From a bacterium (GTDB lineage Bacteria > Fidelibacterota > Marinisomatia > Marinisomatales > UBA1611): DNA of 48,383 nt. The notes under the pieces are model-generated. The model did not search any database. It was not told the DNA's origin and worked only from the letters and a program-made list of their open reading frames with translations. The stretch covers positions 1 through 48,383 of the forward strand of contig JABGWJ010000098.1 of assembly GCA_018645565.1 (NCBI GenBank), given 5' to 3'. The translations under genes and the position numbers were made by a program. Shown piece by piece: positions 1 through 48,383 of the stretch (the stretch's first letter is position 1; each line of letters starts with the position of its first letter).

Positions 1-1747
1 TCATTTGGTTGAGTTTTTGACCAGACTGTGTGTGAATATTTGCTAACTCATATAATCTAATTGATTTAATAGAATTTTTTATATTTAAATGTGCAGCTTT
101 AATTAGGTTAGGAATCAATGAAGTTCTTAGGTACGCCATATCTTTATTAAGCGGATTTAGCATAGCAATAGAATTATCCCCAATTATATTCGCAGTCATT
201 TTATTTTGAAGAGAATTAGAATAGTGTTGAAAAAAGCCTAAACTAGACATGGTCTCTCTAAATTTTTGTAAATATGACTGAGGATCACTATCTTCAACGA
301 TCATGTCTCCGTATAAGGAATTGTCTGCTGGAATATTATCATAACCATATATACGCGCAATCTCTTCAATTAAATCTATTTCTCTCGAAATATCTGGACG
401 GTATGATGCTGGAATACACTCTAATTCACTATCATCTAGTAAAGAAACCTCGCAACCAACGCCCTTAAGAATATCTACAATTTTTTTAGGCTTAACTTCT
501 AAACCAATAATTTGTGTCACTTCAGATAAACGTAAACGAATTACTGGCCTAGTAAACTCATTAGAGATTAAATCTAAATACTCCCCCTGAAATTCCCCAT
601 CCGCATACTCTTCAATTAAAGCAACAATTCGCCAAAAAGCATTTGTAGTAGCCTCAGGATCAGCACCTCTCTCAAATCTCTTTGAGGCCTCGGTACTTAA
701 TCGTAAAGATTTGGAAGATTTTCGTACAGTTATCGGATCAAAATAAGCGCTTTCAACAAAAACTGTAGTGGTTTTTTCATCTACAGCACTATCTAGACCC
801 CCCATTACTCCTGCTATGGCAATAGGATTCATGCCATCGGAAATAACTAAATGCGTTTCATCAAGTTCAAACGAATTTTGATCAAGTGTTTTTATAGTTT
901 CCTTTTTCTTAGCTCTGCGAACCAATATTTCATTACTTTTAATCTTATCCCAATCAAATATATGAGTTGGTTGCCCCATTTCCATTAATACATAATTTGA
1001 AATATCTACTAAATTATTTATCGGTCTTTGCCCAATGGCTATTAATCTTTCTTGCATCCATTGTGGACTAGGTTTGACAGAAACATTAGATAAAAGACCA
1101 CCCACATAGCGAGAGCAGTCATTTTGATCATCAATCCTTAAACTAAAACTAGGTTTAAATTCTTCAATTTTTGAAGTAAAAGAGTGCGAAACTAATTTTC
1201 TGCCTAAAATAACAGATATGTCTCTAGCTACACCATAGTGAGAAAACGCATCAGGTCTATTTGGAGTTATATCTAGCTCAATATTTAAATATTTATAGCC
1301 ATATTCTTTAAAAAATTCACCTCCGATGTTACATGTTTCAGGCAGTACTAATATGCCATCATGTTCATCACTAATATTTAATTCTTTAGCAGAGCAGATC
1401 ATGCCACTAGACTCGACACCTCTCAATTTGATTTTTTCTAATTTAAAACCTCCTGGAAGTACAGATCCTACTTTTGCATAAGCAATTATTTGACCTGCTT
1501 GAACATTTGGCGCTCCACAGACAACTTGATAATTCTTTTCACCATCGTTTACGCTGCAAACATTTAGCCTATCTGCATTAGGATGCTTTTCAACAGAAAG
1601 TACTTTTCCAATAATGACATTACTTATTTCACTAAAAGAGTCAGTATACTCTGCCTCTAATCCCACAGAAGATAGTATTTCAGATAATTCTTCAGGCGTT
1701 TCTTTTATGTCAACAAAATCTTTTAACCAATCAATTGAAACTATCAT
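1..1747 (-). CDS. pheT: Phenylalanine--tRNA ligase beta subunit, N-terminal 582 codons; 3' end lies beyond the window
   Basis: Absent from the ORF track because it runs off the window. My own minus-strand translation from the ATG at 1745-1747 gives MIVSIDWLKDFVDIKETPEELSEILSSVGLEAEY...GKVLSVEKHPNADRLNVCSVNDGEKNYQVVCGAPNV (tRNA-binding OB domain). Later come NPIAIAGVMGGLDSAV and SYRPDISREIDLIEEIARIYGYDNIP (B5 domain). The frame stays open to base 1. The start overlaps the pheS stop (TAATG). Confidence 0.93.
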   Translation of the reverse strand, partial: MIVSIDWLKDFVDIKETPEELSEILSSVGLEAEYTDSFSEISNVIIGKVLSVEKHPNADRLNVCSVNDGEKNYQVVCGAPNVQAGQIIAYAKVGSVLPGGFKLEKIKLRGVESSGMICSAKELNISDEHDGILVLPETCNIGGEFFKEYGYKYLNIELDITPNRPDAFSHYGVARDISVILGRKLVSHSFTSKIEEFKPSFSLRIDDQNDCSRYVGGLLSNVSVKPSPQWMQERLIAIGQRPINNLVDISNYVLMEMGQPTHIFDWDKIKSNEILVRRAKKKETIKTLDQNSFELDETHLVISDGMNPIAIAGVMGGLDSAVDEKTTTVFVESAYFDPITVRKSSKSLRLSTEASKRFERGADPEATTNAFWRIVALIEEYADGEFQGEYLDLISNEFTRPVIRLRLSEVTQIIGLEVKPKKIVDILKGVGCEVSLLDDSELECIPASYRPDISREIDLIEEIARIYGYDNIPADNSLYGDMIVEDSDPQSYLQKFRETMSSLGFFQHYSNSLQNKMTANIIGDNSIAMLNPLNKDMAYLRTSLIPNLIKAAHLNIKNSIKSIRLYELANIHTQSGQKLNQM

Positions 1748-2727
1748 TAGAACTGCCTTAGAAACCTAACATCACCATTATAAAATAAACGAATATCGTC
1801 AATATCATGCTTTAACATAGCTATTCTCTCAACACCCATTCCGAAAGCATAACCTCTCCAAACATTAGTGTCATAACCGACGCTTTTAAATACTTCTGGG
1901 TCTACCATTCCGCAACCTAAAATTTCCATCCACTGATTACGTTGCTCATCCCAGATATCTACTTCAGCACTTGGCTCAGTGAAAGGAAAATAGCTAGGTC
2001 TCCAACGCATCTTACGATTTGCACCAAACATTTTCTTTGCAAAATACTCTAGGCAGCCTTTGAGCTGAGAAAAACTAACGTTTTTATCAACGAACAAACC
2101 TTCTACTTGATGAAAAAGGCAATAACTTTTATAACTGATAGCCTCATTTCTGTATACACGACCAGGAACTATAAATCTTAAAGGAGGTTCCTCTTCTTCC
2201 ATTAAATGGATTTGAACATTTGAAGTATGTGTTCTCAAAACAATGTCTTTGTCAACAAAAAAAGTATCTTGCATATCGCGAGCAGGATGGTGTTCAGGTA
2301 CATTAAGAGCACTAAAATTATGATAATCATCATCGATTTCAGGACCGTATGCAACATTAAATCCGATCTCGGAAAATATTTTCTTTATATCAAGCATGGT
2401 CTGTTCTAAAATATGTATTGATCCAGCGGAATAAGTCTTCTCCGGCATAAAAATATCTATTTTATCAGCATCAGAAACAGAATTGGAATTATTATCTAAA
2501 GTACTGAGCTTATCATTTAAGTCAATTTTTAACTGGTTTAGTAATTGACCGAACAATGGTTTATCTTCTTTAGAAACTTGACCTAATTGTTTAAACAAAT
2601 TTGTAACTAAACCATTACGGCTGAGGTATTTTTGTTTTAACATATCTGTACCTGAGGAATCAGATACAGTAGCAAAATCGGTTAAAAAATCGTTTTTAAC
2701 CGATTCAATACTATCTTTTAGAGACAT
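1747..2727 (-). CDS. pheS: Phenylalanine--tRNA ligase alpha subunit
   Basis: 326-aa ORF with class II aaRS core motifs (RPSYFPFTEPSAEVD, GMGVERIAMLK). It sits between rplT and pheT as in the canonical operon. Confidence 0.95.
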   Translation of the reverse strand: MSLKDSIESVKNDFLTDFATVSDSSGTDMLKQKYLSRNGLVTNLFKQLGQVSKEDKPLFGQLLNQLKIDLNDKLSTLDNNSNSVSDADKIDIFMPEKTYSAGSIHILEQTMLDIKKIFSEIGFNVAYGPEIDDDYHNFSALNVPEHHPARDMQDTFFVDKDIVLRTHTSNVQIHLMEEEEPPLRFIVPGRVYRNEAISYKSYCLFHQVEGLFVDKNVSFSQLKGCLEYFAKKMFGANRKMRWRPSYFPFTEPSAEVDIWDEQRNQWMEILGCGMVDPEVFKSVGYDTNVWRGYAFGMGVERIAMLKHDIDDIRLFYNGDVRFLRQF

Positions 2728-2731
2728 TAAA

Positions 2732-3079
2732 CTAGTTTTTGACAGAATTCACCAAGTCGGTGAATGACTGCGGATCTTGAAGAGCAAGATCTGCAAGAAC
2801 TTTTCTATTTAGTTCAATCCCTTTAACATTCAACGCATTGATAAACGCTGAATATGTTATATCATTAAGTCTACAAGCTGCATTAATACGCACGATCCAT
2901 AAACGACGAAACTGACGTTTCCTCTGTCTTCTATCTCTATATGCATATAAACCAGCCTTGACAACTGCGTCCTTCGCAGACTTGAATGTTCGGCTCCGGG
3001 CACCATAGTAGCCCTTGGCCTGTTTTATTATCTTCCGATGCCTACGATGTCTAGGTACGGAACTATTTGCACGTGGCAT
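2732..3079 (-). CDS. rplT: 50S ribosomal protein L20
   Basis: 115 aa, highly basic, [30 protein letters not shown]..., a typical L20 N-terminus. It follows rpmI. Confidence 0.95.
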
Positions 3080-3095
3080 ATTTTAATCTCCTAAA

Positions 3096-3290
3096 CTAAA
3101 CACATAACATACGTCGAACATTCCTACGATCTCCAGCAGCTACAAAGTCGCTTTGCCTCATCTTGCGTTTTGCTTTATTGGAACGACGAACAAGCATGTG
3201 TCTATGGTTTGCTTTGTTTCTCTTAAGTTTACCTGATGCTGTTAATTTAAAACGTTTAGCAGCACCACGTCTTGTTTTCATTTTTGGCAT
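3096..3290 (-). CDS. rpmI: 50S ribosomal protein L35
   Basis: 64 aa, MPKMKTRRGAAKRFKLTASGKLKR..., a typical L35. It lies between infC and rplT. Confidence 0.93.
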   Translation of the reverse strand: MPKMKTRRGAAKRFKLTASGKLKRNKANHRHMLVRRSNKAKRKMRQSDFVAAGDRRNVRRMLCV

Positions 3291-3299
3291 AATAATCCT

Positions 3300-3815
3300 T
3301 TATTGTTTGGCTGACAAAACAACCGACATCCTTCTTCCTTCTAAAGGGATGTCCTTTTCTACTTCCGCAATAGTGGATAATTCTTCTATTACCCTATCCA
3401 TAACGTCCTTTCCAAGATCGATTCTGGATAATTCTCTACCCCTAAAAATTAATGTAATCTTAAGCTTACATCCATCATTTAAAAACCTTTTTCCCATATT
3501 CAATTTTGTCATTAAATCATGCTCTTCGATACGGGGTCTAAGTCTAATTTCTTTTAACTTAATTACATGCTGTTTCTTTTTGTTTATCTGGATTTTTTTC
3601 TTTTCTTCGTATTTAAGTTTTCCAAAATTCACGATCCTACAAACTGGAGGAACGGCATTTGGTGAAACTTCCATAAGATCCAAACCATCATCTTGCGCCT
3701 TTTCAAGCGCATCTTCCGTCGAAACAATTCCTAACTGCTCACCATCTACGCTTATTAAACGAACTTCTTTTGCAGTTATTCTTTCATTTAATCGTTGCGT
3801 CTGTTTTTTAGCTAT
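3300..3815 (-). CDS. infC: Translation initiation factor IF-3, with a proposed non-canonical AUA start
   Basis: The track ORF (3300-3683, actually a TTG) lacks the conserved IF-3 N-terminal domain. The same frame is open upstream to a TGA at 3819-3821. It encodes I-AKKQTQRLNERITAKEVRLISVDGEQLGIVSTEDALEKAQDDGLDLMEVSPNAVPPVCRIVNFGK, the conserved IF-3 N-domain. No ATG/GTG/TTG lies upstream of that domain. ATA at 3813-3815 is preceded by AGGAG with 8-nt spacing. Confidence 0.85.
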   Translation of the reverse strand: MAKKQTQRLNERITAKEVRLISVDGEQLGIVSTEDALEKAQDDGLDLMEVSPNAVPPVCRIVNFGKLKYEEKKKIQINKKKQHVIKLKEIRLRPRIEEHDLMTKLNMGKRFLNDGCKLKITLIFRGRELSRIDLGKDVMDRVIEELSTIAEVEKDIPLEGRRMSVVLSAKQ

Positions 3816-5754
3816 GAGTCAAACTCCTATCTTTTATTTCATTTACTAGGGTGGAAAGTAATATGTCTTGATCGACAGTTCCTAAATCTCCTGAAAACTT
3901 TCTTCGAACCGAAACAGTGTTGTTTTCTTGCTCCTTTGGTCCAACTATTAACATAACATTTATTCTGTTGATCTCTGCTTTTCTAATTTTTGCACCTACC
4001 TTATCGGATCTATCGTCTAACATAGCGCGAATATCATGATCAATAAGCTTATTTGTAATGTTTTTTGCATAATCATTAACTTTTTCAGAAACAGGCAAAA
4101 CAGCAACCTGTACAGGAGCAAGCCATAAGGGAAAATTTCCACCAAAGTGTTCTATTAAAAAGCCAATAAACCTTTCATGAGTACTTAATGGTGCTCTATG
4201 AATACAAATTGGAGTCTGTTGATTTCCATTTTTATCTTTATAACTTAAATCAAATCTTTCAGGCACAACAAAATCAACCTGATTAGTAGCAAGCGTAAAT
4301 TCTTTTCCAATAGCACTCCAGACTTGGACATCTATTTTAGGTCCATAGAAAGCTGCTTCGCCAGGAACCTCAACATAGTTAAAACCGCCTTCATCAAGAG
4401 CCTCTCTAACCCATTGTTCTGTTTCCAACCAAAGTTCAGGTTCATCAACATACTTATCTCCGAGATGCTTTTTGTCGTGCAAGCTTAGACGCATAGTATA
4501 TTTTTTGATATCAAAAAGTTCAAAGTATTCTAAATACATTTTACAAACATTTATAAATTCTTCTTTGAATTGATCAGCACTGCAATAAATATGGGCATCA
4601 TTCATTTGTAAACTACGAACTCGCATTAAACCAAAAAGCTGACCGGATTTTTCATACCTATAGCAAGTGCCATATTCAGAAAGTCGAACAGGCATATCTC
4701 TATAACTTCTTGGAATTGCAGAAAATATTTTATGGTGGTGCGGGCAGTTCATAGGTTTAACATAATAATCTGCGCCATCAATACTCATCTCTGGGTACAT
4801 AGAATCTTTATAGTGTTCGAGATGTCCGGACCTTTCATAGATAGTTCCTTTCGTTAAATGAGGCGTCCTTACCTGATCAAATCCAGCTTTTTTCTCTGTC
4901 TGTTTAGCAAGCCTTTCAAGCTCTTCAATCATAACGGTACCATTTGGTAACCACAGTGGTAAACCAGGACCAACCTCTTCGTCAAAAGCAAAAAGGTTAA
5001 GTTCTTTGCCAAGCTTACGGTGATCTCGTTTTTTTGCTTCTTCTAAATTGTGCAAGTGTGTTTTTAATGCATCTTTAGTAGAAAAAACTGTACCATATAT
5101 TCTTTGAAGCATTTTATTGTTTTCATCACCGCGCCAGTACGCACCCGATGTTGACAACAACTTAAAATATTTAATTTTAGAAGTATTTGAAACATGTGGT
5201 CCACGACAAAGGTCCGTAAAGCTGGTCTGTGTATATGCTGATATAATATCATTGGGGTCTATTTCTTTAATAATTTCTACTTTGTAGGACTCACCCATAT
5301 CATCAAACATTTTGATCGCATCTGATGCAGAAATTTCCATTCTTGATATTTCTTGGGAAGATCTTGCTAACTCTTTCATTCTATTTTCAATATTTTGAAT
5401 AACTTCGTCAGTAAAAGGAATATCAACATCGAAATCGTAGTAAAAGCCATTTTCAATAGTTGGACCAATTGTAACCAGAGCTTCAGGAAAGAGGTCTTTC
5501 ACAGCCTGAGCCATAAGGTGTGCTGTTGAATGCAAAAGCGTGTCATGACCCTCAACAGAATCACCAGTAAAAAGCTCGAGACTACAGTCATTCTCTATTG
5601 AAAAGTTTAAGTCTTTCAAAACGCCATCTATTTTTGCAACAACAACGGCTCGGGCCAGCCCAGGCCCAATACTATCAGCCACCTGTTGGGGAGTAGTACC
5701 TATTGTCATATTCTTGTAAGAATTGTCTGGAAGTTTTATTTTAATGTTTCTCAT
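3808..5754 (-). CDS. thrS: Threonine--tRNA ligase
   Basis: 648 aa with an N-terminal TGS-like domain and an editing-domain His motif (HSTAHLMAQA). It has a class II catalytic core (RVRSLQMNDAHIY, FYGPKIDV) and a C-terminal anticodon-binding domain. It lies upstream of infC as in E. coli. Confidence 0.95.
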   Translation of the reverse strand: MRNIKIKLPDNSYKNMTIGTTPQQVADSIGPGLARAVVVAKIDGVLKDLNFSIENDCSLELFTGDSVEGHDTLLHSTAHLMAQAVKDLFPEALVTIGPTIENGFYYDFDVDIPFTDEVIQNIENRMKELARSSQEISRMEISASDAIKMFDDMGESYKVEIIKEIDPNDIISAYTQTSFTDLCRGPHVSNTSKIKYFKLLSTSGAYWRGDENNKMLQRIYGTVFSTKDALKTHLHNLEEAKKRDHRKLGKELNLFAFDEEVGPGLPLWLPNGTVMIEELERLAKQTEKKAGFDQVRTPHLTKGTIYERSGHLEHYKDSMYPEMSIDGADYYVKPMNCPHHHKIFSAIPRSYRDMPVRLSEYGTCYRYEKSGQLFGLMRVRSLQMNDAHIYCSADQFKEEFINVCKMYLEYFELFDIKKYTMRLSLHDKKHLGDKYVDEPELWLETEQWVREALDEGGFNYVEVPGEAAFYGPKIDVQVWSAIGKEFTLATNQVDFVVPERFDLSYKDKNGNQQTPICIHRAPLSTHERFIGFLIEHFGGNFPLWLAPVQVAVLPVSEKVNDYAKNITNKLIDHDIRAMLDDRSDKVGAKIRKAEINRINVMLIVGPKEQENNTVSVRRKFSGDLGTVDQDILLSTLVNEIKDRSLTHS

Positions 5755-5763
5755 ATTTAAAAG

Positions 5764-5837
5764 TGGGCGATGACGGATTCGAACCGCCGGCCTCTACGAT
5801 GTCAACGTAGCGCTCTAACCAACTGAGCTAATCGCCC
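5764..5837 (-). tRNA. tRNA-Val, anticodon GAC; no encoded CCA
   Basis: The minus strand reads GGGCGAT TA GCTC AGTTGGTT AGAGC G CTACG TTGACAT CGTAG AGGCC GGCGG TTCGAAT CCGTC ATCGCCC A. This is a full cloverleaf with a 7-bp acceptor stem, D arm, 5-bp anticodon stem and GTTCGAATC T loop. The anticodon loop is TT-GAC-AT. Confidence 0.9.
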
Positions 5838-5863
5838 TTCTAATAATAAAATTACAAAATTTA

Positions 5864-7504
5864 TCATTGAATAAATACATCTCTATAAGTAAAAGGATCT
5901 TCTAAGATACTCATCGCTTTTGAAATATCATTATCAATAGTTTTTGAAACACTCATCCTGCCTTGTTCACCATCAAAATGCTTTGCGAATTCCATTAGCA
6001 TCCATTCATTGATATCGTTCTTTTCTCTATCAAATTGTGTGATTGCTTTTTCTTCAAAATAAGAATCCAACAAATCAATTGCTCCAATTATTGATATATC
6101 ATTGCTGTCGAGGAGCATAAGCTTTCCTCTTGCGTCAAGATAATTATTTTCACCATCGAGCTTTATATCTAGATCTTCCTCATGACTCATTATGTAATTT
6201 TCTATCTTTGATATTAAGACGGGGTCATTTTTAACACCCTCAAAAGAGTCATATAAATGTTTATTTTTTTGAACGTATGAAAAGAATAAACCTTTACGAA
6301 GACTAGCAAAAAGAATTGGCTTCCTTTCATCATTTTCGATTACAAAATCAGGAGTAATTCCTTTTCCGCCTTTTACCAAACGCCCACCTACTGTCTCAAA
6401 TAAAGAATCTGCTGTTACAGTATCTGCTAAAATCTCCTCAGGGAGATAGCCATCTCGTTGTATAAGTCTACCACTAGGTATGTAGTACTTTGCTGTTGTG
6501 ATCTTCAAAGCTTTATTTCTATCTAAATTATATACAGTTTGAACCAACCCTTTTCCAAAAGATTGGCGACCGACGACTATACCTCTATCTAAATCTTGAA
6601 TCACACCAGCGACAATTTCGCTTGCTGAAGCACTGCCACCATTAATTAAAACAGCTATTTGAATATCATCTGATACGATGGGATCGCTTTTACTAAAATA
6701 TTTTTTATTTGACTGTCTCGCTTTTCCAGCAGTCCAAACCAACAACTCATCTTTTTCAATAAACATATCTAAAATTGAAACAGCCGAATTAAGCAAGCCA
6801 CCAGGGTTATCTCTCAAATCTAAAACGATACTAGAAAGATTATTGTTTGATAAACTAGTAATGGCTTTTTCAACTTCTATTGCAGAATTCTTAGAAAACC
6901 TATTTAATCTTATATAACCAATTGTTTCATCTAACATACCATAATAACTAACATCCTTAACCGGTATATCTTCCCTCGTCAATATAAAATCTAAAGGAAC
7001 CCCTTCATTAAACCTTTCAATAGTGAGTATAACGTCCGTTCCTTCTTTTCCTCTAATTAACTTTGCAGCATCATCCATAGACATCGATTTCGTATCATTA
7101 CCATCAATTTTAATTAAGATATCGCCAGCCATTATTCCCGCTCTTTTTGCCGGAGAATCTTCTGTCGGAGCTATCACTGTAATAACATCATCTCTTTTTC
7201 CAATTTGTATACCAACACCACCATATTTACCTTTAGTTAACATATCTAGATTGCTTTTTTGATCATCGACGAGATATACCGTATAAGGGTCAAGGTCAGA
7301 CAACATATTATCAATACTCATTTTCGTAAACTTTTCAAGGTCAATATCATCAACATAGTGAGTAATTAAATATTTGTACACGCTATTTATTGTTCTTTGA
7401 CTGTCTTTTATTTTTCTGTATATATCTTGCTTTGTAGCAGCAATCGCAACAAATGAAAAAAAGATTATAAAAATAGTTTTTATTTTTATGTTAAATAACT
7501 TCAT
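5864..7504 (-). CDS. Carboxy-terminal processing protease (peptidase S41) with PDZ domain
   Basis: 546 aa with an N-terminal signal/anchor (IFIIFFSFVAIAA). PDZ region: GGVGIQIG...AGIMAGDILIKIDG. S41 catalytic region: VLINGGSASASEIVAGVIQDLDRGIVVGRQSFGKGLVQ. Confidence 0.85.
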   Translation of the reverse strand: MKLFNIKIKTIFIIFFSFVAIAATKQDIYRKIKDSQRTINSVYKYLITHYVDDIDLEKFTKMSIDNMLSDLDPYTVYLVDDQKSNLDMLTKGKYGGVGIQIGKRDDVITVIAPTEDSPAKRAGIMAGDILIKIDGNDTKSMSMDDAAKLIRGKEGTDVILTIERFNEGVPLDFILTREDIPVKDVSYYGMLDETIGYIRLNRFSKNSAIEVEKAITSLSNNNLSSIVLDLRDNPGGLLNSAVSILDMFIEKDELLVWTAGKARQSNKKYFSKSDPIVSDDIQIAVLINGGSASASEIVAGVIQDLDRGIVVGRQSFGKGLVQTVYNLDRNKALKITTAKYYIPSGRLIQRDGYLPEEILADTVTADSLFETVGGRLVKGGKGITPDFVIENDERKPILFASLRKGLFFSYVQKNKHLYDSFEGVKNDPVLISKIENYIMSHEEDLDIKLDGENNYLDARGKLMLLDSNDISIIGAIDLLDSYFEEKAITQFDREKNDINEWMLMEFAKHFDGEQGRMSVSKTIDNDISKAMSILEDPFTYRDVFIQ

Positions 7505-8123
7505 CTAAAGTCCTGTCACTAGTAACGTTCCATATATAATTGGAAATTTCATCAACGCTTAAATTACCATCAATTATTACACACCTGTCACCAAAGTTAT
7601 CTACAATTTCTAAATACTTCTGTCTGATATCGTTTTGAAAGTCTAATCCAGCGCTTTCAATTCTATCAGAGGATAAGCCTTTACGTCTTTGAAATCCAAC
7701 CTCAGGTTCAATATCAATATAAAAAGTCAAATCTGGTTCTATTCCATAAGTCGCAAACTGATTTAATTTAATGAGCCAATCCAAATTAAGACCACGTCCG
7801 CCGCCTTGATATGCTAAAGTAGAGTCTGCATACCTATCCGCAACTATCCATTTACCAGCTTTTAATTCAGGAGCAATAATATCTTTCGTTAATTGCGCTC
7901 TGCTAGCGCACATTAATAATGCTTCTGATCTGGATGACATTTCATCTTCCCTGTTATTTAATAATACTGATCGTATCTCTTCAGATATAGAAGTACCCCC
8001 AGGTTCTCTAAGAAACAGGGTTTCTAACTTTAATGACTGTAGTTTTTCTACAAGTATTTTTGCCTGTGTAGATTTCCCTGAACCATCAATACCTTCGAAC
8101 GTTATAAAGTAGTTTTTAGTCAA
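7491..8123 (-). CDS. tmk: dTMP (thymidylate) kinase
   Basis: 210 aa with the P-loop ITFEGIDGSGKSTQ, the LREPGGT motif and DRYADSTLAYQG. Confidence 0.92.
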   Translation of the reverse strand: MTKNYFITFEGIDGSGKSTQAKILVEKLQSLKLETLFLREPGGTSISEEIRSVLLNNREDEMSSRSEALLMCASRAQLTKDIIAPELKAGKWIVADRYADSTLAYQGGGRGLNLDWLIKLNQFATYGIEPDLTFYIDIEPEVGFQRRKGLSSDRIESAGLDFQNDIRQKYLEIVDNFGDRCVIIDGNLSVDEISNYIWNVTSDRTLDEVI

Positions 8124-8817
8124 AATAAATATTTTTATCGTCCTTACTCACAAGCAAAACGCACTCACCTTTATATGTTTTTGTTTCAAGAATTTCTAAA
8201 AGACTAGACAAGGTTCCTCTGATTATTTCCTCATAAATCTTTGTAATCTCTCTGCATATTACAGCAGGTCTATCACCAAGGATTTCAAATAGCTGCCTAA
8301 CTGTTCTTTTAAGTCTATTGCTGTTTTCATAAAAAATAATTGTCGCTTCTACATCTTTTAAATTCTCAATAATCTTTTTGCGACCTTTTTTTGGCGGCAA
8401 GAAACCTTCAAATATAAACCTGTCGGTAGGTAAGCCAGAGCTGACCAAAGACGCTAAAACAGCAGAGGCACCTGGAATAGCCTCTATTTTACTACCAATT
8501 TCAATTGCTCTTCGAACTAACTTATAAGCAGGGTCTGATATAGCTGGGGTACCTGCATCTGTGATAACCGCCACATCGTAATTATCTTTTAAAACCTCCT
8601 CTATTTTCAATAATCGCTGGAATTTATTGTGTTCGTAATAACTTATCATTTTCGTTTTTATATTGTATCTAGATAAAAGGATTTTTGACCTTCTGGTGTC
8701 TTCAGCAGCTATTAAATTAACTCCTTTCAGTATATCAACAGCCCTGAACGTAATGTCTTCAAGATTTCCTATTGGAGTAGATACCAGGTACAAAGTACCA
8801 ATATTGCTTTTAATCAA
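8116..8817 (-). CDS. rsmI: 16S rRNA (cytidine1402-2'-O)-methyltransferase
   Basis: 233 aa. GTLYLVSTPIGNLEDITFRAVDILKGVNLIAAEDTR is the hallmark RsmI/tetrapyrrole-methylase-fold N-terminus. Confidence 0.9.
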   Translation of the reverse strand: MIKSNIGTLYLVSTPIGNLEDITFRAVDILKGVNLIAAEDTRRSKILLSRYNIKTKMISYYEHNKFQRLLKIEEVLKDNYDVAVITDAGTPAISDPAYKLVRRAIEIGSKIEAIPGASAVLASLVSSGLPTDRFIFEGFLPPKKGRKKIIENLKDVEATIIFYENSNRLKRTVRQLFEILGDRPAVICREITKIYEEIIRGTLSSLLEILETKTYKGECVLLVSKDDKNIYFD

Positions 8818-10165
8818 TTTTTAATTTGTTTAAACATTTTTTTATCGCATCCATGCCAATATTTATATCATCTTTAGTAATATTTAAATGAGGTCTAAAA
8901 CGTATTGATTTTTGCCCCGACCCAAGAACAATAACTTTGTTTTCCATTAACATAGATGCTAGAGCATCTCGATGGTTTGAGTCCGGGAGGTCAAAAGCGC
9001 AAAATAAACCCTTGCCCCTAGCATTGGACACTAAGTCCGAATAATCTGTTTGAATATTTTTCAATTGATCTAAAAGATAATTACCATTTTGTTTAGCATT
9101 ATTCACAAGGTTCTCCTGCTCCATAATTTCTAAATATATTGTAAACCTAACCATATCAACTAAATTCCCTCCCCAAGTGGAATTAATACGACTAGACTCT
9201 TGAAACACATTGTTTTCAACCTCGTTCAATCTATTCCCAGCAAATATACCACAGCACTGGGTTTTTTTGCCAAAGCTTATAATATCTGGTTCCATTGGCA
9301 TACACCTGGTTTTAGAACCACAATCACAACTTACTTTGCATAAGTGTTGGTGGGCCCACATCTCTCCAGTAATTCCAGCACCGGTTTGGACCTCATCAAA
9401 AATCAATAGCATATCATTTTCTAAGCATAACTGCTTTAATTCTATCAAAAATTCAGGCCTAAAATGATTATCACCACCTTCGCCCTGAATAGGCTCGATA
9501 ATGATGCAAGCTATATCATGGGGATTTTTTAAAATAGCATCTTTAATTTGATTTAAAGATATAGTTTCTCTCGCAATTACATCAGCTATATTTTCATCGT
9601 TTAGAGGAAAATTGATATTAGGCGTTGATACACGAGGCCAATTAAATTTTGGAAAATACATTACTTTTCTCGGATCTGGAGAGTCTGTTAAAGACATTGT
9701 ATAGCCAGAGCGACCATGAAAACACTTCTCGAAATGCAGTACCTGAGAACCAATTTCACCATGACCTTTTTCTATATTCTTTCTCACTTTCCAATCAAAC
9801 GCAGCTTTTAATGCGTTTTCTACTGCTAATGCGCCACCTGAGACATAAAAAGAATGCGGCAGATAATCAGGTTGCGCTATTCTACCCATAGTACCTACGA
9901 ATTCCGCCATCGCAATAGAATATATGTCCGAATTAGTAGGTTTATTTATCGCACTTGCAAGAAGCCTATTTTTATTGTCCAAAACATAAGGATGATTATA
10001 ACCGACAGATAATGATGCAAACATAGAAAAAAGATCTAAGTATTCATCACCGTTGGTACCATCAACTAGCCAGCTACCATGGCTTTTTTCTAAATCAATA
10101 ACTGGAGACATTCCATCAGCCAGCATATGATTACCTATTACTTTATGAACATCAGAATATTTCAT
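8810..10165 (-). CDS. lat: L-lysine 6-(epsilon)-aminotransferase, class III PLP enzyme
   Basis: 451 aa. The N-terminus HMLADGMSPVIDLEKSHGSWLVDGTNGDEYLDLFSMFASLSVGYNHP and the PLP-lysine motif SFGKKTQCCG match the LAT family as I remember it (Mycobacterium, Streptomyces, Flavobacterium). An ALDH7-type gene lies 1 nt upstream. Confidence 0.8.
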   Translation of the reverse strand: MKYSDVHKVIGNHMLADGMSPVIDLEKSHGSWLVDGTNGDEYLDLFSMFASLSVGYNHPYVLDNKNRLLASAINKPTNSDIYSIAMAEFVGTMGRIAQPDYLPHSFYVSGGALAVENALKAAFDWKVRKNIEKGHGEIGSQVLHFEKCFHGRSGYTMSLTDSPDPRKVMYFPKFNWPRVSTPNINFPLNDENIADVIARETISLNQIKDAILKNPHDIACIIIEPIQGEGGDNHFRPEFLIELKQLCLENDMLLIFDEVQTGAGITGEMWAHQHLCKVSCDCGSKTRCMPMEPDIISFGKKTQCCGIFAGNRLNEVENNVFQESSRINSTWGGNLVDMVRFTIYLEIMEQENLVNNAKQNGNYLLDQLKNIQTDYSDLVSNARGKGLFCAFDLPDSNHRDALASMLMENKVIVLGSGQKSIRFRPHLNITKDDINIGMDAIKKCLNKLKID

Positions 10166-10166
10166 A

Positions 10167-11693
10167 TTAATCTCCTAAATTAAACTCAATACCTTGAGCA
10201 AGAGGTAGATCAGAACCCCAATTAATTGTATTTGTTTGTCGTCGCATATACTGCTTCCAAGAATCAGAACCAGATTCACGACCACCACCAGTTTCCTTTT
10301 CGCCTCCAAAAGCGCCACCAATCTCAGCACCGGAAGTACCAATATTTATATTTGCGATACCACAATCACTACCTATGGCAGATAGAAAGGTTTCTGCGTT
10401 TTTAATGTTTAATGTGAACATTGAAGAAGATAATCCTTGAGGCACGTCATTATGCATTCTTATCGCATCCTCTAAGCCATCATATTTCATAATATAAAGG
10501 ATTGGAGTAAAAGTTTCTTTTTGAACAATACTCCATTCATTCTTCGCTTCAATAATTGTGGGCTCAACAAATGAACCGCTTTCTGAAAACCGATTCCCTC
10601 CACATAATACTTTTCCTCCATTTGCCACTGCTTTTTCAATAGCTGTAAAATGATCTGAAACGGCTTTTTCATTTACTACTGGTCCCATTAGAGTATCTTT
10701 ATTTAAAGGATCTCCAATTTTTACCTGTTTATACGCAGACACGACTTTATCAATAAGGTCATCATAAATATTTTCATGGACTATTATCCTCCGTGTACTC
10801 GTGCACCTTTGACCTGCTGTACCAACAGCGCCAAACACGATTGCAGGTACAACCATGCTCATATCAGCTGAATCATCAACAATAATACAATTATTGCCTC
10901 CCAATTCGAGTATTGTCTTTCCGAATCTAGATGAGACTACTTCGCCCACATGTTTTCCTACCTTTGTTGATCCTGTAAAAGAAACTAAAGGAACCGATTT
11001 ATTATTTATAAGATTTTCGCCAACCGTAGAACCATTTCCAATTACCAGACTGAATATATCAGGAACATCATTAACTTTTAAAACTTCATTGCAAATATTT
11101 TGGACCGCAATTGCACAAAGAGGAGTTTCCTCGGACGGCTTCCAAATTGTTGTGTTTCCACAAATAGCGGATAAGAAAGCATTCCAACTCCAAACCGCTA
11201 CTGGAAAGTTAAACGCACTAATAACACCCACCGGCCCAATTGGGTGCCATTGCTCATACATTCTATGTTGTGGCCTTTCTGAATGCATTGTCTTACCATA
11301 GAGCATTCTTGATTGCCCTACGGCAAAGTCTGCAATATCTATCATTTCTTGAACTTCACCATCGCCCTCTTGCTTTATCTTACCCATTTCAAGTGAAACA
11401 AGACTGCCTAACGGATCTTTATAATCTCTTAAAGCTCCAGCCATCTCCCTAACAAGCTGACCGCGAAGTGGCGCAGGAACTTTTCGCCATTCTTTGTAAG
11501 CATCCGTAGATTTTTTTATAATTGTATTACAATCATCTATAGTTGATTCATAAACAGAAGCTATAATTTCCCCAGTAGATGGATTTATTGAAGATATCTT
11601 TTTTGAACTGCTACTTTTTATCCATCCATCAGGACCAGAACAGGCTCCATAATTATCTTCTTTTATACTAAGTTTTTCTAATATTGTATTCAT
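10167..11693 (-). CDS. ALDH7-type aldehyde dehydrogenase (alpha-aminoadipic semialdehyde / piperideine-6-carboxylate dehydrogenase)
   Basis: 508 aa. N-terminus [17 protein letters not shown]...[12 protein letters not shown] resembles antiquitin/ALDH7. It has the ALDH catalytic motifs ELGGNN and [12 protein letters not shown]. It is paired with lat, the known two-step route from lysine to 2-aminoadipate. Confidence 0.8.
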
Positions 11694-11708
11694 TTTATTT
11701 TACCCTAA

Positions 11709-13040
11709 TTATAGTGATGCTACTACATCTTTTACTGCGTTTGAGAGCAATTCTATTTGTTCCCTCTCTATTGTTAATGCAGGAGCTAACCTCACAGTAG
11801 TTCTGTGCGTTTCTTTAGCGTAAACACCCCGGTCCATTAATCCGACAGAAACTTTGTGGCCATCTAAACTTTTCTCATCAAACATTTCGAAGGCTGTTAG
11901 TAGACCTTTACCTCTAACCTCTTTTATCTTGTCAGGATAGTGGCTCTGGATATCTCTAAGATTATTCATGAGTTGTGCACCTCTGACTTCTGCTTTTTCA
12001 GCTAAATTAGCATCAACCATGACTTTAATAGCATACGTACCAACAACAGAAGCGAGTGGATATCCACCAAATGTTGAGCCTTCAGAACCTGGCGTCAACA
12101 AGCCAAGCACGTCATCTCTTCCAGCCACAAAAGAGACAGGAAGAATTCCTCCGCCTGCAGCTTTACCGCAGCCCATTATATCTGGAACTACTCCAAATAA
12201 TTGGTGCGCGAAATTTCTACCAGTTCTACCAAAACCAGTTTGAACTTCATCCATCGATAATAAAACATTATGCTTTTTACATAATTCAGAAACTTTAATA
12301 AAATAATCATCATCAGGCACAATTACGCCGGCTTCACCTTGTATAGGTTCGACCATATATGCGGCAATGTACTCGCCTTTTTTTTCAAAGAGTCGTTGCA
12401 ATGCACCAACGTCATTATACGGTACTAATTCTATACCGGGAACAAATGGGCCAAAGTTTTCTTTTGAATCAGGATCATCTGAAAATGAAACAGCCGCTAG
12501 AGATCTACCATGAAAATTTCCAGTAGCGCCAACAACAATCGCTTCATTTGCTGGAATACCTTTTACTTCATAACCCCATCTTCTACAAATTTTGAATGAA
12601 AGCTCCCAAGATTCTACTCCGGCAACTTTTGGAATAACTCTATCCATACCGGTAATCGCAGTTGCAGAAAGTAAAAATGCACTCATATATTTATGTCTAA
12701 TTGACCTTGGAACAGTAGGAAGCTTTTCCTCTTCTAAGTGTTTTATTACTGCTTTCACAATTGTCTGGTTTAACTGGCCTTGATTTACCGCAGAATAACA
12801 ACATAGACCATCAAGTATCTCTTCTTCTATATATTTGGTAATATCATCGGGATGTGGCTTTCTAGCGATTAAAGTAGAAGAATCTTTTACTTTAGAGATT
12901 ACAACATTTTCTAAAGGAGAATAATTCTGTCCACCTTTTTCTTTTTCAATTTTTTCATGCTCATGTGGCGTTAAGTCACCGATCTTAATTCCATCGACAC
13001 TTAAGTCGTCGCCATAGCCATCTATTAATACCTCTGCCAT
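11709..13040 (-). CDS. Ornithine-aminotransferase-like class III PLP aminotransferase (divergent)
   Basis: 443 aa. OAT-like blocks are YSAVNQG, GNFHGRSLAAVSFSDDPDSKENFGPFVPG..VPYND, DEVQTGFGRTG, and GKAAGGG (PLP Lys). The protein has an N-terminal extension of about 35-40 aa and altered conserved motifs (see findings). Confidence 0.7.
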   Translation of the reverse strand: MAEVLIDGYGDDLSVDGIKIGDLTPHEHEKIEKEKGGQNYSPLENVVISKVKDSSTLIARKPHPDDITKYIEEEILDGLCCYSAVNQGQLNQTIVKAVIKHLEEEKLPTVPRSIRHKYMSAFLLSATAITGMDRVIPKVAGVESWELSFKICRRWGYEVKGIPANEAIVVGATGNFHGRSLAAVSFSDDPDSKENFGPFVPGIELVPYNDVGALQRLFEKKGEYIAAYMVEPIQGEAGVIVPDDDYFIKVSELCKKHNVLLSMDEVQTGFGRTGRNFAHQLFGVVPDIMGCGKAAGGGILPVSFVAGRDDVLGLLTPGSEGSTFGGYPLASVVGTYAIKVMVDANLAEKAEVRGAQLMNNLRDIQSHYPDKIKEVRGKGLLTAFEMFDEKSLDGHKVSVGLMDRGVYAKETHRTTVRLAPALTIEREQIELLSNAVKDVVASL

Positions 13041-13088
13041 AAAAACTCTCTATTTTTGTGATTTATAAAAAAAGAATCAATTAAAGAT

Positions 13089-13958
13089 TTATTCCTCTTC
13101 GGTCGAACTACCAAGATTATCGATAGGCGCTATAACACCGCGATCCTCTTCTTTGTAAGCCGCATAACCAAGAGCGCCAACGATAATGAATAAAACCCAA
13201 AATGTAGCATAATTATATTCACTACCAGAGTATTTTATGAGATCAGTAAACCTACCAATAAGTAATGAAATACGGCCCATAACGGCAAAACCAAACGAGG
13301 CACCAAAACTTATCATTAAGAAATAAATACCTATTTTTGAAGCTTTTCCAAGAAGACCCTTGTGTTCTTTTGAAAAATAAAAATATAGAAGTCCACATAT
13401 CGTACCAACGAAAATAATTATATTATTAAAAATTGAGGGAGATGAAAGACTAAAGACGGGCAAACTAAAATCTAGAAGATTAACAGCCGTACCTTTAATT
13501 TGACCAAGAACATTTGAATTCAGATAACCATACGCTTTCAGCCCCGCAGCCATTCCAACAACGTATGCGATTCCCCAGCGAGCCATCCAACTAAAACGAG
13601 GAATAAGACTAAGTAGCATCATCACACCTAATGCCAAGGGTATTAAATAAGTTAAATGTTGATCATGCCCTTTATCAATACCGCCTTCTGGAAAAATTGA
13701 ACTAGAGAAAAAGCTAAGTACATTATAGATAGTATACGTAATTGTATCGGGGTCATAATGCTTTGCAGGAAAAAGACGACCAAAAAGGTTTGGTTGAAGT
13801 TGAGTCCAAAATCCTAGAGATAAAAGATATCCAGCGGAAACCCCAACAAAAAGATGTTCAGCTGCCTTATAGAATGGGTTATCTTTATAAAGGTAAGAAA
13901 AGATACCAATCGTTAAAAACGCGGCAACCCAAGCACCTAATATAGTTGAAAATTCCAT
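13089..13958 (-). CDS. Polytopic membrane protein, about 8 predicted TM helices, function unknown (operon gene 7)
   Basis: 289 aa. It has repeated 18-22-aa hydrophobic stretches (ILGAWVAAFLTIGIFSYL, LFVGVSAGYLLSLGFW, LTYLIPLALGVMMLLSLI, IGIYFLMISFGASFGFAVMG, FWVLFIIVGALGYAAY). A 9-nt gap separates it from the upstream gene. Confidence 0.7.
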   Translation of the reverse strand: MEFSTILGAWVAAFLTIGIFSYLYKDNPFYKAAEHLFVGVSAGYLLSLGFWTQLQPNLFGRLFPAKHYDPDTITYTIYNVLSFFSSSIFPEGGIDKGHDQHLTYLIPLALGVMMLLSLIPRFSWMARWGIAYVVGMAAGLKAYGYLNSNVLGQIKGTAVNLLDFSLPVFSLSSPSIFNNIIIFVGTICGLLYFYFSKEHKGLLGKASKIGIYFLMISFGASFGFAVMGRISLLIGRFTDLIKYSGSEYNYATFWVLFIIVGALGYAAYKEEDRGVIAPIDNLGSSTEEE

Positions 13959-13967
13959 TTTTATTCC

Positions 13968-14822
13968 TTAATACTTTCTTGATCTTTTTCGTTCAATAAA
14001 AAAAGAAATATTACCAAGAACAATAAATAGCACAATTACTAAGTGAGCTACTGACTGCGCATCCATCCCGCTTGTGGCTGAACCTTTTTGATTTATTAAC
14101 GACTCATATTCAGCGGCACCAGGCATACCAGCGAGGACACCAACCATTTGCCCTGATTGAACATAAGGCATAACCTCATTTACCTGAATAGATGTTACTC
14201 CTGAACTCATAGGTACCCCAGTAGGGTCTGCGGCATACTGTACCCATTCTATTGTGCCTGGATACCCAGCGGAAGCACTAAACAAAAAGTCGAAATCTTT
14301 AAAATTAGTTATGCCATCCATCATGGGAATATCGTCGACCTTTGTTTGCTTTGCATCAACAGAAAATAGTTTTCGAATATTACTAACAATACCTTTAACC
14401 ACCGCCTCGCCACCAGGTCTGTAACCAAGTAAAACATAATCCTCACCATATGTCTTGTTAAACTCGCCTTCTGCGACCTGTTTCAAAGCATCCTGAGCCA
14501 TAAACTGCCCATCAGGCCATAGGCAAGTGACATAAACCTTTTGATCATTTCTGAATAAATGCCTCATGATGCTAATAGTCATAGGATGGTTTTCAGGCTT
14601 TGTGCTGGGACTATATTCAATAGAGAGCAAGACATTTGACCCTTTAGGAAGAGCCTCTATAGCATCATAGACACTTTTTGAAGTATCGGTTGCTCGAATT
14701 GGAAGCCCAATTGGCACAAGCAGAGGAATAATTACAACAACAGCAATAACAATAAATATCCACCTTCTATCGACGCTGCCTATTTTTAAAAAAATATTTT
14801 CTATTTTATCCAATTTACTCAC
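13968..14822 (-). CDS. Bitopic membrane protein (N-terminal TM, ~215-aa soluble domain, C-terminal TM), function unknown (operon gene 6)
   Basis: 284 aa. TM segments are WIFIVIAVVVIIPLLVPIGL and VAHLVIVLFIVLGNISFFI, and the tail is basic (ERKRSRKY). It overlaps the upstream gene by 8 nt. Confidence 0.7.
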   Translation of the reverse strand: MSKLDKIENIFLKIGSVDRRWIFIVIAVVVIIPLLVPIGLPIRATDTSKSVYDAIEALPKGSNVLLSIEYSPSTKPENHPMTISIMRHLFRNDQKVYVTCLWPDGQFMAQDALKQVAEGEFNKTYGEDYVLLGYRPGGEAVVKGIVSNIRKLFSVDAKQTKVDDIPMMDGITNFKDFDFLFSASAGYPGTIEWVQYAADPTGVPMSSGVTSIQVNEVMPYVQSGQMVGVLAGMPGAAEYESLINQKGSATSGMDAQSVAHLVIVLFIVLGNISFFIERKRSRKY

Positions 14823-15639
14823 CTATGTAAGATCTTTCTATTCCTAGGATATAGCGAATTGAGGTCGCAAAAATACCCAAACCAATTCCGATCATTATCG
14901 CACGAGCACCAGCAACATTAGGATAAAAATAAATCCATTCTTGTATTGACGGAAGATAGAATATACCCGGTTGATCTATTGGCCAGCCTGTTATAACACC
15001 TCCTATGGTAACAAGTGAAATACCTACAGCAACAAAAACAAAAGTGATCTTCATGTCCTGTTTCAAACTATTCACATAGATACCAAGACAAAGAATAATC
15101 AGATACATAATAAACCAGGAAGATATGATACCTCCGATAGGAACTCTACCAACCATAATAATAATACCAGAGACTAGAAGCAGAGTCGCTTCAAAATTTC
15201 TTATTCTAAAAGCACGATAAGAGGCTGAAGCAACAAAAAATGCCAATAAAGAAAACATTGTTGCTGACATTGGAGAAAAAACATAATCAAACATCCATTT
15301 AAAAAGAGTTCCGTCTGAGGTGACATGAGCGCCCCATTGAGCAACAGAGTCATCTACTCCTTTTACAAAAAATCCTGCAATAATTGCAAAAATAAAACCA
15401 AAAACAGCAATGATACTGTACTGCCAACCAGGCTTCTGATACAAAACCTTCTGTAATTGTAATTTAATTAAATTTAAAGCTCCAAGTATGATAGCAAAGC
15501 TAGCTAAAACATCAAACCACTGTGTTGCATCATCGCCAACAAATTCTTTGACATTTGGCTGATCTATAAACCAACCAAAAAGGGTAATTGAACCGATGAG
15601 CGTTACGATAAATATCGGTATCTGTCTTTTCCAAAACAT
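14815..15639 (-). CDS. Polytopic membrane protein, about 8 predicted TM helices, function unknown (operon gene 5)
   Basis: 274 aa. Hydrophobic stretches include IPIFIVTLIGSITLFGWF, YSIIAVFGFIFAIIAGFF, MFSLLAFFVASASY, GGIISSWFIMYLIILCLGIYV and AIMIGIGLGIFATSI. Confidence 0.7.
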   Translation of the reverse strand: MFWKRQIPIFIVTLIGSITLFGWFIDQPNVKEFVGDDATQWFDVLASFAIILGALNLIKLQLQKVLYQKPGWQYSIIAVFGFIFAIIAGFFVKGVDDSVAQWGAHVTSDGTLFKWMFDYVFSPMSATMFSLLAFFVASASYRAFRIRNFEATLLLVSGIIIMVGRVPIGGIISSWFIMYLIILCLGIYVNSLKQDMKITFVFVAVGISLVTIGGVITGWPIDQPGIFYLPSIQEWIYFYPNVAGARAIMIGIGLGIFATSIRYILGIERSYIGE

Positions 15640-15645
15640 AATCGA

Positions 15646-16509
15646 CTACCTTATTGTTAAATACTTTATAATATTAAAACCAATTCCAGTTGATTCATAA
15701 ACCGTCATTATAATAGCTGAAATAACAATAACAGATATAACAACTAGCTTAATCATATCTTGACCCTTAACACCGCCGATAAGCTCAGGTTTTTGGCTTA
15801 AATATGCACTGGCCGCAAAAAATTCTTCACCTATAAGAGTATAATCACAAGCAGTTACAAAAAAAGGTATTTGTGCCTGCGAAGCAGTACCTGCTATTTG
15901 AATAGCACCAATAGAATTTCCAGTTTCAGCTAGAATGAGAGACTCAGCATAAAACTTACCCATATACATACAAGCTGCAGGCTTTTCGCGAAGCATAATG
16001 CCATTAACACCAGCGGCGTAAGCAAATTGATCATCTGTCAAGTAGTGAACCATGTCTTCATTAAACATATCCGGCCTACCCTCAACCATGTAAGCTTCTC
16101 TGCAAGACTCTCTAGCGGCCTTCATCACGATAGATCTAGAAACGGGAACATTAAGACTAGTTTCATATCGAGCCGTCATCTTTGCAACATGACCTAGAAC
16201 AACAACCCCGGCGACTGTCTCGACTTGATCCATATCTTGAATTCCGGGAACGTAAAGAATCGGCCTACCCATTTCAGTAGAACGACCTACGGCTTCTTCA
16301 ACAGCTTTTAGAGCTGGAATTGGTCTTAGATAAAATTCCTCTCCTCGTTCAGCAGCTCTAATATAATATAACAGAGTGGCACTAAGAGTGACGATGGAGA
16401 AAAGCATTATGAACCTTTCCGTAACAAAATAAGGATGACCTAATAGCCAGTACACAAGAAAAACAACTGTAATCGAAGCGATTACAAACCAAAAATTTCT
16501 ATCCTTCAA
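15646..16509 (-). CDS. Membrane protein (two N-terminal TM, ~195-aa soluble domain, C-terminal TM), function unknown (operon gene 4)
   Basis: 287 aa. TM segments are FWFVIASITVVFLVYWLLG, FIMLFSIVTLSATLLYYI and MIKLVVISVIVISAIIMTVY. It overlaps the upstream gene by 4 nt. Confidence 0.7.
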   Translation of the reverse strand: MKDRNFWFVIASITVVFLVYWLLGHPYFVTERFIMLFSIVTLSATLLYYIRAAERGEEFYLRPIPALKAVEEAVGRSTEMGRPILYVPGIQDMDQVETVAGVVVLGHVAKMTARYETSLNVPVSRSIVMKAARESCREAYMVEGRPDMFNEDMVHYLTDDQFAYAAGVNGIMLREKPAACMYMGKFYAESLILAETGNSIGAIQIAGTASQAQIPFFVTACDYTLIGEEFFAASAYLSQKPELIGGVKGQDMIKLVVISVIVISAIIMTVYESTGIGFNIIKYLTIR

Positions 16510-16829
16510 ATATTATCCCTAATTGCATCTTTTGAATCTAACATCTCAAGACGTTCAATTTCATCTAATAAAATTGATAGCGAATCTTTTTTATTTAACA
16601 ACTCCGCAGCTCTGTAATACCCGTCTGCCTGCACAAAACCATTAATTATTGGACCCATAAAAACCATTAAATGACTTCCAAGGGAAGACAGCGGCCGTAC
16701 CATTTCTAGAAAAAATATTGATGGCGTAACGAACCCCGAACTATGAACTTTTTTAGCTAATCTGTGAATAAAATCAATATCTTGCTGGGAAATTTTACCA
16801 TCAACAATCTCTTTATTTAAAGACGTCAA
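16506..16829 (-). CDS. Small 107-aa protein of unknown function (operon gene 3), TTG start
   Basis: The frame opens 1 nt after the stop of the upstream gene. The start codon is the reverse complement of CAA at 16827-16829, that is TTG. It has a hydrophobic core segment (VTPSIFFLEMVRPLSSLGSHLMVFMGPIINGF). I recognise no motif. Confidence 0.55.
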   Translation of the reverse strand: MTSLNKEIVDGKISQQDIDFIHRLAKKVHSSGFVTPSIFFLEMVRPLSSLGSHLMVFMGPIINGFVQADGYYRAAELLNKKDSLSILLDEIERLEMLDSKDAIRDNI

Positions 16830-16830
16830 A

Positions 16831-17958
16831 CTAATCAGTCTCTACAACTTCTAAATTAGAACGTGGAATTTCTATCAACTCACCATCTATATCAATAATA
16901 GCAACTCGAACCATTGTTTCAGACTCCATTTTCCTCAATTCAGATGGAAGCTCTTTCACAGAGCCAATTTTACCAAAATTTGGAGAGCGGATAACTCTAA
17001 CTAAGCTACCTTCTGTCATACCAGACATTTTTTTAGAATTCTCATCACTATCTTTTTGGCTACTTGCATCGGAAGGGATAATTATCTCGGGCCTTATTAC
17101 GCCAGCGCGTATCTGAGTAGCACCATTAATTGAGGCTAATCGACCACTATTCTCTCTCAATAAATCAAATGTTTGCTGTCCCATCTGGATTTTACCATAA
17201 CCTTCTGTAACTATTAGTGAGGTAATTAATTCCTCAGAGCCAGTTATTGCCACACCAAGCGTGTATCCTAAAATTTCTTCTAAGTCATAGTAATTAAACC
17301 CACCAACAACAACACCAGCAACTTTGCATTCTAAAGCTTTTTTATACGCTTCTAAACTAATAAAACTTCCACCTACTATTATCAAACCCTCATGTTCAGG
17401 CTTTATCATATCAACACTAATTTCAGAAGTTCTATTTTCTGAAAGCATCTTGATTTCACCCCGGCTTTCGCCTCCTATACCAAAGATGCCTTGAACAAAA
17501 GAACCATAGCTTTTTATAACCACACCTTCTTCAGTTATTACTTCATCAACAACACCTCGTATGTAAGCATCAACTTCTACAGGTATCGGAGCTTCTCTAA
17601 TCACAACTTGCCCTGTAATATTGGAAACTGACTCAATGGTACCATCAACGGGGCTATTTACACTCGATTTAAAATATCCGAAAATGCCATTCGTTTGTGC
17701 AATCAAATCATTTTTACTTACTTTAGAGCCTTCTTTTGCAATCATAACAGTTTCAACATCTGAGGCATCAACATTCAACTGATTAGCAATATTAACCATT
17801 TGCACATTACCTGGTAAATCTGTTTTCGCAATAGTATCTCCAGGCGCTACGGTATCTCCAACGGATGTATCAACAGACCCTTTCAAAGGAAGCCTACGCT
17901 CTTTTAAAATTTTAGTATTCTTTAATACCTTTAATCCTGGTGTATACGAATGAGCCAT
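16831..17958 (-). CDS. Soluble 375-aa protein with two barrel-sandwich-hybrid (lipoyl/biotinyl-like) hairpins and a C-terminal SH3/KOW-like segment (operon gene 2)
   Basis: Two hairpin signatures are visible: GSVDTSVGDTVAPGDTIAKTD and SKVSKNDLIAQTN...VNSPVDGTIESVSNITGQVVI. The overall layout is reminiscent of the NqrA/RnfC N-terminal domains. There is no biotinylation (AMKM) or lipoylation motif, and only one Cys. Confidence 0.55.
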   Translation of the reverse strand: MAHSYTPGLKVLKNTKILKERRLPLKGSVDTSVGDTVAPGDTIAKTDLPGNVQMVNIANQLNVDASDVETVMIAKEGSKVSKNDLIAQTNGIFGYFKSSVNSPVDGTIESVSNITGQVVIREAPIPVEVDAYIRGVVDEVITEEGVVIKSYGSFVQGIFGIGGESRGEIKMLSENRTSEISVDMIKPEHEGLIIVGGSFISLEAYKKALECKVAGVVVGGFNYYDLEEILGYTLGVAITGSEELITSLIVTEGYGKIQMGQQTFDLLRENSGRLASINGATQIRAGVIRPEIIIPSDASSQKDSDENSKKMSGMTEGSLVRVIRSPNFGKIGSVKELPSELRKMESETMVRVAIIDIDGELIEIPRSNLEVVETD

Positions 17959-17959
17959 A

Positions 17960-19777
17960 TTATTTGCCTAATTCAGGATATTCATCTACAGCATCAGACC
18001 ACTTTTTAAGATCTGCAATACGCTTTGAGGAAGATTGATCTATTTGCAATGGCCTACCTCGACCATCAATTATAATACCAACTTGTCCGCCATATATATC
18101 AGTATTTATTTGCTCTCCAAATCCAGCACCTACGTTAACACTTTTACCTGGAGTTAGAGTAGCCTTGACTTTTTCGTATCCTACTTTAATTCTTATTAAA
18201 TCGCCGAAGCCAATATCAATGTTTTTCTTATCGCCATTTTTAAATTCTAAATTCACGTTAAGAATTTTTTCACTATTATTTAGTTTACCAACTGGTGCGA
18301 TACAAGTACCAAGGCGAATCAAACAGTCTTTTTCAAAAACCTCAAGCGCAGCCACCCTAGCCTGTTCAGCGATTTTTTTATTTTCAATATTTGCCATTAC
18401 ACCTAGTTGAGGCATCATAAAAATTGAATCTACAGCTAAAGAAGTGACTCCTTCAGGCAAAAAACTATCAATTAACATTTTTGCTGATTGTTCTCTCCTT
18501 GGTGCATGAGATAAGACACCACCAGAGCCAACGATGAGATCTAGCTCCATCATGTCTACAAGAGATTCACCAGAATCTGATTGTTCAAAAGCATCTGAAA
18601 TAGTTCTTTCTTTTTGGACACCTTTGAGATTTACCGCAAAAGCTTTATGCTGTATAAACGATAATCTTAGGGCTTCTCTGGCTATTGCTTGCTCAATTAC
18701 AAGCTCTTCCAAACTCTGTGGAACTGTTGTCGGGCGAATCATTTTATTACCGATTCTATTTGTTAATTCTTTTTCATCTATATCAAAAGGCACCCAACGA
18801 AGAACATTAGGTAAAGAGGCCTCCGCAAGTACGTTACAAATCGAGTAACTCATGCCAAGGTTTGCGCTAACAGTTCTATTAAACTGACTCTGAAAAACAG
18901 AAAAGATATCGGTAGTCGCACCTCCAATATCAACACCAACAACAGAAATATTTTCTTTATTTGCAACCATTTCAATTAGTGCGCCCACGGCACCAGGAGT
19001 CGGCATAATCGGAGCATCTGTCCAACTCATCAATTTTTTGTAGCCTGGAGCTTGTTGCATTACATGCTCCATAAACAAATCATGTATTTTATCTCTGGAT
19101 GGTTTGAGGTTTTCTTGTTCTAAAACAGGTCTAATATTTTCTGTAACATCAAGATCTGTAAGTTTACCGAGTGTCTTTTGTATGTCAGAAGTTGCTTTTT
19201 TATTTCCAGCGTAAATAACTGGTAGCTTGTAATTTTGACCTAATCTTGGTTGCGGATTCGCAGCAGCTAATATTTCAGCAAGTTCAACCACGTGCTTTGT
19301 TGTACCTCCATCAATACCACCAGAAAGTAAAATCATATCTGGTCTTAATTGTCGTATTCTAGTAATCTTTTCATGCGGTTTTCTGCCATCATTGGCTGCA
19401 AGTACATCCATAACGATAGAACCAGCGCCAAGGGCCGCGCGCTCAGCGCTTTCTCCCGTCATCGATTTGACAACACCTGCTACCATCATTTGAAGTCCTC
19501 CACCAGCAGAACTAGTCGATATATATATATCTACGCCATCATCTTTTTTCTGAGGCGTAATAATATTTTCACCATCAAGTATTTTTCGACCAGAGAGCTC
19601 TTCAATTTCCATTGTAGCATTTAAAACGCCTCGAGTTACATCTTCAAAAGGAGCTTCAACAGTTGTAGGTGCCTCACCTCTAAAGGTTAAGCGATATTCA
19701 CCATCAACAAATTCAATTAAAATTGCTTTTGTCGTAGTACTACCGCAATCAGTAGCCAGTATAGAACGAAGTTTCAA
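17960..19777 (-). CDS. GlmL/MutL-family ASKHA-fold ATPase, long form of 605 aa (operon gene 1)
   Basis: The N-terminus ILATDCGSTTTKAILI is the GlmL (glutamate mutase L, Pfam MutL) phosphate-1 signature. A second nucleotide-binding lobe reads VGVDIGGATTDIFSV. Other motifs are LLSGGIDGGTTKHV and LIVGSGGVLSHAP. The C-terminal ~110 aa ends in GGQVGIIIDGRGRPL. Confidence 0.75.
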   Translation of the reverse strand: MKLRSILATDCGSTTTKAILIEFVDGEYRLTFRGEAPTTVEAPFEDVTRGVLNATMEIEELSGRKILDGENIITPQKKDDGVDIYISTSSAGGGLQMMVAGVVKSMTGESAERAALGAGSIVMDVLAANDGRKPHEKITRIRQLRPDMILLSGGIDGGTTKHVVELAEILAAANPQPRLGQNYKLPVIYAGNKKATSDIQKTLGKLTDLDVTENIRPVLEQENLKPSRDKIHDLFMEHVMQQAPGYKKLMSWTDAPIMPTPGAVGALIEMVANKENISVVGVDIGGATTDIFSVFQSQFNRTVSANLGMSYSICNVLAEASLPNVLRWVPFDIDEKELTNRIGNKMIRPTTVPQSLEELVIEQAIAREALRLSFIQHKAFAVNLKGVQKERTISDAFEQSDSGESLVDMMELDLIVGSGGVLSHAPRREQSAKMLIDSFLPEGVTSLAVDSIFMMPQLGVMANIENKKIAEQARVAALEVFEKDCLIRLGTCIAPVGKLNNSEKILNVNLEFKNGDKKNIDIGFGDLIRIKVGYEKVKATLTPGKSVNVGAGFGEQINTDIYGGQVGIIIDGRGRPLQIDQSSSKRIADLKKWSDAVDEYPELGK

Positions 19778-19812
19778 ATTAAAATTTTCTAAGTATAAAA
19801 ATTAATTAATGT

Positions 19813-20631
19813 TTATTGATTAAAAACCAAGAGGTAAATATAAATCAAAGGCGATGAAAAAAGTAAGGAATCAAAGCGGTCCAATATTCCTCCATGCCCT
19901 CTTAAGATATCTCCAGAATCTTTGACTCCAACATCGCGCTTAAGAAGCGACTCTCCAAAATCTCCAAGCTGGCCAAAAACACCAGAAATAAAACCAAATA
20001 CAATACAATCAATTAAAGAGTATGTAGGTCCTAAAAAATCAAGCTTATATGCAATGAAAAACGTTAATATAGAAAAAATAAAACCAGAAATCGACCCTAC
20101 CCAACTTTTTTTAGGACTTATTTTGGGAAGAATTTTTTTCTCACCAAATTTTGTTCCAAAAAAGAAAGCGGCTGTATCACATAGCCAGACAGACAAAAAC
20201 AATAAAAGCGTAACATTGGAATCAAAAATATGATCTAATTGCCTTAAGTGGATCAGTGTTCCAAGCAAGGTTGGAACAAAAATGATACCCAAAACGGTAT
20301 TTGCAATATTTTGCAAAGGCTCCTTTTTATTATTTATTATTTCAATGATAAAAAGACTAATTACAGTCATGCAAGCTAGACCGAGCACTGTAATTTGATG
20401 ATGAGCATAAACGCCAGAGTAAGCTAGTCCAATAAAAACAGTTATAATAAATCCAAATATACGATTTGGATAACTACCTTTTATTTCACACATTTTGAAA
20501 AACTCATCAAGACCTAGCAACATAATCAACGTAGTAACAATGGCAAAAATTGGGTTCCCAACATAAAAACAACCTATACCTAAGGGGACCCCCAGGATTA
20601 AAATCAGCTTTCTACCTTTAAGTTCTTTCAT
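19813..20631 (-). CDS. cdsA: Phosphatidate cytidylyltransferase (CDP-diglyceride synthase)
   Basis: 272 aa and polytopic. It carries the CdsA signature SPKKSWVGSISG...GDFGESLLKRDVGVKDSGDILRGHGGILDRFDS. Confidence 0.9.
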   Translation of the reverse strand: MKELKGRKLILILGVPLGIGCFYVGNPIFAIVTTLIMLLGLDEFFKMCEIKGSYPNRIFGFIITVFIGLAYSGVYAHHQITVLGLACMTVISLFIIEIINNKKEPLQNIANTVLGIIFVPTLLGTLIHLRQLDHIFDSNVTLLLFLSVWLCDTAAFFFGTKFGEKKILPKISPKKSWVGSISGFIFSILTFFIAYKLDFLGPTYSLIDCIVFGFISGVFGQLGDFGESLLKRDVGVKDSGDILRGHGGILDRFDSLLFSSPLIYIYLLVFNQ

Positions 20632-20662
20632 ATCCTAATTTACTATAATCATTAGATTAAAA

Positions 20663-21550
20663 TTAGATTATAAGTTCTACGCCTCCTTTGATTAAAGTTA
20701 CAGATACAGGCGACGTCCCAATAATCTCCCCGTCAATATTTAATTTTCCTTTATCATCTGGATCAATAGAAAACGATTTACATTGAACATATTCACATGC
20801 ATCATGATCTACATGCGAGCCATCAAATAATTTGGGAAATACTGAAAATAAAGTGAGGCTAGATGCTTTTTTAACAATGATTAAATCTATTAAACCATCA
20901 TCAATTATTGCATTAGGCGCCATTTTCATATCTTTGCCAACATATTTAGTATTACAAGCAATAATAAAAGCGAAATCACCTTCCCTTTCAACTCCATCAA
21001 TAGTTATTTTTGCAATTCTACGCTTATTTTTAATAATTTCAAAAAATGAAGCAATATTATAACGCTGACCACCGAACATACGTAGTTTTTCGGCAAACAC
21101 AGAAATGTCAGTTGCCATTCCCCAGCCAATGAGGTTAAGTGAAAAGAAATCTTTTTGACCACAGCTTGCTTTCATGACGTCAATTTTTCTAGAACTATTC
21201 TCTGCTATTATTTTTACAGCAGACTCTTGTTTAGTAGCTCCAACAGTCTTCATAAAAGAATTACCCGTACCATTTGGTATTACTGATATAGGAATTCTAT
21301 CATCTGCTGATTTTGATAACATCCCATTCAAAACCTCAAACAATGTACCGTCTCCCCCCACAGCACAAACAGAATCAAAAGTAGTTAAATTTTCATTTTT
21401 TACTATATCTTCGGCATGACCATTATACTCAGTTTTTATTAAAGTACTTTTTAAGCTGTATTTCTTAAAATACATATTAACTGAGTTTATAGCGTTATTA
21501 AAATTAATAGTTCCGCTTTTAGGATTAGCAATTAAAAGGATCTTTGTCAT
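20663..21550 (-). CDS. Diacylglycerol-kinase-family lipid kinase (YegS/BmrU-like)
   Basis: Motifs are ILLIANPKSG and AVGGDGTLFEVLNGM. I place the start at the ATG at 21548-21550 (MTKILLIANPKSG), which forms an ATGA overlap with the rlpA stop. The track start at 21592 would run 45 nt back into rlpA. Confidence 0.8.
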   Translation of the reverse strand: MTKILLIANPKSGTINFNNAINSVNMYFKKYSLKSTLIKTEYNGHAEDIVKNENLTTFDSVCAVGGDGTLFEVLNGMLSKSADDRIPISVIPNGTGNSFMKTVGATKQESAVKIIAENSSRKIDVMKASCGQKDFFSLNLIGWGMATDISVFAEKLRMFGGQRYNIASFFEIIKNKRRIAKITIDGVEREGDFAFIIACNTKYVGKDMKMAPNAIIDDGLIDLIIVKKASSLTLFSVFPKLFDGSHVDHDACEYVQCKSFSIDPDDKGKLNIDGEIIGTSPVSVTLIKGGVELII

Positions 21551-22071
21551 TTTGGGCGATCCCTGTGATGCATATAAACACCGTCGCCCCATTCAATAAC
21601 ATCAATTTGTACTTTTGTTTTTCCTTGCTTAATAAAATCTAATTTTTTAGCAGCGCCGTAAGAACAGTCTAGCATTCTTCCTTGAATGTAGGGGCCTCTA
21701 TCATTAATTCTTAAAATTAAAGATTTACCATTTGCCAAATTGGTGACCCTTGCAACAGTATTTAAGGGGATTGTCTTATGAGCAGCAGTTAAGCCGTACA
21801 TATCATAAATCTCCCCATTTGCAGTAAGCTTTCCATGAAAATCCTCTGCGTAAAATGAACTGATACCGACCATCTTTTTTTTATGTTTGACATTAGTATT
21901 TACTGTTTTGGGATCAATAAAAATTGCCTTGCTTTTAGAGATGTTTTTTTTGATTGGTGTCCGATATTTTTTTTTAACCTTAGAAGTCGCCGTTCTTCCA
22001 TATCTTGGTGCGCTTGAGCAGGCAGCGAAGACTAAAAAAACCAGAACATAAATGATTTTTCTATGAATCAT
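21547..22071 (-). CDS. rlpA: Septal ring lytic transglycosylase RlpA-family protein (DPBB domain), lipoprotein
   Basis: 174 aa with a lipobox-like VFAACSS. DPBB core: GISSFYAEDFHGKLTANGEIYDMYGLTAAHKTIPLNTVARVTNLANGKSLILRINDRGPY. Confidence 0.85.
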   Translation of the reverse strand: MIHRKIIYVLVFLVFAACSSAPRYGRTATSKVKKKYRTPIKKNISKSKAIFIDPKTVNTNVKHKKKMVGISSFYAEDFHGKLTANGEIYDMYGLTAAHKTIPLNTVARVTNLANGKSLILRINDRGPYIQGRMLDCSYGAAKKLDFIKQGKTKVQIDVIEWGDGVYMHHRDRPK

Positions 22072-22516
22072 TTATTTGCCTCAATGCTTCGTATAATACT
22101 ATACCTACACTCGTTGCCAAATTTAAACTCCGTATATTTTTATTTATCATTGGTATCGTACAAGCATTCTCAGGATACTTGTTTAGAATTTTTTCTGAAA
22201 TACCAGCTGTCTCACTACCAAAAATAATAATGTCATTAGATTTATATTTTCTTTTTGTATAAATATTTTTTGATTTTGTCGTCAATAAATGAAAATTATT
22301 TTTAAAAGTATTTTCACAGTACTGATTTAAATCTGGAAAACATTCCCAATTTATGTAATTCCAATAGTCTAACCCCGCTCTTTTTAAATATTTATCACTC
22401 ATATCAAACCCAAGTTTTCCGACTAAATCTAATTTTACATTGTTTGCACCACACAAGCGGGCAATGTTGCCGGTATTTGGTGGTATCTGGGGTTCAAATA
22501 ATGAAATTGTTAACAT
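22061..22516 (-). CDS. trmL: tRNA (cytidine/uridine-34 2'-O)-methyltransferase, SpoU/TrmH family
   Basis: 151 aa. EPQIPPNTGNIARLCGANNVKLDLVGKLGFDMSDKYLKRAGLDYW is the TrmL signature, and SLNLATSVGIVLYEALRQ is the SPOUT knot region. Confidence 0.85.
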   Translation of the reverse strand: MLTISLFEPQIPPNTGNIARLCGANNVKLDLVGKLGFDMSDKYLKRAGLDYWNYINWECFPDLNQYCENTFKNNFHLLTTKSKNIYTKRKYKSNDIIIFGSETAGISEKILNKYPENACTIPMINKNIRSLNLATSVGIVLYEALRQINDS

Positions 22517-22518
22517 AT

Positions 22519-23592
22519 TTATTTCACTCGACTAAGCGCATAATTAATTTTTGGTATGCAATAAGGATCCATAATTAAGGCTGTAGCTAAACCATATAAT
22601 GATGCACCAGCATCTTTCACTGCATTCAAATGATGTATTGTCGATATACCGCCTGTTGCCATAATCTTTAAATTCATATCGTTGAATAAATTGACCAGCT
22701 CCAAAGTTCTCGGGAAAATTGCAACACCGCTTAATCCCCCGCCACCGCGAGGAAGACTACCATTTTTAAAGCCTAAATATTCGATTGTTTTAAATTGCGT
22801 GTTGCCGGCATTTATGATCATTTTTTCTTTCGACTTAATAACCTCCCCAATTTTTTTGAGGTGATCATTGTTCCAATCAGGAGATATTTTTACCGAAACC
22901 ACAGAATCATTTTTCGCTCTAATATGATTGATCAAAGTTTCTAATTCGTCAATATTCTCACCAATAGTGCTGCCAGTATCTGTATTTGGGCAACTAATGT
23001 TTAATTCAAAAAAATATTTACTAGATTTTAATTTATTTGACATCGTATCCAACACATTAAATGTTTTTATATAATCATCAAGGTTCTCACCACCAATTGA
23101 CAAACCAATCGGCTTTTTATGGTTCCACAAAGGATTGTCAATAATTGCCTTAGAAAATTTTTCAACGCCTTCGCCAGGAAGACCTAGAGCATTAACTAAA
23201 CACGCTTGTCTTTCGAGTCTAACTTGCTGTAATCGAGGTTTCGAATTTCCTTTTCTCTCATCTTTCATAATGGTTTTTAGTATTGCGCCACCTAATCCAA
23301 GCTTTAGCCATATACCAATCAAGTTTTTATCAGATTTAAATGACGAAGCTATAATCGGAGACTTGAATTTCAGGTCAAATAGTTCAACCTCTAAATTATC
23401 AGGTATTAAAAATTGATAAGCTATACCGCCAAAAAGCTTATCGATTTTCACTAAATTCCTATCTCCAAAATCAACTATAGATTCAAGATCTTGTTTCTTA
23501 TTAAATATAAATTGATATAAAGAAGTAATTATTCTTGCTAAAAATCGAGTAGCCCTATAAAAAAAAGAGAAAAGATATTTTCTTATTATCAC
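22519..23592 (-). CDS. Dihydroorotate dehydrogenase family protein (atypical), GTG start
   Basis: 357 aa. DHOD-like blocks are FKSPIIASSF, GNSKPRLQQV, LVNALGLPGEG, ELNISCPNT, and GGLSG...ATGGI. It also has an N-terminal amphipathic/hydrophobic extension. Confidence 0.6.
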   Translation of the reverse strand: MIIRKYLFSFFYRATRFLARIITSLYQFIFNKKQDLESIVDFGDRNLVKIDKLFGGIAYQFLIPDNLEVELFDLKFKSPIIASSFKSDKNLIGIWLKLGLGGAILKTIMKDERKGNSKPRLQQVRLERQACLVNALGLPGEGVEKFSKAIIDNPLWNHKKPIGLSIGGENLDDYIKTFNVLDTMSNKLKSSKYFFELNISCPNTDTGSTIGENIDELETLINHIRAKNDSVVSVKISPDWNNDHLKKIGEVIKSKEKMIINAGNTQFKTIEYLGFKNGSLPRGGGGLSGVAIFPRTLELVNLFNDMNLKIMATGGISTIHHLNAVKDAGASLYGLATALIMDPYCIPKINYALSRVK

Positions 23593-23597
23593 AACTA

Positions 23598-25334
23598 CTA
23601 ATTAACTATGCCTGTACTATCACTTTTGGAGCTAGAAATCATATTTTCAATAATTTTCACCCTATACTTTGCAAAGTTATTTTGCTCTGAGGAAGGGTGT
23701 CGCCTACCAAGCCAGCTATAATATTTAAATGCGCTGTCGAGTTCTGCATATTTATAATCATATTGATAACCTAAAAAATAGGCAGCCGAGGCGGATAGCT
23801 CACTTAATGAGTCTGCGGAAATAACGTCTTTAAAGACATCCAGGGATGAAACTGGGTTACTGGACCATAATTTTTCTGCTTTAAAAAATAATTTTTCTAT
23901 TGGTCGCCTAACAACATTTTCATCCACTTGTTTAAATAAGTAAGAAGTGTAATCAGAACTAGCATGATTACTCTGCAATAAATCCTTGTATTTATCAAAC
24001 ATCAATGAATCTTTAGTGTTTTCATAAATCATAGCTAAGGTAAAAATTGATTTTGGAACAAACGGAGAAGAAGAGTCCATTTCAATAATTTTTTCAAAAT
24101 ACACAATCCCTGAATCAATTCTATCAAAACTGAAAGCTTCAATATCGCCTAACAAATAAAGTAATTCTTCCATTGATTTTGAGGCGCTAGTTTTTTTATG
24201 GGTAATTGAATCTGCTACTAATGAATCAATAATAGATGAATCTGGTACAGCTTGGTATTTATTTAGCTCACTTATTGCATCTGTATACTTTTCAATTGCA
24301 TTAATTTTGCTGTCGCAAAATGGTCCAAATTCAGTCCTTCCATATTCTTTTTTCACCATAGAGAACTTCTCTTTAGCTATCGTAGGGTTCCATTTTTCAG
24401 CCAAGTAAATCTTACCAATTATATAATATGCTTCTGCAGAAGTCTGCGTTCTCGGATAATCATTAATTATAGACTCTAAGCGAACAATTGCATTGTCTGT
24501 ATCTTCTTGACTGATGTATAACTTGACGAGCTCTAACTCAAGGTCACCTTTAATATTTTTGAATTTATCATCAACCAACATGGATTTGATTTTTCTTTCT
24601 ACCAATCTAAAATCACCTAGGAGTCTAGATATTTTTAAAATTTGTATATGTGCATTTTCAATTTTTTCTTTTGTTAATGAATTTTTAATTACTTCTTTGT
24701 AAGCACTCTCTGCAACATCATATTTTTCATTATTAAAAGCAATATCCGCAAGCTGATTGTATACAATCCCTTTTTTTGCTCTGTCTTTAATAACCTTAGC
24801 ACCTTCCTCTAAATGGAATAAAAAATTACTATTTTGATCCTCAATTAGATAAATATCCGCCAATGATAGATGGCTTTGGGCAATGATCTCATTTTTATTA
24901 GAGGATTTGATAATATTTTGAAGTTCTTCAATTGCTGTTTGTGTTTTTCCTTTTTTCCATTTACATACTGCAGACCAGTATTTAGCTTCAGCTATTTGTT
25001 CTTCGTTACCCTGATTATAGATTATCTTAAGATTTGAGATTGCATTATCATATTCAGATCGGTAAAACTGAGCTTTAGCCATTAAAAGAATGGCGTCATT
25101 TACATATTTTGATTCAGGGAAATCTGACAGAACAATCTTACACTTCTGAATTGTTTTCCCATAATTATCCATTGCTCTAAGCGGTACGGCTTTATCTGAT
25201 TTCTCGAGACGAATACGATCAGCTTCATTGAAATATTTTTCTGCATTATAGAAAGTATTGAAATAAGCGCAAGAGGATAGCAATAAACTAACCGTTATAG
25301 GAATTAAGCGATGTATTGTCCAAATTCTGTGCAT
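23598..25334 (-). CDS. Tetratricopeptide-repeat lipoprotein
   Basis: 578 aa. It has a signal peptide with lipobox (VSLLLSSCAY). Multiple TPR-like 34-aa units run throughout (for example YVNDAILLMAKAQFYRSEYDNAISNL and AEAYYIIGKIYLAEKWNPTIAKEKF). Confidence 0.7.
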   Translation of the reverse strand: MHRIWTIHRLIPITVSLLLSSCAYFNTFYNAEKYFNEADRIRLEKSDKAVPLRAMDNYGKTIQKCKIVLSDFPESKYVNDAILLMAKAQFYRSEYDNAISNLKIIYNQGNEEQIAEAKYWSAVCKWKKGKTQTAIEELQNIIKSSNKNEIIAQSHLSLADIYLIEDQNSNFLFHLEEGAKVIKDRAKKGIVYNQLADIAFNNEKYDVAESAYKEVIKNSLTKEKIENAHIQILKISRLLGDFRLVERKIKSMLVDDKFKNIKGDLELELVKLYISQEDTDNAIVRLESIINDYPRTQTSAEAYYIIGKIYLAEKWNPTIAKEKFSMVKKEYGRTEFGPFCDSKINAIEKYTDAISELNKYQAVPDSSIIDSLVADSITHKKTSASKSMEELLYLLGDIEAFSFDRIDSGIVYFEKIIEMDSSSPFVPKSIFTLAMIYENTKDSLMFDKYKDLLQSNHASSDYTSYLFKQVDENVVRRPIEKLFFKAEKLWSSNPVSSLDVFKDVISADSLSELSASAAYFLGYQYDYKYAELDSAFKYYSWLGRRHPSSEQNNFAKYRVKIIENMISSSKSDSTGIVN

Positions 25335-25393
25335 AAATTAAAATTAAATTTACTTATATGATTAAAGTTAATGTTGAAAATATTTCACTCTAA
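25335..25393. promoter_or_regulatory. Divergent intergenic region that must carry promoter(s) for the 25-kb minus-strand array and/or the plus-strand PEGA-like gene
   Basis: This is the only non-coding DNA between two divergently oriented start codons (25334 minus, 25394 plus), and it is AT-rich. I could not define -35/-10 or Bacteroidetes-type -33/-7 boxes with confidence. Confidence 0.3.
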
Positions 25394-25819
25394 ATGTTAA
25401 AGTTTAAAAATTACCTTTTTATATGTTTTATTATCTGCTCTAGTCTATTTAGCCAAAAAAGTCGCGACATGGAAAAATTTGGCTTTATTGATTTAAGAAC
25501 AGATAGCATGAATGTACCATTTTATATTGATGGGATTTTTGTGGGCAAGAATCCTCTCAAAAACCCAATTCCTGTACTCCCGGGTTTTCACCTAGTTAGT
25601 TACCTTCCCCCAGAATTGACAAAAAAATACATCGAAGAAGATCTCTCTGATGCTTACAAAAGAGTCTATGTTTCACCAAATGATACATTAGAAGTATTCT
25701 TATTCTATGATCATTACGTTAGAGAAACCAAAACCTTGGATGCTCAATTTATGGTAAAGAGACTAACGGCGGTTAGTTTGATTTTAATGGCAGTTTTTTT
25801 GATTTTTCAAATAAGCTAA
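25394..25819 (+). CDS. PEGA-like domain protein with signal peptide and C-terminal TM anchor
   Basis: 141 aa. It has the signal LFICFIICSSLFS, the PEGA-like VPFYIDGIFVGKNPLKNPIPVLPGFHLVSY, and the C-terminal TM segment AVSLILMAVFLIF. Confidence 0.55.
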   Translation: MLKFKNYLFICFIICSSLFSQKSRDMEKFGFIDLRTDSMNVPFYIDGIFVGKNPLKNPIPVLPGFHLVSYLPPELTKKYIEEDLSDAYKRVYVSPNDTLEVFLFYDHYVRETKTLDAQFMVKRLTAVSLILMAVFLIFQIS

Positions 25820-25863
25820 ATTTTTTATTCTAAGCATTAATTTATCATTGTAATTTTAAGTAT

Positions 25864-26076
25864 ATGAAACATCACACTTTTGAAGATGGCCTAAAATATA
25901 GGCATGATTACAAATGGCCAGAGCCAGGAACAAAAAAAGATTGTCCCAAATGTAATATTTCTCTTGAGCTTGTAGAAAATAGCCCCTCATACTACGGCAA
26001 GCCGTGGTGGTGTTATAAGTGCAAATGGCAGTTTTCAGATGAAGATTTCCAAGCAATGAGATCAGAAGAAGAGTAA
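25864..26076 (+). CDS. Small zinc-ribbon protein (70 aa)
   Basis: Two CxxC pairs (CPKC...CYKC) are spaced 22 aa apart. The ORF fits exactly between neighbouring genes. A 66-aa antisense ORF covers the same DNA, so the strand choice is not certain. Confidence 0.45.
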   Translation: MKHHTFEDGLKYRHDYKWPEPGTKKDCPKCNISLELVENSPSYYGKPWWCYKCKWQFSDEDFQAMRSEEE

Positions 26077-26081
26077 AGAGA

Positions 26082-26468
26082 CTACGCTAAACTCACCGCT
26101 GGTAAATCAGCGCTAATCGAATCAATAATCCACCTAGCTACTACAGCATCATCTAGGTAGCCTATATCTGGTACGATATCTGGTATGTCATCATCAGAGT
26201 CACAAAAGTAAGAAATAGCAAAAATAATTCTTTTCTTTATCGATTCTGTTAAATCTGGGTAAGTTTGATAAATACTTAAAAGAACTGAAACATTTTTAAT
26301 AAGATCTGTTTCAATAGTATTTAACTTTTTTGAAGAGACAAGATTATCAAGTTTTAAGTTAAGAGACTGGATTATTTCGGAAGATTTGTTTAAATCGATT
26401 TTATCAATCAGTCTAAGATAATGCGCTTTATCTTCTTCGGTTAATTGAAATATTTTAGATATATTCAT
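26082..26468 (-). CDS. DUF1232 (YkvA)-like protein
   Basis: 128 aa. The C-terminal DIPDIVPDIGYLDDAVVARWII resembles the DUF1232 motif (IPD.IP.IGYLDD). Confidence 0.5.
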   Translation of the reverse strand: MNISKIFQLTEEDKAHYLRLIDKIDLNKSSEIIQSLNLKLDNLVSSKKLNTIETDLIKNVSVLLSIYQTYPDLTESIKKRIIFAISYFCDSDDDIPDIVPDIGYLDDAVVARWIIDSISADLPAVSLA

Positions 26469-26503
26469 TAACTAAATTTTAACAAATAAAATAAAATATA
26501 CTA

Positions 26504-26776
26504 ATGGATATTGGCGATAAAATTAAACAGACTTTAGAATCTTCTTTAAACCTTAATCATTTTGAAATAAAAGACTTTACTGGTAGGCATTTAAATCATG
26601 AACAACATGATGGCGGCTTTCACCTAGAAGCTATAATCGTTTCTAACGATTTCACGGATAAATCCTTAATAGAAAGACATAAATTAGTTTATGCCTCACT
26701 TGGAGATCTCATGAAACATGAAATACATGCTTTCAGCATGAAAACGTTCACCAATGATGAATGGGAAAAAAACTAA
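26504..26776 (+). CDS. BolA family protein
   Basis: 90 aa. The pattern GRHLNH...H..A.IVSNDF.DKSLIERHKLVY..L......IHAFSMKTFT..EW matches the BolA fold signature. Confidence 0.75.
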   Translation: MDIGDKIKQTLESSLNLNHFEIKDFTGRHLNHEQHDGGFHLEAIIVSNDFTDKSLIERHKLVYASLGDLMKHEIHAFSMKTFTNDEWEKN

Positions 26777-26780
26777 GACC

Positions 26781-27206
26781 ATGGGTATTTTTAGCTCCAG
26801 TAGGAAAGAAGAAATAAATCAGCCTGATGAAATGTCACCTCTTGAAGCGGTAACACATCTTTTTGCTGCTATACAAATTGCTGATCAACAAGCTAGTTTT
26901 GAAGAAAAAGAGTCTTGGATAAATGCTATCTCAAAATTATTCCCAGAAAATTCTTCTAAAAGGTCAGAAAAATACTACTCTCAAGCACACAAGGCTCTTT
27001 CGTTACAAAACAATGAAAAAAGGCTAGCATACATTCAATCTACCCTGAAAAGGATTAAAGCACTCTTATCTAAAGATCAAATAGATTCAATTGGACCCAT
27101 GATTGCAGATATCGTAGAAGCCGATGGTATCGTAATGACTTCTGAAATGGATATTGTTTCCCTCGCTGAGGAAACACTCGATATAAAGATTGAAATCGAA
27201 GAATAA
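26781..27206 (+). CDS. TerB-like (tellurite-resistance TerB family) protein
   Basis: I place the start at the ATG at 26781 (MGIFSSS...), 5 nt after the BolA stop, rather than at the overlapping 26754. AAIQIADQQASFEEKESWINAI and ADIVEADGIVMTSEMDIV are the paired TerB-type helices. Confidence 0.5.
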   Translation: MGIFSSSRKEEINQPDEMSPLEAVTHLFAAIQIADQQASFEEKESWINAISKLFPENSSKRSEKYYSQAHKALSLQNNEKRLAYIQSTLKRIKALLSKDQIDSIGPMIADIVEADGIVMTSEMDIVSLAEETLDIKIEIEE

Positions 27207-27214
27207 CAACTTAA

Positions 27215-27697
27215 TCAACTTCCAAAGTCGATTACTTTTAGCTTTGCAAAAGCAATTATATTCTTTCTAGTTTTTTTTATCAAATCTTTTTTGTTTTTAT
27301 AGGACCTATCAATCTCATCTTTACTGATTTTTTTCCTTTTTGGCAGTTTTTGCAAATCTTTTATAAGTAAACGAACTATTTGATTATGTTTTTTGTTTTT
27401 TATTTTCGGAATTATTTTTTTGGCAAGATTGTATTTACCAGTATAAATGTAAGACCAAACTAAGGGTTTATAATGAACTGTTTTTTTTCTTGTAAGCTCG
27501 CTGCATCTATTAAAAAACTTTATCGCTATTTTCCATTGATTAGTATTGAAAAAAAACAGGCCTGTATTATAATTTTGTTTGAAGTTTCCCTCTTCAAAAA
27601 CTAACTGAGGGTCTCCCTCAAAAAAGTATTTTTGTCCAAAAATTGGATTTGAAAAAAGTAATATTATAGCATAAAGAGCTATCTTTTTATATTTCAT
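27215..27697 (-). CDS. Secreted lysine-rich hypothetical protein
   Basis: The start is taken at the ATG at 27695-27697 (MKYKKIALYAIILLFSNPIFGQ, a signal peptide), 1 nt after the stop of the upstream gene. The C-terminal half is very K-rich. No motif recognised. Confidence 0.5.
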   Translation of the reverse strand: MKYKKIALYAIILLFSNPIFGQKYFFEGDPQLVFEEGNFKQNYNTGLFFFNTNQWKIAIKFFNRCSELTRKKTVHYKPLVWSYIYTGKYNLAKKIIPKIKNKKHNQIVRLLIKDLQKLPKRKKISKDEIDRSYKNKKDLIKKTRKNIIAFAKLKVIDFGS

Positions 27698-27698
27698 T

Positions 27699-28652
27699 CT
27701 AAATAGCATTATGACCAACATATGAATTTACAATCTTTTTAAAAACGCCAAGACATTGTCTAATATTATTGCGTTCAGTACTAGAACGATCTATAATATT
27801 AATTTTCGAAATCCAAGTTTGACTATTTTTGTCGAAAAAAATTGGTGGTGTCTTTCTTTTACCAAATAATAGTTCCAGGTGCCTGTTTAATTGATTTACT
27901 CTACTACCAATAGCCATTTTCTCGTTTTCTAAACCGAAAAACCTGATTTCTTTTTTTCTTGAAAACAGGAACAAGGTTATTAAAAGGGTGTTAGGTGTTT
28001 CTTCATTTTCTTTTTCCGCGAAACCATAATCCCTAGCTTGCTGAACTGACTTTCTAATTCCTCCTAGGATTACTCTCATTTGAGGGATAGATGTTTTTTT
28101 AGATGGCAAAATTTCTATACTAATATCTTCCCAATCATGATTCATACTCGTTGACATTTCCTTAAGCCAAAGTTTTGCATATTGTTTTTCATCAAAAGGT
28201 ACTAACTCAGAAAAGTCATTTAGAGATTCTACTGATAAAAAATTTATTAATTCTATATCACTAGACAAGTGGTTAGTCCATTTTCTAACTTTATTTAAAA
28301 ATAATATTTGCCTATCAAAAGCGGAGAAAGCCCAAACAAAAATAGATTGTACCATAATCAATACTGTGATAATAACTAAATTAAAAACTCCATTAATTAA
28401 GCCCAAAAATGTTGTGACTAAAATAAATAATATTTGAAATATTATAACCGCAAAATGGAGTCGAAAATCAATGTATTGAGATTTAATACCATCATTGATA
28501 AATTGATGAAAATAAGAAAAATCATTTAAAACCGTCATGCCTTCTTTATTAATTTTCTCAAGACACTCTTCAAGCTTTATAAATAAATCATTGTCGTTAT
28601 ATTTACTGCTAGATTCAATTAATATAAGCCGCTTTATTATATCATAATTCAT
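27699..28652 (-). CDS. Hypothetical membrane protein with a central TM hairpin or triplet
   Basis: About 317 aa if started at the ATG at 28650-28652 (MNYDIIKRL); the track start at 28667 is a TTG. The central hydrophobic block is FAVIIFQILFILVTTFLGLINGVFNLVIITVLIMVQSIFVWAF, flanked by soluble N- and C-domains. No motif recognised. Confidence 0.5.
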   Translation of the reverse strand: MNYDIIKRLILIESSSKYNDNDLFIKLEECLEKINKEGMTVLNDFSYFHQFINDGIKSQYIDFRLHFAVIIFQILFILVTTFLGLINGVFNLVIITVLIMVQSIFVWAFSAFDRQILFLNKVRKWTNHLSSDIELINFLSVESLNDFSELVPFDEKQYAKLWLKEMSTSMNHDWEDISIEILPSKKTSIPQMRVILGGIRKSVQQARDYGFAEKENEETPNTLLITLFLFSRKKEIRFFGLENEKMAIGSRVNQLNRHLELLFGKRKTPPIFFDKNSQTWISKINIIDRSSTERNNIRQCLGVFKKIVNSYVGHNAI

Positions 28653-28656
28653 AAAA

Positions 28657-29175
28657 TCATTGACCAAACCGTGGTTGCTTTAAATAAAATTTATAACGGC
28701 TTAATGATCGCAGCGTATCTAATGATTTTCTATGAAAACTTAATGCATAGATTAAAGAATCAAGTTCATGTTTGATAATTAGCTTTTCTAGTTCAATATT
28801 TAAGTTAGGCTCTTTTATGTTAGTGGAATCTAATCTCAGACCTTTCTCTTGGTTTACTTTTTTTAACATTTCACTGTAACCAAACTCAAATTTTATATCT
28901 TCAAGTCTTTGAATTAAAACAGAATCCATACTTTCATATTTTTTTTCGATTAAAATTAAAGAGTCCAATGACCATTCTTTGTATGCTATTAACTCTAATG
29001 TCGAAATAATTGATTTTTTAATTCTATTAGATTTTTTGTTTTTAATCAATACCTCGTCATATTCATTTACAACTTTTATCGGCGGTAGATATTTTCTTTC
29101 AGGTCCAAAAATAAAAAGCATAACAACACCAATAGCTATCAGTAGCGCTAGAAATTGAGATATGTTAAGTTTCAT
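28657..29175 (-). CDS. N-terminally anchored hypothetical protein, probably helical or coiled-coil
   Basis: 172 aa with the TM anchor FLALLIAIGVVMLFIF, followed by K/E/L-rich sequence. It is the first gene of a three-gene overlapping set. Confidence 0.5.
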   Translation of the reverse strand: MKLNISQFLALLIAIGVVMLFIFGPERKYLPPIKVVNEYDEVLIKNKKSNRIKKSIISTLELIAYKEWSLDSLILIEKKYESMDSVLIQRLEDIKFEFGYSEMLKKVNQEKGLRLDSTNIKEPNLNIELEKLIIKHELDSLIYALSFHRKSLDTLRSLSRYKFYLKQPRFGQ

Positions 29176-29208
29176 TTATTTAATAATTGTTAAATTTTAT
29201 ATTCAAGT

Positions 29209-29331
29209 ATGAGCCAAAAACTTATTATAATACTAGTTAGCTTATCTTCAATCGCATTGTGGTGGTTTAACATCTTCCCCGTCCTATTGCTAATACTGCC
29301 AATAATGTATATAAAGAGCCTCAAAGACTAG
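29209..29331 (+). CDS. Possible 40-aa small hydrophobic protein (below the ORF-track cutoff)
   Basis: My own translation gives MSQKLIIILVSLSSIALWWFNIFPVLLLILPIMYIKSLKD. It lies in the largest non-coding gap of the window (29176-29335), on the strand opposite to both neighbours. No obvious RBS was checked. Confidence 0.2.
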   Translation: MSQKLIIILVSLSSIALWWFNIFPVLLLILPIMYIKSLKD

Positions 29332-29335
29332 ATTA

Positions 29336-31915
29336 TCAATAGACTTCATACTGATACATCCAGTGCCAAGGGCTAAAATCAGTCCGTATAGTATCTTGAA
29401 TAAAGCTTTTTAGACGGATTGCTTCTAAATCTATAGTTTGTTCGCCAACATTTGTTTTTAAGGTTAATTTAGCTTCATTTTCACCTATTTTAAGTTTTGA
29501 ACGATCTATTAAAATTTTTACCGATGTTGCTGACTGGACAATACCTTCATTTGGAACTGCTTTTATCCATTTCACAGCTGGGTCAATTGACCAGGTCAAC
29601 GTCCCTCCACCAAAGTTTCTAATGTTAAAAGTTTGTGCTGCTTTTGTAGAGTCAAAAGATAAATATTTTGTATCAACATATAAGGACGGCTTGGCAACAA
29701 TTAATTCGACCGGAATCGCTTTAGATCCTGCGTTCGATTGAATATTAATATTTCCATAATATTTCCCTGTTTTTAAACCTGACCTTTTAACTTTTACAGT
29801 ACAATTAGATGCCTTCTTTGTAGAGCCTTTTATTCTATCGAAATACAACCAACTTTCATTAGCTGATAAAGACCACCTTAATAAACCACCACCATTATTA
29901 ATTATCGAAAAATCTAATGTGTTTTTCTCCGTAATAAAGTTTAAAATCTTTGTAGATACTTGAATCAAAGGTGTTTTATTGACGATTACTTTGCATGGTC
30001 CTGCAATATTTAAATTATCTTTATTAAAAGAGTCTTCAACTTTAATTAAAAATTCATCACCCACAATAAGGTTGTTCCACCAATCATACTTGCCTTTATT
30101 AGGTACATGCTCTTTAATTAGACTCCAATTGATACCGCCATCAACACTAACATGTAAATTTACTAAAGGAACCCAATCATGTGTATCCCATGTTATTTCT
30201 ACATTTTTAACTTCTTGGTATGCAAGACCTTTTGTGGGTGAATTTATTTTTAGTTCAGTACTTTTAGATAAGTTCGAAAGGCCAGTTTCTATTAAACTTG
30301 TAATTTGATTTTTAATTGCTACATCTGATTTACCATGCGGGTTAATTAACCCATTTTCATTTTTTGAAGAAGACCAATAATTATTATTTAAAGAAACATC
30401 ATCATTATTTGAATAACTAGAAATTTCTTCGCCACCATGATAAAAACGAAGCTGAAAATTTTCTACAGCAGGTTTTACAACCAACACGCTATCATCTGAT
30501 GGCAAATAGGTAGATTTAAAGTAATGTTTTAAATAATAGTCATTTGAAGAAACAAGGTTCATTTTTTTTACAGACCAATCTACATATTGCTCTGTACTAT
30601 CTATTAGCCCAGTATGTTTTCCATATTTCACCCAACTATTCGAATTCTTACCTGCTAGAGAATTCCAGCCACATTGAAAAGGAGCATTTAAATAAGTTAA
30701 AGTCTGATCTCTAGAGTTTTGCACTTCAAATACTGGAGACCAAACGCTTTTACCAGTACAAGGCTGCCAACTAAATTCATTCCCACCATCATTTGAGTTA
30801 TAATCAAAACCTATCCAACCAATTCTACCAAAAGGCACTTCTCTTTTAATTTTTCGTTCAAAATTATTTACCCATCCACTTCCGCTATACTCGATACCTG
30901 ACCAGTTTGACCATATATTATCATACTTAAAATTATCAAGAACTGTCGTTTTATAATTGTCAATAAAATTACTATTGGATATCTCTATTACAGGACGCGA
31001 AGTTTTTGTCCAAGAGTTAAGATGTCCATTCTCGCTCCAATCCGTTAACTCAAGACCATAACCGCCATTTGTTTGTATCGTGCAATACTCCATATTTACT
31101 TTACTACCACCACCAACCAAAATCCCATTTGAACGATTATTGATAATGTCAGCGTAGGTAATAATACTTATACCTGGCGACAAGACGACTCCATGTCTAT
31201 TTTGACTGATAAGTATGTTTGATGCTGTCAAATGTCCATAGTTAACAATGCCATTATCTAAATTCTGATTTACTTTCATATTATTAATTGTTACCATTCC
31301 ATAGGTATTATTTACTAGGCCAATACCGCCCCCTCTGCTTATGTCTACCCAATCAAGACTTACAGTACCTTTTTCAATTAATAGAGAAACATTATCACAA
31401 TGACGAATACTTACATTTTCAATTTCCACTAGGTCGTTATTATTACTTTCAACATAAATACCGTTATCACTACAAAATTGTATTTCAGTGTTGGAAACTT
31501 TAATAGGGGATTTAATATCTAAACCTTTTTCAGCGTTAGATATTTTCAAAAAGTCTAAATTACTTTTTGAATGAGATGATTCGAATTTTATTCCAGCCCA
31601 ATATTTTTTTTTAATTGAAGAGCCACGCGGACCAATGTAAACGAGATCGTCAGCCGTGCCTAGAATATTAAGAGCACCTAAAACTAAAATTTGAACGCGA
31701 TTAGTATCTTTATTATCAAGAATTTTATTTTGCACATAAATACTAACACCAGCATTAATTGTTAAGACTGAATTTGGTTGAACAATGACATTTTCGCTCA
31801 GCATTCTATTACGAGTCCAAGTGGTATTTTTTTTTATTATAATATCAGCATTTGAGGTATCACTAATAGCAATGATGCAGAATAAATAAATAAGTATATT
31901 ATATCTTATTGCCAT
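29336..31915 (-). CDS. Secreted right-handed parallel beta-helix repeat protein with two C-terminal BACON/Ig-like domains
   Basis: 859 aa with the signal IYLFCIIAISDTSNA. Repeated PbH1-like units are present (NNRSNGILVGGGSKVNMEYCTIQTNGGYGLEL, NVSLLIEKGTVSLDWVDISRGGGIGL). Two C-terminal units of about 95 aa have BACON-like patterns (LDFSIINNGGGLLRWSLSANESWLYF...GKYYGNINIQSNAGSKAIPVELIV and FNIRNFGGGTLTWSIDPAVKWIKAVP). Confidence 0.65.
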   Translation of the reverse strand: MAIRYNILIYLFCIIAISDTSNADIIIKKNTTWTRNRMLSENVIVQPNSVLTINAGVSIYVQNKILDNKDTNRVQILVLGALNILGTADDLVYIGPRGSSIKKKYWAGIKFESSHSKSNLDFLKISNAEKGLDIKSPIKVSNTEIQFCSDNGIYVESNNNDLVEIENVSIRHCDNVSLLIEKGTVSLDWVDISRGGGIGLVNNTYGMVTINNMKVNQNLDNGIVNYGHLTASNILISQNRHGVVLSPGISIITYADIINNRSNGILVGGGSKVNMEYCTIQTNGGYGLELTDWSENGHLNSWTKTSRPVIEISNSNFIDNYKTTVLDNFKYDNIWSNWSGIEYSGSGWVNNFERKIKREVPFGRIGWIGFDYNSNDGGNEFSWQPCTGKSVWSPVFEVQNSRDQTLTYLNAPFQCGWNSLAGKNSNSWVKYGKHTGLIDSTEQYVDWSVKKMNLVSSNDYYLKHYFKSTYLPSDDSVLVVKPAVENFQLRFYHGGEEISSYSNNDDVSLNNNYWSSSKNENGLINPHGKSDVAIKNQITSLIETGLSNLSKSTELKINSPTKGLAYQEVKNVEITWDTHDWVPLVNLHVSVDGGINWSLIKEHVPNKGKYDWWNNLIVGDEFLIKVEDSFNKDNLNIAGPCKVIVNKTPLIQVSTKILNFITEKNTLDFSIINNGGGLLRWSLSANESWLYFDRIKGSTKKASNCTVKVKRSGLKTGKYYGNINIQSNAGSKAIPVELIVAKPSLYVDTKYLSFDSTKAAQTFNIRNFGGGTLTWSIDPAVKWIKAVPNEGIVQSATSVKILIDRSKLKIGENEAKLTLKTNVGEQTIDLEAIRLKSFIQDTIRTDFSPWHWMYQYEVY

Positions 31916-31970
31916 AGTTATTAAAATTTAAAAATAATGAAACAATAAGACCTCGAATTTTATAATTTAT

Positions 31971-32417
31971 TTAAATAGCTATTTTTCCTTTACCAATTAG
32001 CGTATCATTATATTCCTTCGCCAGATCATATGCTTCTTGAAAGGAGAGCTTAACTTCTTTTTGTTTTATTATCCGTTTAAGAAAATTTGAGACAAGATAC
32101 CCGTATAGAGAATATTCTACCATTCTTTTATTATCTGCAGCTAGGCTCATAATACCCAGGCTAGAATTTCCACACATATAACAACTCAATTTAAAACGTC
32201 TATTCATAAAATTTTTTTCATACATTAATGATTCCTCCATTTTTTCTTGATCATTAAGTATTCTAAAGAAATGAGATTTTGGTATTTCAACTCCGGATCT
32301 AATCGCTTTCCAACTTGATTTATGTTTAACAACTTTTATTGCTTTTGAACTCGTCTGAGCATTACCGAGATTAGATACTAATATAAAAATGAACAGGAAA
32401 TATTTATTTATAGACAT
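31971..32417 (-). CDS. Secreted hypothetical protein
   Basis: 148 aa with the signal peptide YFLFIFILVSNLGNAQ. No recognisable motif. Confidence 0.45.
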   Translation of the reverse strand: MSINKYFLFIFILVSNLGNAQTSSKAIKVVKHKSSWKAIRSGVEIPKSHFFRILNDQEKMEESLMYEKNFMNRRFKLSCYMCGNSSLGIMSLAADNKRMVEYSLYGYLVSNFLKRIIKQKEVKLSFQEAYDLAKEYNDTLIGKGKIAI

Positions 32418-32535
32418 TTATAAATTTGAATTATTTTGAACCAGAAAAATTTATTTTATTAATATTTTATTAAAAACCAGATTAAAACTTAAAATAGTAT
32501 TTATTATAAATGGCATATCATAATTAGTTTTTATC
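32418..32535. promoter_or_regulatory. Divergent intergenic region; candidate promoter(s) for the 32536-36676 plus-strand module and for 31971-32417
   Basis: A 118-nt AT-rich gap lies between divergent starts. A TAAATTTG sequence at 32421-32428 on the plus strand fits the Bacteroidetes-type -7 element TAnnTTTG. Whether that consensus applies to this lineage is unknown. Confidence 0.3.
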
Positions 32536-33129
32536 GTGTCATTTCATGAAAATAATCCTAAAAAAATCTTTTCAGATGAATGGAAAGAACTTCAGATCGC
32601 TGTAAAAGATGCGAGCCATGATTATCATCTCATGACTCTATCCACATCTACAAACAATAAGCCAGAGTCAAGAACGGTAGTGTTGAGGCATGCAGACCAA
32701 GAAAATTATTTATTATGCTTTCATACCGATACGAGAAGCCCAAAATATGATCAGTTAAAAAACAATCCAGATGTATCAATTCTATTTTACAGCGTAAATA
32801 AAAGGACACAATTGAGAATTACAGGTCAAGCTAGTCATTGCGAAGACAACGAGCTATTAGAATCAAAGTGGATGGGTATGAATAAAAACAGTAAGGAGTG
32901 TTACTTAGGTGAAATTGCGCCCAGTGAAAAAATACCAAATGGTAAAATAATTAATGAAGTTATCAATAAAGATCAGAATACAAATAAATTTTTGGGTTTG
33001 GAAAATTTTACCAGGATAGATATCAAAATTTCCTCTATTGAAATTCTAAGGCTCCATCATTTGGGTCACAAGAGGTTGTTTTGCAATTTAGAAAAAAACC
33101 CAATCGACTACCAGTGGTTAGCTTCATGA
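32536..33129 (+). CDS. Pyridoxamine 5'-phosphate oxidase family (FMN-binding split-barrel) protein, GTG start
   Basis: 197 aa. LSTSTNNKPESRTVVLR...LLCFHTDTRSPKYDQLKNNPDVSILFY...QLRITGQA is the PNPOx-like split-barrel pattern. Confidence 0.65.
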   Translation: MSFHENNPKKIFSDEWKELQIAVKDASHDYHLMTLSTSTNNKPESRTVVLRHADQENYLLCFHTDTRSPKYDQLKNNPDVSILFYSVNKRTQLRITGQASHCEDNELLESKWMGMNKNSKECYLGEIAPSEKIPNGKIINEVINKDQNTNKFLGLENFTRIDIKISSIEILRLHHLGHKRLFCNLEKNPIDYQWLAS

Positions 33130-34250
33130 ACTACCTAAATAAAAAGTATACAAGCCTAGCATCACTTCTTTTAATAATTCTAATTACAACTTCGTGCTCA
33201 AGGTTGTATTTTGGTCCAAATAATCCTGCAAAATTTTCTACGAGCCAGCCAAATGAGCTTGGTCCAATCGTTAGTGTTTGGGAAGATGGTATGCGTACGA
33301 CCGGACAACGAAATGAATTTGAGTGGTGGTATTTTGACGGAAAACTAGAAGACGGGTCAATACTAGTTGCTTATTTTTGGAAAGTTCATTTTATTGCAGA
33401 TCAGTATTTCATCGGGTTTAACTATCGAGATCCTCAAGGAAATGACTTTTTCAAAATGAAATATTTTAAGAAAAAAAACGTGAAATTTTCACCTGATAGT
33501 TGTGACGTCGTTTTTGGTGAAAACCATTTTAAAGGCAATTTAGAATCGTACAGTATCAAGATAAATCCGGATGATTTTGATGGAATCGGTTTTGATTTAA
33601 AACTGTCATCAAAACTAAAACCATATAGGCCGCAAGATGGAATAATTAAAGCAGGTGATGATTACTTTGCATGGCTTGCTGCTGTGCCAAATGGTTCTAT
33701 CGATGGTGATTTAATTGTAAATGGCCAAAAAACTTCAATAACTGGCAGTGGATATCACGATCATAACTGGGGCAATACGCCGTTACAACACCTTTTTGAT
33801 AACTGGGTATGGTTTAGAGGTGAAATAGAAGACAAAACCGTTGTGGCAGCTGTGTTATACATGACAGATAAGCGCGGCGGATATGATGTTCCGATTCTAT
33901 ACGTAGCTGATAGTGATAGTGTTCATATTAATCGTTTTGGTGAATCCGGTTTGTATTCAAAAAAATCCGCTCGGATAGAAGGTCTTTACAATAAAAAAAA
34001 CGAACCCTTGTTTAATGCGCTCGATATGATAACAGAAAATGGTTATAAAGTTAACATAAAAGGAAAAAGTGTTCTTGATAACTCTGCCCTTTTTAAAAGA
34101 ATGGGAATGCCCTTGCCTCTGCGCTTAGCGATGAATGCCGCAAAAATCGACCCATTTTACACTCGTTTTGATAGTGACATGACGCTGAAAATAAAAGATG
34201 AAGAACCATTAAAAGGGTTTGGCGTTTTTGAAATCATGGATTTAAAATGA
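33126..34250 (+). CDS. AttH/CrtC-like lipocalin-fold lipoprotein
   Basis: The start is taken at the ATG at 33126 (ATGA overlap with the upstream stop), giving MNYLNKKYTSLASLLLIILITTSCS (lipobox). The motifs EFEWWYFDG and GSGYHDHNWG resemble the AttH/hydroxyneurosporene-synthase-like family as I remember it. Confidence 0.55.
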   Translation: MNYLNKKYTSLASLLLIILITTSCSRLYFGPNNPAKFSTSQPNELGPIVSVWEDGMRTTGQRNEFEWWYFDGKLEDGSILVAYFWKVHFIADQYFIGFNYRDPQGNDFFKMKYFKKKNVKFSPDSCDVVFGENHFKGNLESYSIKINPDDFDGIGFDLKLSSKLKPYRPQDGIIKAGDDYFAWLAAVPNGSIDGDLIVNGQKTSITGSGYHDHNWGNTPLQHLFDNWVWFRGEIEDKTVVAAVLYMTDKRGGYDVPILYVADSDSVHINRFGESGLYSKKSARIEGLYNKKNEPLFNALDMITENGYKVNIKGKSVLDNSALFKRMGMPLPLRLAMNAAKIDPFYTRFDSDMTLKIKDEEPLKGFGVFEIMDLK

Positions 34251-35131
34251 TTGCTCCGGCTTTATGTTTTCAACATGTAACTAAAAAATTTGAAAATATA
34301 GTTGCGCTCGATAGTATATCCATTGATGTTCCGCCCAATTCTATTTTTGGTTTGCTTGGTCCTAATGGCAGCGGAAAATCAACCTTAATGAGAATACTTT
34401 CAGGTCTGATTAAGACATGGGATGGAAATATAAGTATAAGCGGCGAAGATTATTCCTCTAGTACACAAGGTTACATAAATAAACTTGGGTTTCTCATCGA
34501 AGCACCATCTTTTTATGAATATCTATCTGCTATTGAAAATTTGAAAATTCTTTCAAGGTTAACAAACCTTAATAACGATAAAATAAAAGAAGCGTTAGAT
34601 GTGGTTAATCTAACTGATAGAGCATACGATAAGGTAAAAACCTTTAGCTATGGAATGAAACAAAGATTAGGATTGGCGCAGTGCCTGCTTCATGATCCTG
34701 AGATGCTTATACTCGATGAACCCAATAATGGATTAGATCCATCAGGGATTAGAGAAATGAGTAAGATAATTAACAACCTTCACAAAAACGGAAAAACTAT
34801 CTGTGTAAGTACACATATTTTAAGCGAAGTTGACACACTCTGTACACATGCGGCCATTCTTAAAAAAGGAAAACACATTGCAACGGTAAAACTAGATGAC
34901 GACTATCACGCAGACACTACTTATTTACTAACTGTCGACAATGCCTCTAGGTGTTTCAAGCTCCTTAGTACTGATAAAGATTTCGACTTGAAATTAGTTG
35001 ATGATAATAGTTTAATAGTAAAAACTAGAGTAGAAGATGCCGTAAAAGTAATTAGGCAAAAAATATCAAAAACAGATACAGTTCACTCTCTTTCCAAACA
35101 ATCTAATTTAATAGTGTATTTTGATGATTAA
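34247..35131 (+). CDS. ABC transporter ATP-binding protein
   Basis: 294 aa with Walker A GPNGSGKST, the signature YGMKQRL (LSGGQ variant), Walker B MLILDEP and an H-loop (STHIL). ATGA overlap with the upstream gene. Confidence 0.9.
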   Translation: MIAPALCFQHVTKKFENIVALDSISIDVPPNSIFGLLGPNGSGKSTLMRILSGLIKTWDGNISISGEDYSSSTQGYINKLGFLIEAPSFYEYLSAIENLKILSRLTNLNNDKIKEALDVVNLTDRAYDKVKTFSYGMKQRLGLAQCLLHDPEMLILDEPNNGLDPSGIREMSKIINNLHKNGKTICVSTHILSEVDTLCTHAAILKKGKHIATVKLDDDYHADTTYLLTVDNASRCFKLLSTDKDFDLKLVDDNSLIVKTRVEDAVKVIRQKISKTDTVHSLSKQSNLIVYFDD

Positions 35132-35963
35132 AAATTTACTTATTAATGAATTTATAAAGGTCTCATATAAAAAAAGGACTTACATAAGCTTCGCTTTAAT
35201 TACTGTTCTCATTCCATTTATTGTATTAGCGGTAAAAAGTGGTGGTGGATCTCTTGAAAGTAAATTATATGGCCAACTTGCTGATTCATTCATTTTTGTT
35301 GGTAGCTTAGTAAATGGGAATCTATCCGCTTACATTATCATAGCAATCTTAATAAGTCATATGCCTTTTTTGAGCACTATAGTTGCCTCAGAGATTGTAT
35401 CTGGCGAATACTCCAAAGGTACATTTAGAATGTATCTTACGAGACCTGTAAGCAGAAACCTTGTTCTGTTTTCCAAATTAATTATTGTTCTCGGCTATAC
35501 AACATTAATGATGTTCTATTTTGTGATGTATACTCTACTTGTAAGTAGGCTGATCATTGGTAACGGCGACCTAGTCGTTTTTCATGAAGGATTATTGGTG
35601 CTTGATGCTTACGATACGGTTTGGAGGTTTTTTCTTAGTTTTTGGTTATCTAATATTTTAATGCTGACTGTGACCTGTTTATGCTTTATGATTAGCACTT
35701 TATCAAAAAATAGCGTCACACCAATTATTGTGACCATTTCAATCGTTTTTGTAGGGACAGCAGTTGCTTTTATCCCAATTGAGTTTTTTGAGCTTTTAAA
35801 CCCCTACTTATTTACCGGTTATATTGATCTTTTTTTAACAGCATTTCATGATCCGCTACCCAAACACTTATTCATTCAAGAAGCTATTGTTTGTGGTATA
35901 TGGTCAACAGTGTTTATTGTAACATCATTTTACTATTTTAATAGATGCGACATATTAGACTAA
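35124..35963 (+). CDS. ABC-2 type transporter permease
   Basis: About 279 aa with six hydrophobic segments. The ATG at 35124 overlaps the ATPase stop (35129-35131). Confidence 0.7.
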   Translation: MIKNLLINEFIKVSYKKRTYISFALITVLIPFIVLAVKSGGGSLESKLYGQLADSFIFVGSLVNGNLSAYIIIAILISHMPFLSTIVASEIVSGEYSKGTFRMYLTRPVSRNLVLFSKLIIVLGYTTLMMFYFVMYTLLVSRLIIGNGDLVVFHEGLLVLDAYDTVWRFFLSFWLSNILMLTVTCLCFMISTLSKNSVTPIIVTISIVFVGTAVAFIPIEFFELLNPYLFTGYIDLFLTAFHDPLPKHLFIQEAIVCGIWSTVFIVTSFYYFNRCDILD

Positions 35964-36676
35964 TTATATACCTATCATTACTAGTTTTTATATCCTCATC
36001 AAGAGCATATACGAGAAGCGTAGATCAAATTATTAAGAAAACTCAAGATCAATTTGAGATGGCTGATAATTACCAAGTCACTATGAAAATTCAACTCAAA
36101 GTTCCTGGTTTTCGTATGCCAAAGAAAAAATATAAAGTTTTTTTTAAACAACCTAATAAACTCAAAATTAAATCTCGCGGATTTGGAATGCTGCCAAAAA
36201 CAGGTATTTTTACTTCTCCTCAAGATAATTTTGATAACTTGAAAAATATGCGCTTTCTTAGGAGCAGAAATAATGAGGGTAAAATATTTATTAAAGGTGA
36301 TGTGATTGTAGATAGCTTAAAACTAAAGATGCCAAATGATTATGCTAAATTAGGTTTTAAACCAAGCGTAACCGTTAAGATAGATACAAATAAATGGGTC
36401 ATAGACAATATCATAACAGAGTTAGATACTCTTAAACTTGTTGAAATAACAAATGAATACAAAATTATAGATAAAAAGTTCACAATGCCCTCTGCTTCTA
36501 CTGTTCAGTATTTTATAAAAGATGCAAAACTATCTGGTTGGCTTAAAAAAGACATTACAAGTATTGTTGGCCAGAACCCACTTGAGAAATCTAATGATAT
36601 GGTTGAAGGAAAAATATCGATTATATACGAAGATTATATTATAAATAAAGGCATCAAAGATAAAATCTTTGACTAA
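35945..36676 (+). CDS. Secreted LolA-like / lipoprotein-sorting-fold candidate protein
   Basis: 243 aa with the signal IIYLSLLVFISSSRA. The N-terminus VDQIIKKTQDQFEMADNYQVTMKIQLKVPGFRMPKKKYKVFFKQPNKLKIK follows the pattern typical of LolA/RseB-like half-barrel proteins. This is fold inference only. Confidence 0.4.
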   Translation: MRHIRLIIYLSLLVFISSSRAYTRSVDQIIKKTQDQFEMADNYQVTMKIQLKVPGFRMPKKKYKVFFKQPNKLKIKSRGFGMLPKTGIFTSPQDNFDNLKNMRFLRSRNNEGKIFIKGDVIVDSLKLKMPNDYAKLGFKPSVTVKIDTNKWVIDNIITELDTLKLVEITNEYKIIDKKFTMPSASTVQYFIKDAKLSGWLKKDITSIVGQNPLEKSNDMVEGKISIIYEDYIINKGIKDKIFD

Positions 36677-36680
36677 GTAC

Positions 36681-38018
36681 TCAGAAAGTAAAATTAATAG
36701 AGACACCAGGGGCTAAAGTTTTATTTTGAGGTAGTAGCGTTGGGTTAATTGTAAGTGCCATACCGTTTTTAATAAAACTACTTTCACTTGATACATCAGA
36801 ACTTATATTTTTTCTAGAGAAGTACCAGCCTGCAGTGATACTGGCTACATCCAAGAACCTAGATGACCGTTCACCATAATCTATTCCGGTAATCAATGCC
36901 GTGCCAACCCAAGCAAGATATGCAGACCCTGCACCCAGCCCAACAATTTTCTCTTGCCCTTGCGTAAGGCTTCCGTACCTTTTATTTAATCTATCAGCTA
37001 AATATAAAAAACCATTTATTCCAACCATTGTAAGCATTGTTTGGTCTTTGTAATGATTGATATCCATGGCATAACCCAAAAGCAAACTGTTCATATAGCC
37101 TAAACCCATCGATAAATTTAAAAATGCTACATCACCCTCTGTAATTGATGAATTATTAAGAGCTATATTTTTTGCCAGCTTACCGCCAGCCAAGGCCCCA
37201 GCATAAACTAAAGACGTTGTCCATCGAGCAAAGTTCTCAGGGTTTTTTTGAGACCAATCAACCCAATCAGTTTGCTGAATTACGCCTATGGTATTTAATG
37301 CTCCCAGGTTGATACCCAAAGATATTAAAAACGACTGACCATTAGAGAGTTTCCACTTTGTATATGTTTTATCTGCTAAGATTGCTCCATAAGGAACAGA
37401 AAACATGGTATAGCCAAGTGCTATTTTTCCTTCAGGGTCAAACTCGCCCCAATTTTCTAGCCCGACCATACTGATGATTGGTATAATTGAATAAAAACCC
37501 AAGTTTGCACCAGCAAACTGTAAATATGAACGCCCCAGAGGTAAATCCATTGTCCTTGTATAACTTGAGCTTAAAGAATAAGATGTAGCAAAAGCCAATA
37601 ATTTAAAACCTACGTACTGATCTGCTGTCTGATCCCAATTAAAAAGGTAAGGTATTCCTTCTCCATAAAGGGTATTACCAATACCCATCGCACCGTAGAT
37701 TGTTCTCCATCTGGCTTCTTGGTTTAAAGGTTTTTTTACAACATTATCTTGATATACTATACCGCTATTTTGATTATTTTCAATCGATTTAGTTATTTTC
37801 TTATTGTTAATAGAATCAATATCGTTAATAGGAATAACCAGTTCACCAAATTCAGTATTTAGCTTATAAGTAGTATCTGTTTTTGCAATTAGTGAACCCG
37901 TAATTATATTGCCATTTTTAAGGTCAACTATTATTTCCTTTTCTTGAGAAAAAGAAAAGGAAAGCAAGAATAATGATACAAATAATGCTATACGTCTGTT
38001 ATAATTATCACTTATCAT
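36681..38018 (-). CDS. Hypothetical envelope protein, possibly an outer-membrane beta-barrel
   Basis: 445 aa with the signal ALFVSLFLLSFSFSQ and an N-terminal soluble module of about 70 aa. The body is Gly/Tyr/Ala-rich and ends in an aromatic residue (GVSINFTF), like an OMP beta-signal. Confidence 0.35.
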   Translation of the reverse strand: MISDNYNRRIALFVSLFLLSFSFSQEKEIIVDLKNGNIITGSLIAKTDTTYKLNTEFGELVIPINDIDSINNKKITKSIENNQNSGIVYQDNVVKKPLNQEARWRTIYGAMGIGNTLYGEGIPYLFNWDQTADQYVGFKLLAFATSYSLSSSYTRTMDLPLGRSYLQFAGANLGFYSIIPIISMVGLENWGEFDPEGKIALGYTMFSVPYGAILADKTYTKWKLSNGQSFLISLGINLGALNTIGVIQQTDWVDWSQKNPENFARWTTSLVYAGALAGGKLAKNIALNNSSITEGDVAFLNLSMGLGYMNSLLLGYAMDINHYKDQTMLTMVGINGFLYLADRLNKRYGSLTQGQEKIVGLGAGSAYLAWVGTALITGIDYGERSSRFLDVASITAGWYFSRKNISSDVSSESSFIKNGMALTINPTLLPQNKTLAPGVSINFTF

Positions 38019-38092
38019 ATATTAATCTAAAAACATTAAATTTATATTCTATATAATAATTAGGACTCTACCTTTAAAAATAATTTAAAAAA

Positions 38093-40027
38093 ATGAACAA
38101 AATTCTTTGGAACCCGAATCTGGATAGTAAAAATAACCTTGAAGAGTTTAAGAACCTAATTAACAGTAAATACGCTCTTAGCTTGGACAGTTATCAAGAA
38201 CTTTATGAGTGGTCTGTAAAAAACATTCCTGATTTTTGGAATAATGTCATTACCTATTCAGATATCCAATATAGTGGTGACACAACAACGGTATTGGAAG
38301 ATTTAACAATGAAACCTGCTGCTAATTGGTTTCCTAATACTTCACTTAATTTTGCAGAAAATTTATTAAACGAAAGAAGTGATCATCTAGCAATCATATC
38401 AAAAAGTGAAAAATCTGATATAATCAAAATCACTTACAATGAACTTTATCTTAAGGTTGCCAAGTTAGCTAATTCATTAAAAAGACTTGGAATTAAACCA
38501 GGCGATAGGATTGCTGCTATTCTTCCAAATTCGCACGAGGCAGTTATTGCAATGCTGGCTACCACTTCCATTGGAGCAATCTGGAGCTCATGCTCTCCAG
38601 ATTTTGGAATCAACTCAGTGACAGACAGGTTTAAGCAAATAGAACCAAAAATTATATTTTCTATCCATTCATATTATTATAATGGAAAATTATTTGATTT
38701 TCGAAAAAAATTAAATTCAATTATCCAAAATCTATCTTCTTTAGAAAAAATAATTATCTCTAAACCTGTTGAAGAAGAACTGAATAAAAATGAAGATGTT
38801 TTAAACTTATTAGATTTATTTGATAACAATTGTGATGAGATACAATTTGAAAAGTTTCCTTTTAATCACCCAGCCTTCATTTTATATACCTCAGGAACTA
38901 CGGGTTTACCTAAGTCAATCGTACACGGTGCAGGTGGAACATTATTACAACATAAGAAGGAGTTACTCCTGCATTGCAATGCATCCAAGGATGACATTGT
39001 ATTTTACTATACAACGTGTGGATGGATGATGTGGAATTGGCAAGTAAGCTTTTTATCTACCGGTTCAACAATTGTTCTTTATGACGGTTCACCTTTTTTT
39101 CCTGATAAAACAGCGATGTGGAATTTCATTGATGAGCTAGATATAACAATTTTTGGCACTAGCGCGAAATTTATTGATGCATGCAAATCACACGACCTTT
39201 CCCCAAATAGTTTTGCAAAGTTGGATTCTTTAAAGCAAATACTATCTACTGGGTCTCCGCTCGTTCCTGAAAGTTTTGATTATGTGTACGAAAAAGTAAA
39301 AAAAGATATTCGACTTGGTTCTATATCTGGTGGGACTGATATTATTTCTTGCTTCGCTTTAAATAGTCCTTCAATTCCTGTGTATCGTGGAGAATTACAA
39401 TGTCGAGGATTGGGAATGGACGTTGATGCTTTCGATGATAACGGGAACTCTGTTGAAAATGTAAAAGGTGAACTTGTTTGCAAATCCCCTTTCCCATCCA
39501 TGCCAATATCTTTTTGGAATGATGAAAAAGGAGAAAAATATTATAATGCATACTTTAATAAGTTTAAAAACGTTTGGGCTCATGGAGATTTTATCGAAAT
39601 CAATGAGCACGGTGGTGTAGTAATATATGGACGAAGCGATGCAACGCTTAATCCAGGCGGAGTAAGAATTGGAACAGCTGAAATTTATAGAATAGTTGAA
39701 AAGTTTATAGAGGTCGAGGACAGCCTTGTTGTAGGTCAAGAATGGAAAAATGATCAACGAGTAATATTATTTTTAAAACTGAAAGAAGGTTATAAACTTT
39801 TAAACACACTTACAGATATTATCAAAAAAAACATCAAATCTTCCCTTTCACCAAGGCATGTGCCTGCTATTATTCTTCAAATAAAAGATATACCTTACAC
39901 AATAAGTGGAAAGAAAGTAGAACTTGCAGTTAAAAAAATTATCGAGCGTAAAAACGTAGTAAACCAGGATGCGTTAAGCAATCCTGAGTCTCTAGAATTA
40001 TACAAATCTATTCCAGAATTATTATAA
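38093..40027 (+). CDS. aacS: Acetoacetyl-CoA synthetase (acetoacetate--CoA ligase)
   Basis: 644 aa. N-terminus ILWNPNLDSKNNLEEF...YEWSVKNIPDFW is typical of AacS. It has the AMP-binding motif ILYTSGTTGLPKSIVH and HGDF...GRSDATLNPGGVRIGTAEIY. Confidence 0.8.
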   Translation: MNKILWNPNLDSKNNLEEFKNLINSKYALSLDSYQELYEWSVKNIPDFWNNVITYSDIQYSGDTTTVLEDLTMKPAANWFPNTSLNFAENLLNERSDHLAIISKSEKSDIIKITYNELYLKVAKLANSLKRLGIKPGDRIAAILPNSHEAVIAMLATTSIGAIWSSCSPDFGINSVTDRFKQIEPKIIFSIHSYYYNGKLFDFRKKLNSIIQNLSSLEKIIISKPVEEELNKNEDVLNLLDLFDNNCDEIQFEKFPFNHPAFILYTSGTTGLPKSIVHGAGGTLLQHKKELLLHCNASKDDIVFYYTTCGWMMWNWQVSFLSTGSTIVLYDGSPFFPDKTAMWNFIDELDITIFGTSAKFIDACKSHDLSPNSFAKLDSLKQILSTGSPLVPESFDYVYEKVKKDIRLGSISGGTDIISCFALNSPSIPVYRGELQCRGLGMDVDAFDDNGNSVENVKGELVCKSPFPSMPISFWNDEKGEKYYNAYFNKFKNVWAHGDFIEINEHGGVVIYGRSDATLNPGGVRIGTAEIYRIVEKFIEVEDSLVVGQEWKNDQRVILFLKLKEGYKLLNTLTDIIKKNIKSSLSPRHVPAIILQIKDIPYTISGKKVELAVKKIIERKNVVNQDALSNPESLELYKSIPELL

Positions 40028-40029
40028 AA

Positions 40030-40770
40030 ATGGAAGATATTTATTCAAACCCAGAATTATATGATGCGCTACATGAAGATATTAAGACAGATAAAAATGT
40101 CATTACTCATTATGCTAAACAATGTGATGGACCTGTTCTAGAGATAGCCTCTGGTACGGGTAGGTTAGCAAAGTATATTATTGATTTAGGCCTACCCTAC
40201 ACCGGTATCGACAATAGTGACGCATTTGTAAAAAGTGCTGTCAATAATTTCGCCCAAGGTGGAGAGTTCATACTTCAAGACATGCGTAATTTTAATCTTG
40301 AAAAACAATATGAATTTGCATTCATTGGTTTCAATTCTTTTCTCCATAATCTCAATGATACTGATGCTTTAAGTTGCCTTAAATCCATAAATAAACACTT
40401 ATCAAGTTCTGGTTTATTTTTATTATCTATATTTCAACCAGACCCGTTGTTTTTATATCAAGATGAATATCTTCACGAAGCTCGGTCATTTTTCAATTAC
40501 AAAGGTAAACAATGCAGAATGATGGAAAAAAACAGCTATGATGATGACACACAAATAAATAGCTTAACCTGGTATTTAGAAATTGATGGTGTACTATCTA
40601 AAGAAACCTATTCCTTTGAACAGCGAATGTATTATCCGCATAAAATGGATATCTTATTTGACCAGGCAAATTTTAAAGTTTTGGAAAAGTTTGGAGACTG
40701 GAATATGGTACCTCTTCAAGAAGAAAGTCCTCTTCAAATTTATGTTTGCAAATCAAATAGGCAACAATGA
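40030..40770 (+). CDS. Class I SAM-dependent methyltransferase
   Basis: 246 aa with motif I VLEIASGTGRLAKYI and the downstream acidic-loop residue GIDNS. Confidence 0.75.
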   Translation: MEDIYSNPELYDALHEDIKTDKNVITHYAKQCDGPVLEIASGTGRLAKYIIDLGLPYTGIDNSDAFVKSAVNNFAQGGEFILQDMRNFNLEKQYEFAFIGFNSFLHNLNDTDALSCLKSINKHLSSSGLFLLSIFQPDPLFLYQDEYLHEARSFFNYKGKQCRMMEKNSYDDDTQINSLTWYLEIDGVLSKETYSFEQRMYYPHKMDILFDQANFKVLEKFGDWNMVPLQEESPLQIYVCKSNRQQ

Positions 40771-40771
40771 A

Positions 40772-41602
40772 CTATCTCTTATTAAATGGCTCTCGAAAAG
40801 TCTGAAATGGAATAAGCAGTAAGCTTTTTATACTCGAATAGTCCTCTTCATTAAAGTGAGTGTCAAGACCGTAAACCAAGGATGTCATGTCTTTCTCTTT
40901 CGAGGTTGTTCTAAAAAGATGGTCCCAGAATGAGAAAATATTTCCATAGTTCGAATCTGTATTTGGTTGGACATAGTGGTGATGTATTTTATGAAAGTAT
41001 GGTGTCACAAAGACATAGGATAATAATTCATCTATTTTCTTAGGCATCTGAATATTTGCATGAGTTAGGTGCGCAAAAAATGCTGAGGCCGTCTGATATA
41101 GCATGACTAAACCAAATGAAGGACCTACGACTAGGACAGCAAAACAGGTAAAAGCCAGTCTTAAAATATTTTCCCCAGGGTGATGCCTTAACCCACTTGT
41201 TACATCAACGTTAATATCAGTGTGGTGAATAATATGAAACCGCCACATCCATCTAACTTTGTGCTCAAGAAAATGGACCAACCATGCTCCAATTAAATCT
41301 AATAGTACCAAGCCTATAATTACGTAGAGCAAAATTGACATTTCAAACATATGCAACACACCAATTTGATGGAATTGAGTATAGCTCACCGTTGCTACAA
41401 TCAAAGTTGCTCCGAACAAATTAACAACCAAGGTTATCAACGTAAACGTAATATTAATAGCTGCGTGCTTACCTTTGTGATAATCGAATTGAAATAAAGG
41501 TACGATCATTTCTAAAAGTAAAAAAAAGAAAACACCCGAAACTAAAAATAGTGTTCTAACAAATGTAGGTACCGTTTCAAAATAGGTTAAAATTTCCTGC
41601 AT
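40772..41602 (-). CDS. Fatty acid hydroxylase / sterol desaturase superfamily membrane protein
   Basis: 276 aa and polytopic. It has the three His boxes HFLEH, HIIHH and HKIHHH. Confidence 0.75.
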   Translation of the reverse strand: MQEILTYFETVPTFVRTLFLVSGVFFFLLLEMIVPLFQFDYHKGKHAAINITFTLITLVVNLFGATLIVATVSYTQFHQIGVLHMFEMSILLYVIIGLVLLDLIGAWLVHFLEHKVRWMWRFHIIHHTDINVDVTSGLRHHPGENILRLAFTCFAVLVVGPSFGLVMLYQTASAFFAHLTHANIQMPKKIDELLSYVFVTPYFHKIHHHYVQPNTDSNYGNIFSFWDHLFRTTSKEKDMTSLVYGLDTHFNEEDYSSIKSLLLIPFQTFREPFNKR

Positions 41603-41618
41603 TTGATAATACTCTAAA

Positions 41619-44600
41619 TTATTTCAGAAGTACCATTTTTTTCATTTGATGATACGTACCAGCACGGATAGTATAAATGTACATTCCTGCACCAACAGGT
41701 AATCCCTTATCATTCGTTGCATTCCATACGGTTGTATGGTATCCAGCTGAGATATTACCCTGGATTAATGTTCTTACTTTCCTTCCCATCATATCATATA
41801 TGCTAATTGTCACCATCGACTGCTCAGGGATTGCATAGCGTATCTGTGTGCTAGGGTTAAATGGATTTGGATAATTCTGTTCCAATGCAAACACGGTAGG
41901 TAAAGTCACTTGTTCAGATGATGAGAGAACTGCTGCCGCAATATCGGAAGCATCGCTCTCATTACCAGCACTATCTACCGCAGTGATCCAGTATTCATAT
42001 GAACCTTGAGTACCTTCTTGGTCAACATAAAAAGAGTCTGTTGTGGTAAAAACCATCGCAAGATCAGCACTGTTAAGATCGTTTTTGTAAATATTATGAT
42101 AACTAAAATCCTCATCTACCTGCGTGTTCCATTGTAAAATAACGCTAGAACCGCTCTCAAGCGCAGTTAATCCTTGAGGTACTGTTGGGTGTAGATTGTC
42201 AACAGAAAAGCCTGTTACAGGTTCAGAAACATGGTATAGTACTACATCTTCAGTATGAGCTGTTACTCTAAACGTACTATGATGAACGCCATGAGTAGTA
42301 GAGTCTCCAAGTGTTGGAACGACAAGACTGTACTCATCCTCCGTACCAATCCAAGGTATTGTCGCAATAAAATCCCAGAGATCTGATGTATCAGCTTGGA
42401 ACTCTACTGGAGAATGGTACCAAGAAAAACCACCTCCGCTATTATTACCAAAGTAGCTTGTAAAAGTAACATCATAGTATTCATCATTATCTATGAGATA
42501 AAGAGAAAATACCGGATTACCGGCAAGTTGCTGGACTAGTGTTTGATTTACATTATATCCCGATTGCAATATCGCAGCATTTAATGACGTATATGCTAGA
42601 TCTGAATGGCTTTCATCTAAAGTAGCGCCCCATCTCCAACTTGTTCCAGATGGTCCATTAGGATCGTAACTATCTTGCGAGAAAATATTAAAGATGCCCT
42701 GATTACTCGCTCTAGTTAGCCAGACCGTTTCTGAAATACGGTCTTGATTTTGTTCTAAAGTCCAGTCTGCATTATTCTCTTTGGTAAAATATACAATGTC
42801 TGGTTCTGGATTTACTTTTCTCCATGCAGAAAACTGGGTAAATAGTAATGATGGATCTAACTGACCAGGCTTCCATACGATTTGCATCTGCTTACCCTGG
42901 TCATTTGCTACGTCTCTTAAACTTAATATCTCCGGACGGTGGTCTGCGATATAAACTGTAAACTGCTCACTTACAACATACTCACTATCCGAGACACTCA
43001 AGGTAAATACATACTCCCCATCTTGCTCTGGCTGACCTACGATCTTAGATCCATCTAATGATATCCACGAAGGTGCTCCTTCTAGAGTGAAAAAGATATC
43101 AGAGTCTATATCATCTGCATAGAGCCAGTGCTCTAGTCCTGAAGTAATATCACCCATAGCATGAAAATGGTTCATCGTAAAAAATGGTGGGTCGTTCACA
43201 GGAACAACCTCTACAGTAAACTCCTTTGCATCCGATGCTCTGCTCATATTATCATTAGCAACAACAACGATCTCTACTGTTCCATTCCAATCAGCATCTG
43301 GATTGATATAAAGAAGCGTATCTTCTACAAAAGCAGATACTCTGTCCTGGGAGCTATATGCATAGACACTTAGCTCAGCATTATCGATGTCATTAGCAAA
43401 TATGGAAAGAACCAGTGTTGAGTCTTCATGCATCGATGTATCTGCAAAAGCAGATAACACAGGAGCATCATTCATCGGCTCCACAAAAAGATGTATCATG
43501 GCAGTGTCCGATCGAAAATCAGCTACGCCATCAGTGGTACCATTATCTGTTACTGAAAACAGAAAACTATCTGCACCAAAGAAGTTTGCATCAGGAGTGT
43601 ATGTAAACTCTCCGGAGGTATCAATCACGCTTAGAGTTCCCTTCAAAGTACTTAAAGTAATGCTATAGGTTAAGTCTTGTATCTCTTGTTGTATTGTGAA
43701 ATAATCCCCATCATTAGCTTGCAGCTCGCCATGAAGAGTATCATCTTCCGCTAACATAAAATGATCACTCATTGCCATCGGTTTATCGTTGACCTCAGTT
43801 ACTTCTATGGTAACCATAGCGGGTTCACTGTAAGCTTCACCATCATAGGCGACATACTTAAACGAGTCTAAACCAAAAAAATTATTGAAAGGAGTATATA
43901 CAAATCCCGTATCTAGTGAGATATTTATATTACCATGTTTAGATGAGTCAATGATTTCATATACTAGAAAATCATTATCAGTATCTTCACTACTAAATGG
44001 GAAATCAAATGTATTGTCTTCAAAAATTGTTAAATACTGATCACTTGCAGTAGGTGCCGTATTACAAAGATAAGACCAATTGTTAGGGGCCCAAGCATCG
44101 TTGCTCTGAAATGAAGCATGAATTAAACATTTATTGGTATCTGAAAGTCCACTAGCAGAATAAAACATTTCTACCATAGTCGTGACATTAGAAACATCCC
44201 ATGCTGAAATATCCTGGTCAAAACTAGTTGCAGACCAAAACAGATAATCCATATCCGTTACATTGGACACATCCCAGCTGGAGATATCTTGATTAAAATC
44301 AAGAGCTCTGACAAACGTCAATCCCATATCTATCACACTCGACACATCCCAGCTGGAGATATCTTGATTGAATTTTCTAGTATCTTCAAACGTCATCCGC
44401 AAGCTGGTTACACTAGAAACATCCCAGCTTGAGATATCCTGATTAAAATTCCAGCTGTCGTGAAACATACTGGTCATATTCGTTAGGCTGGACACATCCC
44501 AACCTGATATGTCTTGATTAAAATACCGACAAGTTTGAAACATTCTAGTCATATTAGTTACATTTGAAACATCCCAATTACCGATATCGTCATTGAATGT

Positions 44601-46256
44601 TGTTTTATCCATAAATAATTCACTCATATCCGCTATCAGTGACACATCCCAGGAATTGATCATCCCATAGGTAGAAAGTGCCGCTGAATTATCCGAAACC
44701 CACAAATCTACCGCTGTCTGAAGTTCTGCTTTTGTTGTAGGTTTAAACTCTATTTGATTCGACTCACCCCCTGCTAACCAGTAAACCATCTGCTCTAAGA
44801 GCTGATCCTCTACTCCTGAACGCATATTACCATTGTTATACGTAGTATTAGCAATGTACATGCCACCTAAGTATCCAGTTCTACCATAAATACCATGATC
44901 ATGAACTATAATTGTATTCGGATTATTTACCCCAACCAATCCACCTAACTTTTCAGCTCCTTGGTCTATAGCGATTGCATATTCAGTGTTATTGCAGGTT
45001 GGAGTAAAATTTGAGATACCATTGGTTACTGGATGGTCATTTTGGACTATAGAAATCTGTCCTGGTGATCCATATTGATAAGAACCATTATGAACAAATG
45101 GAGTGACAGAAGAAACATAATCATTATTGGTATATCCAGTTATAAGTAGTTCATGAAGAAACCACCCTGTAAACAAAATACCACCACCATTTAGCATGTA
45201 TGTATTTAAGGTAGAGTAAAAGCTAGAAGTATATCCTCCATCACCATGTCCTGAACCACCAATGATTATAACATCATAATCAGAAATCTCAGAAATTTCA
45301 TCTGCTTGGTCTACAGTCAAAGTGACCGCAGAAAAGTCAAAATAGGTATCATCATTTAATTGGGCTGCAACCAATTCTTTAGTACTATAACTATTTGGAC
45401 TACTGACAACGGCAACCTTAATGGAAGATGCATTTTCTTCATTCCAAGATGCACCGATAATAACTGCATTATTATTATTTAAACTTAAATCATTCGCTGT
45501 GCTACCTTGCCCTTCATTAAAGCGCCAATAGCATACTAAATCTGAAGAAGAATTGTAACCAAAGCTATTCGAACTAAGATTCACATGATTATAAATTGCA
45601 TTTACCTCACTACCAGGAATTGATTTATTCCAGATTGCAACATCATCTAAACTCCCATTTAAAAAGTATTGAGGGTCAGATGAATAATTTTTTCTAGCAC
45701 CAAGCTCAAGATTTCGAGTATTGTTTCCATTTGAGGTTAATCCTGATATTGAAACATTAAATTCTTCATCTAAAGAACCGTTGATATAAATTTTAGATGA
45801 GCCATTATCGGTGGAGATAAGAATATGGTACCAAGTTTCAATCTGAGGAGAAAAACTTGAACTAATTTCTGGCCAATTCCCCGATGGATGATTTCTGTAT
45901 CTAAATTTAATCTCACCATCATCATTTAAAAAAACCCAGAACATATCCTCGGCCGAGAAAATGTATTGGACAGATGATACATCATTAAAATTAACCCAAA
46001 AAGACAAGCTAAATGCCTCCTCATCAGAAAAATCATAATCAGAAGAAGCAGGAATACCTAGATAATCATCAACCCCATCAAAATTTAAATAAGAATTAGA
46101 CTCACCAGAATTTCTATCTATTGATGGTGAATATTCATTTTGATAAACACTTGATAATTCAATATCTCCTGCCCAATTACTAAAAATGAAATCAGATTCA
46201 GCAAAAGATATAGTTGCTACAAAAAAGATTGAGAAAAAAGTTACCAAAATATTCAT
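41619..46256 (-). CDS. Giant secreted multidomain surface protein: LamG-like lectin domain, seven BspA-type DUF285 repeats, cadherin/Ig-like repeats, FN3-like region, T9SS C-terminal sorting domain
   Basis: 1545 aa with the signal ILVTFFSIFFVATISFA. The LamG/Laminin_G_3-like region reads LNFDGVDDYLGI...SLDDVAIWN. The 25-aa repeats have the consensus FNQDISSWDVSxVTxMxxMF. The VNDKP/MNDAP/VNDPP boundaries are cadherin-like. The C-terminus ALEQNYPNPFNPSTQIRY...GMYIYTIRAG...KKMVLLK is a Por/T9SS type-A sorting tail. Confidence 0.8.
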   Translation of the reverse strand: MNILVTFFSIFFVATISFAESDFIFSNWAGDIELSSVYQNEYSPSIDRNSGESNSYLNFDGVDDYLGIPASSDYDFSDEEAFSLSFWVNFNDVSSVQYIFSAEDMFWVFLNDDGEIKFRYRNHPSGNWPEISSSFSPQIETWYHILISTDNGSSKIYINGSLDEEFNVSISGLTSNGNNTRNLELGARKNYSSDPQYFLNGSLDDVAIWNKSIPGSEVNAIYNHVNLSSNSFGYNSSSDLVCYWRFNEGQGSTANDLSLNNNNAVIIGASWNEENASSIKVAVVSSPNSYSTKELVAAQLNDDTYFDFSAVTLTVDQADEISEISDYDVIIIGGSGHGDGGYTSSFYSTLNTYMLNGGGILFTGWFLHELLITGYTNNDYVSSVTPFVHNGSYQYGSPGQISIVQNDHPVTNGISNFTPTCNNTEYAIAIDQGAEKLGGLVGVNNPNTIIVHDHGIYGRTGYLGGMYIANTTYNNGNMRSGVEDQLLEQMVYWLAGGESNQIEFKPTTKAELQTAVDLWVSDNSAALSTYGMINSWDVSLIADMSELFMDKTTFNDDIGNWDVSNVTNMTRMFQTCRYFNQDISGWDVSSLTNMTSMFHDSWNFNQDISSWDVSSVTSLRMTFEDTRKFNQDISSWDVSSVIDMGLTFVRALDFNQDISSWDVSNVTDMDYLFWSATSFDQDISAWDVSNVTTMVEMFYSASGLSDTNKCLIHASFQSNDAWAPNNWSYLCNTAPTASDQYLTIFEDNTFDFPFSSEDTDNDFLVYEIIDSSKHGNINISLDTGFVYTPFNNFFGLDSFKYVAYDGEAYSEPAMVTIEVTEVNDKPMAMSDHFMLAEDDTLHGELQANDGDYFTIQQEIQDLTYSITLSTLKGTLSVIDTSGEFTYTPDANFFGADSFLFSVTDNGTTDGVADFRSDTAMIHLFVEPMNDAPVLSAFADTSMHEDSTLVLSIFANDIDNAELSVYAYSSQDRVSAFVEDTLLYINPDADWNGTVEIVVVANDNMSRASDAKEFTVEVVPVNDPPFFTMNHFHAMGDITSGLEHWLYADDIDSDIFFTLEGAPSWISLDGSKIVGQPEQDGEYVFTLSVSDSEYVVSEQFTVYIADHRPEILSLRDVANDQGKQMQIVWKPGQLDPSLLFTQFSAWRKVNPEPDIVYFTKENNADWTLEQNQDRISETVWLTRASNQGIFNIFSQDSYDPNGPSGTSWRWGATLDESHSDLAYTSLNAAILQSGYNVNQTLVQQLAGNPVFSLYLIDNDEYYDVTFTSYFGNNSGGGFSWYHSPVEFQADTSDLWDFIATIPWIGTEDEYSLVVPTLGDSTTHGVHHSTFRVTAHTEDVVLYHVSEPVTGFSVDNLHPTVPQGLTALESGSSVILQWNTQVDEDFSYHNIYKNDLNSADLAMVFTTTDSFYVDQEGTQGSYEYWITAVDSAGNESDASDIAAAVLSSSEQVTLPTVFALEQNYPNPFNPSTQIRYAIPEQSMVTISIYDMMGRKVRTLIQGNISAGYHTTVWNATNDKGLPVGAGMYIYTIRAGTYHQMKKMVLLK
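44140..44700 (-). repeat. In-frame tandem repeat, seven units of exactly 75 nt (25 aa), encoding the DUF285/BspA-like repeats
   Basis: The plus-strand octamer ACATCCCA occurs at 44194, 44269, 44344, 44419, 44494, 44569 and 44644, that is every 75 nt. The flanking sequence is conserved (ACATCCCAGCTGGAGATATCTTGATT appears twice nearly identically). Confidence 0.9.
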
Positions 46257-46324
46257 AATTAAAATTGCCCTTTAAAACTAAAAAGTTGGCTCCCAAAAGT
46301 GAGCGGAACCTATATTGTAGAAAA

Positions 46325-48383
46325 TTACTTCAGAAGCACCATTTTTCTTACTTGCCTAAAATCACCAGCTTGAATGGTATATACATACATACCAGCTGAT
46401 ACTCCTCTACCGAAATTGTCCGTAGCATCCCAGCGTACAGATCTATACCCAACTTCCTGGAATTCATTTACTAGCGAGCGAACCTCTTTGCCCATTATAT
46501 CATAGATCATAATAGATACCACCTGAGATTCTGACATGTCATAGTTAATTGTGGTAGTTGGATTAAAAGGGTTAGGATAGTTTTGATGTAAAGCAAACAC
46601 TTCTGGTATTGATGCTTCCTCCAAAGATAATACTGGCCTAGCATCAAGTATTAGAGTTCGTGTTTCAGAACTAAATGTAGTATCCATACCGTCTGTTGCA
46701 AAAACCACCCAGTCACATTCAACATACTGCAACCCTGCTGTTTCAAGGAGAGCTAGTGCAGATGTGTGAGGGATAGAAAGTTCAGTCATTCCTACATTTG
46801 CTGTATATAATGCTGGTGTTTCAAGTGCATATGGTCCATTGTAAAGTATAAAACCATAACCCACACTATCTCCGTCAACATCTTCACTCATTGTCCAAGA
46901 CACGTCAATCGTTGCGCCTCCAGTAGCTGATACACCAGTAATAATCACTTCTGCGCTGTCATCAGGTGTTATGAGTGTAAAAGCAGATGGCGCATCATTA
47001 ACCGAGTTTATAGTAACCAGAACAGTATCATAAACAAACGATCCAGAGCCATCTGTTCCAACTATATGAAGCGTATCTACACCATACATGTTAATCATAG
47101 GAATAATTTTTAAATCATACCCATCTAAAGACCAATCAAAAATATCATTATTAGCAGCTTCAATCTCAAATTCGATACTATCTCCATCTAAGTCCACAAA
47201 GTAAGGCTCTGTTTCAGAACCACCCAAGTTAACAACGATAGAATCTGAATCTTCTTCGCCAACAATATCGGCTAAAGGCATAATAATCACCGGAGCGTCA
47301 TTTACAGGCATTACATGAACTGAAACGTAAAAAGGATCACTCGTTGAAAAACCATCGTTAGCCTTTACGACTAGCGGAATGTCTCCAAAAAAGTTCTCAT
47401 TGGGAACAATTCTGAAACCATATTCAATCGGAGTGATTGTATAATGATTTACAACAGGATCTGTATCATCTTCAGCTGTAATATCTAAGGTGATTAACTC
47501 CAACTGGGTATCAGGATCTCTTATAACAAACTGATAAATAAAAACGTCAATAGAATCATCTTCAAGTATTTCAAATGATGGCGCATCTACAATTTCAGGA
47601 GAATCATTGACCGTATTAACGGTAACAACAATAGAATCCATTACATCATCGCCTGAAGGGTCAGTAGCAACAACAAAAACAGTATCTTGCCCTGAAAGGT
47701 TTGGATAGAATGATAAGTATAACGAATCTGAAGCAGCGAAAGCTGACACGACACCAGAACCATTCGTAAAAACATCGAAATTTAGTGAGTCTCCATCGCT
47801 ATCATAAAAATAAGGCGACGTTTCAGATCCGAGAAGACTTAAAATAACCTCATCTGCATCTTCATCAACAATAATATCATTTACTGCTGTTACGACAATA
47901 GGAGCATCATTTGACGGTAAAACCACAACTAAAAGGTCCCATACATTGCTCAAAGAATCACCGTCACTTATGGTTGAAGGAACATACAATGTATCTGTGA
48001 CATTTTCATCAGCGGTAATTTTATAGCCTACCTCAACCATCTCAACACTGTATCCATCGCCGTCTTCAACCATTAATGTTAGACTACTTTCATCACTATC
48101 AATATCATAATAAACAAAATCATCTAAAGTAACAGTAAAAGAATCCTCCTCTTCAATCACAAAATATGCAGCTGTGGTAATAACTGGTGCATCATTGATA
48201 CTTGTAACTGTTACTAACACAGTATCTACAACGGATTCACCGCTTATATCTATACCAACGACAAAGACTGTATCATTGCCAAAGGCATCTGGCAAGAACT
48301 CTAGTTTAAGCGTATCATTCATTACCATTGGCATGACAAGATTATAACCAGCAGTGTACGCCTCAAACACTAAATCATCGCCA
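46325..48383 (-). CDS. Cadherin/Ig-like repeat adhesin with T9SS C-terminal sorting domain; 5' end beyond the window
   Basis: At least 681 aa. The frame appears to continue past the track start at 48370 to the window edge. It has repeated modules of about 100 aa delimited by (S/V/I)NDAP(V/I) or VNDSP. The C-terminus ALHQNYPNPFNPTTTINY...GMYVYTIQAG...RKMVLLK is paralogous to the tail of the neighbouring gene. Confidence 0.8.
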   Translation of the reverse strand, partial: GDDLVFEAYTAGYNLVMPMVMNDTLKLEFLPDAFGNDTVFVVGIDISGESVVDTVLVTVTSINDAPVITTAAYFVIEEEDSFTVTLDDFVYYDIDSDESSLTLMVEDGDGYSVEMVEVGYKITADENVTDTLYVPSTISDGDSLSNVWDLLVVVLPSNDAPIVVTAVNDIIVDEDADEVILSLLGSETSPYFYDSDGDSLNFDVFTNGSGVVSAFAASDSLYLSFYPNLSGQDTVFVVATDPSGDDVMDSIVVTVNTVNDSPEIVDAPSFEILEDDSIDVFIYQFVIRDPDTQLELITLDITAEDDTDPVVNHYTITPIEYGFRIVPNENFFGDIPLVVKANDGFSTSDPFYVSVHVMPVNDAPVIIMPLADIVGEEDSDSIVVNLGGSETEPYFVDLDGDSIEFEIEAANNDIFDWSLDGYDLKIIPMINMYGVDTLHIVGTDGSGSFVYDTVLVTINSVNDAPSAFTLITPDDSAEVIITGVSATGGATIDVSWTMSEDVDGDSVGYGFILYNGPYALETPALYTANVGMTELSIPHTSALALLETAGLQYVECDWVVFATDGMDTTFSSETRTLILDARPVLSLEEASIPEVFALHQNYPNPFNPTTTINYDMSESQVVSIMIYDIMGKEVRSLVNEFQEVGYRSVRWDATDNFGRGVSAGMYVYTIQAGDFRQVRKMVLLK

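Follow-up and report, generated by a model that had tools for sequence, protein, structure and literature searches.

A conserved gene system pairing an ASKHA ATPase with a DUF6754-containing membrane module: a possible two-module machine of the bacterial inner membrane

Introduction

In a marine Marinimicrobia-like genome, seven closely packed genes combine an actin-fold (ASKHA) ATPase with soluble and membrane proteins, and the question raised by this locus is what such a set might do. A first-pass annotation of the window (the whole stretch of 48,383 nt that was analyzed) had read the genes as one operon for an uncharacterized ATP-dependent membrane machine. The seven-gene arrangement is far above chance expectation, and other genomes repeat both the gene set and its order. 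Given their joint recurrence in hundreds of genomes and the lack of any characterized match, the genes probably represent an ATP-driven machine of the cell envelope that is of a new kind.

Results

All seven ORFs reported on the minus strand between positions 13089 and 19777 are present there (Table 1), with gaps from g1 to g7 of 1, 1, -4, 6, -8, and 9 nt, as previously claimed. The ORFs are tightly packed, but they do not form a fixed block of seven: what is conserved is a g4-g5-g6-g7 module and a separable g1-g2(-g3) unit.

Table 1. Genes of the locus and their positions in the window.
Gene	Position	Strand	Length	Product
g1	17960..19777	-	605 aa	ASKHA (actin-fold) ATPase, Pfam MutL/GlmL family
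g2	16831..17958	-	375 aa	Soluble g1 partner
g3	16506..16829	-	107 aa	Protein with one conserved hydrophobic stretch
g4	15646..16509	-	287 aa	DUF6754 protein
g5	14815..15639	-	274 aa	Polytopic membrane protein, unnamed family
g6	13968..14822	-	284 aa	Bitopic protein
g7	13089..13958	-	289 aa	Polytopic membrane protein, unnamed family; last module gene

Where enough downstream sequence was available, g4 was followed by g5, g6, and g7 in 83 of 84 cases; the lone exception was an assembly N-gap, and the count is 83/83 once it is dropped. In the gene-order survey g5 always came after g4, and g7 always closed the module. The module was found in at least 596 species genomes, and the system occurs in Marinimicrobia, Fidelibacterota, Zixibacteria, WOR-3, Eisenbacteria, Ignavibacteria, Planctomycetota, Fermentibacteria, Riflebacteria, and Latescibacteria; the block, whose lack of conservation would have counted against the first-pass reading, is conserved across many phyla. 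Among 29 fully flanked genome loci, g1-g2-g3 lay beside g4-g7 in 16, and g4-g7 occurred without g1, g2, and g3 in 11 (within ~6-10 kb only); viewed from g1, g4 was present on 15 of 18 fully flanked contigs. For loci with a lone g1 or a lone g4-g7, the rest of the genome was outside our scope. In Zixibacteria and Ignavibacteria, a single g1-g2 pair is accompanied by 2-3 tandem g4-g7 copies, whose paralogues have median identities of 49, 42, 35, and 43% (g4 to g7), vs. 58-83% for g1 across phyla. Judged by these identities, the tandem paralogues are anciently diverged, with g6 the most divergent subunit between copies (within-locus median 35%). The earlier reading had missed the 3+4 modular architecture, the tandem copies of the module, and the variable ectodomains described below.

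The assignment of g1 to the MutL/GlmL-type ASKHA proteins was confirmed by a Pfam search (PF13941, 411.8 bits, E = 4.6e-123, residues 6-468), and both motifs that had been cited for it, DCGSTTTKAILI and DIGGATTD, were found. Its phosphate-1, phosphate-2, and adenosine motifs are invariant across homologues. The protein scores below the cut-offs of NF040745 (219 vs. 475), NF040744 (198 vs. 600), and TIGR01319 (154 vs. 204), and is extended at its C terminus by a further conserved domain of ~135 aa; at the sequence level it falls outside the characterized GlmL and Or-4 groups. A Pfam match to MreB-like_C was sub-threshold only (E = 0.082). TM segments were found in neither g1 nor g2. We propose that g1 is the motor of the system; a few standalone g1 genes also occur (L107, L092, and L120).

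A g2 gene lay near g1 in 46 of 47 informative loci (44 by script, plus L129 and L134 by inspection), and in L089 the two are fused in a single ORF. The protein comprises an N-terminal barrel-sandwich hybrid (SBHM) region, a small, very conserved alpha/beta domain, and a C-terminal KOW/SH3-like barrel, with an invariant N-terminal YTPGL motif and only one Cys. Its AF2 model (pLDDT 78.8) gave domain-level Foldseek matches only, to NusG/Spt5 KOW and SBHM/biotinyl domains, and Pfam matches within the family (n = 27) were to RnfC_N (20/27), Biotin_lipoyl (16/27), KOW (10/27), and NQRA_N (6/27). These matches, together with a residue K97 that is not conserved (33/42), bear out the earlier suggestion of barrel-sandwich hybrid domains without an obligatory Lys. 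The small protein g3, which has no Pfam or NCBIfam match, retains its hydrophobic stretch at ~residues 50-66 (hydropathy); its homologues adjoin g1 or g4 in 40 genome-locus ORFs and also in most metagenome loci, and accompany g4-g7 in the absence of g1-g2 in L021, L028, and L029. We propose that it is a membrane-associated adaptor.

The first-pass annotation could name no counterpart for the partners of g1, which remains true of g3, g5, g6, and g7, but g4 is a full-length member of the catalogued Pfam family DUF6754 (PF20539; E = 4e-115, 383.8 bits). Pfam assigns this family no function, a literature search found no papers naming it, and no description could be found of its fixed association with an ASKHA ATPase and three other membrane proteins. 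The g4 protein starts with a hydrophobic anchor, which is followed by a TM helix, a very conserved Rossmann-like domain (~residues 55-249) placed in the cytoplasm, and a TM helix at the C terminus. Its homologues form 2116 clusters at 50% identity, and 40 residues are invariant in alignment A1, including GRxTEMG, ExLxxxETG, and CD...EE. The AF2 model (pLDDT 75, pTM 0.70) retrieved generic SIS/Rossmann folds in Foldseek (best E = 0.019, TM <= 0.34). In other lineages, many g4 homologues carry a secreted N-terminal FN3 or beta-propeller ectodomain; a PQQ_2 propeller was found in 18 of 62 long homologues and FN3 in others, and signal peptides or lipoboxes are present on long homologues.

Of the topology described earlier, the TM-soluble-TM layout of g4 and g6 and the ~8 hydrophobic segments of g5 (hydropathy) stand, but the ~8 TM segments of g7 lack firm support: family-mean hydropathy gives 4 strongly hydrophobic segments, and a single-sequence scan gives more. 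Positive-inside analysis predicts that both g6 termini are cytoplasmic and that its soluble domain of ~205 aa is periplasmic; by charge distribution, the DUF6754 domain lies inside, whereas the g6 domain lies outside. The g5 protein of the window matched no Pfam or NCBIfam family; no consistent family emerged among 45 g5 members, and no Pfam family in 45 members of g6 or of g7. No relative was found in the PDB for any of the six proteins compared with it (g1, g2, and g4 to g7; g3 was outside this test), either by sequence or profile for g1 or by profile for g5, g6, and g7. As previously maintained, no membrane protein matched ABC, MFS, TRAP, Rnf, Nqr, or decarboxylase families in Pfam, NCBIfam, PADLOC, and PDB profile searches, and a high-probability match to a characterized family, which would have refuted the earlier reading, did not emerge. 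Since g5, g7, and the g6 domain are without structural models, they might still share a fold with a known transporter.

Neighboring genes vary by lineage, yet they are envelope-related in three lineages, which could be incidental. DAGK (lipid kinase) and cdsA lie upstream in at least 16 Marinimicrobia loci, tolQRA-tolB-pal-cpoB (Tol-Pal) directly follows g2 in a Zixibacteria/Ignavibacteriales clade, and exbB-exbD-exbD-tonB are neighbors in WOR-3 and Fermentibacteria. Downstream of g7 in the window, on the same strand and after a 48 nt gap with no predicted terminator, lie genes for ornithine aminotransferase (OAT; TIGR01885), L-piperideine-6-carboxylate (P6C) dehydrogenase (P6CDH; NF050084), and L-lysine 6-transaminase (LAT; TIGR03251). 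In about 20 loci of Marinimicrobia or Fidelibacterota type, g7 is succeeded by P6CDH and/or LAT. Close relatives lack OAT and have a gene for an ABC ATPase inserted between g7 and the dehydrogenase gene. These downstream lysine-catabolism genes are lineage-specific.

Discussion

We tentatively interpret the seven genes as encoding a single inner-membrane machine that is powered by ATP, has several subunits arranged in two modules, and belongs to an undescribed class; its function is unproven. On the best reading, a cytoplasmic ATPase module is shared among membrane modules, which it drives, and these are interchangeable and work on the periplasm or envelope. Module A would consist of g1 bound to the beta-rich g2, with g3 as a membrane-proximal adaptor, and module B of g4-g5-g6-g7, with g5 and g7 as its polytopic core. 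Module A would dock on or couple to the cytoplasmic Rossmann-like domain of g4; outside, g6 would expose its ~205 aa domain to the periplasm and g4, in many lineages, a variable FN3 or beta-propeller domain. ATP binding and hydrolysis by g1 may cause conformational changes that the cytoplasmic domain of g4 and the TM core relay to the periplasmic side, where a substrate would be moved across the membrane or mechanical work done on an envelope component, and one ATPase pair could serve several specialized membrane modules. What the data establish is which genes are present, their order and conservation, the modular arrangement, the predicted topology, the intact state of the ATPase motifs, the g1-g2 fusion, and the lack of a match to known families. 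ATP dependence is an inference from synteny, conserved ATPase motifs, and the g1-g2 fusion, without biochemistry. The physical assembly of A and B, for which there is no biochemical or structural evidence, is likewise inferred, as are ATP coupling, the direction and nature of the work, and an envelope-related cargo, possibly a lipid, lipoprotein, or surface polymer. The GlmL branch is tied to cofactor or enzyme reactivation, not transport; to our knowledge no ASKHA-family ATPase energizes a transporter, and the analogy is therefore without precedent.

An unlikely alternative is an enzyme complex bound to the membrane and served by its own chaperone or reactivase. Here the g4 cytoplasmic domain, possibly with g2, would be catalytic, and g1 would use ATP for swapping a damaged cofactor or resetting the enzyme, on the model of the GlmL/MutL, diol-dehydratase, and ethanolamine-lyase reactivases. 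The sole named relatives of g1 are indeed mutase accessory proteins (PF13941, NF040745, and NF040744), although it lies under all GlmL cut-offs. The g4 domain is Rossmann-like, as are B12-binding and reactivase partner domains, its invariant residues, with many Asp, Glu, and Arg and one Cys, resemble an active site, and the alpha/beta domain of g2 is very conserved too; however, no partner shows a B12-binding (DxHxxG), radical-SAM, Fe-S, or flavin signature or a corresponding Pfam match. One tRNA is the sole RNA family in the window, which therefore has no cobalamin riboswitch. The reported absence of B12-binding or mutase genes holds for the window and extends to the annotated flanking genes of related loci, where g1 orthologues adjoin g2, g3, and g4-g7, not mutases. 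Mutase neighbors would have refuted the first-pass reading, which has withstood all three of the conditions set against it. Two or three diverged modules with variable secreted ectodomains per ATPase pair would also be hard to square with one enzyme and its chaperone.

Less likely still is a membrane-anchored actin-like cytoskeleton, in which g1 would polymerize on the cytoplasmic face under the regulation of g2 and g3, and g4-g7 would anchor the filaments and connect them to FN3 or propeller domains outside the cell, with a role in envelope organization, division, adhesion, or surface motility. The actin fold of g1 and a cross-phylum conservation typical of core cytoskeletal or division proteins are compatible with this, as are adhesin-like ectodomains, the Tol-Pal division/envelope operon directly downstream of g1-g2 in one clade, and the occurrence of the system in Planctomycetota, many of which lack FtsZ. 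In contrast, the MreB-like_C match is only sub-threshold, there are no polymerization data, and the MutL/GlmL family clusters with the non-polymerizing enzymes of the superfamily (PMC5597319). Uptake of lysine, ornithine, or related amino compounds to feed OAT, P6C dehydrogenase, and LAT is very improbable: the closely spaced downstream genes, their recurrence in about 20 loci, and GlmL relatives known from ornithine and lysine fermentation operons (NF040744 name) favor it, but the association is restricted to Marinimicrobia-like loci (absent in Zixibacteria, WOR-3, Planctomycetota, Ignavibacteria, and others), is disrupted in close relatives by the ABC ATPase insertion and the absence of OAT, and leaves large FN3/propeller ectodomains and tandem modules that are atypical of a small-molecule importer.

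Comparison with known systems

The proposed two-module machine resembles several known systems in part. Over the whole PF13941 model, g1 is like the GlmL/MutL and Or-4 accessory proteins and has the same nucleotide-binding motifs, but it differs in its lower NCBIfam scores, its C-terminal extension, and its partners, which are g2, g3, and membrane proteins, with no mutase neighbors in the loci examined. Similarly, g2 starts with barrel-sandwich hybrid domains matched by RnfC_N and NQRA_N and, like NqrA, is a soluble subunit encoded alongside membrane proteins; unlike RnfC/NqrA, it lacks Fe-S, flavin, and NADH-binding domains, its remainder being the alpha/beta domain and KOW-like barrel, and no RnfA/D/E/G or NqrB-F homologues were found in Pfam or NCBIfam. 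The only family to which a membrane subunit belongs in full length, DUF6754, is itself without an assigned function. Type VII ABC mechanotransducers (MacB, FtsEX, and LolCDE) also combine a cytoplasmic ATPase with sizeable periplasmic domains between TM helices, for which the g6 domain and g4 ectodomain would be the counterparts, and envelope-related neighbors are found here too; however, the searches detected neither an ABC ATPase nor an FtsX or MacB_PCD domain, and subunit number and topology differ. MacB/FtsEX-type systems transmit force to the periplasm, as the proposed machine might. ECF/ABC shared-ATPase systems offer an analogy only: they show no sequence or fold kinship, g1 having an actin rather than an ABC fold and the membrane subunits matching no ECF or ABC family, but their gene logic is similar, with one g1-g2 module beside 2-3 diverged membrane modules, and the proposed scheme of one ATPase pair serving several modules may be likened to the energizing module that ECF transporters share.

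Results

Organization of the Gene Block and Its Neighbours

The seven minus-strand ORFs of the block, g1 to g7, lie exactly where the first-pass annotation had placed them, with spacings between consecutive ORFs from g1 to g7 of 1, 1, -4, 6, -8, and 9 nt. The window has a G+C content of ~35%, and the nearest named relatives of its proteins belong to Candidatus Marinimicrobia / Neomarinimicrobiota MAGs. Its largest ORF (1545 aa) is located elsewhere, at 41619-46256 on the minus strand.

Features of the block and its surroundings (positions in the window)
Feature	Position	Strand	Size	Remarks
tRNA-Val(GAC)	5763-5837	minus		between thrS and S41 protease gene; sole Rfam/ARAGORN match in window
L-lysine 6-transaminase	8810-10165	minus		TIGR03251
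L-piperideine-6-carboxylate dehydrogenase	10167-11693	minus		NF050084
Ornithine--oxo-acid transaminase (OAT)	11709-13040	minus		TIGR01885; directly downstream of g7
g7	13089-13958	minus	289 aa	
g6	13968-14822	minus	284 aa	
g5	14815-15639	minus	274 aa	
g4	15646-16509	minus	287 aa	
g3	16506-16829	minus	107 aa	
g2	16831-17958	minus	375 aa	
g1	17960-19777	minus	605 aa	
YegS/DAGK-type lipid kinase + cdsA	19813-21592	minus		upstream of g1

The two transaminases and the dehydrogenase constitute a lysine-to-2-aminoadipate catabolic set (8810-13040, minus strand). These downstream genes are kept in ~20 loci of the Marinimicrobia/Fidelibacterota type and not in other phyla; close relatives lack OAT and have an inserted ABC ATPase gene following g7. 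At the opposite end, cdsA, encoding CDP-diglyceride synthase, is situated 35 nt upstream of g1 and is itself preceded by the lipid kinase gene. The order DAGK-cdsA-g1 is shared by at least 16 loci of the Marinimicrobia type and is likewise not found in other phyla; it may reflect a link to phospholipids, or the true start of the operon may lie farther upstream. In a clade of Zixibacteria/Ignavibacteriales MAGs, tolQ-tolR-tolA-tolB-pal-cpoB (the third gene being tolA-like) directly follows g2 in related loci L071, L078, L113, L117, L121-L123, L125, and L128 (e.g., L123:7953-16944). The gene order there is g1-gX-g2 and then the Tol-Pal cluster, with the g4-g7 modules upstream and divergently transcribed, and TolB was verified against the PDB (E = 2e-49). 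In WOR-3 and Fermentibacteria, exbB-exbD-exbD-tonB-like genes, assigned by sequence signatures and clustering only, occur ~3 kb downstream of g7 (L034, L037, L039, L055 at 12285-14492, and L061). The lysine genes aside, the recurrent neighbours have cell-envelope functions.

The Predicted ATPase g1 and Its Partner g2

The g1 protein matched the Pfam MutL family (PF13941) over residues 6-468 with 411.8 bits (gathering cut-off 27), leaving ~135 C-terminal residues beyond the match. In NCBIfam it stayed well short of the cut-offs of GlmL (NF040745; 219.1 vs. 475), the Or-4 ornithine-degradation protein (NF040744; 198.1 vs. 600), and the glmL_fam subfamily (TIGR01319; 153.6 vs. 204.05). Orthologues of g1 are 58-83% identical between phyla, and the ASKHA motifs, namely phosphate-1 (ATDCGSTTTK), phosphate-2 (DIGGATTD), and adenosine (SGGVLSHAP), are invariant in 37 orthologues and in a further alignment of g1 orthologues (A9). 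Because these motifs do not vary across phyla, g1 is probably an active nucleotide hydrolase, an activity inferred from its sequence. A hydropathy scan found no TM segment in g1. A single-sequence search retrieved no PDB relative at E ≤ 1, and the best profile match had E = 0.88. Among the MreB, FtsA, and PilM families, only MreB-like_C was matched, below threshold (E = 0.082; 13.9 vs. 27.8 bits).

Characterized GlmL-type proteins are encoded between B12-dependent mutase subunits, and the first-pass annotation had recognized that such neighbours, if normal for g1 orthologues, would refute its proposal of an uncharacterized membrane machine. We found no B12-dependent mutase subunit adjoining g1 in the window or in Pfam-annotated relatives, and Rfam and ARAGORN detected no cobalamin riboswitch in the window. 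The neighbours of g1 in genome and metagenome loci, where not every flanking ORF was annotated, are instead g2, g3, and g4-g7. Isolated g1 genes are rare, and their flanks hold amidase, CinA, YbeY, or HlyD/OEP genes and no mutase genes.

The g2 gene was near g1 in 46 of 47 informative loci (44 by script; L129 and L134 added by inspection). On one metagenome contig (L089:1103-4090), g1 is fused to g2 in a single ORF of 996 residues, which supports a physical g1-g2 complex. In 14 loci, a gene inserted between g1 and g2 encodes a protein of ~250 aa that has a signal peptide and is anchored by a TM segment at its C-terminus (e.g., L125:9749-10603 and L071:4837-5652, from the clade of Zixibacteria/Ignavibacteria type); the window has no such gene. 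A marine-sediment contig (L161:3608-10959) carries two tandem g1-g2 pairs in the order g0-g1-g2-g3-g1-g2, the only case seen of duplication of the ATPase module.

The AlphaFold2 model of g2 (pLDDT 78.8) has three parts: a beta-rich N-terminal half (11-171), a small alpha/beta domain (~180-295), and a C-terminal beta-barrel (319-371). Foldseek returned domain-level matches only, to NusG/Spt5 KOW and to sandwich-barrel hybrid (SBHM)/biotinyl domains. Pfam matches across 27 members of the family were to RnfC_N (20/27), Biotin_lipoyl (16/27), KOW (10/27), and NQRA_N (6/27), confirming the earlier description of g2 as a barrel-sandwich protein; the best RnfC_N match was 3e-6, and the window g2 itself remained sub-threshold (17.5 vs. 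25.6 bits). PDB searches with g2, by single sequence and by profile, gave nothing significant (best E = 0.26). The protein lacks a TM segment by hydropathy scan, contains one Cys residue, and has an invariant YTPGL motif near its N-terminus. Its hairpin lysine, K97, is kept in only 33 of 42 members and is therefore not a prosthetic-group site; a role for g2 as a biotin or lipoyl carrier was rejected on this ground.

The Membrane Proteins and g3

The g4 protein is a full-length member of the Pfam family DUF6754 (PF20539; 383.8 bits vs. a cut-off of 27, model positions 5-250 of 257), a family of 2116 clusters at 50% identity. In its structural model (pLDDT 75, pTM 0.70), TM helices flank a Rossmann-like alpha/beta domain, for which Foldseek found only generic SIS/Rossmann folds (best E = 0.019, TM ≤ 0.34); a PDB profile search gave no match at E ≤ 10, and a single-sequence search of the PDB with g4 returned nothing significant either. 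Forty positions of the domain are invariant in an alignment of 17 diverse g4 homologues (A1), including the motifs GRxTEMG, ExLxxxETG, and CD...EE. Signal peptides or lipoprotein boxes stand at the start of long DUF6754 homologues, and FN3 domains or BamB/PQQ-like beta-propellers precede their conserved TM helix (PQQ_2 in 18 of 62 long members). Since a strongly basic stretch follows this helix in the consensus of the family, the variable N-domain of the long homologues is predicted to be extracytoplasmic and the DUF6754 domain cytoplasmic. The g4 of the window, a Marinimicrobia version, has lost the ectodomain and kept only a hydrophobic N-terminal anchor.

No Pfam or NCBIfam family was assigned to g3, g5, g6, or g7, and Pfam scans of g5, g6, and g7 homologues (45 diverse members per protein) yielded no consistent family, only scattered compositional matches. 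Those of g5 included sub-threshold TMD0_ABC (12/45) and ABC2_membrane_3 (1/45), neither of which appeared in g6 or g7. Profile searches of the PDB were equally unproductive (g5, best E = 1; g6, best E = 0.28; g7, no match at E ≤ 10). Most of the membrane layout proposed in the first-pass annotation was reproduced by the hydropathy scan, which gave a TM-soluble-TM arrangement for g4 and g6 and ~8 hydrophobic segments for g5. The ~8 TM segments attributed to g7 received no firm support, as family-mean hydropathy revealed four strongly hydrophobic segments. Both termini of g6 are basic and its soluble domain of ~205 aa is predicted to be periplasmic, and g3 carries one conserved hydrophobic stretch. 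Paralogy was not detectable among the seven families; internal duplication (g4/g6 and g5/g7) was considered and rejected, as hhalign comparisons of the family profiles gave probabilities of at most 2.7%.

Distribution and Modularity

At least 596 species genomes encode a DUF6754 protein. The phyla represented include Marinimicrobia, Fidelibacterota, Zixibacteria, WOR-3, Stahlbacteria, Eisenbacteria, Ignavibacteria, Planctomycetota, Lentisphaeria, Fermentibacteria, and Riflebacteria, and protein database entries add Latescibacteria and Coatesbacteria. When every ORF of 83 retrieved loci was compared with the window proteins, the order g4-g5-g6-g7 proved to be kept in 83 of 84 informative cases, spanning many phyla; the lack of conservation of the block that would have counted against the first-pass proposal was not encountered. 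Locus L058, where g4 is not followed by g5-g7, was rejected as an exception owing to an assembly gap of N.

The pair g1-g2, usually with g3, forms a second, separable module. Of the 29 genome loci with complete flanks, g1-g2-g3 adjoin g4-g7 in 16, only g3 is nearby in 2, and none of the three is nearby in 11, as judged from the locus flanks and not from whole genomes. In the reverse direction, profile searches with g1 reached at least 515 metagenome contigs, and, where the flanks were complete, g4 lay within them in 15 of 18 cases. The relative order of the modules is not fixed. Marinimicrobia have g1-g2-g3-g4 and Planctomycetota have g3-g1-g2-g4; in Riflebacteria, g3-g1-g2 comes after g4-g7, and in Zixibacteria and Ignavibacteria g1-g2 is divergent. 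Tandem arrays of two or three g4-g7 modules occur in 14 genome loci (Zixibacteria, Ignavibacteria, and unclassified MAGs), and those loci that hold g1-g2 have a single pair only. Median identity between tandem paralogues is 49% for g4, 42% for g5, 35% for g6, and 43% for g7; the divergence of the tandem modules is ancient, and the predicted periplasmic g6 is their most variable subunit. Immediately upstream of g3, 10 genome loci from several phyla (L021, L028 at 8716-9168, L029, L049, L051, L060, L061, L076, L077, and L080) encode a separate protein of ~150 aa that combines two TM helices with a soluble C-terminal domain and has no homologue in the window.

Discussion

The model with most support is a two-module, ATP-driven inner-membrane machine, whose function is unproven. 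A shared cytoplasmic motor of g1 and g2, with g3 as its likely adaptor, would dock on g4 at its conserved cytoplasmic domain and drive the g4-g7 membrane unit, which would derive its specificity from periplasmic and surface domains. The assembly of g1-g2 with g4-g7 is inferred from synteny and a single gene fusion. Because the recurrent neighbours are envelope-related, we suggest that the machine works on or across the envelope, in the trafficking of lipids, lipoproteins, or surface polymers, or in macromolecule uptake. A bolder extension, which we offer tentatively and would not yet bet on, is that the system is the first example of a class of primary active membrane machines powered by an actin-fold (ASKHA, GlmL-branch) ATPase and not by an ABC, P-type, AAA+, or rotary motor, in which one g1-g2 motor plugs into interchangeable four-subunit membrane modules, and g6 and the FN3/beta-propeller domains of g4 select the envelope cargo that is moved or remodelled.

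Other readings deserve consideration. The block could encode a membrane enzyme served by a GlmL-like reactivase, an explanation that remains open: g1 shares with the GlmL/MutL mutase accessory proteins both the PF13941 match and the ASKHA motifs (DxGxT, DxGG.T.D, and adenosine), but it lacks their adjacency to mutase genes and misses the NCBIfam cut-offs. Also open is an anchored actin-like filament system, which the fold of g1 would suit, with no above-threshold match of g1 to MreB, FtsA, or PilM to favour it. An importer of amino compounds tied to the downstream lysine genes is less likely, and a lysine/ornithine catabolic operon with a GlmL-like helper was rejected as the core explanation, the catabolic neighbours being confined to Marinimicrobia-like loci. 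An anti-phage defence system was dismissed, given the absence of PADLOC matches for all seven proteins, housekeeping-like conservation, and stable chromosomal synteny.

The motor folds of known ATP-driven membrane machines number only a handful, and we know of no description of a GlmL-branch actin-fold ATPase that is coupled to a membrane complex of its own. Conservation of g1 is on a par with that of core cellular machinery. Among its carriers are Marinimicrobia, Zixibacteria, WOR-3, Planctomycetota, and Ignavibacteria, poorly studied lineages that are dominant in marine and sediment communities; the system is widespread in FCB, PVC, and allied phyla, in which we know of hardly any genetic model organisms. 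Knowledge of its function would give at least six orphan protein families a role in one stroke and put right what is likely a wrong annotation of g1 as an accessory protein of glutamate mutase. In diderm bacteria, it might also reveal a new route of envelope biogenesis, lipid/lipoprotein trafficking, or macromolecule uptake. The layout of one motor to several membrane modules and the natural g1-g2 fusion provide direct experimental handles for the proposed ATP-driven machine.

DUF6754 and PF13941 are already catalogued in Pfam, and the components appear in databases as 'hypothetical', 'FN3 domain-containing', or 'DUF6754 domain-containing' proteins. Literature searches on DUF6754, PF13941/PF20539, GlmL, and ASKHA combined with membrane, operon, or phylum terms returned nothing describing the system, for which we likewise found neither a curated NCBIfam name nor a solved structure. 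Pfam, NCBIfam, and PADLOC searches of the seven proteins were negative save for PF13941 (g1), DUF6754 (g4), and a weak RnfC_N (g2). The membrane subunits gave no high-probability match to a characterized transporter or respiratory family, the kind of match that would have overturned the first-pass proposal; g5-g7 were not modelled, and their kinship to a known transporter at the level of fold is not excluded. We rate the system as categorically new, since only the fold of g1 and the domain types of g2 relate to characterized systems and the architecture has no nameable counterpart. With Rnf and Na+-NQR, the g2 family shares the RnfC_N/NqrA-type barrel-sandwich hybrid domain, whereas Fe-S, flavin, and NADH-binding domains, RnfA/D/E/G, and NqrB-F are unmatched in all seven proteins by Pfam and NCBIfam. 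Compared with ABC transporters, including the MacB/FtsX/LolCE type VII group, the block lacks ABC_tran and gives no above-threshold match to an FtsX, MacB_PCD, or ABC-2 domain; compared with biotin-dependent Na+-pumping decarboxylases, it lacks a conserved attachment Lys and an OadB/GcdB beta-subunit match. Without homology to either, g1-g7 resemble ECF transporters and the MacB/FtsEX mechanotransducers in their logic alone.
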